A stretch of 61,057 bases of DNA from assembly GCA_977020255.1 (NCBI GenBank), contig CDROCS010001093.1, positions 124,001 through 185,057 on the forward strand. The letters are read 5' to 3'. A model generated the notes under the pieces. That model made no database searches. It saw only the letters and a program-made list of their open reading frames with translations, and was not told the DNA's origin. Source of the stretch: Obrimoposthia wandeli (lineage: Eukaryota). Shown here one piece after another: positions 1 through 61,057 of the stretch (position 1 is the stretch's first letter; each line of letters begins with the position of its first letter). The position numbers were made by a program, and so were the translations under genes.

Positions 1-149
1 TATGAAAAAACACAGTCATATTTAAAAATTTATTAAAATTTATTCAATTTATTCAATTGACATTTGAATCTTAAAAATAAGCTCTTTAGTCAGTTTTGAT
101 AGGGAACAAGCAGTAGGTATTAAGAGACGGGATATTGTATCATCTAAAT

Positions 150-765
150 CGATTGGAAGTGTTCCTGGTAGAGTAGCAAGATTGTTGTTAGCTGAAACGA
201 GATCAAAGGATATACTTGAAGTGAAAAGGTTTTCAAAATATTATAAAATAGATAGTGAAGAGAATTTATGTAAATTTATAATGAATGAATTTAGTGAATA
301 TTTGGATAAATGTGAATCATTAAAAATGGTAAATTGATGTTTACAGTAAAGAGAAATATAAAATGGGTTTCCTTTGATGATAAACTGGCTAAAATTCTGG
401 GTTTAATCAGAAATACCTTTAAAACCCAAAGAATAAAAATCATAAAATTTAAAAATAAGGCAAAACCTTTAAATGCTATTAATCAGCTATATATTTATAC
501 TAGTTTAATAGAACCAACGCTTGTAGGACTACGAGTTTCCCTTTTTAGAACAATATGGATATCTAAAAGTCAAACTAAAGTTGGAGAAGTTCTCGGTATT
601 CTTATAAATCAACCAATGTATCTTCCAGTTGCTCTTTCGTTTATAAACAGTATGGAAATAAGTATTAGAGATGATTTTGTTCAATTAATAGATTTCACGT
701 ACGGAGCCAAGACAAGTTTAACAATACATTTAAGAAAACAAAATAGCGAATCAAGTAATAATTGA
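150..765 (+). pseudogene. PX: Polinton minor capsid (penton) C-terminal remnant
   Basis: ORF 334-765 has LYIYTSLIEPTLVG...LFRTIW...QPMYLPV...IRDD...LTIHLRK, the typical polinton penton C-terminus. It matches 23538-24300 in reverse. Confidence 0.8.
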
Positions 766-1075
766 AGCTTATAGTCAAAGCCAACTAGGTTGAGAATTAC
801 CATATTTTGTTGATAAATAATATGGATCCAGCTGGCTTAAAACATCATTTTTTGAAGAAACACAAACGATTTATATCAAAATTAAGAATGGACTGCCATT
901 CATCTAAGGATAATAAATTAATACCAACTTTTAAGAAGAATGCACCTTATGAACTTCATAATGTTCTACCAGACGTTGCAAATTAAATAAAAAAGTTAAA
1001 TAAAGTAAAAGTAAAGAAGCTAGAATATTTTAACGTAAACAAAAGTAAAATATTACTGTAAACAAACGTTAAACT
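743..1075 (+). pseudogene. Remnant of the Polinton core-like protein (homolog of 23183-23560)
   Basis: aaatagcgaatcaagtaataattgaagcttatagtcaaagccaa...ttaccatattttgttg...tatggatcc aligns with the start of 23560. The start codon is ATA and there are stops. Confidence 0.75.
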
Positions 1076-1084
1076 TTTGAAAAA

Positions 1085-1550
1085 TAAGTTGCACCAAAAC
1101 TGAATTGTGTATTTTATATAAAGCACTTCCACAAGTTTTAGACAATGCTTTATTTAAAGAAGTATTTGTAGTTAATTTGGTTTAAGTAACAACCATTACC
1201 GATTTAGAATTTAATATTAATAGTTCAAATAGTGATTATTTATATTTGAATGATACTTTACTTTATGTTCAAGAAAAAGTAAAATAATGCTAAGGAAACA
1301 CCTGTAAATTATTTCTCTAATTATCTAATTGGTTTTAATAAAATTGCAGTTAATGTAATCTTCGTTTGAAATGGAATTAATAAAAAATTTTCTTTGTTAA
1401 GTACAGAAGTGTTAAAACCTAAACTTGATATTTTAGATGCAAAACTGTATATTTGAATAGTTAGAACCGAGCAATCTGTTTTAATGGCACATAATATAGG
1501 ACTGGAAAAAATAATAAAGAACTACTCCAAAACTGCAAAGAATCTATATT
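1085..1550 (+). pseudogene. PY: Major capsid protein remnant with internal deletions
   Basis: gttgcaccaaaactgaattgtgtatt, gatttagaatttaatattaat..., gatactttactttatgttcaa and gagcaatctgttttaatggcacataatatagg match the MCP at 21957-23186. Confidence 0.8.
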
Positions 1551-1554
1551 TCAT

Positions 1555-2850
1555 AATTTGGAGAATTTAGTTGATGCAGATGCAAATAAATATTTATCTA
1601 AAGTTTGAGGTATACTAGACAATTCTCATGATATTATGTACTCAGCCCATATTTAAACATATGATATAAATCATATCCTTTAAGATTCTGAAACAATATG
1701 GCAATGTGTAGTTTTTTGAGGAAATCGACAGCCAATGTTACAATGTTACCTAGGTATCGCTTGTAATATAATCACGATCTCTGACTAATTTTGATTATAT
1801 ACCGCACAAATAACAAGTTTTAATATAACTAAAATTAATCCAATTTACGCCAGTTATGCTCAGCAATTGATGTACGTTTAGATCATACCAAGGGTTGACA
1901 ATTGTCTTCCTAATTCTTTAAATTTTAAAACACAATCTGGTCCAAATTGAAGAAGTTTGTTTAAATAATGTGATTAGAAATCACATATTTGATTTGAATT
2001 TAGATCGACAATAAATATATTTGTTGAAAAGACTCTTTACAAATAATTTATAATACTGAGTTATATTAGAGCCTAAGAATATTAGTACTGACAAAGCTGA
2101 TAAGTAAATATTATCGTACTGGTCGTGCAAAGCCGAAATTTATTCAAAGTATATAAACACCTTGAATTGAACAGGTATGCTTTTTGCCCAATCCCTGAAT
2201 TTGATATCTTTATATTGTAATCAGGATTCAGTTTACATAATGTCAAGTGTTTGTTGAATAAGAGCTCAGATTTAAATCCATGTAAATGTTTATGACATAA
2301 TTTACATCTTATCCTAACCGATACGGCTCTATTATCTAGATTTCAAAGTCGATCTGAATTCGTGAAATTTATTTTGATATTTAAGAAAAAATGTTTACTG
2401 GAGTCACATATTTTATGCTCCTATAAATCACATACGAATGGATTTTTAATAATTTTTTATTATTAAATTATGATAAATTTACAGTGACATCTGTATAATG
2501 TTTGAAAACATTAATACTGAAGTTATCCATGAGTTTAAATTTAGAAATCGTAGTTAATTTAACAGTAAACTTTATTCCATGATATTAGTATATAGTCAAA
2601 GCCCCTGGAGATACGCTGCGCTCATTAATCCTTTGTTTTCATACCAACGCTATATATCTTACAAGGAAATGTACTTTAGTTGTCATAAAAATTAGGAGTT
2701 CACAATTTGTACAAAAATTATGAAATGAATTCTACATATAAAAGTTATTTCATTATCTGCTAGTTTTCAGTATATAAAAAGTTATCGAAAGAAATATTTA
2801 TGTGATAAATTTATAAATGTGTTTAAATATATTAAATTATAGAAACACTA
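1555..2850 (-). pseudogene. POLB: pPolB remnant (copy A)
   Basis: The reverse complement matches about 18200-19540 of copy C (e.g. ggttaggataagatgtaa, ttcagggattgggcaaaa, ttagtcagagatc, aaaggatatgattt). It has many stops and indels. Confidence 0.8.
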
Positions 2851-4039
2851 ACGTGATTATATGAATAAATACCAAATAAAAATGAATTACCTAAAATATT
2901 AAATTGTTATTGGTTTAAAATAAAACTTTACCAAATTCCTATTGGATTTTAAAATTCGCAACACTATTTCAACTAGTGCGCTTAAATTTTTGGATTTAAA
3001 GTATTTCAATTAAACCAAATCATAAAATTTATTTTATAAAAATTTAATACATATAACTTTTTTATTATAAATAAATAGCAGCTAAAACTATATTTTTAAT
3101 ATTGCAATATATTATGTTTATCATATACTAAAATTTCACTGAGTTCTTTTTATGACCGTGCGAAACGTTTCCTTGTTAGTAATAACGTCTATATAAGGTA
3201 AAATTTACTCAAAAACACTTAAAAATTACTTTAAAAACTAATAAAATGAATTAAAAATTACTCCAAATCATAAAGTCTTGAAATTGTGCGTATTGAAATA
3301 GCGCATGCAGGAACAACTGACTCTTTGCTGCAAAGTTTCAGTATGCATCATTTCAATGATTGTTTCAGTATGAACGATTTCGAGACTGCATTTTTAAATT
3401 TCGCCGATTTCACAAGATTTTTATAAGATAGGATTTTTTAAATGTGTTTTTAAGACTTATAAATTTCAAAAATGACCAAAGTCTCCCTTACGGAGCCTCC
3501 TAAGAGAGGAGCCCTGTATGGTCGGGTAGTACCTTTGACAATAAATATTTTAAATATATCATTTGGGAAACGTTTCTTCAGAGTATTTATAAATTTCAGA
3601 GCTTCATTAGCTTTAATAAAAAACTCTGACATTTTTAATTTTTAAATCTAATTTTATACCTCTGAAAATAGTATTTAGATGATTTATATCGGTATTGTGA
3701 ATTCTTGAAATGACGAAATCAAATTTGGATTTTATTAGCATGACAGGGTATTAAAATTCATAGGTTACAGGCATTTTGAGGAAATTCATTGAGTAATTGC
3801 TGGTACCTCTTTATTAATTTTTTTTAAAAAAGATTCTCAATTCCGTATCATCAGAATCTATATTGATTGTGCTATTGAGAAATTGGGTTTTGTTCACATT
3901 CGATATTCTATTCTTCTTTCTATCACCGCTCTTCAAAGTTGTTTTTTGTAAATTGCACATGATTTAATGAGAGTAAACTGAAATTTTTGTTAGTTATAGT
4001 TGACAACTTGAATCTGATTGTATAATATAAAACTATATA

Positions 4040-4362
4040 AGTCAGTGACATCATCAACACTATTATTAAATAATGAATATAAATTATAAAAAGGAACTTA
4101 AGGAAAGTGTTGCAAACAACCAATCAAACATGTCAAGAATATAGACATTGAGAGTATTCAATCTCTAAATATATTAGTGAATATCAACAAGAATGTTAAT
4201 TTGTATAAATTATCTTTGAAAATGGGAATCAATTGCATGTTTGAACCAAAATTGTTTCCAGCACACAGAATTTTAAAGTTTGATCATATATGTGTGATTA
4301 TTCGTGGTATTAAAGATTTTGATTATTATAGTCAAGTTGAGTCTATTGTATATTTTCTGTAA
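4040..4362 (+). pseudogene. TATA-binding-protein-like remnant inside copy A
   Basis: The frame reads DIESIQSLNILVNINKNVNLYKLSLKMGINCMFEPKLFPAHRILKFDHICVIIRGIKD. This resembles TBP repeat 2 (FKIQNIV...FPIRLEGL...SYEPELFPGLIYRM...GAK) with an apparent deletion of the IFxSGK segment. Confidence 0.45.
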
Positions 4363-4779
4363 ATTGTTTATAAACAAAAATATGTTATATGATTTTTTTT
4401 GAAAATGCTTGTTGATTATATAATTCATTATAGAACTGTTAATGACGTTTTAATTAAACGAAAAGTAGAATATACTAAAATGACAGTTTTTTATAAGAAA
4501 TATAAACATGAGAGCGTAAGATTAATTGATTGGAGAAGTATATGTTTCAAGTATGAATGATATACAATTAAATGATATATTATATTAAAATAGTTTACAA
4601 AATTTCAAAAAAACAATGATAATGATGTTAAATACTTTTATTTACATGTTAAAAAGTTTTAGCTAAAAAATTCATAATACATTTTTTATATTTGCATTTA
4701 TTTGTAAGTTAAAAAACTTATTAAAAAAATCTTAATAAAAATTTTGTTTAAATTTATTTGTAAGTATAAAAAAATTCTC

Positions 4780-5170
4780 TTCTTCCTCACTGGTGTCACT
4801 GGTGGTATATGTATCCTCACTGCTACCACTGAAATTGAAGGATATGTAACTTGAGCAGAGTTCTGTTGGGTAGTAAAGTCTTCTCCATCTTCTACCGATC
4901 ACTGACTAATCAGGTCGACACATAGATATATCTGTACCCCTTATCCTTCTGTTGCTGGTGGTGATGCTGCTGTTGCTTCTATTGGTGTCGTCGTAACTAA
5001 AGGGTCAAAGGGCCCACCATCGAACTTTGATTAAGTAAGTCAATGTACTGCGATTGTGGTGGCGTTTGTCGCTGCACTGGAGATAGATCCTCATACAGCT
5101 CAACATCCATCTCTTCGTCTAGGTCTCCGTACAACTGCTCTTCGAGCTATGCGCCCATATCAACATTGTG
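4780..5170 (-). pseudogene. Remnant of Polinton gene 1 (SIM-motif protein), copy A
   Basis: The reverse complement gacctagacgaagagatgg...ctccagtgcagcgacaaacgccaccacaatcgcagtacattgactta matches 13797-13890. Confidence 0.8.
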
Positions 5171-6399
5171 GAAATGAGGTATTACAAATATTAATCAGGG
5201 AAAATAATGTTGAAAGGCCTCTGCATATAAGACATATAAGACAAATAATTTTTTCAAAAAGCATAGTAGTTAATATGTTTTTTTACAATATTTTCCCTGC
5301 CCACGGAGTCTGTTTAAACAAATTACATTTGTCTGAAAGAGAATTATATAAATAAATTTGAAATAATTATCATAAATGAATTATTAGTAACTTTGTTGTA
5401 ACAAAATCAAGTTGTTTTTTGTAATTGAATGAATGTCTAAAGCCTCGGTAGAGTTAATGAATGGAACGAGACAAATGATAATCTTGGTACAATGTAGCTA
5501 GCATCGCTGCTGTTTCGTTTTCGTAGCACCAATAAAAAAGATAACGTTCGCTTTTGATATACCAACAACAATGGGCAGCTAAAACAAAGATAACGAAATA
5601 GGGAAAGTGTTTAAGAGAGTTAGATAAATAATGGTAATCCATTTTCTGTTTTACGTTTCTCAGAATGATTTTATTACCTCAATTATTATCGTGTCATTAT
5701 TGTAAATTACTTTGTAATTATAAAAAGTTTTTAATATTTTTGGTTTCACATTGAAACATATTTATTTCAGATATTCATAAAATCGATTTCAAGAAAAATG
5801 TTAGAAAGGAAAAATTATCGAAAATTACATTTTCCTAGTTAGTAAAATGATAGAAAACCCAAATAAAAAAAAGAGACCAATATATCAAAAAAGATAATTT
5901 TATCAAAAACAATTTGAGTTACTCAATTTTTCTAGTAGAACGTTTATTTTTTCGATTATTCTCTTCCCTTAACCCTTATCAGCAAATGTGTCGACATGCA
6001 CCATACTAAGTATTATTACTTTTATTCTAGACTGCAAAACAGGCTGATTTTTTTAATTATAAATAAAATCTATTAAAAATCTTTATGAAATTTTCAAAAT
6101 GAAAATAAGGTTACATAAATTGTATTCTTATCCTAACAAATATCGATATTTTGTCAATATTCAATGTATCATTCGTTACAGGGTGTGTATAGAGTGAACT
6201 TTCAAACATGTGTGCTTAAAATATTTTTCTACTACATACAAACAGTCATAGTCAAAAACTTCAGAAATTACTATGAATTTTCAAATAAATTATTTGAATA
6301 ATACGCTCTTATTGGATTATGAAAAAGGGTTTGTCTCATGTTGAAGTATATCAGGAGACATATTTTAATTATTTTTCATTATTTTTTACTAATTAAAAA

Positions 6400-6720
6400 A
6401 TGTTTTTTTACAACGTAGACTTGGACGACGATATCGAGGAGGATTTGTATGGAGACCTATCTTCAATACAATGACGAACGCCACCACTATCACAGTACAT
6501 TGACAAACTTAGTCAAGACTCGACAGTGGTGAGCCAACCTCTTGCTACGACGAGACAAGAAAAAAGACAGCAGCATGAAGAGCAGTACCAAGAGGAAAGA
6601 TATCAAATTGTATTGACTTGATTAGTCAAAAACCGATAGACCTAAGGGAACCTCTCGCCACTTCGATTCCAAAAGTAGCAGCAGCTGCAAGAGGAAAGAA
6701 GCAATGCGACGAGAAGGTGA
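6400..6720 (+). pseudogene. Gene 1 exon-1 remnant (copy B)
   Basis: ATG at 6400 reads MFFYNVDLDDDIEEDLYGDLSSIQ*, then SQYIDKLSQDS and CIDLISQ, homologous to 13776 onward. Confidence 0.8.
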
Positions 6721-8575
6721 GAAAACTAAAACTTTACATAAAGCTACAGATTTTTTGAGATAAATTTGTAACTGAGAATGGAAGAAATTCCTATGAAAAA
6801 ATTGTTAATTGTAGCGAGTGGTACATTTCTTTACTTATATCTCATCAACTCTCACTTTCCATTGTTAGCATAAAAACAGTGATAACATTTGCTTCCTGAA
6901 GCGAGTTGATTATCTTCAAAATGAATTAATTACTGAGCAGAGAGAGCGTGTCAGTAAATATACCCATTTTCTAAATGAATTGCAATATCATGGAATATAT
7001 TTCCCTGTTAAATTAAATGCGCTATATAGATTTGAAAACATGAATAACTTGAATATTATTGTATTCAAATATAATACCGATATCTCAGTTAATATACCAA
7101 AATAATAATAAAAAAACCTTTTGTAAGCATAATTTACAGGAGCAAAAATGAGGGGACTCCGGTCAACTTAATTTTTCTCTAATATAATAATAAATTCCAC
7201 AATTCCAAATTCCAAATCTTTATCAACTTTTTAATCTTGATAACGGAGCCTTACTGATTAGGATAAGGTTTAATTAGTGCAATAGATGTTTGTATGGATT
7301 CAGATCCTAGCTCCCTTACAACAAACACTTGACATTATGTATACTGAATCCTGATGGCAATAGCTATATAGCATGCCAAAGGAAAAAGATTAAAAATCAG
7401 GGTGTATGCAGATTTTGAATCAATTTTAACATGATACGACCAATATGAGAGTATTAACCTACCGGCATCGGCCGGACTATTATTCTTTGGCCCCAGTATC
7501 ATGAATATTCCGGTTCAAATTGCATTTTAGATTTTAGATTAAAATTTGAAGAATTAGGAACTTCAATTGTCAAACCGTGGTATGTTTTTAATGCTCATCA
7601 ACCAATAATCATGACTAGCATAAACTGGGTTAATTTTAATTTTAGTAGAACTAGTTATTTATGTAGTACTTAGTCTAGGTTAGTTAGAAGTCACGATAAT
7701 ATTACGGGGCGATATTTGAGAGTGGAATACAACCTTTGTAACTTTGGCTGTTGACTCCCTTAAACACCATGTATTTTTCATCGGTTGATAATCTCAAAGG
7801 ATATTATTTGCATCATATACTTAAATACGCGTTGGGTACTATCGTGGGAATTGTCATATATACCTCACACTTCAGATAAATATTTACCTTTAACTAAACA
7901 ACTTTATACAATTTAAAAAATAATAGTATCTTTGGTAACAATGTAGAGGACTTGCTGAAACGTATTTGTCTACGGTTTTGGAATGATGTGTGTAAGCTAA
8001 TAACATATTCTAGCAAGTACAACTTCAAACATAGTTTTATAATAGCAGATGACTTGGTAGCAGTATTATTAGAAAATTAGAGCGTTTGTCTCGATCAACC
8101 GAGTTTTATAAGTCAAACAATCTTAGTTATTTAAAAACTCAGAATGTATGAGCTCCATTATATTGAATTAGAGAAATATCGTAACGAATTCAATCGTTAG
8201 ATCAAAATTGTAACTGGGGACACTGATTTTTTTTTTTAAGAATGTAGGAAAGTTAGTTTACAAAATCAATTATTACCTGTAATGTTTAGAGATAACCTAC
8301 TAGATACCCCTAAATATATCGTTAATCATCCTATACACTCTATGACTTTAGAGGATTTTATCAGGAAAATTAAAAATGAAAGCTAGGATCAGGTTTCGTA
8401 TTAGGATTGCAAATTTAATACATCCTTAAATGCTACTGTTTAGATACATCTAAAAATACATGTTCAATGAGAGCAAAGAATGTGGGGAAAACAATCTTAC
8501 ACATGAGGCCTACCGGATAGCTTATGATACTGAATGCATTGAAAGTTCCAAGCAAACTAGATTTATTTTAAGGTA
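6720..8575 (+). pseudogene. POLB: pPolB remnant with several internal deletions (copy B)
   Basis: Matches 18200-19500 and 20560-21200 of copy C, including gagagcgtgtcagtaaatatacccc and ggggacactgat (GDTD). Confidence 0.85.
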
Positions 8576-8599
8576 ATTCACCATCTAGTTGACTTTGGC

Positions 8600-9640
8600 T
8601 ATAAGCTTTAATTATTGCCGTATTCGCCATTTCGTTTTTTAATGTATTGTTAAACTTGTCTTGGCTCCGTATGTGAAATATATTAGTTGTCCGGATTCAT
8701 CTCTAATATTTACTTCAATGTGGTTTATAGATAAGAGAGAAACTGGAAGATTCATGGGTTGATCTATACCAATACCGATAACTTTACCTATTTTAGTTTT
8801 ACTTTTGGGTTATTCATATTGTTATCAAAAGTGAGACTAGCAGTTCTCCTACAAGCGTTGATTCTATTAAACTAGTATAAATATATAACTGATTAAAAGG
8901 ATTTAAAAGATTTGATAGATTGTCTTTCAAAGGTATTTTCGATTAAACCAATTTTAACGAGTTTATTATCACAGGAAAACCGTTGTATATTGTTCTTTAC
9001 TGTAAATGTCAACTTACCATTTTTAATGTTACACATTTATTCAAATATTCGATGAATTCCTTCATTATACATATTCATAAATCAAATTCATTATATATTT
9101 TATAATATTTTGAAAGTGTTTTCAGTTCCAGTACATCTTTAGTTCTAGCTTCAGCTAACATAAGTGTTCTACTTTACCAAGAACATTTTAAACAAATTTA
9201 TATGATTCAATATCTCATTTCTTATTAGCTAATGCATGTTTGCTGAAAAAATTGAATTTAAAAGCCTTTTTTTAATTCTAATGTCAACTGAAAAAGTTTT
9301 AATCGATTTTATTTAATACTTCTTTTTTATATTTTCAAATAATACTTTCACATTTTTATTTTCAAATTTGAAATAGAATTTCCTTTACTATCAAACTTGA
9401 TCAACAATATCATTTGTTTCATGTACTTCTTTTCTTTTGTAAAAGGAATATGTGAGTTTTTTCTGATAGTAATTGGAGAACAATAAAATTTAATGTCTGT
9501 TAAAACCGTTTCACATTCTCGTTGGAGATTTATAGGATTTTTCCAATAAATAATAAAGCTACTAGCATCATTATCCGTTTAGATGGATAAATATGGAATA
9601 TTTCAATACGGTTTAATGGATATTATGCAGATGTCCATGA
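8600..9640 (-). pseudogene. PX: Penton remnant that retains the N-terminus missing from copy C
   Basis: The minus strand reads MDI...TDNDASSFIIYWKNPINLQRECETVLTDIKFYCSPITIRKNSHIPFTK... and ends ...AKTSLTIH. It has multiple stops. Confidence 0.75.
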
Positions 9641-9996
9641 AAAAATACAATATCTTTGGAATTTGAGTGAAGCTAATATGGTGTTTTATAATTTTTATTT
9701 GTGTTGATTTAATAAATGTATTGTAATTAATTTTTGTCTTGTATTTTTTCCCTCTTAAAACTATATATAAGTCTGACCTAGATATTTTGTTTTCTTAATA
9801 TGCATAAAAATGTAGTCATTTATTCACTCAAAATTATCATCTAAAATCTCGTCTACAAGTTGATACTGATGTAGTCCTCTATAATCCCTTTGAGGTTTAT
9901 TCTTGTTGATCAGATGTGAAATTCAGACACACATACTCATTTTTTAAGTAGGGAAGATTAAACCAGACACATTCACTTGCTGATGATGATGATCAG

Positions 9997-11834
9997 TCGG
10001 GGCCAGATTTTTGGACATAAACCGAAAAATATCGGTTTTAACTGAAAATGGGAATTATTGAGACAATTAACCGAAATGTCGGGAAAAACCGAAAAATGAC
10101 AATTTAAAAAAAAATAACCTAAATATACAGTAAATTTTTTAGATTTTAATTTTTTTGTTTATATAATCTGAAATCTTAAATTGAATAACTTTATAAATGA
10201 TAAGTTATTATTATCCAGAAATCTTAATGCCGAAATCTTTAAAATCAAAATTGTTAAATGCTATTAAAGATTATGACTGTTTGAAATATGATTTCGATAA
10301 GATTTACTGTCAGACATGTGGCTTCACTTTGAAAATACGTGAAAGTCATATATCCTGTTCTATCAGCGAGATAATCAAAAGTAGAACTCACAGATTACTT
10401 CAGAAAAATGTTCAGAAAGTATTAGTGATTCATTGAACGAATCGCACTCTTACCGAACCAATACACAAAAATTTTATATGGATGTAGCTAAATTTTATAC
10501 AACAGATAATATACCTATTAAAAATGTAATTTAGATAATGTTTTAACTTATTTTCTATATGTGCGTAGAACTGGTTTTAGATATTTTGTCCATAAATTTA
10601 TAAATTTATCAATACCAGACCCTTCTACATTGTGGAAAAATTATATTGATGACATTTATAAAGAAACAGTAAATAGTATTCAAAAGAAAGTGGAGAATAA
10701 ATATTTATGTTATATTGTTGATGAAACAACTGATAGATAAACGAATGTTGTGAAATTTTTAGTTAAAGTGTTAGATGGTCAGCCGTCATCCCCACATATT
10801 TATGAAACTATATTTTTGGACACAGCAAACAATATTACAATATCCCAAGAATTCGTCAAAAGCTTAGATGTTATATGACCTAATGATAAGATTTTTGATA
10901 ACGTTTTAGTAGTTGTTACAGATGCTGCTCCGTACATGTGCTTAGTATTTAAAATCCTAAAGTTATTTTCCCACGTCTAAACCACGTCACATGTTTGGCT
11001 CACACAGTCCATCGCCTATGCGAAAAATTAGAGGGAACTATAAAGGCATAAATCGTTTTGTGTCTATAATGAAAAATGTCTTGTTAAAGAATAATGAAAA
11101 ACGACATTGATATAAAGAAGTAACTGACTTACCTTATCCACACCATCCAGTTAAAACTCGTTGGAAAACATTTCTTGGAGCAAGCTTTTTCAATATTTAT
11201 AATTTTAGTAAAATTCAACTTTTTATCGATTGACTTAATGACGATGAATTCGCAGCAATTCAAGAATTGAAAAATATAATAGTAAGAAAGAATTTCAGAG
11301 CAATTTACTTGAATTTAATTAATATAGATTTTTGCCGTCAACTATTACACGTTTGGAAAGGGAGAATATGCATATTTTTGAAATTCAAAATATTGTATCT
11401 CATTTAAAATGTAAGCTGAGCGGATTTGCTAAGGATAATCTCATTTATTTCTTAAATAAAAATATAAACAAGGATAAAGTTTTTAATTTGCCATCTGTTG
11501 AATTGAAAATTAAATTATCATATGCTCCTTTAGTGTCGGTTTCTGTGGAAAGATCTTTAGTCAATATAAAAATATATTGACACCTCAAAGACAACAACTC
11601 TACAGAAAATTTAGAAATTTTGGAAATAATAGCTTGTAATTCATGTTAATTCTAAATATATTTATTTATTTAAAATAAATTTTATCTGGGTTTTGCTTTT
11701 ATTTTAATTAAATTAGATAAAAAAAGTGAAAATAGTTAACCAAAATTCTAAACTTATTTAATTTAAATATTTCATATTCTTTGAACGAAATTTTGAACAA
11801 AATCTTAAACTTGGTTAAAAAAATCCAAACCTTA
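9997..11834 (+). mobile_element. hAT-superfamily DNA transposon (CGGBP1/DUF659-like transposase), decayed
   Basis: Perfect 8-bp TSD ATGATCAG (9989-9996 and 11835-11842). Imperfect TIRs TCGGGGCCAGATTTTT / TAAGGTTTGGATTTTT (10/16 identical). Confidence 0.8.
10227..11649 (+). pseudogene. hAT transposase pseudogene
   Basis: Has an N-terminal zinc finger (IYCQTC), VDETTD, VTDAAPYM, HVTCLAHTVHRLCE, TRW and a C-terminal SVSVERS dimerisation motif. It is interrupted by stops and frameshifts. Confidence 0.85.
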
Positions 11835-12333
11835 ATGATCAGTCTTCGGTTTCTAAGGAAGAAAGTGACCACGAGATGAAGTTATCAACGATTTTAACGT
11901 TGTGGCTAAGTAATATTTGAAAACACATTTTCTATTTATTTGAAAATTATGTAAAGTAAATATAAAATCAGAAAATTTAGGGCCAATTTTGAAATTGAAC
12001 TCGGTTAATTATTAGACGTTATAATTCTGTGGAAATATTTTAACGCCTAATAAAAATTAGTACAATAAATATCGATTGATAATAGTCTTTTGTATGTCGG
12101 TGTTTGGTTGAGATTTTAGTAAATATATTATTACATTGAATAAAAACTACTAAAGAAATTACCTTTATCTATGTTGATGGTAGAAAAGTACAACATCATG
12201 CGAAGATCAAAACCCTCATTATACAAAACGTTCTTAATTTTTTGTTTAGGTTAATGGGTCTTGTTCAGATAAGTAAGGTTTAGCAAACCTAATCAGTAGG
12301 TGGATGTGTCCGGTCTAATCCACACACCCCCTC

Positions 12334-12415
12334 CCCCCTTGTCCTTTAAAACCGTGCATGTGTGTTGAGTGAAATTTCACTCCAAACACATGCACGGTTT
12401 TAAAAAACAAGGGGG
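12334..12415. repeat. 82-bp near-perfect loopless palindrome in the left terminal region
   Basis: Centred on GAGTGAAA|TTTCACTC (12374/12375). 37 of 41 positions pair, checked manually. Confidence 0.95.
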
Positions 12416-12460
12416 CGTCCCCCCTAACATTTTTTCGCGCCTGTTATAGGTCTGATATAG

Positions 12461-12647
12461 GTCACAGACTAGCTTGGCGATGTGCGGATGTCTCGCTCTC
12501 ATATATGTCACAGACTAGCTTGGGCGATGTGCGGATGTCTCGCTCTCATATATGTCACAGACTAGTTTAGGTGATGGGCGGATGTCTCGCTCTCATATAT
12601 GTTACAGACTAGCTTGTGTGATGGGCGGATGTCTCGCTCTCGTGTAT
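12461..12647 (+). repeat. Four tandem 46-47-bp repeats in the terminal region
   Basis: Unit GTCACAGACTAGCTTGG(G)CGATGTGCGGATGTCTCGCTCTCATATAT starts at 12461, 12507, 12554 and 12601. Confidence 0.95.
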
Positions 12648-12726
12648 ATCACTAACTACCTCGGGTGATGGGTGAAAGTCGATGGGTGATGGGTAAATGT
12701 CGGTGGGCGTTAGGCTGGTGGTGTTT

Positions 12727-13477
12727 CACCACCAACACTACACCCCACAACATCACACCACACCACACTTAACACAACACCACACCACACCAAACCACAC
12801 CACACNNNNNNNNNNNNNNNNNNNNNNNNNNNNNNNNNNNNNNNNNNNNNNNNNNNNNNNNNNNNNNNNNNNNNNNNNNNNNNNNNNNNNNNNNNNNNNN
12901 NNNNNNNNNNNNNNNNNNNNNNNNNNNNNNNNNNNNNNNNNNNNNNNNNNNNNNNNNNNNNNNNNNNNNNNNNNNNNNNNNNNNNNNNNNNNNNNNNNNN
13001 NNNNNNNNNNNNNNNNNNNNNNNNNNNNNNNNNNNNNNNNNNNNNNNNNNNNNNNNNNNNNNNNNNNNNNNNNNNNNNNNNNNNNNNNNNNNNNNNNNNN
13101 NNNNNNNNNNNNNNNNNNNNNNNNNNNNNNNNNNNNNNNNNNNNNNNNNNNNNNNNNNNNNNNNNNNNNNNNNNNNNNNNNNNNNNNNNNNNNNNNNNNN
13201 NNNNNNNNNNNNNNNNNNNNNNNNNNNNNNNNNNNNNNNNNNNNNNNNNNNNNNNNNNNNNNNNNNNNNNNNNNNNNNACCACATCACACCACACCACAT
13301 CACACCATACCACANNNNNNNNNNNNNNNNNNNNNNNNNNNNNNNNNNNNNNNNNNNNNNNNNNNNNNNNNNNNNNNNNNNNNNNNNNNNNNNNNNNNNN
13401 NNNNNNNNNNNNNNNNNNNNNNNNNNNNNNNNNNNNNNNNNNNNNNNNNNNNNNNNNNNNNNNNNNNNNNNNNNNNN
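12727..13477 (+). repeat. (CACAC/ACACC)n pentamer-like microsatellite, mostly N-masked or gapped
   Basis: CACCACAC-type repeats flank the N runs at 12806-13278 and 13315-13477. Confidence 0.8.
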
Positions 13478-13481
13478 CTCC

Positions 13482-13770
13482 GCCCGCCCCGTAGGGGCGG
13501 GCTCCATTCTCGCGAAAATAACTACAAAAACATGCGCTACAGTATCACTTTACCTCTCACAACTACAAATGTAAACGACCCGTGTCATACCCAAGACCTT
13601 AACATACACCACCCTCACCTTCGGGGCGGGCTTCATTCTTGATCTACAGTCACGAAAAAACATTACAAAAAATAAATTATTTGAATAAGAGGCTCTCATT
13701 GGACAATAAAAGAGGGTTAGTAAGATGTTTGTGTATATAAAGACACCTCCGTTCATTATTTTTCATAAAT
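13482..13770 (+). promoter_or_regulatory. Putative RNA polymerase II promoter of gene 1
   Basis: GGGGCGGGCT(C/T)CATTCT occurs twice (13494, 13623). ATTGG (reverse CCAAT) is at 13698, TATATAAAG at 13734 and an Inr-like TTCAT about 30 nt later. The block 13672-13702 is conserved in copy B (about 6285-6316). Confidence 0.6.
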
Positions 13771-13775
13771 CAACA

Positions 13776-15590
13776 ATGCCATTCTACAACAACGTTGACC
13801 TAGACGAAGAGACGGTGGTTCAACTCTATGGGGATCTCTCTCCAGTGCAGCAGCAAACGCCACCACCGTCGCAATACATTGACTTAGATAGTCAAGAGTC
13901 ATCGGTGGTGAGCGAAGGAGAAGCAGCAGCAAGAGCGAACCTGTTACAAGAAGAAGCCTCATTGGCCAGCTCAACTCCAAGAGAAGAACCAATGGACGTG
14001 AGAGGTGGGGTACAGAGATCCCAATATATTGACCTGACAAGTCAGGATTCGATAGAGAATTGGGAAGACTGTACTCCCAGACAAAACACAAAACCCAATC
14101 GTCCGGCAACTTCAGCAGTAGCAGCAGGGAGATCCAATCTCTTCCAGAATTTTGAGGCGGCAATCAAATGCCCCTGGAAATTGATCCCGCTGTCTCAGCC
14201 GGAGAAAGTCCTCGCACCAGACTCAGACGAGGAGCTGTTCACCGATGATGTACCTTCAGATGGGGAGGAGGACTTGACTCTATTCACTGACGAATGGATA
14301 CAGCCAAGTATCGGAGCCCCAGGAGCCAACGAATCGATGGTAGCAGAATTGGACGAGGACGAGTGGCACCTGTTCACCGACGATTGGGATGGGCTCACTC
14401 CCTCTGCTACTCCGAAAGCAGATAATACAATGCCTGAACCATTCAAAAGGCCAAAATCTCCTGTTAGGAGAATAAAACCGACGAATGAGGTTAGACATAA
14501 TTTATTTTAAATGTTTTTTAATTTCATTTTCAGAAACTTCAACTGGATTTGGCACCGTCAGTGACCATGACGGAGAGGCTGATTGAACCGCAATACTTGG
14601 CGAGTCAATGCAGCCAGGAGCTGCCAAGGAGTCAGCTCCGATACCTAGCGTCTCCAGATAATTTTAAGGTAATTTATTTAGATATTAAATTTAATAATTC
14701 ACATAGATGGAGAACATCCACGAAGAGGCGACGCCTATTCAACCGGTGGATAGGAAGCAAACGGTAGTTAAGAAACCGCAACGCCATCGGGTCAAAACCC
14801 TCACTCGGAAGAAAGCCAAGTTGGTGAAAAAGGCTAACCTGCCCATCATTGAGGTAAATTATTTATATGTTTAAATTTTATTAATATTCTGCAGGAACCC
14901 GTCCAGATATTTGAGGAGACTTGGGGAGAAATTACTCCTTTCTCGCGGAAACGGACGAAGAAGGCAGAGGTGAAGAAGACGAGGCGCTCGAGAAAATGTA
15001 AAACCTCAATTGGTCATTATTCTGAGGCGATGATTGGCCAGCAGGAGATTCTCCCATCTCCAGTGGACGATGGTCCAATTTTATACGAGAGGATCTCAGT
15101 CTCACCGATCGAGATAAGTCCGCAATCAAGTCAACGACGCCTGCATGAGTCTGCTTCTCCTCATCCAACAACCAGCCAGAACTTAAAGAGGGCCTGGGAT
15201 GAAGCTGGATTGGACAAATTCCTGGCGGAACAGGATTCACCGGCAATGCTTCCAGATTCGTGAGGGCAACAGGATGCCGTCTCACGCCAGCTTCAGCGTG
15301 AGAAGGAGGAGAAAAAGAAGAAAGCTCTGCGGAAGAGGAAGAGGACTTCTACGTCGGAACCATCAACATCGACTGCACATCCTTCCAAAAAGTTGCGGCA
15401 ATTATTGCCAAAACCTGAGGGAAGGACAATTGCTACAAAGCAACCGGTGAAACCGAAAAAGAAACCGGGCCGGCCAAAGAAGGAACCAGTACCGCTTTCT
15501 CCTATAATACTTAGTCGCAGGGATTTCGATCCGGATGATCCCAATGATGACTTCGTAAAAATGTTTAAAAATATAATTTATAAAAATTAG
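13776..15590 (+). pseudogene. Polinton gene 1: 4-exon, about 563-aa low-complexity protein (SIM-like YIDL motifs, acidic FTDD/W motifs, basic NLS, AT-hook-like KKPGRPKK); one premature TGA
   Basis: join(13776..14489,14534..14668,14707..14853,14895..15590). Three GT-AG phase-0 introns of 44, 38 and 41 nt keep one frame. There is an in-frame TGA at 15261-15263. Introns 1 and 2 are conserved in copy D. Confidence 0.85.
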
Positions 15591-15792
15591 TTTCATATGT
15601 TTTCTTCTTAATATTTATTTTTTTAAAAATTTTAAATGTAGAAATACTATCTTTAAGTTTATTTGCAATGATAAGTTATAGATTTATTAAACACTCATTT
15701 GATAAATAAAAATATATCATTTAATTGGATTAAAAAATATCTTAAATTTATATATATAGGTTCAAATTTATTAACCTCTTCATAATTAAAAA

Positions 15793-16155
15793 ATGGAATT
15801 CATTAAAATGAAGAGTCTGGTGACGAAGATTGAAGCAAACATCAGAATAAATGAGAAGAAAGGGGACTTAAGAAAGAGGGTCCTCAATCAAAATTTGTAT
15901 ACTGCTGTCGCGACAGAGTGGAATCATCGGGTGGAGATACAGGATAGGAGGCTAGCAGAACGCCGTCGAATCGTGGAGTGGAATAAGAAGATCGAATTGG
16001 AAAAAAGGAAGGTGGATGAAAAAAGAAGAGAAGAGATGGAGGATGTTCGGCGAGCAGCAAGAAAGAGAATCCTCCAGATTAAACCGGAAGAGGGTCCTTC
16101 TACAAAAAAATTAATTTTTGATTATTATTTTGTCTTTATTGATTATGTTACATAG
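15793..16155 (+). CDS. Hypothetical charged coiled-coil protein of the Polinton
   Basis: 120-aa ORF rich in E/K/R (RRLAERRRIVEWNKKIELEKRKVDEKRREE), in GC-richer coding-like sequence. The AT-rich tail may be a degenerate intron. Confidence 0.65.
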   Translation: MEFIKMKSLVTKIEANIRINEKKGDLRKRVLNQNLYTAVATEWNHRVEIQDRRLAERRRIVEWNKKIELEKRKVDEKRREEMEDVRRAARKRILQIKPEEGPSTKKLIFDYYFVFIDYVT

Positions 16156-16235
16156 GAGAATTGACAAAATATACCAATCTTAACATGAAAGTACTTCGTT
16201 ATAAACAACGGGATTTGCTGCAAATTTAGATAATT

Positions 16236-16725
16236 ATGCAGGAATATATCATAGATTGTGAGGCTTTCATTAACAAAAATGGGGATTATATTATAAAAGA
16301 ATTATGTATTATGGATGTATGCGACGTTTTTTCATCCATTACATTACATATTTCAAATAGATATCCCGTTTAAAAGTTTAGATTATAAGAAAGAAATTAC
16401 TAATTTATATCTAACTAATTACTTTTATTTATTAAAATGGAAAGAAGGACATAAGGCTTTTTGTGAAATATGTATTTTCGATACAATAAAATCTAATTTT
16501 GATATAGAAAATGGAATTTTTTATGTTTTAGATGAAATGGATGGCAAAAAATATAAGACTTTAAAAAAATATTTTCCTAAATTGAGGTTGAATACTTTAA
16601 ATATTTCACGTGATCATCTATTAAAAATTCCACGAAATATTTGCTGTCCATATCGTAATCATGGTGACCATTGCGCATATAAAAAATGTTTAAGTCTTTC
16701 TTATTATTACTTGACATGTAGATAA
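16236..16725 (+). pseudogene. DEDD/DnaQ-like exonuclease-domain protein with a +1 frameshift
   Basis: ATG 16236 reads MQEYIIDCEAFINKNGDYIIKELCIMDVCDVF. Removing one T from the T-run near 16328 joins it to HPLHYIFQ...NLYLTNYFYLLKWKEG...CPYRNHGDHCAYKKC. DxE..F..KEL..HYIF..WxxG is a pattern I recognise from animal Maverick accessory ORFs. Confidence 0.65.
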
Positions 16726-16926
16726 ACAATTCTTCTAATTCATAATTTTCATTCAATTACAATTAAATCTTTTGATTGGAGGAATAAAAAAATATTTTTT
16801 TCGACCATTTAACAGATAAACAATCCTTTTCAATTTTTTTAATCCAATAGGAAAAGAGCATGTGTGCATAAATTTTAGTATATAAGCAAACACTTTCTTC
16901 ATTTAAATTCCCGACTATTTGAAATA

Positions 16927-19900
16927 ATGCCTATGGTAAGAATCTATATTTATTATTTCCTTATTAATATTTATTATTTCAGATTACGTGTAACCTATTC
17001 CCTGCATATTGTGGTGCTTCGGCTCCGCATGGAGGAGAGACCTGCATGGAGACAATGTCTGCATACTATCGGACAAAGTCTCGCGGGCTTCACTTCTTTG
17101 TCTGCCCATTCTGCAGAACAATAGAGGAGAAGGAGTTTCGAGACTTCTTCGGTGAACATCGAGCTCATCTATCGTGTTTCACGGCCAACAACAAGAAGAG
17201 GGATATCATGCAATTGGTGCGCGATTCGCAGGCCGCTCCTGCTCCAATTCCAGTTGCAGTCGATCAACCCTTTTACGGTCCTGCGATTGATCTCCAGGCT
17301 CCTGATTCTGACCCATCCACTCAAATGTCTAACAATGAGTGGATGAATGACATATCCCAGTCAGATTTCGAGATAGAGCAGTGGAGCAATAACTCATGGT
17401 TGGAGACCATCGAGGAATCCGATTTCGTCGAGATGTCGGACGACAGCTGGATGGATTTCGTCAATGAAGAGGACTTCATTCCAGCTCAACTTGGATTGCC
17501 TTCATTAGGTATTTTTTATTATTATTTTTAAATTATATATTTTATTTTTTATTATATATATATATATATATATATTTATTTTTTATTCAGGAAGTACCAT
17601 GATACAGCCGTCATCCGATAGGACAGCTATGCCTCCCCCATCTCGAGTGCCTATATCGATTTTAGCACGCATTAGAGGTAATTTTTAAAAATATATTTAT
17701 TTTTTATTATATTTATTTCAGCAGCACTAACCTCTACAACAGCCGCTTCTTCATCGGCAAGGTCAGATTCAAATTCAGCCTCTACATCTGCGGCAGCATC
17801 TATTCCAGCAGCATCGTCTACACCAGCTGCGATTGCCTCAACATCGGCAACATGTCCAATAGCAGCACCTTCAATCTCAGCTGCGTTTGTGTCAACTGCT
17901 AATATAAATAGTTGTCTTCCCGTTCAATTAGGGGGAGGTTTGTCAGCGACAAACGGAAGAAAGAGGCGAGGCCAATTTCTTAATAAGGTCCCACCAAAAA
18001 AACGTAGAGAAAACGGTGCTACTATAGAGTATCACCTAAATAATAAATATGTTATAGTTAAGGTGCCATTAGGAAATGAAATTTTATTAAACGTAGGTGT
18101 AGATTCAAATATTGAAAATCTTTTAAAATCAGAAGTGACTAAATTAGGACAGGCTAAGGTTCAATTTTGTGCAACAGTGCAGTTTAAAAATGTCAATGAG
18201 GAAACTAAAACTTGGGTAATTTCACATAAAGCAACTGTTTTCTATGATAATTTTGTAACTGAAATTGGAAGAAACCTAGATGAAAAAATTGCTAATTATA
18301 GCGAGTTAAGTAGTGAATGGAATCTAGTTAGAATTCACGATGTTAGCTTTGTTCTAACAAAGTTCACTGACATGATATATCTTTCGGGGAGTTCATACAT
18401 TCCTTCACCTAGATCTCTTCAACTTTCACGTTCCATTGTTAACATACAAAACAGTGATAACATTTGCTTTCTGTATAGCGTGTTGGCCATCCTCAAAAGG
18501 GATGTAATTACTGAACATAGAGAGCGTGTCAGTAAATATACCCCTTTTTTAAATGAATTGCAGTATCATGGAATAGATTTTCCTGTTAAATTAACTGCGA
18601 TATCAAGATTTGAACATCTTAATAACTTGAGTATTAATGTATTCAAATATAATACTGATATCCCAGTTAATGTAACAGATGAAAAAATATTTAAAAATCC
18701 TTTTGTAGATGTAATTTATAGGAGCAAAAATGAGGGGACTCAGGTCAACTTAATTTTTCTCGAACAGAATAATAAATTCCATTATGCTGCAATTCCCAGT
18801 TTAGATCGTCTTCTAAATTTAGATAATGGAGCCTTACCGGTTAGGATAAGGTGTAAGTGGTGTCATAGATGTTTGCATGGGTTCCGATCCGAGCTCTTTT
18901 ACAGCAAACATCTGACATTATGTTCACTGAATCCTAATGACAATACGTTATACACCATGCCTAAGGATAAGGATTTAAAATTCAGGGATTGGGCAAAATG
19001 CATACCCGTGGAATTCAGGGTGTATGCAGATTTTTAGTCAATTTTAGCATTGCACGACCAGTATGAGAGTATTCTCCTACCGGCTTCGGCAGGACTACTA
19101 TTCTTAGGCCCCAATATTACCCAGTATCATAAATTTTCCGGTCCAAATTGTATTTTAGATTTTATGTTAAAATTAGAGGAATTAGGAACAACAATTGTCA
19201 AACCGTGGTATGATCTCAATGCTCATCAAGCAATGATCATGACAGGCATAGACTGGGTTAATTTTAATTCTTGTAGATTATGTTATTTGTGTGGAACCCA
19301 GTCTAAGTTAGTCAGAGATCACGATCATGTTACGGGGCGATACTTGGGAGCGGCGTGCAACCTTTGTAACCTTGGCCGTCGTCTCCCTAAAAAACCACGC
19401 ATTCCCATCGTGTTTCATAACCTCAAAGGATATGATTTGCATCATATACTTAAATACGCGTTGGGTACATTAAGCTCTTGGGAAATTTCATGTATACCTC
19501 AAACTTCAGAGAAATATTTATCTTTAACTGCATATACTGAATTCTGCAGTTTAAGATTCATAGATTCTCTGCAGTTTTTGAGCGGGTCTTTAAAAAATTT
19601 AACGGCATCTTTAAATGCATGGCCAATCACACAGTCAGTGTTCCCAGCTTCGGTTAACGATAAGGGGATTTTTCCGTATAAATTTGCGAAAACTTTTGCA
19701 GATTTAGAAAATACAACTGAAATCCCACCCATAACTGAATTTGAAAGTGTAAGTCTTCAAGACTATAATGAGGCCCGTACATTTTGGGTGAATAATTGTC
19801 GAAATCTTTTCGAATATATGCTTTATTATATGAAGTTAGACATTTATCTTTTAGCTGATGTTTTTGAGTCCTTTCGTGTAAAGTCTTTAGCAGAAGATGG

Positions 19901-21313
19901 GCTAGATCCCATGCATTTTTTAGTTTATCTGGTCTTTCATGGGCAACAGCTATAAAAACTCTTAAAATTAATATCGAGTTACTGCAAGATCCCGCGATGT
20001 ATCAAATGTATGATTATGGTATACGCGGTGGAATGACTTTTGTCAACAAACATCATGTTGTCAAAAATCAATCCACGGAGATTCTGTACATCGACATTAA
20101 TAATTTGTATGGGTGGACGCTTACTCAACCTCTACCTCATGCCAACTTTAAGTGGGTTTATGATGTGGATCAGTTGAATAAGTTGATGACAGATTTGGCT
20201 TCTGTTGATACAGTTTCATCCGACGTCGGCTATTTGGTTGAGGTGGACATAAAAATCCCTCCCAATGTGCATGATAAATTAGATGATCTTCCAGTAGCGC
20301 CTGTTCATCAATGCCCACCTAATTCAAAGGTTAAGAAATTATTGTTAACCCATGAAGACAAGTTGAATTATGTTGTGCAATGGCGGCTTCTTCAATTCTA
20401 CTTAAAGTTGGGAGCGAAAGTTACTCGAATTCATCGTGCTATAAGCTTCAGTCAAAACTTTGTGTTTAAAGACTATATTGAGAAGAATTCAAGAAAACGT
20501 AATTTGGCCACTAGCAAATTCGATCGGGATTTTTACAAGTTAAAAAGTAATAGCCTCTTTGGAAAAACTGTAGAGGACTTGCGGAAACGTATTTGTCTAC
20601 GGTTTTGCAATGATGAGCGTAAACTAATAACATATACTAGCAAGTACAACTTCAAGCGTAGTTTTACAATTGCAGATGACTTAGTAGCAGTGTTATTAGG
20701 AAAACAGAGTATTTGTCTCGATCGACCGAGTTATATAGGTCAAACGATTTTAGACATTTCTAAACTCAGAATGTATGAGCTTCAATACATAGAATTTGAG
20801 AAATACTGACAAGAATTTAATTGTGAGATCAAAATCGCGGCAGGGGACACTGACCCTTTCTTTTTAGAATGTAGGAATGTTAGTTTAAATAATCAATTAT
20901 TACCGGCAATGTTTAGGGACAACTTACTAGATACCCATAAATATCCCACTAACCATCATCTACACTCTATGAGTTTAAAGGACATTATCGGGAAATTTAA
21001 GGATGAAAGCGAGGGACAGGTTTCGTATGATGATTGTATTTTCCTACGCCCTAAATGCTACAGTTTACATGCATATAATAATACATGTTCAATGAGAGCA
21101 AAGGGTGTGGGAAGAAACAATCTTACACATGAGGCCTACCGGAAAGTTTATGATACTGGGTGTATTGAAAGCGTTGAGCAAACTAGATTTATTTCAAGAG
21201 CCCATAAACTGTATTCCCATAAATCAACCAAAATCGCTTTGAGTAGTAATGACAACAAGCGCTTTTGGGTAGAAAAGAAGGCTAGCCTGGCTTATGGACA
21301 CTTCAGAATTTAA
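16927..21313 (+). pseudogene. POLB: Protein-primed family B DNA polymerase, 4 exons, about 1400 aa when repaired
   Basis: join(16927..16935,16983..17508,17591..17677,17722..21313). Motifs: NSDNICFLYS/KFHYA, YADF(E)S, an endonuclease-VII-like CYLC..RDHDH..G...GAACNLCN, FHNLKGYD, FIDS, KGIFPY, YIDINNLYG, KLKSNSLFGK, GDTD, LRPKCY and RAKGV. Lesions: TAG 19035, a 1-nt deletion in the T-run near 19916-19921, and TGA 20807. Confidence 0.97.
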
Positions 21314-21574
21314 ACGGTTTTTCATTTTTTGATTTTTTTTAGTTACGTTTTTTTAAATTTTAGATCCCTATGGCACCTAGACTCTAACTTATTTGTTATT
21401 TCAATACTTTTTTAGGATGGACCTTATATTTGACATATCTCATTGTGATGTTGTGATTAATAAATGTATTAAAAAAATTTCGTCTTATGTCTTTTATTAT
21501 TTTACCCTTACATTTTTAGAGATTTAAAAAATAATTCAAAATAAAACATTAAAAATATTTATTTTTATAACACA

Positions 21575-21955
21575 CTAATCGTTTTGCAACGATAACCATA
21601 AAATACATAAATGTCCACAGTTTCTCATCGCAGGATCCTGATATTGTATCTTGTTGTAAAATACTCTTCTTCGTCCTTTTTGAATAGTTGAAACAAGTTT
21701 GTGTGGATAGTACATAGCAAGTGGATCAAATACATGTATTGTCCACTTTCTAACATAAATAGCTATCCAATGTTCTCCTGGTAAATTCGAAGTATGAGTA
21801 ATGATAATGTAACCTCCAGATTGAAAAAATGGAATCATATCAATAGGATAAACTCCATTGAATTTATCACCCAGGACCTTCTCTGCCGATTCTTTTACTT
21901 GTTTTGAACTAAATAAAAATTAATAAATATAAATTTAAAGTATGTCTTACTCCAT
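21575..21955 (-). CDS. PRO: Adenain-like (C5) maturation cysteine protease, 2 exons, 112 aa, apparently intact
   Basis: complement(join(21575..21908,21951..21955)). ATG GA|gtaaga...tttag|T TCA AAA gives MDSKQVKESAEKVLGDKFNGVYPIDM..., with catalytic GEHW, VFDP, QYQD and NCGH. Confidence 0.88.
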
Positions 21956-21956
21956 T

Positions 21957-23186
21957 CTATAATATGACAGTTCTGTTTTTATTGATTTGTATTTCCGAAT
22001 CAAATACTCCGTAAATAAGCACCGTAGTAGGATTTGTTAACGCTGCATTGAACTTAATTTCTAGTCGTAAATTTCCATCCTTTGGTAATTGGCATTGGTT
22101 TATATCAAAGTCTGGTGCCAAAACAAATGTGAAGAACGGACAGCTGTTTTTAAAGTCAGTAAAAGAAATACCATTGTTTATATTTTTATCTAGTTAGCCC
22201 AAATTCCGAATAATAGATTGCGTATAAGCCAAAGCATAAGCGTCACCTTCGAAATCTGTTTTATATGTTTCGCGATAATCAGTATTTCTTGAAATTGTCA
22301 CTGAACCTACACTAAGATTGTCAAATTGAGTTGCATCTGTCGTATAATTTCCTAGAAACTTTGCAGTTTTTTGAAAATAAATTAAAATGAATTTCGGTAA
22401 TCTTACATCACCAAATATTTGATCCTTATTAAGAGCTTGTATACCCGTACCTAAAGAATAAGATATAAGTTTAGTTTCTCTAATAGGATAACAAGCATTG
22501 TTTTTTTCTATTCCTATATTATGTGCCATTAAAACTGATTGCTCGGTTTTAACTCTTCGAACATACAATTTTGCATCCAAAATATCAAGTCTAGGTGTTA
22601 GAATGTCCGTGCTTATCAAAGAAAAATTCCATTTATTACGTTTCAAACGAAGATGTACATTAACACCGGGAATTAAATATTTCGGTTGTTCAACGAAATT
22701 CAATCTCAAAGACCCACACATTTCGTAAGCTTTAGAACCTGCAATCCATTCTTTGCGAGTTGCAACAGTTTTATCATAACCAATGGTTGCCAAATTAGTA
22801 TTTTGAGTATCAGTACTATAATTCAAAAGACTTTCAATCAAAGCTTTATGAGCATAGGAAGAATTTCCACCTTCAATTTTGACATTATTAAGAGTAACAA
22901 TGGCATCACTAAATAAAGAATTAAAGATATAATTTACAGGTGTTACATCGGCATTTTCATCTAAATTAGTACCATCCCGATTTAATACTTTTATTTGAAC
23001 ATAAAGCAAAGTATCATTCAAATCTAAATACTCGCTATTGGAACCATTAATATTAAATTCTAAATCGGTTAAAGTGGTTCCTGAAACTGAGTTAACTAGG
23101 AATATTTATTCAAAGGAAGCATTATCTACAACTACTTGTGGAAGCGGTTTATCAAAAATACACAATTCAGTTTTGGCGCAACTCAT
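21957..23186 (-). pseudogene. PY: Major capsid protein (double jelly-roll, hexon-like), 409 codons with two in-frame TAA
   Basis: MSCAKTELCIFDKP...SFE*IF...EYLDLNDTLLY...PVNYIFNSLFSD...YAHKALIESLLNYS...NLG*LDK...FTFVLAPD...GNLRLEIKF...IYGVFDSEIQINKNRTVIL*. Stops at 23106-23108 and 22194-22196. Confidence 0.93.
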
Positions 23187-23560
23187 TTTGCAAATATTGT
23201 TCCTTCAACATTCTTACGTTTGTTTATATTAATTTTTAGCTTCTTTTTACTTTTAAATCCACTACCTCCTTGGCTTTTATTTGATTTACGTTTTCTAATC
23301 AAATTAGCAACTTCAGGTAAAACATTATCAAGTTCATCAAGCGCATGGTTCTTAAAAGTTGGTATTAGTTTGTTGTCCTTAGATGAAAGGTAATCCTTTC
23401 CTAATTTTGATATAAATTGCCCGAGTCTCTTTAAAAGAGGAAAGGCAAATCTACCTAATGTTCTAAGCCAGCCAGATCCGTATTGTTTACCAACAAAATA
23501 TGGTAATTCTCCATCTTGTTGGCTTTGACTATAAGCTTCAATTATTGCTGGATTCGCCAT
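23183..23560 (-). CDS. Basic virion core-like protein with QxGxG motifs (conserved polinton ORF upstream of MCP)
   Basis: 125-aa intact ORF: PYFVGKQYGSGWLRTLGRFAFPLLK...SQGGSGFKSKKK. Homologous remnants are in copies A and B. Confidence 0.8.
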   Translation of the reverse strand: MANPAIIEAYSQSQQDGELPYFVGKQYGSGWLRTLGRFAFPLLKRLGQFISKLGKDYLSSKDNKLIPTFKNHALDELDNVLPEVANLIRKRKSNKSQGGSGFKSKKKLKININKRKNVEGTIFAK

Positions 23561-24500
23561 TTTGTTTTCTTAAATGTATTGTTAAACTTGTCTTGGCCCC
23601 GTACGTGAAATCTATTAGTTGTCCGGAATCATCTCTAATATTTACTTCAATATTGTTTATAGAAAGAGAGAAACTGGAAGATACATTGGTTGATCTATAC
23701 ACATACCGACAGCATCCCCATCTCTAGTTTCATTTTTAGATATCCATATTGTTCTCAAAAGTGGAACTCTCTGTCCTCCTACAAGCGTTGGTTCTATTAA
23801 ATTAGTATAAATATATAAATGATCACCAGCATTTAAAAAAGTTTTGCCTTATTTTTAGCTTTTATGGTTTTTATTGTATGGGTTTCAAAGGTATTTCTGT
23901 TTAAACCAAGGTTTTTAGCGAGTTTATCATCAAATGAATCTCGTTTTATATTGCTCTTTACTGTAAACGTTAATTTACCATTTAATGTTTCACATTTATC
24001 TAAATATTCACTACATTCCTTCTGTATTAATTTACAGAAATTCACTTCACTATCTATTTTATAATCTTTTGAAAACCTTTTCTGTTCCACTACAGTCTTT
24101 GGTCTCGTTTCAAGTAACAACACTTTTGCTACTCTACCAGGAACATTTCTAACCGATTTAGATGAGACAATATCCCGTTTATTACGAGCTACTGTTTGTT
24201 CACTATCAAAACTGAATTGAAGAGCTTCTTTTTTAGATTCAAAATTAATTTTAATAACTTGAAGAAATTTTAATCGATTTTTAAATCTGACTTTGTTATT
24301 TTCAAATATTACTTTCACTTCTTTATCTATACAATTGTAATAGAATTATCCTTTACTATCAAACCCGATCACAACTTTAGTTGTTATTTCATTATCAACT
24401 TCTTTTGTAAACGAGATATGTGAGTTTTTTTTGATAGTAATTGGAGAATAATAAAAAGAAAATTCTGTTAAAGCCGCTTCCCATTCTCCTTGGAGATTTT
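23538..24500 (-). pseudogene. PX: Minor capsid protein (penton) lacking its N-terminal ~35 aa; one stop and two frameshifts
   Basis: Starts NLQGEWEAALTEF (penton LxGxWEVAL motif). TAA at 24346-24348, frameshifts near 23835 and 23663, ending LTIHLRKQNGESSNN* at 23538. Confidence 0.85.
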
Positions 24501-24942
24501 TATTATTTATATTATTTTGTTTAAATAAAGATTGAACTTGCTTATTATAAAATTCTTTTCCTAAATCAGTTTGCACATTTTGTGGAATGTCCTCTTTTAA
24601 TATTTCTTTAATGGCTTCAAGCATAGCTATTGAAGACTTTGCTTTAACTGGAATTGCACGAGCAAACCTGCTAAATACATCAATACATGTTAAAATATAT
24701 CGATATCCCTTATTAATGGAAGAATATGGAATCATCTCCATCAAATCCATTTGCCATAAATTATTAGGACCGCTGGTTTTGTAAGCTCTAGTTGGAAACC
24801 TTCTTCTCATTGGCTTGTTCAGACTGTAGGCTAACTGGTTGCTCAGCCATTTCTGCGTTTTCTTGTATTTTTGTTTTGTTCTTTTTGCTAATTTTGAAAC
24901 TCCGGTGCAGCCAATTGGATCTTTTGGGTTGAACCATATCTT
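24500..24942 (-). pseudogene. INT: Retroviral-like (rve) integrase, N-terminal half only; start codon lost
   Basis: KIWFNPKDPIG...KWLSNQLAYSLNKPMRRRFP...LWQMDL...LTCIDVFSRFA...QTDLGKEFYN. The third catalytic residue (VERFN) and the C-terminus are deleted. Copy E shows ATG GAG at the position where C has a 5-nt deletion. Confidence 0.93.
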
Positions 24943-25029
24943 CTACAACAATTTGAATAAAAAGAAAATTTAAGATTAGGTAAAGAAGGGCTAGCAACCA
25001 TATCTTTAGCTGATTTTAGAAATAATTGT

Positions 25030-25359
25030 TTATGAACGTGTCGCAGCTATAATACTACTGATAATTGAAGCAACAACTATAATAACAGCTCCTATGAAAC
25101 CACCATTCTGTTTAAGAATAATATTTCGTTTCCTTTTTTTACTTTTTACATTAGCAATATCTAGAAGAGTTTTTCTATATTTCTTTAATAAATTTTTCCG
25201 ATTTCCAACTTTTACTCGACCCAAAACTATATTATACAAAACTTCCTATAAATCATCTACAACAAAGGATGGAAATGCTTTAAGAATAATCATTCTCTTA
25301 TTAGAAGAGGCTTTGACTAAAACTTTAAAATAGGGTATGCTTCTTTGTATTTTCTTCAT
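25030..25359 (-). pseudogene. Small conserved polinton protein with C-terminal QNGGF plus hydrophobic tail (candidate virion/membrane-active protein); one TAG
   Basis: MKKIQRSIPYFKVLVKASSNKRMIILKAFPSFVVDDL*EVLYNIVLGRV...LLKKYRKTLLDIAN...IILKQNGGFIGAVIIVVASIISSIIAATRS. Stop at 25246-25248. Confidence 0.75.
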
Positions 25360-25390
25360 TTTAATAAAAAAGGTGTTATTTAAATATTGT

Positions 25391-25531
25391 TTATATTCGA
25401 AGCCATTTAAGTTTTTTTTTATTTTTAACTACAGATTTGATTAATTTTTTCACTTCTTTTTTCTTAATGATTCTTTTTTTTGATTTCTTAGATTTTACTT
25501 TACGTTTTACTATCAACTTTGTAAAAGCCAT
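25391..25531 (-). CDS. 46-aa extremely Lys-rich protein (protamine/H1-like candidate core protein)
   Basis: MAFTKLIVKRKVKSKKSKKRIIKKKEVKKLIKSVVKNKKKLKWLRI has 19 K and 3 R. It sits between the ATPase stop (25539) and the next ATG (25359), below the ORF-track size cutoff. Confidence 0.65.
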   Translation of the reverse strand: MAFTKLIVKRKVKSKKSKKRIIKKKEVKKLIKSVVKNKKKLKWLRI

Positions 25532-25538
25532 TGCGAAT

Positions 25539-26120
25539 TTATTTTTTATAATTGTTCTCTATTTGTTTATAAACAGTTACTCCCTTAGAATTAAATATGT
25601 CTGTTAAAACACGTAAATCATCTGGGCAAGCTTGTGTAAAGTCAATAAATATATACCCATTGTGCTTGTTTAGCAGCATCGTGGAATGAATCAACTAGAA
25701 AGTTCTTATTTTGAGGAAATGCCTGTCTGACCACAAAATCAACAACTGTTTGATCTCTAGGATTTTTAAATAAAACTAAGTAATGTACATTAAGATTTCT
25801 TGTTCTATGGTGACCTCCTTGGTGAAACAGATTTTGAGTGATAAATATAACTGTTACTTCACGATGTCTTGCAATCTTTGTAAATAAATTATTAAAGTCC
25901 GATTCCTTGTTAGCCTCCTCATACAAATCATCAATTATTATTACATCTTATTTTTTCAATCTTTCACACCAATTTGCATCAAATCCTTCAATAAATTGTA
26001 TTCCCTTCAACTTGTAAACTTATGTTTTGGTTAACCCGCTTTCCCCTCCTCCACCATGAAAGTATTTGAATTAGAAACATAGCGTATTGCATCAAGAATT
26101 TTATTAAAAATCACATTATA
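25539..26120 (-). pseudogene. ATP: A32/FtsK-like DNA packaging ATPase, 5'-truncated
   Basis: Walker B VIIIDDLY, LFTKIARH, IFITQNLF, LNVHYLVLFKNPRD and, after a frameshift, GYIFIDFTQACPDDLRVLTDIF. Walker A was not found. There is a TAA just before Walker B. Confidence 0.9.
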
Positions 26121-26699
26121 TTTTCATTTAAAAAAAAAGTTTACAATATGAGCAAAAAACCTGTTTTATATTACCCATACAAATTGAATTAATACAAAAG
26201 CTCAACTACAGGAAGACTCCTTTTTTACTTATCAAAGATGTACTTTTTCAGACCGAAACTCAACCCAAAATAGACACTATGACCGCAACTCACGATTACA
26301 AAGATTATACATTTTTAGTTAGGACAAAATGTTGTTTTCGTGTATTATTTATCCAAAAACTTTCAACTTTTATTTCGGTTGACAACATTGAGTGAATTTT
26401 GACTTAATGTTACTCACCTAAGAAGTCAAAATAGCTAAAATAAACTAACCTAATAATCAAGTTTAACTTGAACAATTATTTATCTTCTCCTAAACCTGAC
26501 TCCAAAATCATCAGTTTTTTCCCTACAAAATTTCTCCCGGGATATACGAGTGAAATCTGACGCTTCGTATGCTCTACACACTGCGAACTGAGGTTAGGAA
26601 AATTTCTGCCTAGAAAAAAGCAAACAGTAAGCGTAGCCATGCTTAAAAACAATTGTCTTATATGATAAACTGTACGATAATTCTCGTGTTCGATGATTC

Positions 26700-28100
26700 A
26701 TCCTCACATTTTGCTTGTTCTGGCTGTATTCATTTTCCCTCAACTCTTTGCAAAAGATAAATTTTCTTTAATCTCAACTGAGAAAGTTTGCTGGATATTA
26801 TTCATCGAATTCTAGCAATTAAGCAATTAATTTTCAAATAAACTGTTGTAGCGTGTATCAGAATTTAAGAACCGGACAATATTTCACAATTATTTGTACA
26901 TTTCTTTACTCTTTACTTGTTTAATCAATGATAATTTCGATGAAATGTTGGTGAAATAAAATCAGCACAGCAGAGGTGTAAGACTAGTAAAAAATAAAAC
27001 AGATTTTCTACTATAACATAATATTTATTTAACACCAATTTTAAATTGAAACAAGATCAAACAATCTGTTATAGGATTATTTAAACAAATAATTGATTGC
27101 ATTCAATTTTTAGCAAAGATTTTCATTATTTTTTGGCTAAATTTTGCCATTTGCGTCTATATTCATCATGTGAATAATTTTCATTAAAAATGCTTCATCT
27201 GTTGGCAAATTAAAGTCTAAATAATTTATGATTGAATGTTATTTTTTTAGTTTTTTCAAAAATTTCCTATGTCTGCATATTGTTGAAGAACTCATTGAAA
27301 CAACAAATTCATTAGTGGCTTCATGTAATGAAACTTGCTGAATGCTGTTTATCACATTTTGACATCTTTAGTAACGTTCACTAGGAACTGATTCACTCCG
27401 ACGAAAGACATACGAATAAGTCCCGCTTAAACTCACAGCAACAATTGCCATATGCTTGCGTGCTATCAATGATCTTCTTTCAGTTGTCGGACGATCTCCA
27501 TTAGCTCCTAACCACATACCAATCGAAATCCTTTGTCGAAAGTTTCTCAAAGAGAACCACTTTTTCTCAATTTGATCAGCCTCCTTGGACGAGATGGAAT
27601 GCATCCAAGAATGATTACCACGGTTATGTTCTATTAAAATATGAGAACCCAATTTTTAATTTTATGAATGTTATCATGAAAAACAGAGGGATATTTCAGC
27701 CTAGAAACTTTTAATCATTTATATTCTGCTAGAATATGACCCCCATAATATGACCTCCAATAATTTAATACGATCCTGTTGATGCTTCGTTTGCAGAATA
27801 GAATATAACTATTTCCAAACGTGATTGTTGTTTAGAGCAAAATCTTAGTTATAGAGGCTGACAAAATGCATACTTAATCACTGTGCTATTTATAGTGTTA
27901 ACATATGAGCAATAAATAAAGTTTCCAAACTAAAAAACCATTCTAAAAGTTATATCGAGTAAGTTTGCTCTTTCTCATATGGTCAGAAAGAGTCTTCATT
28001 CACCAGTGCTTCATTCCATTCATTGTCCCGGAAGCGCACTAAATGGTTGACTACTTCCTTCTGATTGTGTGAATGCTTTCCTATAACCAGTTCTAAATTT
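26700..28100 (-). pseudogene. Possible Mutator-like (MULE) transposase remnant
   Basis: Frameshifted IILGC/FHLVQ (about 27620-27585) resembles MULE GCxFHxxQ, and TNNCE near 26895 resembles RTNNxxE. It is highly decayed. Confidence 0.35.
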
Positions 28101-28559
28101 TTCGAAAAGCATTTACAAAGTTTGAAATTGATTCCTTAAATGAAACTGTTATTCAGTTTATTTCAAAACATTTTAAATTATTTCTTTGTAATGTTTCTAA
28201 TAGATAAGGCAATTTTCGTTTGTTGGCGTCTATTGAGAATAAAAATGTAAACTGAGGTGTACTTATTTAAACGTCATATTTTCACTGCAAAAATATTAGT
28301 TGAATAATATTGATTTTTTTGGTATTATTTCTTACATATTTTGCTTTTTAATGTTACGTTTGAAAAGCTTTTTAATGTTACGTTTGAAAAGCTTTAAATC
28401 AATAGTGACACAAGTTTAACCATTGTTATTGATATATTCGTTATCACACAAAGATTAAATTTATTGTTGTATGTATTTAATATTAGAGCAACAACAAAAA
28501 TCAAAATTAAAATTGTTTGCATTGTTGCGTGATGCAGGACAAACAAGTTTCATGTAAGA

Positions 28560-29330
28560 ATGTCCGGGACGCCTGGCATCTTTGCCTATGGCGGTAGATT
28601 GGAAATTTATAATGAAAATTGAAAATTTATTATAATTTCATTTAAACACTCGATATTTCTGACAGAAATTTTACAATTAAATGTTAATCGGAGGATGGTT
28701 AGATTAATAATAAAAAAACAAACTAAATATTTGACTCACTGATTATTTTAAATATAATAAATTTTACTCAAATTGAGGCATTTGTCTGGACACGAGTGAG
28801 TTAATGTTGATGGACAGACCACAAATGAGTATGCTGCTGACTGACGTTTTCTCAGCCAAATGAAATTGAGCCAAGATTGCTCCGTTAATAATTTATGCCA
28901 TGAAATGTCTGAAGCCAAACAATGAAAAGTTCCATTCATCAATTTAATAAGAATGCGATTTATAATTAATTGTTTATACTACTTTGATACACAATTGTCG
29001 TTCAATTTTACACAGCATTTATCGAAAGACATAAACTTAGAACCTAGAAGGATATATCGAAGTTGAAATAACAATTTAATACAATCTCCATGTGATTTTG
29101 AATTCCGATCTTTGCATGTTTTTCTTTGTTTTACTGAGCTTATGTGCGCGATAACTTTTAAACTAATAGCACAAAGTTTAAATTCAATTTTCCTTATATA
29201 AGTTAATGACAGCGAGTTAAACTGTCCTTCATTACCAGACAGCAATCATGGCATCAATAAAATAGTTATTGTTTTGTTTTTTTTGTCATTAAAAAGATTT
29301 AAAAAGATTCGAAAACTATTTTTAAAGTTT
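28560..29330 (-). mobile_element. Possible hAT (Blackjack-like) remnant
   Basis: The end sequence revcomp GATGCCAGGCGTCCCGGACATT resembles Blackjack-type TIRs. The minus ORF 28979-29245 has SKSHGDCIKLL...SKF, resembling HxxSxxSxDCxxKL. Confidence 0.35.
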
Positions 29331-30149
29331 ATTAGTCTAGATGTTGTTTTCCAAGTTTCTGATTTTACGACCGAGATTACCATGAGCTATTTATAGAATA
29401 AAATAAATAGTTTACCGAAGTGATATTAATAAAGAATAACAATTCTCTGGATTATAATTTTTGGAGCCACAAACACATAGAAATATTTTTTGTCGTACAA
29501 ATTGAAAACCTTGTGGTCTCACAAACTTTCTGAGTTTCTCAAATTGTTGTACATCGTAATATAAAAACCATAATTAATTAATAGTAAATCTAATGTATCG
29601 AAGATATATATATATACAACAGCACGTGAGTATGTGCACATGTAAATGCACACATAAAATTTGAAAAATCAAGTGAGACAGTGCTGCCGATGACTATATA
29701 CAACTATGCAGAAAAATCACAAATTTTGCCATAGATTATAATACCCCTACACCAATGATTTCTCATTGCTTTTTTCTCAATGACAATAGTAGTGAAGGCG
29801 TATTTCAATTTAAGACTAATGACGATAATGTAAATGAAAATATTTTAGAAACTGAATCAAAGTCAAAGGAAACTAAAGCTGAAATTATTAGGCTTCATGA
29901 TCCGAGTGTTTGTCCGCTGTTGTGTCACAGGCCACTTGACCGACAATTTAAACTACTCAATTTAAAGGTAAAAATATTAAACGATATTTACAAAAAATTA
30001 ATCTCAATGTGAATTTAACGCTCTAAAATTAACAAAGTACATGTATAGCCGTATTTGTAAACATTCTTCTAATTTTTTGTAATCAGGCTCGAAAAACAAT
30101 TTACCTATGATACTTCAGCTAAATTACAATTTCCTCTACATACAGCTTT

Positions 30150-30460
30150 TCTTTCCTTTGTTCGCATGATAAAAAACAGAGTTAAACAAAGGATACTAGA
30201 AGAAAATCGGTTTTTGATAGAATCTAGATTGTCTTCTATTGTGTTGCCGACCCAAAACTGACGATGGAACCGGAAGCAATAGTACGGACAATTAGTGAAG
30301 AAAGAAGGGCACACAGATGTCATGGTTACTGCCAGAATCTTTTTATAACCATGACTAAGAGACAGTGTGATAGACCAATCAGACAAGTGAGCAACCATCA
30401 CTGACTGTCTTCACATTGCGACAGTGTGTCTGAGGCTTACATACGCACAGTATTTTGAGG
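30150..30460 (+). pseudogene. Possible piggyBac C-terminal Cys-rich domain remnant
   Basis: One frame reads EERRAHRCHGYCQNL...RQVSNHH*LSSHC, loosely like the piggyBac RxRCxxCY...VxTxCxxC domain. Confidence 0.25.
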
Positions 30461-30946
30461 TGATGAAGCAGTGTATGAATTTGCACAATAATCATGACTA
30501 TAGCTTTTTAGACATTTATTTAGTCTTACATATCTCATAACATTTACGCATTCAGTTTTTTTATTTACAAAATATCCCACGGCGAAACCCTAAAATCGTT
30601 TGTGTTATATTTATGAAATAATAAATTACTAAATAGCACTGCACAACACGACTTTTTGTTGATTAAATAATACAATGAATTTCTAGAGCGGCATTTTACA
30701 CAAATTTTAAATAGTCTCATCGAAACATTCCACCATATTCAGATTTCTGTAAAAATTCAAATATCGATTTTCAAATTATTATACATATATATTAAGTAAT
30801 ACATGTATGAAGTTACTTAAACAATAAGCAGAGAAACAAAAAAAATTTAATTTTTATAAAATACAATAATTTATCGATTTGCAAATTTATCTTTCTTAAA
30901 CATTTTTTCTAAAAAACAACAAAATTCACTTTGCATTGCCCGATCC

Positions 30947-33900
30947 AAAGTAGGTGGAAGGATGGAGTCTAGAACACTTGACCCCCTGTGTGCGCACACA
31001 ATTTTTAAGTGTGACTTGCCACACCATAAGGGTATGGCTGCGAAAGGTTATGAAGGTTTGAAGGTATGGTCGTGACTGTCTATAGGTGGTCAACACATTT
31101 AAAGGGTTGTAGTCGTCCATAGATGAAAGGGTATTCAGTTATAACTTGAAGGTTTGAACGTATTATCGAAGTCAACTATGGTTGGCCATCACATCTAAGT
31201 GGAAGAGTCGGGCTAAAGACTAATCAAGTTTCAGATATCCAGGCTTTAGTACATGGTTGGAATCATCTTTAGAAGGCAAATTCATCCATAAAGGTATGGT
31301 CGACCATAGATGAAAGGTTAAAATAAAGTTGGAATTTTAAAGTTTAAAGTACATGCTTGTGATTGTCAAAATATTGTGCGTTTAATCATGAAAATATTTT
31401 ATGGTCCTCCACAAGTTAAGGGTCAGATTTGAAACAAACTTGATAATTTTATTACATGGTTGTATCAAAATTGAGTTCAATCATACCCTTATGATCATGC
31501 ATAAGTTAAAGAATCCTGGTGTAAAATAAAAAAATACTTGTAATTTTAAAAATAATAATATTTTTTTAATTTAATTTTTTTCTTATTTAATTTGTTACTT
31601 TTTAATAAAGTTAAACAAATTTTAATTTAACTGTTTTTGAAATAAAATATTAAAGTACCATTATTTAAAATTAATATTAAACAAAAATAAATGTTTAATA
31701 AACTCAAAATACTTTACTAACATTTTTTTCATAAATATTTAAATTAACGCAAATTTTTCATTAATTTTATTAATGTAATTTAACAATTTTGTTTAAAAAA
31801 ATTTTAAAAAATCTGATAAAAAAATAAGAAATACCTGTAATTTTTCAAAAAAATAATAATATTTAATTTAAATTTGTGCCAATTTAATTGTTAGTTTTTG
31901 TTAAACAGGTTTTTAAAATAAATTATTATGCAAAAATGTTTAACAAACTCAAAATACTTTACAATTTTTTTTACAAGAATTTAAATTTACACAAAATTGT
32001 CATTAATTTTATTGATTTATTTAAACAATTTTTTTTAAATGCAAACATCAAACAAAATTTATTTTGACATCAAAATTTTTTTAATATAAAAATTAAGCAA
32101 AGATGTTTACTAAACTCAAAATATTTACTATTTATGATAAATATTTAAATTTTCGCAAAGCTTTTATTGTTTTTATTTAAGTATTAAAAAAATTTGATTT
32201 AAAACATAATTATCAAACAAATGTTAATTATACAACAAAAATTTAAATAAAAATACAATATATTAATACAAAATGAAACAAATTTTTTAAAAAAATCTTT
32301 GCAATAAATAACAATTTTAATAAATATTTAACTTACTAAAATAATTTCATCGTCTCCATTGACATTTATCCGAAAGAGTAATACCACTATTCCAAAAATT
32401 TAAGTGTAACTTAAGAATTATTTATACAAATTTATTATATTAAAATTCTAAATTACGCTTTTTATTGTTTACAATTATTGTATTAAAACAATGAAAATAA
32501 TTTTAAATGTAGCATTCTTAATATTAATAAAAGTTAATTTTTTTGAAATAAAACAATGTAAAGTAATATTTGATATTTTTCTTAGATAAATAATATTATA
32601 ATAAATAATATTCAAGTACACAAGACAACTACTAAAATACAAGTTTAATTTTCAAAAAAATAATAGAATAATACAAAACATTAACTAACTTGTACATTTT
32701 TTAACAATTCTTGCGTTAAAGCTTCATGTTCATTTTGTTTGAAAAAAAACATTTTGATCCTAGTTAGTAAAATTAACAATTGTGACAAATACTTATATTA
32801 CCTCGAGTTTTAATTTTCACCATTGTTGTATTATAACTCATTTATATTTTAACACAAACATATTTATTAAACTCATAGTTACACATGTTAAATATTTATT
32901 AATTTTTAAATGACACACTTTTATACTTGTAATTTATAACTTAAATCAATGATGAAAATATTATTATTTTAAATATTAAAGCAAATTTAAAAGAAAATAA
33001 TATACTAGCTAGCTAATTATTAAATTAATACTATCAATCAATGAAGATGATGTAACAATCTGATGAAAATTATTATAATTAAGATCTGAATTTTCACATT
33101 TTATTTTTATTTTCACATGCTACAATGATCAAAAATTCATTCACATATGCACATAAATCATTGAATATTCCTTATCTCATTTGATAACATTCCTTAATTG
33201 AATTTTTTTTTATTCTGATAAATTTGCTATTTTTATTTTTGGCTAAAGAAATATTTATTTTTATAATTTGAGTATTAATATTATCCAATTTCCACTTCAT
33301 ATATTCGAAAATATCTTTAAAATATTTTATTTTTAAAACTGAAAAAAAATAATTTTATACATGTATTCTATTTGTATCGAATATTGAAAATTAATTTGCA
33401 AACACATGTTATTCAAAGTTACTGAAAGTTTTGTTAAAAATTAGAATACCAAATCTTTAATAATATTGTTTTATATGTTAATAAATCCAATTATGTACAT
33501 ATTCGATTATAAATTTAGTATTTTTATTTATTATTCTACTTTCTAAAATATTAAAAATCACTTGTGAGAACAAATAAAATTAATTATCGATTGTATGGAG
33601 TGTAAATGTAAATAAAATCAAGTACAATTAACAATGAATGCAAGTACAAGTATGAATGAATGCAGCTACAAGTACAAGTAAGAAAGAATACGATTACAAG
33701 TACGAATGTCAAGTACAAGTATGATTGAAAGTGAGTAAAAATAATAATGAATTTGAATGATAGTTTGAATAAATGAGAGTTAGAATGAATGTAAATGAAT
33801 GCAAGTATGAATGCAAGTGAATGCGAATACAAGTAAGAGTCTTAGCAAGTGAATGTAAAACTACAAGTGAGTACCAGCTAATTATTAAATTAATACTATC

Positions 33901-35400
33901 TATCAATGAAGATGATGTAACAATCTGATGAAAATTATAATAATTAATATGTGAATTCTTATAATAATATGCTTGCTCTAAAGTCAACAGTTCATACACA
34001 CAGACGCATTTAAATAATTAAAATATCTTATCTCGTTTGATAACATTCCTTAATTGAAATATTTTAAAGTAATTAGATAAATTTGAATTCTTTATTTTCA
34101 AATAACTGGATTATAAAAATATATTCATAAATATAATTTGAAAACTATCATTATTCGTTTATATTTTTAAATATTTTTAAATATATTTATTTATACAAAT
34201 TTAGTAAATTAACTCAACAAAACAATTTATTCTCTGTGTATCGAATATTGCTAAATTATTTTCAAAAACATGAAAATAATAGTAAACAAACTGAAAGCTT
34301 TGTCAATAAATTATAATACCAAATCTTTAATCACATTGTTTAATATGTAAATAAAACAAATTGTTCGAACATATTAAATTATCATTTTAATACCTCAATA
34401 GATTATTCAACTTTCTAAATAATATTTTTACATTTATTTTATAAAATAGTAAAATTAAGAGTCTCAAGTGAATAAGAGTTAATAAGAGTTAGTGAGTATG
34501 GATTCAAATTATGCTAAGTGATAGCAAGAGTAATTATAAAAAATAAACAAATTAGAGTTACAGAAAATGAGTGAGGAAGTTTATAGTTCAATAATAATCA
34601 ACGCAAAATTAATATTTAATTATTTAACTTTAATTATTAGTTGACAACATCAAATATTTCGTAATACGAATATTCAATATATTTCAACAGTATAAAAAAT
34701 TATATGTTCTTATTTATGTGTTTTGTGTCCAGTGATTTTATCTTTAAACAACAACAAAAAACGTTTAAATTATAAAATCAATTGCTGCATGGCGGAGTGT
34801 GCTAACAACATAATTTACAAAGTGATGTTATTTTTCGAATATTAATGATTTTTTCATGTTATTTAATTTTTTTTAATTAAATATTCTAAAATTACTTGTC
34901 AAATGAATTCTTTTTTGCATATATTTACTTTATTATATTGAAATTTATTACTGTATTATTCCATTACATAAAGAGTAATTGATAGTTTACTGCTATTTAC
35001 AATTAAAAAATTTAATGCAACTTCAAACATGTAAATTTCAGTTGTGAGTTGATCAACTATAAATATTTTTATACAGTTTAATAAGTTTTACAACAAAAAC
35101 TTTAAATAGCTTACATTTTAATTATTATTTTAATGATTTGTACATTTACCGCTTTCTGAATACGATTGGTTAAAGTGTAATTCAATATTTTCTTTATTGC
35201 AGGTCATAATAGTTTACTGTTGTTTACACATTCTGGTAAGCATTTTGGTATTAATTGTTTTAAACTAGATTAACCTCGTGAAACCTCGTGTAACCTCAAG
35301 CCTACTATATTCCTTATCTTAAACTAAAATACATTTAAATATCCTTTTGTGGTATTAATTTACTTTGCTCAAGTATTTTAAACATTAAAAGTTATATAAA
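30947..35400 (+). mobile_element. Non-coding, satellite-rich repeat element starting AAAGTAGGTGGA (copy 1)
   Basis: 30947-31460 aligns with 57405-58345. The downstream AT-rich blocks align with 58800-61057. There is an internal ~870-bp duplication (33004/33872). The right boundary is uncertain. Confidence 0.65.
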
Positions 35401-36807
35401 AGTTTAATAAAAGGTAATCATTGAATACAAGTACATGAGTTCTAATATCACACAACATTCTAAACTGTATTCAATAGATTCTTTCTGAATATAAAATGTT
35501 GAATTTATTAGTGTGTATGAAATTATGCAAATATCCTTTTTTTTTTAAATTAGCCTTTTGTATATATTTATTCGTCAAATATTATGTTAGAATAGTGTTT
35601 AATATTTAATCTTTAGTTGTTTTTTTAAATATTAATTTCAAACTATTACATTTTAAACAAGTTCTTAAAAGCTCTAACAATAAAGCAAAATATGCAAACG
35701 GCAAAGCTAACTTAATTTTAATTATAGTGAAAATTGTTAACAAATATTCTTATTAACTAAAATTTATTAAATTCTATCAAACTACCGTTATTATAATCAC
35801 AGACAGAATTTGTTAGCATTCTAAAATGCTATTCAAGAAACTTGAATAACTGCAAATTAATTTATTATTCGAACTATGTATTTAAAATTAATATTTAACA
35901 GCTTTTTACTATTATTTATTTTATTCCCTTATCCATTATCCGAAATTTTGCTACTACAAATTATTATTTTGTAGATATAAAACAAATATTTATTATCCTT
36001 TTTTATTTTATTATGACATTTAAGTTGAGAAAGTTCGCTGAAGAACAGCTGGTATATAAACATTAAAATGTCTAAATATGATATTGATATTTATTTGCTT
36101 TCTGTGACTGATTAGAATGTCTTATCAATGTCCGGTCGCAATTTCATCAGAAGAAGAAGATGAGAACGCCTATATTCGTGATATCAAGACCACAAAGAAC
36201 TCTTTGAAAAAGCCGACTATATTCACATTCAACAAGATAAAATATGGGTATCGTGGCTGCTCAAATCAAAGCTTTCGTTTGGTAATTTTAAGTAAAAGCT
36301 TGATAAATATATTTTTTAAAATACACTGCCACCAATATTTAAAGTAAGCAGACAGTTATTGTAATTTTTAGGGGAAATATAACAATGACAAAATTTAATT
36401 GCAAATCAAAGTTTTATAAAACACATATTTGTTATTCGTAGTTATTTCACAGAAGATCAAAGAAAAGGTAATATTAAACTTGGTCAAAATCGAATTAATT
36501 TCAAGGAAAATATTAGCAAAATTGTTTCCCTGTTTCATTTTTCTAAATTCAAGAAATATACAACTTCGACCCCCATAAAGGGAAATAGGAAAACCCGAAA
36601 GTTGAACAAAGTAAAAAAATTAAATTATGTGTAATTGAAATTCAATTTTTCAATCATATAGTTAGGAATGAATGGGGACTTTGTAGAACCGTCATTAGGT
36701 TATCCATCGACAGACACATAAAATATATGGGAATATTAAGCAGACTCATATGTATTGAATAAACAGCATCGAAAAAAGTTAAATTTGCTAAAAAAAAATA
36801 CACAGTT

Positions 36808-37236
36808 AGTGAAAGTGAGTATGAGTGCAAGTGAGTGAGTGCAAGTGAGTGAGAGTGAGTGAGTGAGTGCAAGTGAGTGAGTGAGTGAGAGTGGGAGTGA
36901 GTGAGAGTGAGAGTGAGTGAGAGTGAGTGAGAGTGAGTGAGAGTGAGTGAGAGTGAGTGAGAGTGAGTGAGAGTGAGTGAGAGTGAGTGAGAGTGAGTGA
37001 GAGTGAGTGAGAGTGAGTGAGAGTGAGTGAGAGTGAGTGAGAGTGAGTGAGAGTGAGTGAGAGTGAGTGAGAGTGAGTGAGAGTGAGTGAGAGTGAGTGA
37101 GTGAGTGAGTGAGAGTGAGTGAGAGTGAGTGAGAGTGAGTGAGAGTGAGTGAGAGTGAGTGAGAGTGAGTGAGAGTGAGTGAGAGTGAGTGTGACTGAGT
37201 GACACTGAGTGAGACTGAATGAGAGTGAGTGAGTGA
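36808..37236 (+). repeat. (GAGTGAGTGA)n / (GAGT)n microsatellite
   Basis: Long, nearly perfect 10-bp array seen directly. Confidence 0.97.
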
Positions 37237-37329
37237 TTTGAATAATAAAACACTTTATCAAGAACAAACATATTTAATATGTAAGTTTTTTATTAAAAAT
37301 TTAAAGAAAGAAACTACTACAAATTTATT

Positions 37330-37830
37330 TTTGTGGCTTTTCATAGATTCTCTTTGATTTGGCGTTTGGACTGCTGATGAGTTTGGACCAAAAAAGATAA
37401 TGTCACTTACGAAAATATTACTTTGTTGATGGAAAAAGTGTCCCTAATATACAGCTTCACTTCTCTTGAAAAGTACAGACTGACACATGAGGTTTGAACT
37501 TATAGCAAATAAAATCATGAGTTACTTCTCAACTTTTTGTTAATTCGGCAAAGCGCACATTCTCAAGGGCATTTCGGTTGCATAATAAAACTGATTTGTG
37601 GGAATTGTCTCATGCTTGAGGGAGAAGTATACTTTGTCATCCATTATTATTTCTGGATCACTGATTTCGCATAATACTTTTGTAAAGTTGATAAACTCGA
37701 ATTCTTAATGAAGATTGTTTGGTTTTATATGGTTGTTGGAATTTTCTCCTCAAATATCTTAGCACAATGTTTAGCACTGGGTATTTTATTATACAGTACG
37801 TAATAAATTAATAAGTTTGTTTAAATGCAT
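37330..37830 (-). pseudogene. Tc1/mariner-superfamily transposase remnant
   Basis: The minus strand has IMDDKVYF (MDDEKYF-like) followed by a decayed FxxKxKFxxKVLVW-like segment. Confidence 0.5.
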
Positions 37831-37848
37831 CATTTTCTATGCATAGTA

Positions 37849-38104
37849 CAGTCAGACCTCTACATAACGAACACCAAATTTTCAAAAAATTCCATGTTCG
37901 TTAAAAAAAGGAACGAACAATTTAATAAACTTTTATTTATAAAACAAAATAAACTACAATAAGACATGTATTTATTTTTTCCTAACTTGTTTTTCAATTC
38001 TTGGGTAGCAATAACGCCTTCAAAACAGTTTTTTTTTTTTTTTTACCGTTCGTTAAAAAAAAGTGTTCGTTATGTAGAGTGTTCGTTATGTAGAGGTCTG
38101 ACTG
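37849..38104. mobile_element. 256-bp pogo/Tigger-like MITE
   Basis: Perfect 26-bp TIRs CAGTCAGACCTCTACATAACGAACAC (37849-37874 and 38079-38104), a TA TSD and a subterminal duplication at the right end. Confidence 0.95.
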
Positions 38105-38409
38105 TATTATCTTTCCAATGTGGATAAATACAACAAATTGGTAAACATTATAAATTAACATTCCAAACACAAATGAAATGGAGATTCAGTTGCATTTGAC
38201 AATAGTCTGGAAGGAAATGGAATTAAATATCGATGTTGAAAATTCATATAAGAAAACAATCTACAAGTGGAAGATTACAGAACTCAGGAGAATGTTTATG
38301 TAATTTACGTTTTGAGCGAATGTTAGTTCTAATTAACAGTGTTTTGTTATAAATAACCTTCCTATATTATTTAAAGACATCTTAAAATAAATGTTATGAT
38401 GCATTAGAC

Positions 38410-38631
38410 CAGCGGTTTCCAACCTGTGGGTCGCCTGACAATTTGCCTGGAGTCGCCTAAGGCAGCAAGGCCTTTTAAAAAGTTGTTTTAAAAAAATCAT
38501 TGTGCCAATAAATTTTTTGTAGTTAAAATATATGAAATTTTTGTGTTGATAAAATTATTTATCCTAGGGGTCACCGCAACTTGGCAAATGTTATCAAGGG
38601 GTCACCGCACCAGAAAGGTTGGGAACCGCTG
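38410..38631. mobile_element. 222-bp hAT (Charlie/Buster-like) MITE
   Basis: 16-bp TIRs CAGCGGTT(T/C)CCAACCT with one mismatch. The 8-bp TSD CATTAGAC/CATTAGAA matches at 7/8. Confidence 0.92.
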
Positions 38632-40298
38632 CATTAGAAGAAACAGTGATACTAATAGTTAGATGGATGCATCGATGTTAGGCCACATTAAAATGCATCT
38701 CATTTTAAGTCTGTACATATTACAACAGATTCTTACAGAAAAAGGTTGTAAGATTTTTCAGAATGTTTACTTATGTTATGTCAAAAAAATTAGACTATCA
38801 CAACCACAAGAAAATGAAAGATCTGTTTCTCAAAATAAGTTTCAAAATGACTTTTTATTTCTTCGTTACCTAACGTTATAAGATAAGCGTGTGAACTGTT
38901 ACAAGAGGTGGTGGATTAGAAAAAAATACGAAAATATGTGTTACGGAATTTTTGGACATTTTCTTAGCAGACATTCATCTGAGAATTTTCTTTAAAGAGT
39001 GCATCCTTTTTTTTCTGATTAACCTTTTGTCAGCTGTGTTTTTCTCCGTGTCGGCTGTGTCCAGTTTATTTTTTCAAACCCTTTTAAGTTGGAATGAAAC
39101 TTATTTTGCTCTTAACCTTGGCTCACTAAAGTTAATTCATGGCCTGAATTTGGCTCTGATCAATAAGGGGAGAAACACTGAATACTTACATTTTTTTAAT
39201 TCTATGTTAATACTGACTGTGAAAAATTGAATTTAAGTTGGGCATAGTTGAATATTTGATTTTTAATTTGAGTCTAATGCACAAATGAATCTCACAGAAT
39301 ATACAAAATTGATAAAAAATAAAATTCAAACTTAACTGTTAGAATTAGTATTATTATTCATGTGTTTAGTGTATCAATAAAAAGCACCATTCTAAGAAAA
39401 TAGATTTTTCGATTTTAAGCTGATGAAGAGTTTATGCGTTGGTCTTAAACAGTGATTTTTAATTATAATGAATATGCCTCCCTGAAATAAATCTCTAATT
39501 GATCACTATTGAGTGATTCTAATATTTTCTAAATATTTGAAGCTTCCACTGGAGGTACTCAATCCCAGTTTCAATCGATGGTAGGACATCTGATTGCCTA
39601 CATATTTAACTATACTTAACTGAAGGTTAAAATATTTGTAAAGTTTTAGTGATGAAGCAGTTAGGCACAAAACAAAAAAAATAAAAATTAGGTATCCTAA
39701 AGAAAAATAAAAAAAACACAATATAATCAATACAATATAGTGTGTATTCTTACTATAACTTATGGAACAAACGTTCCTTGCCTTTGCATAAGTTAAACGC
39801 AATTATAAATGTATTCAACAAAATGTTAAAGTCGAAAATTGAAGTTCGTATTTAAAAGGAAATTAGAACATAATCTAAAATTTCCGAAGATAATTAAAAT
39901 AATATAAAAAAATAAAACAGTTTTAATATAAAGTTAGTCACTTTAAAAGAAAAAGGAAATAATCCAAAAAGATTGTTTACCAATTTTATTTTAAAAATAC
40001 AAGAAATAAAAACCTTTTTGTAAAATAAATTTCTGAAAACCCTATTACTAAAATTAAACAAAACATTTAAAAGCTGAAAATAAAATATGCTAGATAGCAA
40101 AAATAAAAACTACAAATTTCGAAACAACCATACTGAAAAAACACGAGAATTATAATCGAACATAGAAAACAAATCTAGTAAAATTTTATAAAGATGGTAA
40201 AGAAACTACCGCACTATAAGTTAGAAGCTTACACTCAAATCTTTACTACAAAAAAAACCTACCTAGATTTAAATTTTCTATTTATTCAAATTATTGTA

Positions 40299-41250
40299 AT
40301 GGAGACGATAGGGTTCAATCCGAAAGATCCAATTGGATATACATAAGTTTCTACATTGACAAAAAGAACACGAAAGAATCACAAGACAACCCAGAAATAG
40401 CCGAGCAATCAGTAAACTTACAGTCTGAACAAGCCGTGGAGGAGAAGGTTTCCAACAAATGCATACAAAACCAGTGGGCCTAATAATCTATGGTGAATGT
40501 ATTTGAGGGAGACGATTCCATATTCTTCCATTAAAAATGGACATAGATATATTTTACCATGTATTGATGTATTTAGCAGATTAGCAGTTAAAGCAAAGTC
40601 TTCGAATTGAATGCTTGAAGCTATTAAAGAAATATTAAAAATGCCAATCTGTGAAATGTGCAAACCTATTTAGGAAAAGAATTTTATAATCAAGAAGTTC
40701 AATCATTATTTAAATAATTTAACCTAAATCACTACTTTGTATTTGTGCAATACAAAGCAGCTTTAGTAGAAAGATTTAATTGTACTTAAAGAGATTGTTT
40801 AAAGACGTATTTCACAAAAGAAGGAAATAAAAAGTAGATACAAGTTTTACTCAAAATAATACATGCCTATAACCACTCAGAACATAGAAGTCTCAAGAAA
40901 ATGAGACCAGTAGATGTTACGGATAAAAAATCAATTGATTTTTGGAAAAATAGAAATAAAATAAGAAAATATTAGGAAGGCAAAATATAAGAAAAGCGAA
41001 TATATTTAAATATATAAAGAAATTGATCAGAATTTGATAAGTAAAATTAATCAAAAAATTAATCCAATAATGTATAATATTAAAGATGCTGATCTAGGAA
41101 CAAATAACTAGAAGTAATATCAAATAAACCTAACGTATTTCATATTCCAAAAATATTAAAATATAAGGTTTCTTGTAAACATAAAAGTTATGTTTTCTAT
41201 TGCAGGCTTAATTCAAAAAAGTTAGATTCCACAAACACAATTTATATTAA
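40299..41250 (+). pseudogene. INT: Polinton integrase remnant (copy E) with the C-terminal half and a chromodomain-like tail
   Basis: ATG 40299 METIGFNPKDPIG, GKEFYNQEVQSLF, HYF...KAALVERFN, AYNHSEHRSLKKMRPVDV, P.MYNIKD and KPNVFHIPKILKYK. It has many stops. Confidence 0.85.
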
Positions 41251-41559
41251 TACATGTATACAGGGGATTTTATGAACAAGTAATGCCGGTAAGATATTTC
41301 CGGTTTCTGATTACATAACTGTAATATTAGATATATCAGTCTATAACATGTAGACAAAATTACAGTTTTGAATTTATAACTTTTAAATTATAACCTATAT
41401 GTTTAACAAGAGTCATATTTTAAGTTATAACGTTGCTTCATATTTAAGGGTAGTTAAAGGCAAGAGTTAAAATTAACTTTTAGGCAAAATATTTGGAAAT
41501 TCTTGCAAGACCAAGGAACTGGTTTGGTGCTTCTGCTGAGATACGTTAAACATCCTTGG

Positions 41560-42600
41560 GTATAGGAAGCATGACCTCTCTTTTCTCCTGACATCCAGCC
41601 TATCAAGTAGCCATTTAAAGTCTTGTCACCCGCTCTAAGAGATATTCAAAATTAAGCATAAGTAGGGTACTTTTTAGAAGTCATAGTCATCGACTTTCTG
41701 TGAACTCTCAAAATTTTTGACCCCTGCTTGTCCTCTTTCTACATTTTGATACTGTAATTTCAGGAATAGTTTCGTTATGATAATTTTAGACCACATACCT
41801 ACGTTGAGCTCAGATGTATTCAGATTATTACACAATAAAACTGATATGCCCATGAAACTTGCCCACCTTCCCACGTTTGACGGAGAGAACTCCTCCAAAT
41901 ATAATCACAATGAGAATGTGAAAGCTGATAGTGATATATTTAAGAACTCAAATATAGATACAATTTATCGCCCTACTAATTCAATGGGACGCTCTATCAA
42001 TCTTATTCTTTTAGAAAAAATCAATAAGTTTTATCATGTAGCAGTTTCAAAACGGAACAGGCTGCATAATTTTCGACGGAGCTTTTTCCCAATTATTCAA
42101 TGCAAGTATGGTCATAAGTGCCTGCATGTATTTGGGCGACCCATTGGTTATGTTAAATATCTGTCACTTTATAGATGCAATTTGCATCATACACGCCCGA
42201 GAATAAGTTCATTGAGTTAATGAATTTCTCAAACACCAACTCTTCTCTTATCGCTATGTATGCTGACTTCGAAGTTCTCGTATTCACCATCAGCAGCATC
42301 TTACCATTGCAGCAGACATAGTGCTGTCTTCCATCAAAGCAACTCCTGCACAAATCTGCTCATTTTGTAGTGAAGAATCCTTTAGTGGATTTTCTAAAGA
42401 AAATTGAAACGCTTGCGCGGAGAATCTGTATTATCGTGGTAAAGGCAGTACGCGATCGAAATTAAGCGCCTATAAGATTAGTGAAGGTAGCTAGTTTCAG
42501 TTATGCTATTACCTCTTATCTTTGCAACAAGAGATCTGTAAACAAGATGAAATAAAATGATTGGGCTGGAGAATATTTAGTGCAATTTATCACGACATAT
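41560..42600 (+). pseudogene. POLB: pPolB N-terminal remnant of a more divergent Polinton subfamily
   Basis: IFKNSNIDTIYR...INLILLEKINKFYHVAV...QCKYGHKCLHVF and MYADFEV (about 42257) are homologous at the protein level to 18690-19040 but clearly more divergent than copies A, B and D. Confidence 0.7.
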
Positions 42601-43708
42601 TTATTTTTGAACCAAAAGTGTGTATCGTATCCTTACAAGAGCTGATTTAGAGTGGGTGGAGGTCAAACAACCACTTTGAAACCTACTTTAACCTACGTGT
42701 TCATACTGGTTCACACAGAAGTGATAGTTTAAGGACGAAACATTAAAACAGAATTTACTGTAGACAGTTAGATAACTTTGAGAACGCAAACCAGAAGAGG
42801 AATTGACCTCAACCGCATCAACGTTTTTCAAGAAAATACAATTTCCCACATACGATTGCCAAAATCATCAAAATTGGTTTGGAACTTATGGCTCATCCAC
42901 TTGACTCCTTTCACCTTTAGATTACATTGTAGAATACGATTCAATAAAAATGTTACGAAATGTGCACATACACAGGGCTATTGACCGGGGGTCTAATAAA
43001 AAAGAAGTGGACTTCTATAGTAGAGGAATCCTTAAATTACACATTCGTAGGATAAAGTATGTTGCCAATGCCACGATTACTTTGGACTATGGACGATACG
43101 GAAGATGCAGAAGGGTAGTATATAGCGATGATTCTGACCCATTGCCACAACCAGACCCACACTCCCGAGAGAGAGAGGGAGGAGTATTGGCTAGTTAGGG
43201 ATGAAAATTTATCAACAATAAGTAGATCCTAATTGTGTTGTTGTCTCGTTTTTGGAGCTGCCTGGTGCAGGGAGTCCTGCATTACTGAGCAGCAGTTTTG
43301 ATGATGAAATAGGTTACAAGAAGTATTTTTCAAAACTATATAGAAATTGATACAGTAAAATAAAAAGCATTTTATAACGATTTTCATTTTGATGATAAGC
43401 TTTGATATCTTTAAAACGTCATTTAACTATTGAAACAATTTTTTTAAAATCTTATTGTTGTGATAATTGAAGAGTTCTACAATCTTTGTTTCAATTAGTT
43501 CAGAAGAAAAATAAATAAACGTGACAATATATTTTCGAACATTCAATCTCAGAGCACATGACATGTCAAGAGTATTTAAAAGATTCTATATGCCAAAATG
43601 CAATTTCATAAATGAATTTATGATTAAAATAAAAATATATATCACTAGTTAACTAATCAAATTATTTCTGTATATCTATGTATATGCCAGTATTGGTTCT
43701 GTATATAC

Positions 43709-46470
43709 CAGGAGTTCTCAACCGGGAGCTGTATAGCACCCTGGGGACCATGGGACTTTCCAGAGAGCCATGTGAAATAAAATAATAAATGGGGGAGCCA
43801 CAGGAAAATCCAGAGGGGCCATGGCAGTTTTACTTTAACTTGTTTTCATAATTCACATTTCATAGTTCATTTCAAAATTTTCCTATATATTTTATTTCCA
43901 TATTTATTTATTAGAACATAGTACTGAAATATTTTGATATCGTTCTCTTTTAAAGGATTACAGCGAACGATTTAGTTTAGTGACAACCTCTACTTCGTTG
44001 GTAATTGTCACGTTGGTACAAGCGTGTTGATGGGATTATCTTAACAAAGAAAACTCAGTCGTTTACTATAAAATTGATTATATTGATGACATAAAAAGTA
44101 TAGATAATGAGTATATATTGATATGTAATTACAATATGTTAAATACGCTACCTGATTGTCTGAATATCATTATTTGTATTTATATTTTTTGTGAAAAAAG
44201 ATATTTAATAAAAGAATTTGTTAAGTATACAATAAATGTTGGCTTAATTTTCTTTAAAAGGATAAATTTTTGTTCATTCTTTAAAATGCAATTAAATTTG
44301 TAAAAATTAAACAATGGTTCATAATAAAGAAATATTTTTGTTCAAAACCTATATAAGAAATTTTTTACTTTATAATTTTTATTATTTAAAAAATATATAT
44401 TTTCATGTGAGTTTACATTTTGATATTTTTATAATTTTTATCCTTATCTTATCAACAGTATCTCTACAGATGATAAATTTCAATTTTATTATTTAAAAAT
44501 ATATATTTTAGACTCCATGGCTGCTTTGACGAAGAAGAAATGCAGACAGCATTCAGTTGAATATTTATCCTATGGATTTATTACATCAACAGACAATGTT
44601 TTAAAACCGATGTGTCTCAAATGTTTAGCAACATTGTCAAATGAAAGCAAGAGTTCATCAACGCTTCAAAATCAATTACAAACTATACATAAAGAAAGTA
44701 AAGATAAACCCATTAGATTATTTTAAGAAACCACGCGATGATTTTAAAGCAAGAAAAACTATAGGACAGACATTTAACAGACAAATAGATAAACAAGGTA
44801 AAGGGTTACTGGCATCTTATGAGATCTCAAAAATAATAGCAAAAGCAGGAAAGCCTCACGATATAGGTGAAACTGTAATTTGGCCTACAATGGCTGTTGT
44901 AATTTCTACTGTAATGAATCAAAAAGCACGTTCCATTATTAATTCAATTTCACTGAGTAATTCATCGGTTTCAAGAAAATTTTATGAAATGGCTGAAGAT
45001 GTAGAAAAGCAACTTGTCTCTCAATTGCAAGTAAAACAATTTGGACTTCAACTTGACGAATCTACTTTGAGAGATAATGAAGCCATGTTATTGGCGTATG
45101 TTAGATTTCTCGACAAAGATCACCTAAGAGAGGAAATGCTGTTGTCCAATACTCTTAAAACAGACACTAAAAGTGAAACAATTGTCAAAGAAGTTGTTGT
45201 TTATTTCAAGGAAAACAATATTCCACTCTAGAATATAATTTCTTGTGCCGCTGATAGTGCACCATCAATGGTTGAAAGGTACAAAGGTTTCATTGCACAC
45301 TTGAAAAATATTTTACCTGGAGTATTTTGTATACACTGTGTGATCCACAGACAACATTTGGTCGCTAAACATTTGAGTGGTCGTCTGAATGATTCCTTAA
45401 AAATTGTCATAACATCTGTTATTCATATCAAATGTTCTTAAAGACCGTATATTTCGTGAACTTTGTCGTCAAAATGGTGAAGAATATGAACACATTGTAA
45501 TGCATACAGAGGTACAATGGTTATCGAAAGGCAATTGTCTTTGTGGCTTTGATGAACTTTGGCACTCAATTATTTAATTTCTTGATAACAACCAACTCGG
45601 AAAACAGTTGGTTGTAGTGCGGTGGGATTTATTTTATTTATCAGAAAAATTCGAAAAGCTGAATATTCTTAATAAGCAAGTACAAGGTAAAATTGTGATT
45701 TAATATCATGTAAAAAATTTGTTTCTGCGTTCCTCACAAAACTTAAACTGTTCAGAATCAATATAGCCCGTCATGAATTAAAACAATTTCCACTTTTGTA
45801 TTCTATCAGTAATGGACTGAATGATGATAACCTTACTGTGTGTGTTGAGCATTTGAAAAATTTGTATGAAGAATTGCAAATTACGTTTAGTGACTTACTA
45901 GAAACAAATATACCGACCTGGGTAAAAAGTCCTTTTGAGGTCAAAACCGCTGATATAGACATTGCTTTGCCAGAGAGTCTTGTTGGATTGCAAAATGATG
46001 AGGCAGCCAAGTTCGATATAAAGAAGGGAGGAATAATATATGGAAAAGAGGTGAAATTGCTATAAAATATCCACTTCTTTGGGAAAAAGCGAAATTATAC
46101 GTTATTGCATTCCCCACATCCTTGTCAAAACTGGATTTAGCTGTGTTTTTCATTTACTGTCTAAATCGCGTAACCGGCTTGACATTATAAATAATAGGTG
46201 ACCTTCGTTTATATTTGACAATATTAGAACCTGATATTAAAAAGCTTGCAGATAAACATCAAGCACAGGGATATCATTAAATTTTATTTAGCATTCTTAT
46301 GTTACTATTTATTTATGAATTATAATTTATTTTGATAAAATTTATTTTTATTTGACTCATAATTTATACAAAAGTTTTTTTTAATTATGTTTCCATTAAA
46401 AGCTATGGGGGCCCCCAAATAATTATCATTCAAAAGGGGGCCATGGATGGAAAAAAGTTGAGAACCCCTG
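43709..46470 (+). mobile_element. hAT Buster/Charlie-type transposon (2762 bp), decayed
   Basis: TIRs CAGGAGTTCTCAAC / revcomp CAGGGGTTCTCAAC. The 8-bp TSD GTATATAC/GTCTGTAC matches at 6/8. Confidence 0.92.
44517..46280 (+). pseudogene. Buster/Charlie (ZBED8/SCAND3-like) transposase pseudogene
   Basis: Has zf-BED KKKCRQ..EYLSYGF...PMCLKC, FGLQLDEST, LLAYVRF, ADSAPSM, HCVIHRQHL, HTEVQWLSKG and a C-terminal RNRLDI...GDLRL...HQAQG. It has multiple frameshifts and stops. Confidence 0.93.
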
Positions 46471-48489
46471 GTCTGTACGATTGTTGAGTAAGAATGTGTG
46501 TTCATATGTTTATACCATGTGTAATTCTCTTTTTAGGATTGATTTTTTATATCATGTTTGTGTGTGTGAATATTATATACGGAGATGCGATTCAAAAGAC
46601 ATTGTTTATAATGAAACTTTCAAATATAAAGATCATACTACCGCTTATATAGGGAATATATTTTAACAATTATTTTATCTCAAATTTTCAAATCTATTTT
46701 ACTTTAAAATTCCAATTAACTACTTTTTTACAAGTAGAAAAGTTTATATAAATAGCCAGACATAGTTTTATTTGCAGTCGACGTGATTATTGCGAATTGT
46801 GAATTGGTAGCAGTAAAAGAGTATTGTAGGTGCTGTGATAGTGAAATAAATGGATCAAAAGCAAATTATTCAAACCACTAATGGCTAAACGTATTTTACG
46901 TGATATTAAAAAAATTCTGCTTAGCAGTTGTATTAGGATAAATAAAACGCCAGGCGGCCAAACCTTTTACGCGATTTGTAGGGATTTGAGAATAATATTG
47001 TTTAAACTTGTGGGAAACTAATGACAAACGATTAGACTGAGAAATCCCACTACATAAACATTGTGACTTAGACGAAGGGTTTGTCATTTTATATAATTTT
47101 TGGTTTAAAGAGAGTACATAGTATTAGAAGGGTTGGCTGAAGCGAAGTAGTGATTTTAAAATGCTCTCACAGTTGATTTAATTTTCTGAAACAGGAAATT
47201 TGAAGATCAATTAATTTATTGAGACGCAGTGTCAGCCGTGGCATTGACATTTATTGTACTTATATTTTGCTAGCCCGGGAAATGTGTGACAGTGTGTTTG
47301 TGGAAGAGATAGGGGAGAGCTCAGAATGGATCAGGTTCTTGTTTGCGGGCTTGTATGTTGAAGAAGAGGTGACCCAGTTCAATCCGAACAGTGACTCAAG
47401 CGCTGAACATGAGGGGTATTTCACCCATTTGTTTCGGGGTTTTTTCTGTGTACTTGAATCAACTGATAAGGCCGGCTCTGTAAAATGCCGAAGTCAAAAA
47501 CAGGCGTTGTTTACTTATAAATTCAATATTTTCACTGGTTTTATAACCTGTTTTTGCACCTCACGAATCATGACTCAATGTTGTGTAAGAATTGACAGAG
47601 AAATAAGACTTAAAAGTTTTTTATTCTCATTTTAATATATTCAATCCGGATTTGAAGAATAAAATAACACAATTTTTGTTTTAATTTAAATTAAGGTTAT
47701 TGATGAAAACCTTTTTTGAAAATGCATTTTTACTAAACCTTATTTCTTAAATAATATATCACTTCTTCCGAAGATTTAGCTTTTTTCAATGCTAGGTATA
47801 TAAAGTATTAAAAATCAGAATTATTTTTAAGGTTTAACAGATAATTTTATTTCAGTTCAAATATTTATGAACTTTAAAAATGTTAATCTTATTTTATCAA
47901 TGCATATTTTTTCAAATACAAACGATTTTTACAGAAGAGATCATGAAATTTCTTTATTAAGTCAAAAGTCATTAATGTGCAATTTCTGTTTAAAATTTTA
48001 TCAATTTATTATGTTCAAATAATATTGTAAAAACTTTGAAACTTTTTTAAATATCAGGACTCGAGCTTACACTGTTGTTTTTGTATGTTAAATCGGTCAA
48101 ATAAAAATAAGTCTAAAATTTCCACGAATATTTTTATATTTTGTAAAATAATATTTTATTTAGAAATTTATTGTTTTATTAATTTTGTCTAAAGTTTTAC
48201 TAAATGGCTTAAGACTCGAGTTTTTATTGTCCAACTTTTCAGGTAAATAAAATTCACATGATTGTTTACATTATTAAGATAAAAATATCAAAACATATTT
48301 GTAAATAAAAGTATAAAAAATATCCAAAAATATCCTCATCAGAATAGAGAATATTATTTTCAATTAACAAAACAGAAAAATAAGAAAATATCCATTTCCA
48401 AACCCAATATAAACATAATTTAAACTATAATTTGATATAGTTTTCTCCAAATTTACGCCTTAATTTCTTTGCAAATAGCTGTTTAACTC

Positions 48490-49505
48490 ATTTTGAAATT
48501 CGGTTATGATCACTACTAAAATTCCGTCTTTGAAGATGTCATTCAATGGTGAATTTCACAGTTTGGGACAGAATGGTCAACAGATCTGCTTCCTTCAATA
48601 CTCTGGAGATAGACAGCTTGAAAAACTCCTGATTCATAAGAACATTGACTAACTGAGCCCACAGCCTTACCAAAATTTTACAAAATGAGATTATTGAAGG
48701 CAGGGCTGGTCAGGTGAAGGACTTAATTTTTCTTCTGGGTCGGTGGTTTAGTGCGGGAATGTGTGTCCATCTGGAATGCATAAGAGATGATCATTTATTA
48801 TTCATCAATACATTTCTGGACCATTTCTTTCATTACAATTTCTCAGGTGGGTCCATGTTCTCCTGGCAACAGAAAGAAAAATGACTGTATTATTCAAGGT
48901 ATCACGTATGACTCAGTTTTTATTCATATTCTCTTCTACATCAACTCTTTCGCGGCATATGTACCAGACGACGTTCGTTGCGCTCTCTGTGCTGAAGGCG
49001 TCTTTGTCTAATAATCTAAAAGGAACAAGTATACTGCAAAAGACGCTGCTTAGAGAGACGTGGAGCCAGAAAAACAAAGTTGTCATAAGCGTAGAGAAAA
49101 GAGAAACGGTCTTATTTTCCACAGACTCATGAAGACCAATGGTTTTCAATGCTATATTGGGCTTTCTCGGAATTTTCCTCGACGGCATATTTTCTTCAAT
49201 ACCCATAGTAAATCTGCAGCATGCTCACCACTCTCTTTAACATGGATTGGAGCTGGAATATGAAAAGGCTCTAATTCCAAATTTGCAGCTGAACACACAT
49301 TCACTCACTGGACAACCCAACCAAGAGGAAAGATGAAGTCATCATTCTGACTAGCCTTCTCCCGCCTTCCTACAGCCCTGCCTTCAAAAATCTCAAAATT
49401 TTCTACCCTTGGAAACGCTGTAGGCTCAATCAGTCGATGTTCTTATGAATCAGAACTTTTTCAAGCTGTCTATCTCCAGAGTATTGAAGGAAGCGGATCT
49501 GTTAA
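48490..49505 (+). mobile_element. Non-LTR retrotransposon (LINE) ORF2 remnant preceded by an inverted related fragment
   Basis: Degenerate RT motifs IIQG...LFYINSF...CALCAEG (PQG..YINDL..YADD), WSQKNKVVISVEKRE and FLGIFLD. 48578-48715 is an inverted, diverged homolog of 49365-49503. Confidence 0.6.
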
Positions 49506-52500
49506 AAAATAAAAATTCGAGCATTTGAAATTTTATAAATTAAATTTTGTATTTAACTATTTGATTAATTTTATCTCAAAATGTGAACACTTAAAACTTG
49601 TGTCATGATATTATTAGAATTTCCACTTTATTTCAAACGGTATTTTAAACTAAACTTATTTAGATAATAAATGCAAACAATTAATTTAAATCATTTTTTA
49701 ATAATATTTTTTAGATTATTAATAAAATCACTACAGAAATATTGAAAAAAGTTAAAAATAATTAACTAATGCTGTTTCATGATATACATATGATTTATAT
49801 ACTTTAAAAAATAGAAATATTTTAAATTTAATCATGTGTTTATAAATAAATAGGCACTTATAATAATTTTACCCTTTATTATTTCATTTTAAGTTATTAC
49901 AATTATATTTTAATAATTTTTATTTTAGACAATAGTTACATAAAGTACTTTTTTATTTTAATCATTTTTATTATTTAATTTTCATTATAATATAGAATTT
50001 ATTGTGTATTTATTTTAAAAAATGTAATATTATTTATTTTGTGTATAAAATTTATTTTAAGTTTGTATAATAATTCTGAAACAATTAAATTTTTAATTGT
50101 CTATTAAACACAGGACAAAACTGTTTTTACATATTCAAAAACGTTTTTTATATAAAAATGGGTAAAACTATTATATTTGACAAAAATATTATAAATTTTT
50201 AAAATAAAAATAATTTTATTGAGCTTTAAAAAAATTAATAGAAATTATATTAAAATTTTTACATTAATAACTTTTAACTTAATTCAGATGTGTCAATTAA
50301 ATCTAAAAAAAGTTTTAAAAAAAAATTATTTCTGAATATAATTTTGTCCTTTTAATTCAAAACGAGTTCCCTTGTAATGTGTATTATTGTAGCAATTATT
50401 TCAAAATGTACAATAATGCTTTTAATTACATATTGTCTGTTCAGACATGAGAACTAAGGAGGAACTCAAAATGTTTGAGATTGATAGTAGGACTTGCTTT
50501 AAGGTAGTGAAAAATTGGTAATTATTATGTACAATATAATGTGTTAGTTGAAGAATAAAATAATGTGATTAATATGTCTTATTTTTTTCAAGGAATTAAC
50601 TTTCCTTTTCACAAAATAATAATAAGATTAAAGAGTGACTGGTTTTTTTCAAACGAATGACAGTCAATATATATACATTCATATACATTCACATAAAAAT
50701 TGTCACTAAATATTTATGTATTTCAATTGGTAATGACATTTGAGTTCATCAATACAGCAGAATTAATTTTTCATTTTTCATTTTGAAAATAATGCAGAAT
50801 TTTGGGAGTGAAATTTAATATTCATTGAATTAGAAAGCATGTCAATTTAAGATCCCAATATTACAAGTCTTTCCAGCAAAAAATTATTTATGGGCATAAC
50901 TAGAATTTCACAGATGAGATTTTTCACAAAGAAACTGTCAATTCACCCTACAAACAGTCACAAAATTTAGATCTAAATGAATCGTTATTTTGAATAATTA
51001 ATTATCTCTATCGGTTTTGGTGAGTTTATACATTGCATTCGTTAAAAAAATGTGAGTGTCTGTGAAAGTGGGTGTGGTTTTGGAAGTGAGTGTAAGTGTG
51101 GGTGTTGGCGCGGATGTGAGTGTATGAGTAATCTGCAAGTAAGTAAAATAATTGTATTCCATTTTATTTGTAATTTCGATTTTCGTATATTTCTTATTGA
51201 ATTGATGTATTTAATCAAATATAGATGAAAAATTTAGGTTATTGTGTGATATAATAAGATTATATTTCTTAAATTGAGAATCGTTAACTGTTTGACCATA
51301 TCACACAGAAAGAGGCTTGAAGAGACGCAAATTTTATGAATCCAATATGAGAAGGATAATGAAAAGATAGTTGTCTATCGAAAAAATGATCTTTGACATT
51401 TACCTTCAAGATCTTCTGATGGCAAAACCATGATTTTTTGAAACCTTTTAAAATACAGAGTGTAAAAATGAGAAATTTCAGATCCTCGAGCAGCTGATTA
51501 GCAAATTTAAATCAAGTATTGCCAAATTACCAGGAATTCGGTTATAAAAGGTTTACTATTATGTCCACTTACGTTTGGAGACTGTACTTAGAAATAGTGG
51601 TCATCAGATTGAAAAGTTTAAAGGATTTTATAAAATCTGCAGAATTATTGAACTTTTGTGTTTTGATTGAAATTAGAAATATTATTTCTGGGAAAAATGG
51701 TTTTGAAATCGAAGTTAATTTTATGGATGCACTGTATATTCTCCTAAAGACATACTTTTTATTAATCCATAGAAATCAAATTAACTAAATAAGCATATAT
51801 ATATATATTTGTTTCAACTATATATAGTAATATTTAATTCAAATACAAAGTCAAATAAATTTTTGTAAAAGGTACATTGTAATGGTAGAACAAATAGGAA
51901 AGTTTCAAATGCCACAAAAACGTGGCCTAAATCAACTAAAAACAACAATATTGAGTTGGAAACACCTAAGTGTTAAAATGCAGTAATGAATGTGTAAAAA
52001 AATTAATTTATGTAACTCTGTTTACTGTAAGTAATGACATCATTGATTTAGTGTTCAAATTAGAGATGTTCCCAATATATCAGCTTATACTTTACTTTAA
52101 TACAAATTACAAATTACAAATTAATATTTAGTTCAGTAATAATATTTGTGATAGTAGATTAAGGTATCGATTCTGGAACAGTACTCCCGTCTGAAGATTA
52201 TCGCAATGAGTGGCATGCGATCATTACCAAGCGTACTCACAATGGCTGGTGAGCGTTCTTTTGAAATGATAAATCAACCTTGTCAGACTACAATTGTGAA
52301 ATCTCAACAAAATAAATTAGTCAACTATTTTTAGCTATACATACAAGCTTCAATACAATATAAACAGTAAGTCGGCCTTCAAAATTTTGTCCCGGGTACC
52401 AAATTATTTATATTAAAGTGAAAGCTCTAAAAATTATTTTTAAAAAAAAATTGTGGCCTTTTCAGCTTTTGTCAAAAATATTTTCGTTCAAACTATTTCA

Positions 52501-52739
52501 GAAATTAACCGCGAACTTTTTTCATGCTATGTCAACGACGACCACACAATAAACATAAAATTAACTGCACGCCTAAAACAAAATAGAATAAAAAATGTAT
52601 TTGATTTAGAAATACAGTTGTGTTTTTGAATCGAGGTTAGAAAATATATTTTATGATCTTATAAAAATAACTATTTTTGTACAACGGTGTAATCAATGCT
52701 GATAAATATTAAACATCATTAGATAAACTGAAATAAGCG

Positions 52740-53730
52740 TTACTAATTATGAACTGACGAATTATCATTATTCGTTTCTCTTTTTAACTATTCGAATATA
52801 TATTTATATACAAATTTAGTAAATTAACTCAACAAACAATTTTTTTTTTTTAATTACTTGATATTTTTGCCATTCTCTTATCAATATAATATGAATATTC
52901 AATTATTTCTTCAAAAATTCTTTTTATATGTTATATAATATTTCTTTACCACATTATTGTGGTATTTTATCAAGTGATTTTAACTTTTAACTATTAAAAA
53001 ATATTTTAATTATGAAGTTAGTAGCTGTACCCCACCGACTGCCTATAATATAAATTTCAAATATAAAGTACTATTAAATGTATTCTTTCAAATAGTAAAT
53101 GTTCTTTCGAGTTATTTAATTTTGTTTACTAGACATTCGAAAATTGACTTGTAAACATAATATAATTTCGCATATATTAACTTTAATATGTTGTAAGTTA
53201 TTATTTTAATATAATTTACAACCAAAACTTCAAGTAGTTTGCTTATTAATCATAATTTAAGGATTTGTACAATAAATTGACTTGTAAACATAATTTATTT
53301 TGTATATATTCATTTAATATATTGTAAGTTAATACTGTAATATTCCATTACATAAAAAATTAATTTATATTTTACTGTCGTTTACTATAAATTTACTTGT
53401 AAACATAATATATTTATTCATATATTCACTTTAATATATTGTAAGTTATTAATTTAATATAATTTACAACAAAAACTTCAAGTAATTTACTTGTAAACTA
53501 CAATATTTATTTGTTGTTGCATATATTCAGTTTAAAATGTTGTAAGTTATTACTGTAATATAATTTACAAAAAAAACTTCATGTAGTTAAATATTCAAGT
53601 AGTAATCATAAGTTTAATGTTTTGTACCATAAATTGACTTGTAAACATAATTTATTTTGTCATATATTCATTTAATATATTGTATGTTATTACTTTAATA
53701 TTCCCTTACATAAAAAGTAATTGATAGTTT
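52740..53730 (+). repeat. Fragment of the AT-rich satellite-bearing element (~120-bp AATTGACTTGTAAACATAAT units)
   Basis: Near-identical to 59945-60800, with repeated aattgacttgtaaacata...ttgtaagttattactttaatataatttacaacaaaaacttcaag units. Confidence 0.85.
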
Positions 53731-55172
53731 ACGATCTAAATTGGGAATTGCAGCATAGTGGAATTTCTTATTATGTTCGAGCAAAATTAAGTTGACCCGA
53801 GTCCCCTCATTTTTTCTCCTATAAATTACATCTACAAAAATATTTTTAAAAATTTCTTCATCTTCATCTAAATTAACTGGGATATCTGTATTATATTTGA
53901 ATACATTAATACTAAAGTTATTAAGGTGTTTAAATCCCAATACGCTATACAGAAAGCAAAGGTTATCACTGATTTGTATGTTAACAATGGAACGTAAAAG
54001 TTGAAGAGATCTTGGTGAAGGAATGTATGAACTCCACGAAAAATAAATCATGTCAGTGAACTTTGTTAGAACAAAGCTAACATCGTGAATTCTAACTAGA
54101 GTCCACCCACTACTTAACTCGCTATAATTAGCAATTATTTCATCTAGAATTATTTCTTCCACGGGTAGGTTGATAGTTGCCTCCTCCAGAACGTCTTCCA
54201 CCAATTCGGCTTCCTATATGAATAATTAAAATTAATATATAATTAAAATTAATTTACATCAATAACATTCAGAGTCAGTAGGTATTGGTGTTCAGTCCTC
54301 GGCTCCTTCTGGCTGTATTGACTCGCCAAGTACTGCGGTTCTATCAGCCTCTCCGCCGTGGTCACTGACGGTGCCAAATCCAGTTGAAGTTTCTACAAAT
54401 GAAATTTAAATAAATTTAAATAAATTAATTCTAACCTCATTCTTCGCCTTTATTCTCCTAACGTATCGGAGATTGTTGCCTTCTGAATGGTTAAGGCGCC
54501 GTATTGTCTGCTATCGGAGTTGGAGTAGCAGAGGGAGTGAAAGCATCCTATTCGTCAGTGAACATCCGCCACTCGTCGTCGTCCAATTCTGCCACCATTG
54601 ACTCATTTGCGGCAGATGTGTTGTCAGGGGCTCCGAGACTTGGCTGGATCCATTCGTCGATGAATGGGCACGCGTTGGCCCTTAGATAGCCTCCCAGACA
54701 CTTCTTCACTCTGTGGGAGCACTATAAGATTTTCAATTTTAAAGGGTTTTAAATGCAGTTTATTAGTTTTTAAAATGTTGGGGGTGGCGTAGAAAAAAAA
54801 CACGTATACGTTACTTTATATAATTCATAAAGTTATATATAGGGATTTAGTGGCACGGTCGGTATGGCACGGCACACGTGAGGACAAATTGGAGAATTTC
54901 AGAAGGTAAATGGTAAGCCAGGAATAGCAGGGACCTGCTCGAATTCGCTTTTGACGGAATTCAAGTATCCCATGCGCTTAATTTTCCAATTTCATTTCCT
55001 CACCTTGACCACCGTACAATCCACCGCCAGTAAACTGCATTTGTGCAATTGAAAGGTGTATACACGTCTCAGGATATTTCCACTCCACACACATTCCCGA
55101 AATTTCACTCCACACACAAGGACAGTGGTAGAAAGTAGCGGGAGGACCGGACATATCCACCTACTTTCTACT
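53730..55172 (-). mobile_element. Polinton copy D: terminus, gene-1 exons 1-3 remnant and PolB fragment, internally deleted
   Basis: The minus strand starts AGTAGAAAGTAGGTGGATATGTCCGGTC (55172). Gene-1 exon 2 is at 54258-54392 with introns 54393-54435 and 54214-54257. The PolB fragment 53730-54145 matches 18277-18810. Confidence 0.9.
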
Positions 55173-55539
55173 ATTTCAAACTTTATTTTTCTTAAAATAA
55201 AAATGTTCATTTTATATAAATTTTTTATTCCCTTTAGAATTAAAAACTGAATTTTATGTTAGTTACTATGTGAAAAACTTAGAAATGTAAATTTGAAACT
55301 AACTTAATTATGTTTTCAATAAAAAGGTTTATTTTATATTAATTTTATATTCCGTTTAGTGTTTTTTTGGCACGTTTTATAGATATGTCTTTCGTTTCGC
55401 ACGTTTTTTGAAGTTATAGAACGTGTCCCCTATTTTACTGTGGAGTCTATGTCTTTTTTACACGGTTTTCTATGGAAAGTATCTACCGTGTAAAAAGAAA
55501 ATTAGGTGTATTAGAAAATCACTTGTTAAATATTATTAT

Positions 55540-55800
55540 TTTCTTGGATATCATGGAGTGATCTATATGGATGACTGGCCGGCTTGTTGCCCTAATCTAA
55601 ATATAACAGAAAACGTTTGGAGTATACTTGAAAAAGAAATTATGAAGTATGATTGCCATACAAAAGATCAAATGATACAGAAATGGGAGAAAATTAGGCA
55701 TACCCTATCAAAAAGTTTCAATCTTTGCATCGATCAATTCCCAAAATACTAAAGAAAGTGATTACATTAAGAGGAGGTTCTTCTAAATATTACTATTCAT
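55540..55800 (+). pseudogene. Tc1-like transposase C-terminal remnant
   Basis: DWPACCPNLNITENVWSILEK (WPxxSPDLNPIENVW) and a terminal KVITLRGGSSKY. Confidence 0.8.
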
Positions 55801-57404
55801 TTACCTTTAAATGTATTTTAGTTTTTTATTTTCAGTATTTTGTAGTCACATTATAAATTAAATTTATTTTTATTGATGTGCCATTTACTTATGAAATATG
55901 AATAATTTCTATCTTCAACTATTGACAATTTTAAAATGAGTGAAATAAAATACGAAATGCAAATTAGTATTAAGAGTGATTTAAAATAAGATTTTTGTTT
56001 TATTAACGTACACCCAATCAAATTGATTAGCTCAATTTTAAAGTTCAATATCAACGACTGGATGTAAATGGCTACAAGATGGCTACAAGATGGCTTCAAG
56101 ATGTATACAAGATGACTAAAAAATAAATACAAATATTAATTATTTTTGGATATATTTTATGAATCAAATGAAATAAAAAACAAAAGTAACAAAATGAGTA
56201 ATTTATTTTTAGTCACCAAAAACATCTTCTTCTCTAAGACTCTATTCGAAGAACTTTCTTACATAATTATTGTCGTCTCGCTTTAGCTCCTCTTCCACAA
56301 TGGGAATCATTTGACTTATTCTGTCGTTTGTAGTCGATACATTTGATATTCAAAATTTGAATGTGTAATTTTAAAATTTCAAATATGTAAATACAGCCCT
56401 GGATTTGCACCCCTCTTTTAAACTGGGAAGGGTTCTTAACAAAAAATAAATTTCAAAGAAATGTTTTAATAAAATACGTACAACAGTTTATAAAGAAAGC
56501 ATGCGGTCACAAGTAGTGAGTTTTAAAATTTATCGATATTTTCGTCAAATTGTATATTTGAATTTTTGACAGATATTTCCTCACACAAAATAACAACTAC
56601 ATGGTTCATTCTATCATCCTCCATTGCATATCTTAAGTAAGTCTCGACAATGCTGAGATAGCTATGGGGTATACATTAGTTTCAGCTGACAACAAAGGAC
56701 AGAAATTATTGAATGATAAAGTTATAAACATTGCAATTCCTGTATTTCAACTACCCAGAGAAATGGGAGATCAACTTAATAATATTGAAGCCAATTGAAG
56801 CAAATGATTGGATTGGTCGAGCTGTTTACGCTAAAAATCGACAGAAAAATCTATTTCTATATTGAAAAGAACCGGATAAAATATAAACTTTATATCTGAC
56901 AAACTGTGAAACTGAGATTGATAAAATCTTCTGTGAAGTTACGATGAAGTACAACTCTCCACAACTGCAGCAACTCACGTGAACTATTTCCGCCTCATCG
57001 GCTTCAAATTGAAAGACTTTATCAGGCATCGTTCCAATCAGGAGAAAGAGTAAATTACTACGCCTAAAATTCCAGCCTTAACACTGCTCCAAAATTCTGT
57101 GGAAATCGCTGACTAAATCGCGTACAGAGTGATTTTTTAGTTTGATATTAGTATTAGCTGTGTGAATAAGAATGAATATTTTGTGATGACAATTTGAAAA
57201 ATATGATGTTTCTTCCCGTTTTACAGTATATACTATGCTTATAACTAACCTTAAGTGATAACCAACTAGATTTAAAGTATTTATTTATTTCTGCAGCTCT
57301 TAGCGAACTTTTGTTTGTTACTTTTTTGATTATAAACAGATACTTTGAAAATAAAAATGAATTTAAATTTGAATTTTAAATGAATAAATATTATAATACC
57401 ATCA

Positions 57405-60400
57405 AGTAGTTAGAAGGATGGAGTCTAAGCCACTTGACCCCCCCCACTTGTGTGCACACAATGTTAAATGATTTTAAACATAAGGGTGTCACACCATAAG
57501 GGTGTCTTGCCACACCATAAGGGTATATGTTGCCTCACCATAGAAATGTCACACCATAAGGGTATATGTTGACTCACCATAAGAGTGTCACACCATAAGG
57601 GTCTGGCTCAGAAAGTTTATGATAGGGCGAGGGAGGAAGGGTCAAGTGGCTTAGTCTCCACCCTTCTTTGGTATACCACTAAAGGGTTGTGGTCGTCCAT
57701 AATTCAAAGGGTCAAGGTCAGTTTTGACTTGAAGGTTTTAAGGTATGGTCATGACCGTCTATGGTCAACCAACATATCTAAAGGGTCATGGTTGTCCATA
57801 AATCAAAGGGTCAGACCCAGTTTGGACATGGAGATTTGAAGGTATAATTGAGGTCAACTATGGTTGACCAACATACCCAAGGGGTTGTGGTCGTCCATAA
57901 ATCAAAGGGTCAGACTCAGTTTTGACTTGAAACTTGGCAGGTATAATTTAGGTCAACTATGGTTGGTCATCACATCTAAAGGGTCATGAACGTCCATAGA
58001 TGAAAGGGTCGGGCTAAAAAAAAATGTCAAGTTTAAAATATCAAGGTTTTAGTACATGGTTGTAATCATCTTTAGAAGGCGAATTCACCCATAAAGTATG
58101 GCCGTCCATAAATCAAAGGGTCGAGCTAAAGACCAAATCAAGTTTTAAATGTCAAAGTTTGAATACATGGTTGTAATCATCTTTAGAAGACGAATTCATA
58201 AATATAGGTATGGTCGTCCATAGATGAAGGGTTTTAAAAAAAAATGGAATTTCATAGTTTCAAGTACATGGTTGTATTCGTCAACATATTACGAGTTTAT
58301 TCATGTAAAAATTTTATGGTCGTTCACAAGTTAAGGGTCAGATTTGGCATAAATTAAGAAATTATATAGTATTCAATCAAATATTCTATGTGAAAGTTCA
58401 CTCTTATCAGTTAAGGAATGTATGACGTAATCACACACACACTATTCTATGTGAAAATTTAGTCTAAAGTTCACTCTTATCAGTTAAGGAATGTGATTTT
58501 TACACTATTCTATGTGAAAGTTTAGATCAAAATTTTTTCCTAGGCTTATACATCTATAGAATTATGATAAAATTTCTTTAAATAACTTAAATTATATATT
58601 AAAATAAAAAATAAAATAAGAAAGAAGTCAGAGAATAATACAAAATTAAACACATTTATTATGTAATTTCATAATATCATCTTCAAACTTAAGTGAATAA
58701 CATTTACAAAGTAAGAAAGTTCATTCTTTATACATTCTTTTTGTTTCAATGATTAAGTTACAGCGGGAAAAAAAACACTAAGTTTAACCTTGCCGGAATG
58801 AAAATTGGCCAAAAATATTAATTTATTTGAATATTTGAATGATAGTTTGAATAAATGAGTTAGATTGAATGTAATGAATACAAGTATGAATACAAGTATG
58901 AATGTAATTTATAAGTAGAGTCTTAGCAAGTGAATGTAATTTAAAAAAATAAGAGTGTCCGACCAGTTTGATTGAATACAAGTGTAATTTGGGCTATAAG
59001 TAAATTAAAATAGAGTTTTTCGTTGAATAAATTATAGTTAGATTGAATGCAAATGAATGCTAATATGAATGCAAGTGAATGCTAGTATGAAATTCAATAC
59101 AAGCAAAAGATGTCTTAGCAAGTGAATGTAATTGAAAAAAAACCAGAGCATGTCGATAGTTTGATTGAATGCAGAGTGTAATTAAGCTATAAGTAAATTA
59201 AAATAGAGTTTTCGTATGAATAAGGATTTATGTTAAGTTACAGTTAAGATTAATAACAAGTAATCAACTATAAGAAGCAGTAGATATTGAAGTATGTTAA
59301 AAGTTAGAACGACCAAGTTACAGCAAGATTAATAGAAAACAACACTAACTTTGAAGGTATGTAGATGTAAATATTGTGTATTTGAATGTAATTGAATATT
59401 GATGAGTTTGAATAAATTATAGTTAGATTGAATGTAAATAGAATGCAAGCTATGATTGAATATATCTACAAGTGCAAGTAAGAAAAGAATACGACTGCAA
59501 GTACAGATGTCAATTATGAATGAAAATTAGTAAACAAAAGTAATGAATTTGAATACTAGTTCCATCTCAAAGTTAAGAATGAATGTAAGTGATTGCAAGT
59601 ACGAATGTCACTTTATGAATGCAAATACAAAGTAAGAATCTTTGCAAGTGAATCTAAAAATGCAAAGTGAGTACTAGCTAATTATTAAAATTAATACTAT
59701 CAATCAATGAAGGCTGATAACAACCTGATGAAGTTATAATAATTAAAAGATAATAGACTTTCATATTTTCACATAGTTTACCCCATGTTAAAGTTAACCT
59801 TTCATACATGCAATTAAATAATTAAAATGTTTTATCTCGTTTATTAACATTCCTTAATTGAAATATTTTAAAATAATTAGATAAATTTAAATTCTTTATA
59901 CTTAAATAACTTGATTATAAAATTATATTCGTAAATATAATTGAAATTATCATTATTCGTTTTTCTTTTTAACTATTCGAAAATATATTTATATACAAAC
60001 TTAGTAAATTAACTCAACAAACAATTTTTTTTTAATTACTTGATATTTTGCCATTCTCTTATCAATATAATATGAATATTCAATTATTTCTTCAAAATTC
60101 TTTTATATGTTATATAATATTTCTTTACCACATTATTGTGAGCATTTTGTAAGTGATTTTAACTTTAAGCTATTAGAAATATTTTAATTATAAAGTTAGT
60201 AGCTGTACCCCACCGACTGCCTATAATATAAATTTCAAATATAAAGTACTATTAAATGTATTCTTTCAAATAGTAAATGTTCTTTCGAGTTATTTAATTT
60301 TGTTTACTAGACATTCGAAAATTGACTTGTAAACATAATATAATTTCGCATATATTCACTTTAATATGTTGTAAGTTATTACTTTAATATAATCTACAAC

Positions 60401-61057
60401 AAAAACTTCAAGAAATTTACTTAATAATCATAATATTAATGATTTGTACAATAAATTGACTTGTAAACATCATATTTGTTGTTGCATATATTCACTTTAA
60501 TATGTTGTAAGTTATTACTTTAATATAATTAACAACCAAAACGTCAAGTAATTTACTTAATAATCATAATATTAATGATTTGTACGATAAATTGACTTGT
60601 AAACATAAAATATTTACAAAAAACTTCAAGTAGTTTGCTTATTAATCATAATTTTAATGATTTGATCAATAAATTGACTTGTAAACATAATATAATTTGC
60701 ATATTTTCAATTTAATATATTGTAAGTTAATACTGTAATATTTCATTACATAAAACGTAATTCATAGTTTACTGTCGTTTACAATAAATTGACTTGTAAA
60801 CATAATATATTTATGCATAACATAATATATTCACTTTAAAATGTTGTAAGTTATTACTTTATTATAATTTTCAACAAAAAAAACTTCAAATGGATTTACT
60901 TATTAAACATAGTTTAATGTTTTTGTACAATAAATTGACTTGTAAACATAATTTATTTTTGTAGTATATTTTTCAATTTAATATGTTGTAAGTTATTACT
61001 TTAATATAATTTACAACAAAACTTCAATAAATTTACTTGTAAACTACAATATTTAGC
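57405..61057 (+). mobile_element. Non-coding, satellite-rich repeat element starting AGTAG (copy 2), runs off the window end
   Basis: Homologous to 30947 onward. Contains a 29-bp inverted repeat enclosing CACCATAAGGGT repeats, ~90-100-bp ATGGTCGTCCATA subrepeats, GAATGCAAGT low-complexity tracts and ~120-bp AT-rich tandem units. Confidence 0.7.

Follow-up and report, generated by a model that had tools for sequence, protein, structure and literature searches.

Does a gene near the left end of the Polinton in this stretch of DNA (61,057 nucleotides, hereafter the window) contain spliceosomal introns, and if so, were the introns inherited with the element or acquired in its present host? The preliminary description had reported three short GT-AG segments in this gene, had joined the four blocks around them into one reading frame, and had proposed that the family depends on the spliceosome of its host. 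We examined the question in the copies of the element found in the host genome, in more distant Polinton families, and in relatives on metagenome contigs.

The element and its host

The window copy is a broken member of a high-copy animal Polinton/Maverick family, called family B here. Its identification as a Polinton was borne out by Pfam matches to the protein-primed family B DNA polymerase (PF03175 pPolB, E 4e-12 and 4e-16, above the cut-off) and to the retrovirus-like integrase (PF00665 rve, E 3.5e-13), and by the match of the protease profile to the adenovirus proteinase 1avp (E 1e-6). Most genome-wide matches start within 4 bases of the left end near 12295, and a similar starting sequence is found near 55160 in a second copy on the minus strand (copy D). 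The palindrome just inside the left end is 90% complementary and is followed by five 47-nt tandem units (12451-12664); the accessory gene in question is placed 1.5 kb inward of that end. The window copy is truncated near 26040 and lacks the right end. Family B is abundant, with 2,000-5,000 candidates per search, and the 40 candidates scored in each search were 96-98% identical. The coordinates of the features are collected in Table 1.

At least four more decayed Polinton fragments of other lineages lie in the window (1-9540, 40260-42220 and 53700-55165 are among the regions), and among the fetched loci the nesting of one Polinton family within another was common. An ORF at 44641-45231 (196 aa) has a weak EAL-domain match that is below the cut-off (E 3e-4).

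The host is an animal, as Wnt family matches were obtained on at least seven contigs. Its genome is AT-rich and 1.35 Gb in size, and its own genes contain GT-AG introns of 36 and 42 nt in addition to longer ones. The same genome holds 21 uninterrupted matches of approximately 500 codons to the Cpn60/TCP1 family, on separate contigs and alongside ordinary intron-bearing CCT genes, an apparent large expansion of intronless chaperonins. The search of a viral contig collection for relatives of the window Polinton found none, and the metagenome contigs that carry relatives may be host DNA.

Table 1. Positions of the Polinton features in the window
Feature	Position	Strand	Remarks
Polinton left end	12295..12450	+	starts AGTAG; contains 82-nt palindrome 12334-12415
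Accessory gene, exon 1	13776..14489	+	714 nt, 238 codons; two YIDL motifs flanked by SQ; three LFTD[DE] repeats
Accessory gene, intron 1	14490..14533	+	44 nt, GT..AG, phase 0; in-frame stop within
Accessory gene, exon 2	14534..14668	+	135 nt, 45 codons
Accessory gene, intron 2	14669..14706	+	38 nt, GT..AG, phase 0
Accessory gene, exon 3	14707..14853	+	147 nt, 49 codons
Accessory gene, intron 3	14854..14894	+	41 nt, GT..AG, phase 0
Accessory gene, exon 4	14895..15590	+	696 nt; basic, KPGRPK motif; in-frame stop 15261-15263 in window copy
DNA polymerase B gene, protein-primed	16927..21313	+	broken in window copy; PF03175; three introns in 5' non-catalytic part
Polymerase intron 1	16936-16982	+	47 nt, phase 0, after third codon
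Polymerase intron 2	17509-17590	+	82 nt, phase 1
Polymerase intron 3	before long exon	+	~44 nt, phase 1
Adenain-type protease gene	21575..21955	-	ATG plus 2 nt 21955-21951; intron 21950-21909; exon 2 21908-21575
Major capsid-type gene	21957..23191	-	inferred from size, position and relatives; stops in window copy
Remains of minor-capsid-type, integrase (Pfam rve) and ATPase genes	23467..26040	-	window copy deleted and truncated here
Copy D, decayed piece of accessory gene	54214..54665	-	introns 1 and 2 retained

The accessory gene

The three segments were confirmed in position, length and phase, and their GC content is 13-16% as compared with 47-50% in the four exon blocks. Removal of the segments would leave 563 codons and a stop codon. 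For the window copy itself, the single open frame that had been claimed failed at the stop in exon 4; that codon is a sense codon in all 29 sister copies, and in five of the 29 all four blocks are free of stops and frameshifts. The expected conservation of the splice dinucleotides across the family was found, since each of the six is intact in 28 or 29 of the sister copies (intron 1, GT 29 and AG 28; intron 2, GT 28 and AG 28; intron 3, GT 29 and AG 29). In 30 family-D loci, the counts were GT 27 and AG 28 for intron 1, GT 26 plus two GC for intron 2, and GT 19 and AG 23 for intron 3, at which several of these loci are rearranged. Ten more distant copies retained the AG of intron 1 in eight cases and the GT in seven, with lengths of 23-50 nt and with two loci unanchored. 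Some decayed copies carry mutated splice sites, as is expected of fossils, and such sites lend no support to current function.

As each of the three introns has a length of 3n+2 nt, the exons occupy different genomic frames, which splicing alone would join. We compared families B and D exon by exon, using 10 random copies per family. In the spliced frame, net pN/pS was 0.29 for exon 1 (1.23 and 2.55 in the other frames), 0.34 for exon 3 (1.84 and 1.19 elsewhere) and 0.41 for exon 4 (1.09 and 1.54 elsewhere). Exon 2 failed this B-versus-D test, with a pN/pS of 1.31; when it was compared with seven more distant copies, the spliced frame gave 57 synonymous and 45 non-synonymous changes, and the other two frames gave 28/90 and 13/98. 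By these codon comparisons, all four accessory exons show coding-type evolution in the frame that splicing would require.

The alignment of copies that had been suggested as a check, in which GT/AG should be conserved while the interiors diverge neutrally, was carried out with natural copy pairs from 30 copies of family B and 23 of family D (seven of the 30 family-D loci were dropped: the window's own copy, two near-duplicates and four that were rearranged). Net divergence was 0.00-0.01 at GT/AG and 0.06-0.09 in the intron interiors, which is the predicted direction but, with 12 sites, has little power. The argument from differing interiors is further weakened because synonymous sites are more diverged than the interiors in three of the four exons (0.13-0.29 for exons 1, 3 and 4; the value for exon 2 is 0.06). 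Copy D does contain introns 1 and 2 as had been described, in that a 43-nt GT..AG segment (54435-54393) and one of 44 nt (54257-54214) flank an exon of 135 nt, or 45 codons. Their interiors do differ from those of the window copy; as a signature of functional splicing, however, the difference is weak proof, because copy D has decayed to a fossil whose exon 1 contains stops and whose exon 3, by a deletion, runs from its start directly into polymerase sequence, and differing interiors are partly the product of decay. A comparison of two copies, one from B and one from D, is no test of selection.

Families D and E have the accessory introns at the same positions as family B, intron 2 being 44 nt long in most family-D loci. 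Family D has, in addition, a fourth intron of approximately 74-78 nt and an extra exon of 59 codons similar to the first part of exon 4. Introns 2-4 have common IE|E flanks, and the fourth intron of family D has the same IE|EP flanks. Because of the shared flanks and the similarity of the exons, the fourth intron is likely the product of a tandem duplication in which an exon was copied together with an intron, although the intron interiors are only weakly alike. In another locus (L124), a deletion has removed exon 2, so that the 5' portion of intron 1 now continues into the 3' portion of intron 2.

Pfam and Atlas contained no match to the accessory protein, and no homologue was found in searches covering lengths of 130-417 only. 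Two YIDL-type motifs are present in 22 of 25 family-B, 18 of 27 family-D and 8 of 19 distant exon-1 segments, and the protein combines acidic-aromatic repeats with a basic tail that includes KPGRPK. We take these features, by their resemblance to known motifs, to suggest SUMO binding, transactivation and chromatin contact, respectively. The LxCxE motif was found in only one of the 71 exon-1 segments (0 of 25, 0 of 27 and 1 of 19) and in none of the four exons in the window. We tentatively suggest that the product could be a disordered nuclear regulator that acts early, by analogy with adenovirus E1A, although we would not call this prediction probable.

The protease gene

The putative intron of the protease gene is 42 nt long, in phase 2, and begins five bases into the coding sequence, an arrangement that we write as ATG-NN|GT..AG|N. 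The protein encoded downstream has the hallmarks of its class, with His, Gln and Cys invariant in the alignment and Asp nearly so. The arrangement is present in 13 of the 14 distinct family-B contexts that have the start in view. Family F, in which the protease is 45-54% identical to that of family B and the gene order differs, shows the full pattern in five of eight contexts (38-39 nt), the pattern with one changed letter in two, and no such pattern in one. The metagenome set comprises 77 loci, of which 37 show the 5' end of the protease gene; at the same codon, 14 of the 37 (10 distinct elements) have ATG-NN|GT..AG|N, and the remaining 23 have no such intron.

Several of the intronless metagenome loci, L265, L290, L301 and L323 among them, have an ATG exactly two codons upstream, and in several intronless relatives the ATG is found where excision would put the start codon. 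In L265, L301 and L323, the protease begins with M-D-S. Read without splicing, every intron-bearing protease start meets a stop at codon 2 or 3, and exon 2 has no Met before the conserved G-V-Y/F-P motif. Among 20 database proteases that were aligned, six close ones have an internal Met as their start or run into intron-like sequence, and the others have a Met start at most a few residues from the spliced position. The earlier expectation that standard ORF calling misses such genes holds, on this evidence, for the protease.

We placed the intron on a midpoint-rooted capsid tree of 35 rows, from which three near-duplicate loci were dropped and loci with no readable protease start or too little capsid sequence were excluded. 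The 14 intron rows and L265 make up one clade with support of 100/100, in which 14 of 15 rows are thus intron-bearing. Two changes suffice to account for the distribution, and none of 500 shuffles was as clustered. L265 represents either a loss or a sister lineage. As judged from this tree, the protease intron marks one capsid clade.

The polymerase gene

With phases of 0, 1 and 1, the three candidate polymerase introns link the ATG in frame with the long exon. GT..AG is found in 27, 22 and 26 of the 29 sister copies at introns 1, 2 and 3, respectively, and the remainder are mostly unmapped. The start intron is also present in all eight family-F loci, in which introns 2 and 3 were not seen. 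Both metagenome relatives that were checked (L277 and L280) lack the start intron, and its distribution is, therefore, narrower than that of the protease intron.

In family F, the ATPase-to-protease module, the next gene and the polymerase gene all point in one direction (L213, L215 and L217), unlike in family B, and the family retains both start-codon introns, that of the protease and that of the polymerase, despite this difference. AT-rich GT..AG segments at other positions are present in the polymerase 5' region of metagenome locus L260 (upstream of 12520, minus strand) and in the accessory gene of L265 (downstream of 3011, minus strand). Elsewhere, the Cys/His-rich module of the polymerase N-terminus is found as tandem units or as a gene of its own (L174, 1-560; L280, 6238-7389), and in L174 an intron-like segment lies between two Cys/His-rich units. 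Pfam gave no match to an OTU domain in the polymerase, in which a Cys..His pattern can be seen by eye that may correspond to an OTU-like motif. A small frameshifted gene upstream of the polymerase gene (16228-16725), which families B and F and the metagenome relatives have conserved, may encode a DEDD-type exonuclease, judging from a sequence motif.

Other core genes

The major capsid-type gene is uninterrupted in sister copies. It specifies a conserved protein of approximately 410 aa with 166 relatives, in the expected position, and has no Pfam or PDB sequence match. The GPSGSGKT P-loop of the putative packaging ATPase was read in sister copies, as the gene is truncated in the window copy. 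No intron was seen in the integrase, ATPase, and minor and major capsid-type genes of the sister copies. Two candidates were rejected. An intron at the start of the integrase gene, where the window copy has a small deletion, was discarded because nine close copies have the start codon position directly upstream (ATG in eight and ACG in one), and the AT-rich tract that follows the ORF at 15793-16155 lacks the GT donor in seven sister copies.

Discussion

We think it very probable that the segments in the accessory, protease and polymerase genes are true introns. They have the features of U2-type introns, namely a GT donor, a pyrimidine-rich 3' end with YAG, a restored reading frame and a size like that of introns in host genes. 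The GT..AG ends carry little weight by themselves: when the window was scanned with lax settings, GT..AG yielded 7 bins and seven control dinucleotide pairs yielded 3-12, so that the ends are no better than chance. The case thus rests on the reading frame and on conservation across lineages, and on these two grounds the spliceosomal introns proposed in the preliminary description are upheld at the level of sequence.

The explanation that we favor for the whole set, and in which we have good though not complete confidence, is that the short GT-AG segments would be introns inherited by the element and spliced by the host. The elements would be transcribed in the nucleus by the host RNA polymerase II, the major spliceosome of the host would remove the introns, and splicing would be needed to produce these proteins; the lineage would then likely depend on host splicing. 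The introns would have been passed on with the element and not inserted after integration. The protease intron would represent an old gain, and those of the accessory gene would likely have multiplied by tandem duplication of exon and intron together.

A different hypothesis is that the accessory gene is captured host cargo that brought host introns along, as with wasp and krma of nematode Mavericks, and that it says little about the biology of the element. The gene does occupy the same site and have the same look as the published region, which is GC-rich, poorly conserved and intron-bearing and adjoins the left end, and the failure to find a homologue outside the host genome is compatible with cargo whose introns are real. 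Nevertheless, the gene has persisted in three diverged lineages under purifying selection, and capture cannot account for the introns of the protease and polymerase genes. We regard this hypothesis as doubtful. That the AT-rich segments are spacers between short genes, or neutral tracts bounded by GT and AG by chance, is highly improbable: exon 3 of family B does begin with ATG, and AT-rich islands are bounded by control pairs no less often than by GT..AG, but exon 3 has no ATG in family D, exons 2 and 4 do not start with one, exons 2 and 3 have no terminal stop, and at the protease, whose second exon offers no early Met, the excised form agrees with that of the intronless relatives to the exact codon. 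Least credible is the gain of introners or other insertions in the present host after integration, which is how most introners came to populate Polinton-like elements of dinoflagellates according to the available text of PMC11957031, since the positions here are common to lineages that are approximately 50% identical in protein and to metagenomic elements, the interiors of five introns show hardly any resemblance in pairwise comparison (z no higher than 3.1 in 10 pairs), unlike those of a young introner family, and the clade-wide protease intron largely refutes insertion after integration. The inherited introns that we propose may themselves have had an ancient introner origin.

If host-spliced introns are inherited in this lineage, the question is why they are kept. 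The default answer would be neutral retention, because loss needs precise excision, which a DNA element with no reverse-transcription step would rarely achieve. Alternatively, the introns may improve expression, may allow escape from the silencing of intronless DNA, or may serve as a splicing switch for the protease. HUSH silencing of intronless DNA is a vertebrate system in the portion of PMC8770142 available. One could envision that the clade gates its virion-maturation protease by the intron, the unspliced RNA yielding at most a dipeptide, so that splicing would be kept as a host-controlled switch between a quiet transposon and particle maturation, or as a pass for 'self' under surveillance of intronless DNA, while other genes would gain introns and multiply them by exon-intron duplication. 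We consider this scenario unlikely.

If the clade does have a spliced protease and polymerase, surveys that look for intronless ORFs would score its elements as truncated or broken; in vertebrate studies, 'intact' is defined by intronless ORFs in the available text of PMC8097293, and the database entries for the protease of this clade already look mis-started. An intron kept across elements that are approximately 45-55% identical in protein would point to long residence in animal nuclei, and the protease intron would provide a clean presence/absence marker for intron gain in viruses. Junction reads would reveal if, and at what time, the maturation protease of a Polinton is expressed, a point relevant to the existence of animal Polinton virions.

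Comparison with known systems

Adenovirus E1A is a spliced, disordered regulator encoded at the left end of a nuclear dsDNA virus that uses the host spliceosome. The accessory gene differs from E1A in having no sequence link to it, no Rb-binding motif and no zinc finger, and there is no sign of alternatively spliced long late transcripts, so that the term 'adenovirus-style', which had been applied to the dependence on splicing, was an overstatement.

The vertebrate Mavericks/Polintons described by Barreat and Katzourakis (2021, PMC8097293) resemble the present elements in their pPolB, rve integrase, ATPase, adenain-type protease and capsid-type genes, in two opposed modules and in the decay of most copies. 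In the available text, they have eight intronless ORFs and intact elements have no introns, unlike the elements described here, in which the protease and polymerase genes would carry inherited ones. Polinton genes are commonly described as intronless; intron-bearing cargo had already been published for nematode Mavericks. These (Widen et al., bioRxiv 10.1101/2022.07.12.499685) likewise have, in the interval from the left end to the core genes, a gene that is GC-rich and contains introns; as described in the part of that preprint at hand, their core is intronless and the wasp and krma cargo comes from known host families, whereas in the present elements introns appear to be found in core genes, and no relative of the accessory gene is known.

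Adintoviruses (Starrett et al. 2021, PMC8502044) share with these elements an animal host, PolB, integrase, adenain, a virion module and a candidate regulatory gene upstream of PolB, and the main text of that paper, so far as available, mentions no spliced genes. The adintovirus Oncoid is defined there by LxCxE with an adjacent paired CxxC, a definition that the accessory gene fails, with LxCxE in one of 71 segments. The available text of PMC10120064 states that endogenous viruses contain no introns, and element surveys there use prokaryote-style gene callers; cryptophyte elements contain group I introns, according to the accessible part of PMC12220804. A spliced Polinton core gene is not reported in the available text of PMC8502044, PMC10748475 and PMC12721341 or in that of three preprints (bioRxiv 10.1101/2024.03.25.586562, 10.1101/2024.01.15.575659 and 10.64898/2026.10.13.758929), and a search of the openly accessible main texts turned up no account of spliceosomal introns being inherited in the core genes of Polintons.

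The dinoflagellate Polinton-like elements (Gozashti and Corbett-Detig, PMC11957031) also contain spliceosomal-type introns. In the available text, those introns are introners, mobile, mostly young and gained after integration, whereas the introns described here appear fixed, conserved in position and lineage-defining. Intron-bearing Maverick cargo was known already; the clade-wide protease intron and the polymerase introns set the present elements apart.

Follow-up and report, generated by a model that had tools for sequence, protein, structure and literature searches.

The Polinton element and its first gene

The window (the whole stretch of DNA that was analysed, 61,057 nt from Obrimoposthia wandeli) contains an element that, judged by its gene content and order, is a Polinton/Maverick: PolB is followed by protease, probable capsid, integrase and ATPase genes on the opposite strand. 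Both components of the Polinton hallmark, PolB and a retroviral-type integrase, were found above the Pfam cut-off (DNA_pol_B_2 and rve). The matches of the ATPase (Pox_A32) and of the protease (Peptidase_C48) fell below it, and the capsid ORFs were placed by their position, without a Pfam match. The features of the element and of its first gene, gene 1, are the following.

12290..13659, no strand assigned: left terminal inverted repeat region, matching both ends of the complete copies in G000:C671 and C1904; outer edge approximate; contains 47-nt repeats, a CACCA-type simple repeat (partly N) and GC boxes at 13480, 13495 and 13624
13734..13741, plus strand: TATA box, 42 nt before the start codon
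13776..14489, plus strand: gene 1 exon 1, 238 codons; acidic, predicted disordered; holds all SIM-like and acidic-Trp motifs
14534..14668, plus strand: gene 1 predicted exon 2, 45 codons; GT-AG, phase 0
14707..14853, plus strand: gene 1 predicted exon 3, 49 codons; K/R clusters
14895..15590, plus strand: gene 1 predicted exon 4; basic, NLS-like clusters; in-frame stop at 15261-15263 in the window copy
16968..21313, plus strand: protein-primed DNA polymerase B (PolB) region, Pfam DNA_pol_B_2 5.6e-12 and 3.2e-16; broken by stops and a frame change
21575..26059, minus strand: protease, probable capsid genes, integrase and packaging ATPase, Pfam rve 7.2e-13, Peptidase_C48 0.064, Pox_A32 0.023

The window element is truncated near 26059, where its match to the complete copies ends, and its right terminal repeat is missing. 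A complete copy (G000:C671) is roughly 16 kb long and is flanked by terminal inverted repeats of ~1.2 kb. The left repeat in the window holds three 47-nt repeats and ~1 kb of the CACCA-type simple repeat (12476-12663 and 12735-13477). Nested, decayed Polinton fragments of older families lie around the element (window 1-9600, 40260-42200 and 53700-54700), and each of three 30-kb regions fetched from elsewhere in the genome contained 2-3 Polinton elements, often head to head. We also noted that the probable first PolB exon (window 16968-17531, plus strand) contains a CxxC as well as several acidic Trp repeats (NNEW, EQW, NSW, DDSW), one after another, of an activation-like or adaptor-like appearance.

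The gene 1 family is very large. A first look gave 8,686 candidates, which are not to be equated with copy numbers, and all of the 40 that were scored were 96-100% identical. For the comparisons below, we used three sets, each collected with a query of its own: 29 young loci, 11 mid loci (of 14, once duplicates were removed) and 47 old loci (of 57). Loci identical to the query were excluded, and the sets are the best-scoring of thousands rather than groups defined by a tree.

Gene 1 starts 117 nt inward of the left terminal repeat, upstream of PolB and on the PolB strand. TATAWAW was found at -60 to -25 in 28/28 young, 6/6 mid and 17/30 old copies with an aligned start, as against 0, 0 and 1 copies in a control window, so that the box is retained in 51 of the 64 aligned copies overall (control, 1/64). 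The preliminary description of this DNA had proposed a Polinton context with gene 1 transcribed first. The Polinton context is supported, as are the first position after the terminal repeat and the conserved TATA box; that gene 1 is transcribed early is a prediction.

We predicted that gene 1 consists of 4 exons (563 codons) separated by 3 phase-0 GT-AG introns of 44, 38 and 41 nt. Its end, earlier placed at 15490, is corrected to 15590 by this split model. Among the mapped mid-family copies, the donor GT and the acceptor AG were present in 9/10 and 8/10 for intron 1, and in 5/6 and 5/6 for intron 3. Intron 2 had GT in 8/8 copies but AG in only 2/8 at the mapped place, so its acceptor was not confirmed in these copies. 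The lengths of the predicted introns vary in this family while the exons remain alignable. No joint fell at a predicted intron among the 15 joints listed out of 118, and the introns were evenly covered in the contigs (4 runs, one sample), a coverage that is not evidence on expression or splicing. In the middle-aged (mid) family (L040, L056, L062 and L066), the start of exon 4 was found duplicated as an extra exon of ~80 codons, which is absent from the young family.

The in-frame stop at 15261-15263 is private to the window copy (0/29 sister copies), and ~99% of the contig depth shows a different base at 15261 in 4/4 runs of one sample. Eleven of the 29 sister copies, some of them with indels, have no stop in the aligned codons. 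As a consequence of this stop, the basic motif KKPGRPKK of the window copy lies beyond it and is cut off.

Exon 1 is predicted to be disordered (AlphaFold2 pTM 0.15; mean pLDDT 51, mostly under 60; 4/238 residues at pLDDT of at least 70), and the gene as a whole is charge-patterned, with an acidic half and a basic C-terminal half. Exon 1 had 0 matches among 2,314 longer-protein candidates, and its 24-sequence profile had 0 matches among 1.84 billion representatives. For gene 1 we obtained no usable Atlas match, 0 PDB sequences and no Pfam family above the cut-off (exon 4 was searched against Pfam only). Hence the searches of Pfam, PDB sequences and the 1.84 billion representatives returned no known structural or host-derived protein, the identity that the preliminary description had held to be incompatible with its own proposal. 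Pfam and a motif scan likewise revealed no RING or SP-RING, no CxxC (Cys content 0.7%) and no other catalytic or folded domain.

In complete elements, the ATPase and the right repeat enclose a further gene, TBP-like and with two exons (Pfam TBP 4.8e-11; L071:6549-7121, minus strand, in G000:C671; also L137-L149), which is missing from the truncated window element. The Atlas placed it with TBP clusters at 0.95, though with low recognition, and all 150 matches listed, from 30,903 candidates, were 96-100% identical. Such a gene in a Polinton is not new in itself, as non-animal datasets already include a Polinton-related element with a gene so labelled (excerpt of PMC8502044). Its presence indicates that the family invests in its own transcription control, which favours a regulatory role of gene 1. 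Beside the right terminal repeat of the same complete copy, two adjacent ORFs (G000:C671, L071:7288-7704 and 7820-8302, plus strand) look like mutual paralogues and have no Pfam family above the cut-off.

Repeated motifs of gene 1 and their conservation

The short motifs of gene 1 are located as follows.

13791..13811, plus strand: NVDLDEE, N-terminal partial SIM-like motif; 5/5 columns with the same residue in young vs old, 3 silent changes
13869..13901, plus strand: SIM-like repeat 1, SQYIDLDSQES, YIDL at 13875
14019..14051, plus strand: SIM-like repeat 2, SQYIDLTSQDS, YIDL at 14025; best fit to the type-b SIM and to E1A EVIDLT
14181..14249, plus strand: LIPLSQPE...DSDEELFTDD block (first acidic aromatic motif); residues 136-155, 17/19 columns the same in young vs old
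14277..14297, plus strand: acidic-Trp repeat a (TLFTDEW), degenerate in the window (young) family
14367..14402, plus strand: acidic-Trp repeat b (HLFTDDWDGLTP; F-x-x-x-W-x-x-L spacing); 17/19 columns the same in young vs old, pN/pS 0.09
15459..15482, plus strand: KKPGRPKK, AT-hook-like or NLS-like basic motif without a central RGR

A six-frame scan recovered every motif that had been reported before: both SQYIDL repeats, NVDLDEE, FTD[DE] at 14238, 14283 and 14373, and KKPGRPKK, together with the decayed copies YIDL (5047, minus strand), CVDLISQ (4922, minus strand) and CIDLISQ (6609, plus strand). These motifs are kept in intact as well as in older copies. Among 20,000 shuffles of the gene 1 protein, 4 produced two SIM-type strings by chance and 11 (again of 20,000) the GRP motif; these figures overstate the surprise, because the patterns were picked post hoc and the two SIM copies stem from one duplication. 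A very loose scan allowing 4 mismatches gave 127 matches vs 34-46 in shuffles and was too noisy, and its column counts were left unused.

Repeats 1 and 2 of the window share 9/11 residues and differ by 6 silent base changes. Among the 47 old loci (at most 2 mismatches allowed), three repeats were counted in 10, two in 18, one in 11 and none in 8, where some loci lack the 5' end and a few of the relaxed matches are likely to be chance. The type-b core, a hydrophobic residue followed by I/V-D-L-T, is present as YIDLT in repeat 2. At the last core position, where type-b SIMs have T, repeat 1 has D in the young family (28/29 copies) and L or I in the older families. The core I and D, which the type-b SIM requires, are kept across the families. 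The flanking SQ[DE]S is phosphorylatable, lies within the predicted-disordered region and is only mildly acidic unless phosphorylated; gene 1 has ten SQ dipeptides in all, and four of them flank the two YIDL cores. Known type-b examples are VIDLT of PIAS and VDLT of RNF4 (excerpt of PMC3901395), and SIMs are described as loose motifs with phosphorylatable flanks as part of the pattern (excerpt of PMC12751080). YIDL(T/L/I)SQxS thus resembles the type-b SIM in sequence and nearly equals the EVIDLT of E1A.

The pattern of codon changes indicates that gene 1 evolved under purifying selection, its between-family pN/pS being 0.33-0.35 (one comparison per column). In each of the three comparisons between families, the YIDL cores kept 8/8 columns and had 1-2 silent changes, and the linker between them gave pN/pS values of 0.64-4.6. 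When pooled per copy, a measure that counts shared changes repeatedly, pN/pS for the cores was 0.22 in the mid and 0.18 in the old set, as against 0.85 and 1.13 for the linker and 0.49-0.60 for the gene. In young vs old, the three SIM-like blocks kept 24/26 columns and the whole gene 330/427 (77%). The significance, calculated by hand, was p ~0.12 for the cores alone (not significant) and ~0.045 for the three SIM-like blocks; independent changes are few because the families are few. The YIDL windows ranked 4th and 15th of 235 in exon 1 for conservation. We consider these sequence statistics for the cores and blocks suggestive, not strong; the silent divergence between the two window repeats and the third repeat of older families carry more weight.

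Two further blocks, 136-155 and 191-209, are conserved as well as the SIM-like ones. In the older families, the module F-x-[DE]-[DE]-W-D-G-[LV]-T-P occurs in 1-3 copies and its conservation equals that of the SIM-like repeat. The spacing F-x-x-x-W-x-x-L is the p53-like MDM2-binding pattern. A search of the genome for SWIB domains, with 8/8 candidates scored, gave two genes resembling BAF60 and UAF30 and no MDM2; these labels come from reading the sequence, and exon-split genes can escape such a search. As no MDM2 was found in the genome, we dropped the reading of an MDM2 decoy and prefer that of a generic activation motif.

The preliminary description had also read KKPGRPKK as an AT-hook. The part of this claim that stands is the GRP core flanked by basic residues. 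Against it, the central RGR is absent, with no Arg before G either in the window or in 22/22 aligned old copies, and a Pfam search gave no AT_hook match and no family at E up to 10. AT-hook structures rely on that central RGR (excerpt of PMC11354804). The GRP motif is nonetheless an old one: in the old copies (25 examined, 22 aligned), G, R and P are kept in 11, 12 and 15 of 22, respectively, and the exact GRP in 4/22. The motif is equally likely to be an NLS that binds nucleic acids weakly or a true AT-hook.

Candidate SUMO contacts, proposed role and rival readings

We modelled repeat 2 in complex with a flatworm-type SUMO, a stand-in that is 82% identical to the host SUMO exon. The predicted complex scored 0.42, and the best of 3 controls 0.14. 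The runs agreed in at least 80% of the contacts, with a partner pLDDT of 51 and no interface given for the beta2-alpha1 groove of SUMO, where type-b SIMs bind. The mark for a complex was reached by 51/78 solved and 2/108 mismatched pairs in a calibration that covers no peptides; with a score of 0.60 or under, it was reached by just 5/78 solved pairs and by every one of the 4 passing mismatches. Since SUMO-SIM complexes have already been solved, the model of repeat 2 may pass by its likeness to them. The modelling therefore lends weak support to a contact of repeat 2 with SUMO. The host SUMO exon itself was found in the genome and is closest to the SUMOs of Macrostomum and schistosomes, from which the host is probably a flatworm. 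Separately, we noted arrays of ubiquitin-like units with ~270 nt spacing and open frames of ~82-90 codons (G000:C2592, C2050, C1456, C4682, C1351 and C58). As regards the earlier proposal of a SUMO-binding effector, the motifs, their conservation, the disorder and a weak predicted SUMO contact speak for it, and the binding itself is a candidate property.

As the most likely reading, we propose that gene 1 may encode an E1A-like early motif hub, a nuclear protein that would dock on SUMO or UBC9 and recruit coactivators to turn on the element; we put the chances of this composite reading at even. The host-polymerase TATA promoter beside the terminal repeat would fire first once the element is exposed. 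The basic clusters would direct the protein into the nucleus and give it a weak hold on DNA or RNA. Around the element DNA, the tandem SIM-like motifs could dock on UBC9 or on chromatin or repair proteins that carry SUMO; phosphorylation of the flanking Ser/Thr would probably strengthen this docking. Finally, the acidic F-x-x-x-W-D-G-[LV] repeats are likely to recruit coactivators and, with the TBP-like protein, might activate the polymerase and particle genes. Taking the parts singly, we think it fairly probable that the repeats bind SUMO or UBC9, lean slightly towards an early transcriptional regulator, and are doubtful that gene 1 specifically defeats SUMO-dependent silencing.

The strongest rival keeps the SUMO or UBC9 binding and gives it another use: the protein would shield or organise free linear element DNA against the DNA-damage response, or would itself be SUMOylated and localised by it, with no role in transcription or silencing. 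SQ is the ATM/ATR site, and the ten SQ dipeptides, with four around the YIDL cores, fit such a role. There are also viral parallels, as the SIM of ICP0 is phospho-activated and SIMC1-SMC5/6 targets viral episomes (excerpt of PMC12751080), and adenovirus E4-ORF3 SUMOylates repair proteins (excerpt of PMC5030357). However, the conserved acidic-aromatic repeats, the TATA promoter and the TBP-like partner gene point to transcription, and no reliable SUMO-acceptor consensus was found inside an exon, the sole one spanning a predicted exon junction. We hold this rival to be unlikely.

Alternatively, the repeats could be Y/W-x-x-L motifs for another partner, that is, ATG8-family proteins (LIR), an adaptin sorting signal or an ITIM-like S-x-Y-x-x-L. 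Both YIDL and DDWDGL fit the LIR core, and YIDL and the acid-preceded W-D-G-[LV] fit the patterns of this group. Moreover, SIM and LIR have a common binding mode (excerpt of PMC12751080). The middle I and D, which are free in such motifs, are nevertheless unchanged across the families (8/8 columns), which argues against the LIR, adaptin and ITIM readings. The acidic and Ser residues follow YIDL rather than precede it, and the protein has several basic NLS-like clusters, so we regard a partner of this kind as quite improbable. Still less probable is that internal duplication in a gene under loose constraint produced the repeats as a by-product, and that they have no specific partner. The few independent lineages, the weak statistics of the cores alone and the varying repeat number would agree with it, but the repeats and families differ by silent changes only while the linkers drift. 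The charge patterning, disorder and basic C-terminal half would suit a structural protein, acidic in one half and basic in the other, that forms the virion core or condenses DNA. This reading is the least probable of all: gene 1 shares its strand with the polymerase and stands away from the protease/capsid/ATPase block, it found no counterpart among PDB sequences, in Pfam or among 1.84 billion representatives, and old copies preserve its only protease-site-like string, VRGG (residues 75-78), poorly.

Returning to the E1A-like hub, a possible benefit to the element can be considered. Planarian Polintons are silenced through SMEDWI-2 (PIWI) and H3K9me3, are prime PIWI targets and wake during differentiation (PMC8532177, which has 0 occurrences of SUMO and so does not link it to planarian transposon silencing); since they are silenced, a counter-measure would pay. 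In flies and worms, SUMO is required for piRNA-guided silencing (excerpts of 10.1101/533091 and PMC8131101). In its boldest form, the proposal would be of an animal Polinton with its own switch, an E1A-like first gene whose amplified poly-SUMO-binding decoy titrates SUMO-dependent piRNA/heterochromatin silencing, joined to acidic activation repeats and a private TBP; this module would have helped the family to reach thousands of copies. This we consider more doubtful than the counter-silencing role by itself, and many viral SIMs serve in localisation or self-SUMOylation rather than in anti-silencing (excerpt of PMC12751080). If true, an animal DNA transposon would encode an anti-silencing factor that works through SUMO, and this factor would functionally foreshadow adenovirus E1A or run parallel to it. 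The known proteins with which transposons counter silencing are few, and the excerpted literature names mostly plant examples. A short, repeated and selected motif in a very abundant element offers a way to ask whether an animal transposon attacks the SUMO step, and bears on whether the E1A strategy recurs among the Polinton relatives of adenoviruses.

Comparison with known systems

The preliminary description knew of no Polinton gene with this architecture, and our literature search likewise gave none with SIM repeats among titles and the starts of abstracts. The preliminary description had overlooked that the window copy is broken, that the acidic-Trp repeat is conserved as well as the SIM-like one, and that the closest precedent, by analogy, is adenovirus E1A. 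E1A is a disordered hub and the first protein to be transcribed; its EVIDLT motif has UBC9, not SUMO, as its binding partner, changes PML bodies and, in yeast, suppresses polySUMOylation (excerpts of PMC5030357 and PMC5930299). Both are the first gene at the left end, spliced (as predicted for gene 1), disordered and hubs of short motifs, and EVIDLT is close to YIDLT. They differ in that no sequence homology was found, that the motif is present 2-3 times in gene 1 and once in E1A, and that the predicted 563-codon model of gene 1 contains no LxCxE, CR1, PxDLS or CxxC zinc finger.

The 'Oncoid' of adintoviruses and Polintons (Starrett et al. 2021, excerpt of PMC8502044) is also a short-motif protein encoded upstream of PolB, in an E1A-like gene slot. 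It is defined by LxCxE/CR1 and paired CxxC, all absent from gene 1, and the same excerpt describes no SIM-like repeats in it. With RNF4, PIAS and the viral STUbL ICP0, gene 1 shares clustered type-b-like SIM cores in a disordered N-terminus, but its cores are 50 residues apart and it has no RING or SP-RING, so the protein cannot be a ligase on its own. HMGA-type AT-hooks have the same lysine-flanked GRP core (excerpt of PMC11354804), whereas gene 1 has a single motif, no central RGR and no Pfam match. By the defining features of these groups, as far as they can be read from sequence, gene 1 is not an Oncoid, a STUbL or a canonical AT-hook protein.

The VANC proteins of Arabidopsis VANDAL transposons resemble the gene 1 product in that a DNA transposon encodes them in an accessory gene for which a role against silencing has been proposed. 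VANCs recognise specific DNA and act against DNA methylation in plants (excerpt of PMC5735166), while gene 1 has no matching domain and carries only the weak basic GRP motif.

Follow-up and report, generated by a model that had tools for sequence, protein, structure and literature searches.

The core genes of Maverick elements have been described as intronless in vertebrates (PMC8097293) and in nematodes, where introns were reported only in cargo genes (10.1101/2022.07.12.499685). Polinton-like elements of dinoflagellates hold introners, which were mostly gained after integration (10.1101/2025.03.18.643946). The P element of Drosophila has three introns, and retention of the last one, IVS3, yields a proven repressor of 66 kDa that comprises two-thirds of the transposase (PMC7776569). 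The comparisons with published systems, here and below, follow the accessible portions of the cited papers.

We analysed a stretch of 61,057 nt from Obrimoposthia wandeli (the window), in which the polymerase gene (pPolB) of a Polinton/Maverick is predicted to begin with three introns and a Cys/His-rich module. This pPolB was similar to that of Polinton/Maverick elements (Alpha-class adintovirus) in its PF03175 polymerase and OTU-like Cys/His motifs, and in being accompanied by an rve integrase and by putative remnants of a protease and an ATPase. A family copy had inverted terminal repeats that begin with AG and a 6-bp target duplication, as in Polinton/Maverick. Unlike the described elements, it possesses predicted spliceosomal introns in pPolB and a Cys/His module upstream of the terminal protein. 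With the P element transposase it shares four exons, a putative N-terminal zinc module and the truncation of the product that intron retention would bring about, but the stop is in the middle intron, which is lineage-specific, and not in the last one, as IVS3 is. The introner-bearing maverick-polinton-like elements of dinoflagellates also have spliceosomal introns inside a Polinton-like element. Unlike the introners, the predicted introns reported here are short, of low complexity, common to all family copies and flanked by coding sequence under selection. The CxxC and His ligands and the predicted strand-strand-helix second half of the module recall C2H2 and BED fingers and the adintovirus ‘Oncoid’ and ‘Ziftr’ genes. 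However, it differs from C2H2 and BED fingers in how its ligands are spaced (C-x2-C-x14-H-x2-H) and in having a further Cys/His cluster upstream, and unlike the free ‘Oncoid’ and ‘Ziftr’ genes, it was part of pPolB in most of the cases seen.

This gene structure, in which spliceosomal introns are predicted in the pPolB of a Polinton and its N-terminus belongs to a Cys/His domain family without a name, is well supported by the sequences compared here. The accessible text of the papers on nematode pPolB, adintoviruses (PMC8502044) and PLVs makes no mention of a spliced pPolB or of such a module, and Repbase, supplements and subscription journals may hold multi-exon annotations.

The host element

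The assembly around the window is AT-rich, eukaryotic and 1.35 Gb in size. Between position 12295 and approximately 27 kb, the window is occupied by a decayed, high-copy Polinton/Maverick. The left boundary is the point from which sequence is shared with other copies (12295), and the right end was not found inside the window. A family copy on contig C2101 had the inverted ends AGTAGG..CCTACT in addition to the 6-bp duplication. Both a PF03175 polymerase and an rve integrase were present in the window (Table 1). Weaker matches, each to a fragment only and on the minus strand, were found for the packaging ATPase (Pox_A32, E 0.023) and an adenain-like protease (Peptidase_C48, E 0.064). ORF 22194-23105, which we take to resemble a double jelly-roll major capsid gene, had no match among Pfam, NCBIfam or PDB sequences. 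With three predicted introns in pPolB and one predicted in the protease gene, the element departs from the description of the core genes as intronless.

At least 150 matches to the exon-2 protein were scored in the genome, all of them 96-100% identical, which is a lower bound and not a copy number. The polymerase of the window copy is broken by stops at 19035-19037 and 20807-20809 and by a frame change near 19.9 kb. As a decayed copy, it may no longer be transcribed.

Predicted exon-intron structure of the pPolB 5′ end

Four exons and three introns are predicted at the 5′ end of pPolB, and their coordinates (Table 1) are exactly those proposed in a preliminary description of this DNA. The window copy and its relatives with the same layout are referred to as family A.

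Table 1. Features of the window element and of its pPolB gene
Feature	Position in the window	Strand	Remarks
TATA-like box	16879..16885	+	57 nt 5′ of the intron-1 donor
Exon 1, start codon and Met-Pro-Met	16927..16935	+	First ATG in 19/19 close copies
Intron 1 (predicted)	16936..16982	+	47 nt, GC 0.15, phase 0; GT..AG in 19/19 close copies
Exon 2	16983..17508	+	526 nt
Cys/His module, in exon 2	16983..17180	+	Two zinc sites predicted; frame-specific pN/pS, invariant residues
Remainder of exon 2, with a Pro/Ala stretch and acidic repeats that contain Trp	17181..17508	+	Family-A-specific linker
Intron 2 (predicted)	17509..17590	+	82 nt here, GC 0.04, phase 1; in-frame stop 17529-17531
Exon 3, linker	17591..17677	+	87 nt, symmetric phase 1-1
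Intron 3 (predicted)	17678..17721	+	44 nt, GC 0.07, phase 1; tandem AG acceptor, 3 bases apart
Exon 4 start, Ala/Ser linker and basic NLS-like patch	17722..18008	+	Patch RKRR-x7-PPKKRR at 17958-18008
pPolB body: terminal-protein-like, vOTU-like, exonuclease with endonuclease-VII insert, polymerase	18045..21313	+	Pfam; broken here
PF03175 polymerase pieces (two)		+	E 5.6e-12 and 3.2e-16
PF02945 endonuclease-VII insert in pPolB		+	E 2.2e-05
rve integrase (PF00665)	24349-24942	-	E 7.2e-13

The predicted introns had the features of spliceosomal (U2) introns, namely GT..AG ends, a pyrimidine-rich acceptor and a reading frame restored by removal. Splicing them out (phases 0, 1 and 1) puts exon 4 in the frame of ORF 17682-19037, which contains the terminal-protein and vOTU regions. 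These two labels are based on position and motif, after the architecture in 10.1101/2024.03.18.585575, and the vOTU Cys and His motifs were kept in 6/6 aligned sequences. The GC content of the exons was 0.44-0.50 (about 48% overall), against 4-15% in the introns. In family A and in the related families B, C and D (see below), one copy of each had a TATA-like box that precedes the intron-1 donor by 56-57 nt, and the pattern search detected none in a family-E copy or in locus L177.

Other elements of the preliminary description were also recovered. Exon 3 could be skipped without a frameshift, given its symmetric phases. The acceptor of intron 3 was of the NAGNAG type, and its second AG was kept in 40/43 copies. 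The acidic repeats, the Ala/Ser linker and the basic NLS-like patch were all present in the sequence. Translation through a retained intron 2 would terminate at 17531, having added seven codons, and yield 185 amino acids, where about 180 had been estimated. The TA expansion in intron 2 was seen in the window, but it is atypical, intron 2 being 75 nt long in 22/43 copies.

Four read runs of one sample gave even, very deep, genomic-DNA-like cover over positions 13700-17670. Of 216 read joints, none of the 15 listed corresponded to a predicted intron, which, the runs being genomic-like, has no bearing on splicing either way.

Splice sites and coding selection in family A

All six splice dinucleotides were intact in 18 of the 19 close copies. 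Introns 2 and 3 could be mapped in 43 out of 46 family copies, including sub-lineages with identity down to approximately 75% in this region. In these 43 copies, the intron-2 donor was kept in 41 and its acceptor in 38, and the intron-3 donor and acceptor were kept in 43 and 41, respectively. Exon 3 was 87 nt long in 36 of them. The introns themselves drifted in length, from 56 to 119 nt (intron 2) and from 31 to 70 nt (intron 3). The splice sites of the proposed introns thus persisted in the other copies of the family, and intron lengths varied.

Selection was assessed by pairwise pN/pS over 47 sequences, in which the pairs are not independent. Near-duplicates (L034 and L050) and partial sequences (L023, L028, L032 and L043) were dropped. 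For the Cys/His part of exon 2, the predicted frame gave a pN/pS of 0.22-0.35, compared with 1.0-2.1 for the two alternative frames, and in the vOTU region pN/pS was 0.28-0.44. Purifying selection on the module is about as strong as on the vOTU region. The values were higher in the acidic part of exon 2 (0.58-0.89) and in the Ala/Ser linker (0.78-1.48). In exon 3 they were 0.59 for divergent pairs (1.05 and 1.71 in the other frames) and 0.89-0.90 for closer pairs. Constraint on these three segments is weak or absent. The 19 closest copies alone were uninformative on selection, their single-copy changes being near neutral.

Among indels common to at least three copies, all 7 in exon 2 were multiples of three, including an insertion of 69 nt in 12 copies, compared with 7/11 in exon 4 and 0/7 in intron 2. 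Exon 3 had a single shared indel, in which four copies lack one base of a run of C, and it did not keep the frame.

Relatives of the element

Four distant families from the same genome (B to E) were reached from older fragments in the window. In each of them a short ATG exon, found also in L177, was followed by a predicted phase-0 intron located 0-2 codons before the first Cys, and then by the module. The same frame continued downstream through a linker of low complexity and a basic patch into the terminal-protein region. The basic patch preceded the terminal-protein region in families B, D and E and in loci L139, L140 and L177. The family B intron, in a place equivalent to intron 1, was 30-48 nt long, with AG in 28/30 loci and a GTAA[GT] donor in 27/30. 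The N-region of pPolB followed the module on the same strand in 24/30 family B loci, without an AT-rich gap. Of 13 stretches retrieved for families D and E, 5 had an uninterrupted frame of 837-888 codons that runs from the module into the polymerase, and the other 8 were cut by decay. A GT..AG segment of 111-129 nt in phase 1 interrupts a conserved polymerase motif in these two families; the same motif is read through unbroken in family A. Introns 2 and 3 were absent from families B to E.

The vOTU region was also related in 47 metagenome loci. The module was present in 4 of these, and many of the contigs were too short or too distant. L139 and L140 had it in one frame with the downstream regions, and in L139 it also headed a separate upstream gene that is not a polymerase. 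L177 had four predicted introns, in the order of the window plus one more, and a symmetric exon of 84 nt. It shares with the window family the layout intron, module, intron, cassette exon, intron. Five introns were predicted in L142, one of them inside the module. The introns of L177 and L142 were 42-62 nt long and their exons joined without a stop. Across the relatives, the number of predicted pPolB introns thus ranged from zero to five, at lineage-specific sites, with one inside the polymerase core.

A terminal-protein tree was built from 27 of 31 candidates, four weak matches having been dropped; its L057 row is unreliable. Families B to E clustered together (95/86), apart from family A, and the backbone was open, so that gains and losses of introns could not be ordered. 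Comparison with these relatives supports the proposed in-frame joining of exon 2 to the polymerase, and on the predicted gene models the module is the normal pPolB N-terminus of this clade.

The Cys/His module

The module has the pattern C-x6-C-x5-H-x4-C, a helix, and then C-x2-C-x10-F-x3-H-x2-H-L-x2-F. Residues C41, C44, F55, H59, H62 and L63 were invariant in 38 aligned sequences. The upstream cluster (C-x5/6-C-x4/5-H-x2/6-C) was common among the same sequences but was absent or replaced in P0015, P0016, P0038 and P0059. That the Cys/His-rich N-terminus is likely to bind metal, as first proposed, agrees with the retention of the ligand residues. Counting these, the module probably binds two zinc ions.

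A profile of 13 module sequences from the same genome was searched against 1.84 billion proteins (E<=0.001) and gave 59 protein matches, of which P0031, P0046 and P0055 look like chance repeats. None of the ten protein clusters inspected had an informative name. Many module proteins possessed one to three tandem copies, and classical C2H2 fingers precede the module in P0020, P0023 and P0038. The terminal-protein region of the window was matched by all 13 module proteins tested, 9 of them well and 4 weakly. P0030 also matched PF03175, and P0060, of 1286 amino acids, has the module at its start. No family was named by searches of the module against Pfam, NCBIfam and PDB sequences, and neither PF00096 nor PF02892 matched among alignments A1 (13 sequences) and A3 (19). 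A weak sequence match to HACE1 was found (E 0.02). When exon 2 and alignment A3 were compared with longer proteins by a word-based method, which is weak here, no match was found, and scans of viral contigs with alignments A1 and A5 gave pattern matches and no confirmed relative.

AlphaFold predicted a helix, a hairpin, a strand and a helix, with a mean pLDDT of about 70. The strand-strand-helix of the second half was recovered in this model, but the first metal cluster was poorly predicted and no fold match was significant. The best Foldseek match was to the DNA-bound C2H2 fingers of Kaiso (E 0.86), the best among viral structure models had E 0.62, and the best VIA matches were to zinc-finger regions of Serrate/ARS2 (Z 3.0-3.5); none of these is significant. 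A suspected likeness to BED fingers was not confirmed. Weak or absent fold matches do not show a new fold. We conclude that the module, as delimited by its sequence pattern, is an N-terminal domain family with dozens of relatives that lacks a name or a Pfam entry. It is not specific to polymerases, since it heads the separate non-polymerase gene in L139.

Discussion

We suggest, with a probability of about 80%, that the 5′ end of this pPolB carries three very likely ordinary spliceosomal introns that would be removed constitutively, and that the mature mRNA would encode one polyprotein. Under a different gene model, exon 2 would be a separate small upstream gene (‘Oncoid’-type CXXC, sensu Starrett et al.) and pPolB would start further down. 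Exon 2 does lie within its own stop-to-stop frame of 187 codons, adintovirus CXXC genes are typically upstream of PolB (PMC8502044), and L139 has a separate gene bearing the module. However, in families B to E, L139 and L140 a single frame spans the module and the terminal-protein region. In addition, the first Met of the exon-4 frame is codon 217 (18372), past the terminal-protein region, the exon-3 Mets are not conserved among divergent copies, and the exon-2 translation has no LXCXE. We consider a separate gene very unlikely. Still less probable is that the AT-rich segments are post-integration insertions (a microsatellite or a small element) or assembly artefacts that break an intronless gene. 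The decay of the window copy, the TA run in intron 2 and the introners that enter integrated Polinton-like elements of dinoflagellates (10.1101/2025.03.18.643946) are in keeping with such insertions. Splice-site conservation and coding selection largely refute this reading, since the 43 mapped copies, which come from separate loci, share the positions of the segments, and the GT..AG ends are fixed and flanked on either side by coding sequence under selection. The segments were for that reason present while the element was copying itself.

The preliminary description had also proposed that splicing switches between a small regulatory protein and the replicase, in the manner of the P-element third intron. 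In this scheme, regulated retention of intron 2 or skipping of exon 3 would toggle family A between the full replicase and a 185-aa module protein acting as a repressor or competitor. Several observations favour it. Ten of the 47 copies lacked an intact donor context, and among the 37 scored, the retention tail had an in-frame stop at codons 3-14 in 32 (at codon 7 in 21 and elsewhere in this range in 11); in the other 5 it came at codon 49 or later, or not within 50 codons. The unrelated L177 repeats the layout, with a symmetric exon as in the window. The short product would keep the whole predicted module, as the P repressor keeps its THAP domain (PMC7776569). A stand-alone module protein exists, as the upstream gene of L139, and the intron-2 donor (GTATTT) is weak-looking, as it departs more than donors 1 and 3 do from the usual GTAAG. 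Against this, introns 2 and 3 are lineage-specific and absent from families B to E, neither the length nor the sequence of the tail is kept, and a search of every intron 2 with a mapped end gave no AATAAA. Stop codons are to be expected anyway in DNA of 4% GC, and the short product would lack the basic patch. The retention stop is also followed by another intron and by about 3.8 kb of coding sequence. A stop before a further intron and a long coding tail usually triggers nonsense-mediated decay, and decay is thus the predicted fate of the retained transcript. The comparison does not support the switch or the parallel with the P element, where the intron concerned is the last one and not the second of three, and we regard regulated toggling as quite improbable. 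The tandem acceptor of intron 3 would alter a single residue in the free linker. A broader scheme, in which the clade gained spliceosomal introns repeatedly while mobile, caps its terminal protein with a two-zinc DNA-binding module and, in the window family and L177, gates replication through splicing of the linker introns by freeing the module as a competing repressor, likewise appears unlikely.

For a constitutively spliced pPolB, it is very probable that the host would transcribe the element, once integrated, from the TATA box and that the three introns would then be removed by the host spliceosome. The polyprotein would then consist of the two-zinc module, a flexible linker, the NLS-like patch, the terminal protein, the vOTU protease, the exonuclease and the polymerase, in this order. 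Krupovic et al. (10.1101/2024.03.18.585575) put forward the hypothesis that the vOTU cuts between the terminal protein and itself. Under this model, cleavage would leave the module, the linker and the basic patch attached to the terminal protein, which is linked to the genome ends. In that position, module and patch would be likely to aid entry into the nucleus and attachment to the terminal repeats or to chromatin. The least certain step is that the module acts as a DNA-binding tether through which the primer-polymerase finds the terminal repeats or nuclear chromatin; we propose it tentatively, at a little less than even odds. With the same gene model, the module could instead bind protein (a host factor, a dimerisation partner or ubiquitin-related traffic). 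This possibility carries appreciable weight, while falling well short of an even chance. It would suit the lack of a clear match to a DNA-binding fold, the Serrate/ARS2 and HACE1 matches and the adjoining vOTU domain. However, those matches are all at noise level, and tandem copies and fusion to C2H2 fingers would be more typical of nucleic-acid binders, which is why we favour DNA binding, as a guess. Most of the introns lie in the start region or in the free linker, where an intron could be gained or lost at little cost, and each lineage has its own set.

Annotation treats each core gene of Polintons as a single open frame, and these genes are described as intronless, so that surveys based on ORFs would miss the true N-terminus of such a polymerase or call it a separate gene, and active intron-bearing elements could be scored as broken. 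The module family is small, with dozens of relatives, and is directly testable. The clade would offer for study many closely spaced intron gains or losses in one gene. If the predicted introns have been kept in hundreds of copies, the replicase would rely on nuclear transcription and splicing by the host, and this dependence would bear on how Polintons replicate and are controlled.

Proteins and loci carrying the module

Among the database proteins matched by the module profile search, P0022, P0025, P0026, P0034, P0036, P0037, P0039, P0040, P0043 and P0054 were short and ended, directly following the module, in a Gly and then a tail rich in Phe/Ile/Tyr. At the protein level, these tails are as expected for read-through into a phase-1 AT-rich intron. 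P0020, P0023 and P0038 possessed two or three tandem modules, preceded by classical C2H2 fingers. The rearranged locus L085 carried three module pieces in succession, from two families, each preceded by an intron-1 acceptor.

The metagenome locus L139 included a second gene headed by the module, separate from pPolB. P0051 resembled the product of this gene. In the metagenome locus L142, the mini-exons were 63-84 nt long and either acidic or basic. Since they resemble each other, their sequences suggest that the exon-intron units arose through duplication.

Features of the element and of related loci (strand or phase where given)
Feature	Location	Strand	Details
Hairpin, ~82 nt	window 12334-12415		internal; directly inside left terminal repeat
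47-nt tandem repeats	window 12451-12680		directly inside left terminal repeat
Upstream gene	window 13776-15590	+	same element, upstream of pPolB; three predicted introns
Its predicted introns	window 14490-14533, 14669-14706, 14854-14894	+	phase 0
142-codon frame	window 16297-16725	+	directly 5′ of pPolB promoter; Cys/His tail
AT-rich GT..AG segment, 42 nt	window 21950-21909	-	directly 3′ of protease gene's likely start codon
Older fragmented Polinton copies, several	window 1-9540, 40260-42200, 53700-54700		both orientations
Predicted polymerase-core intron, family E	L126:3849-3959		phase 1
Predicted polymerase-core intron, family D	L130:3719-3847		phase 1
Second module-headed gene	L139:61-735		5′ of pPolB; module first, then coiled-coil-like acidic region
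Five introns, 42-46 nt each	L142:1590-2243		one within module, four between mini-exons

Predicted introns and other genes of the element

The protease gene is predicted to be a second core gene with an intron. Families D and E had a predicted intron of 111-129 nt in the polymerase core, unlike family A, which had none there. The product of the gene upstream of pPolB was of low complexity, acidic first and basic after, and the last exon contained one internal stop. The 142-codon frame showed ~42% conservation in families D and E. Neither this frame nor the upstream gene matched a family in the Pfam search.

The older Polinton copies in the window were 72-92% identical to the main element. At its left end, the hairpin and the tandem repeats are candidate binding sites of the module.
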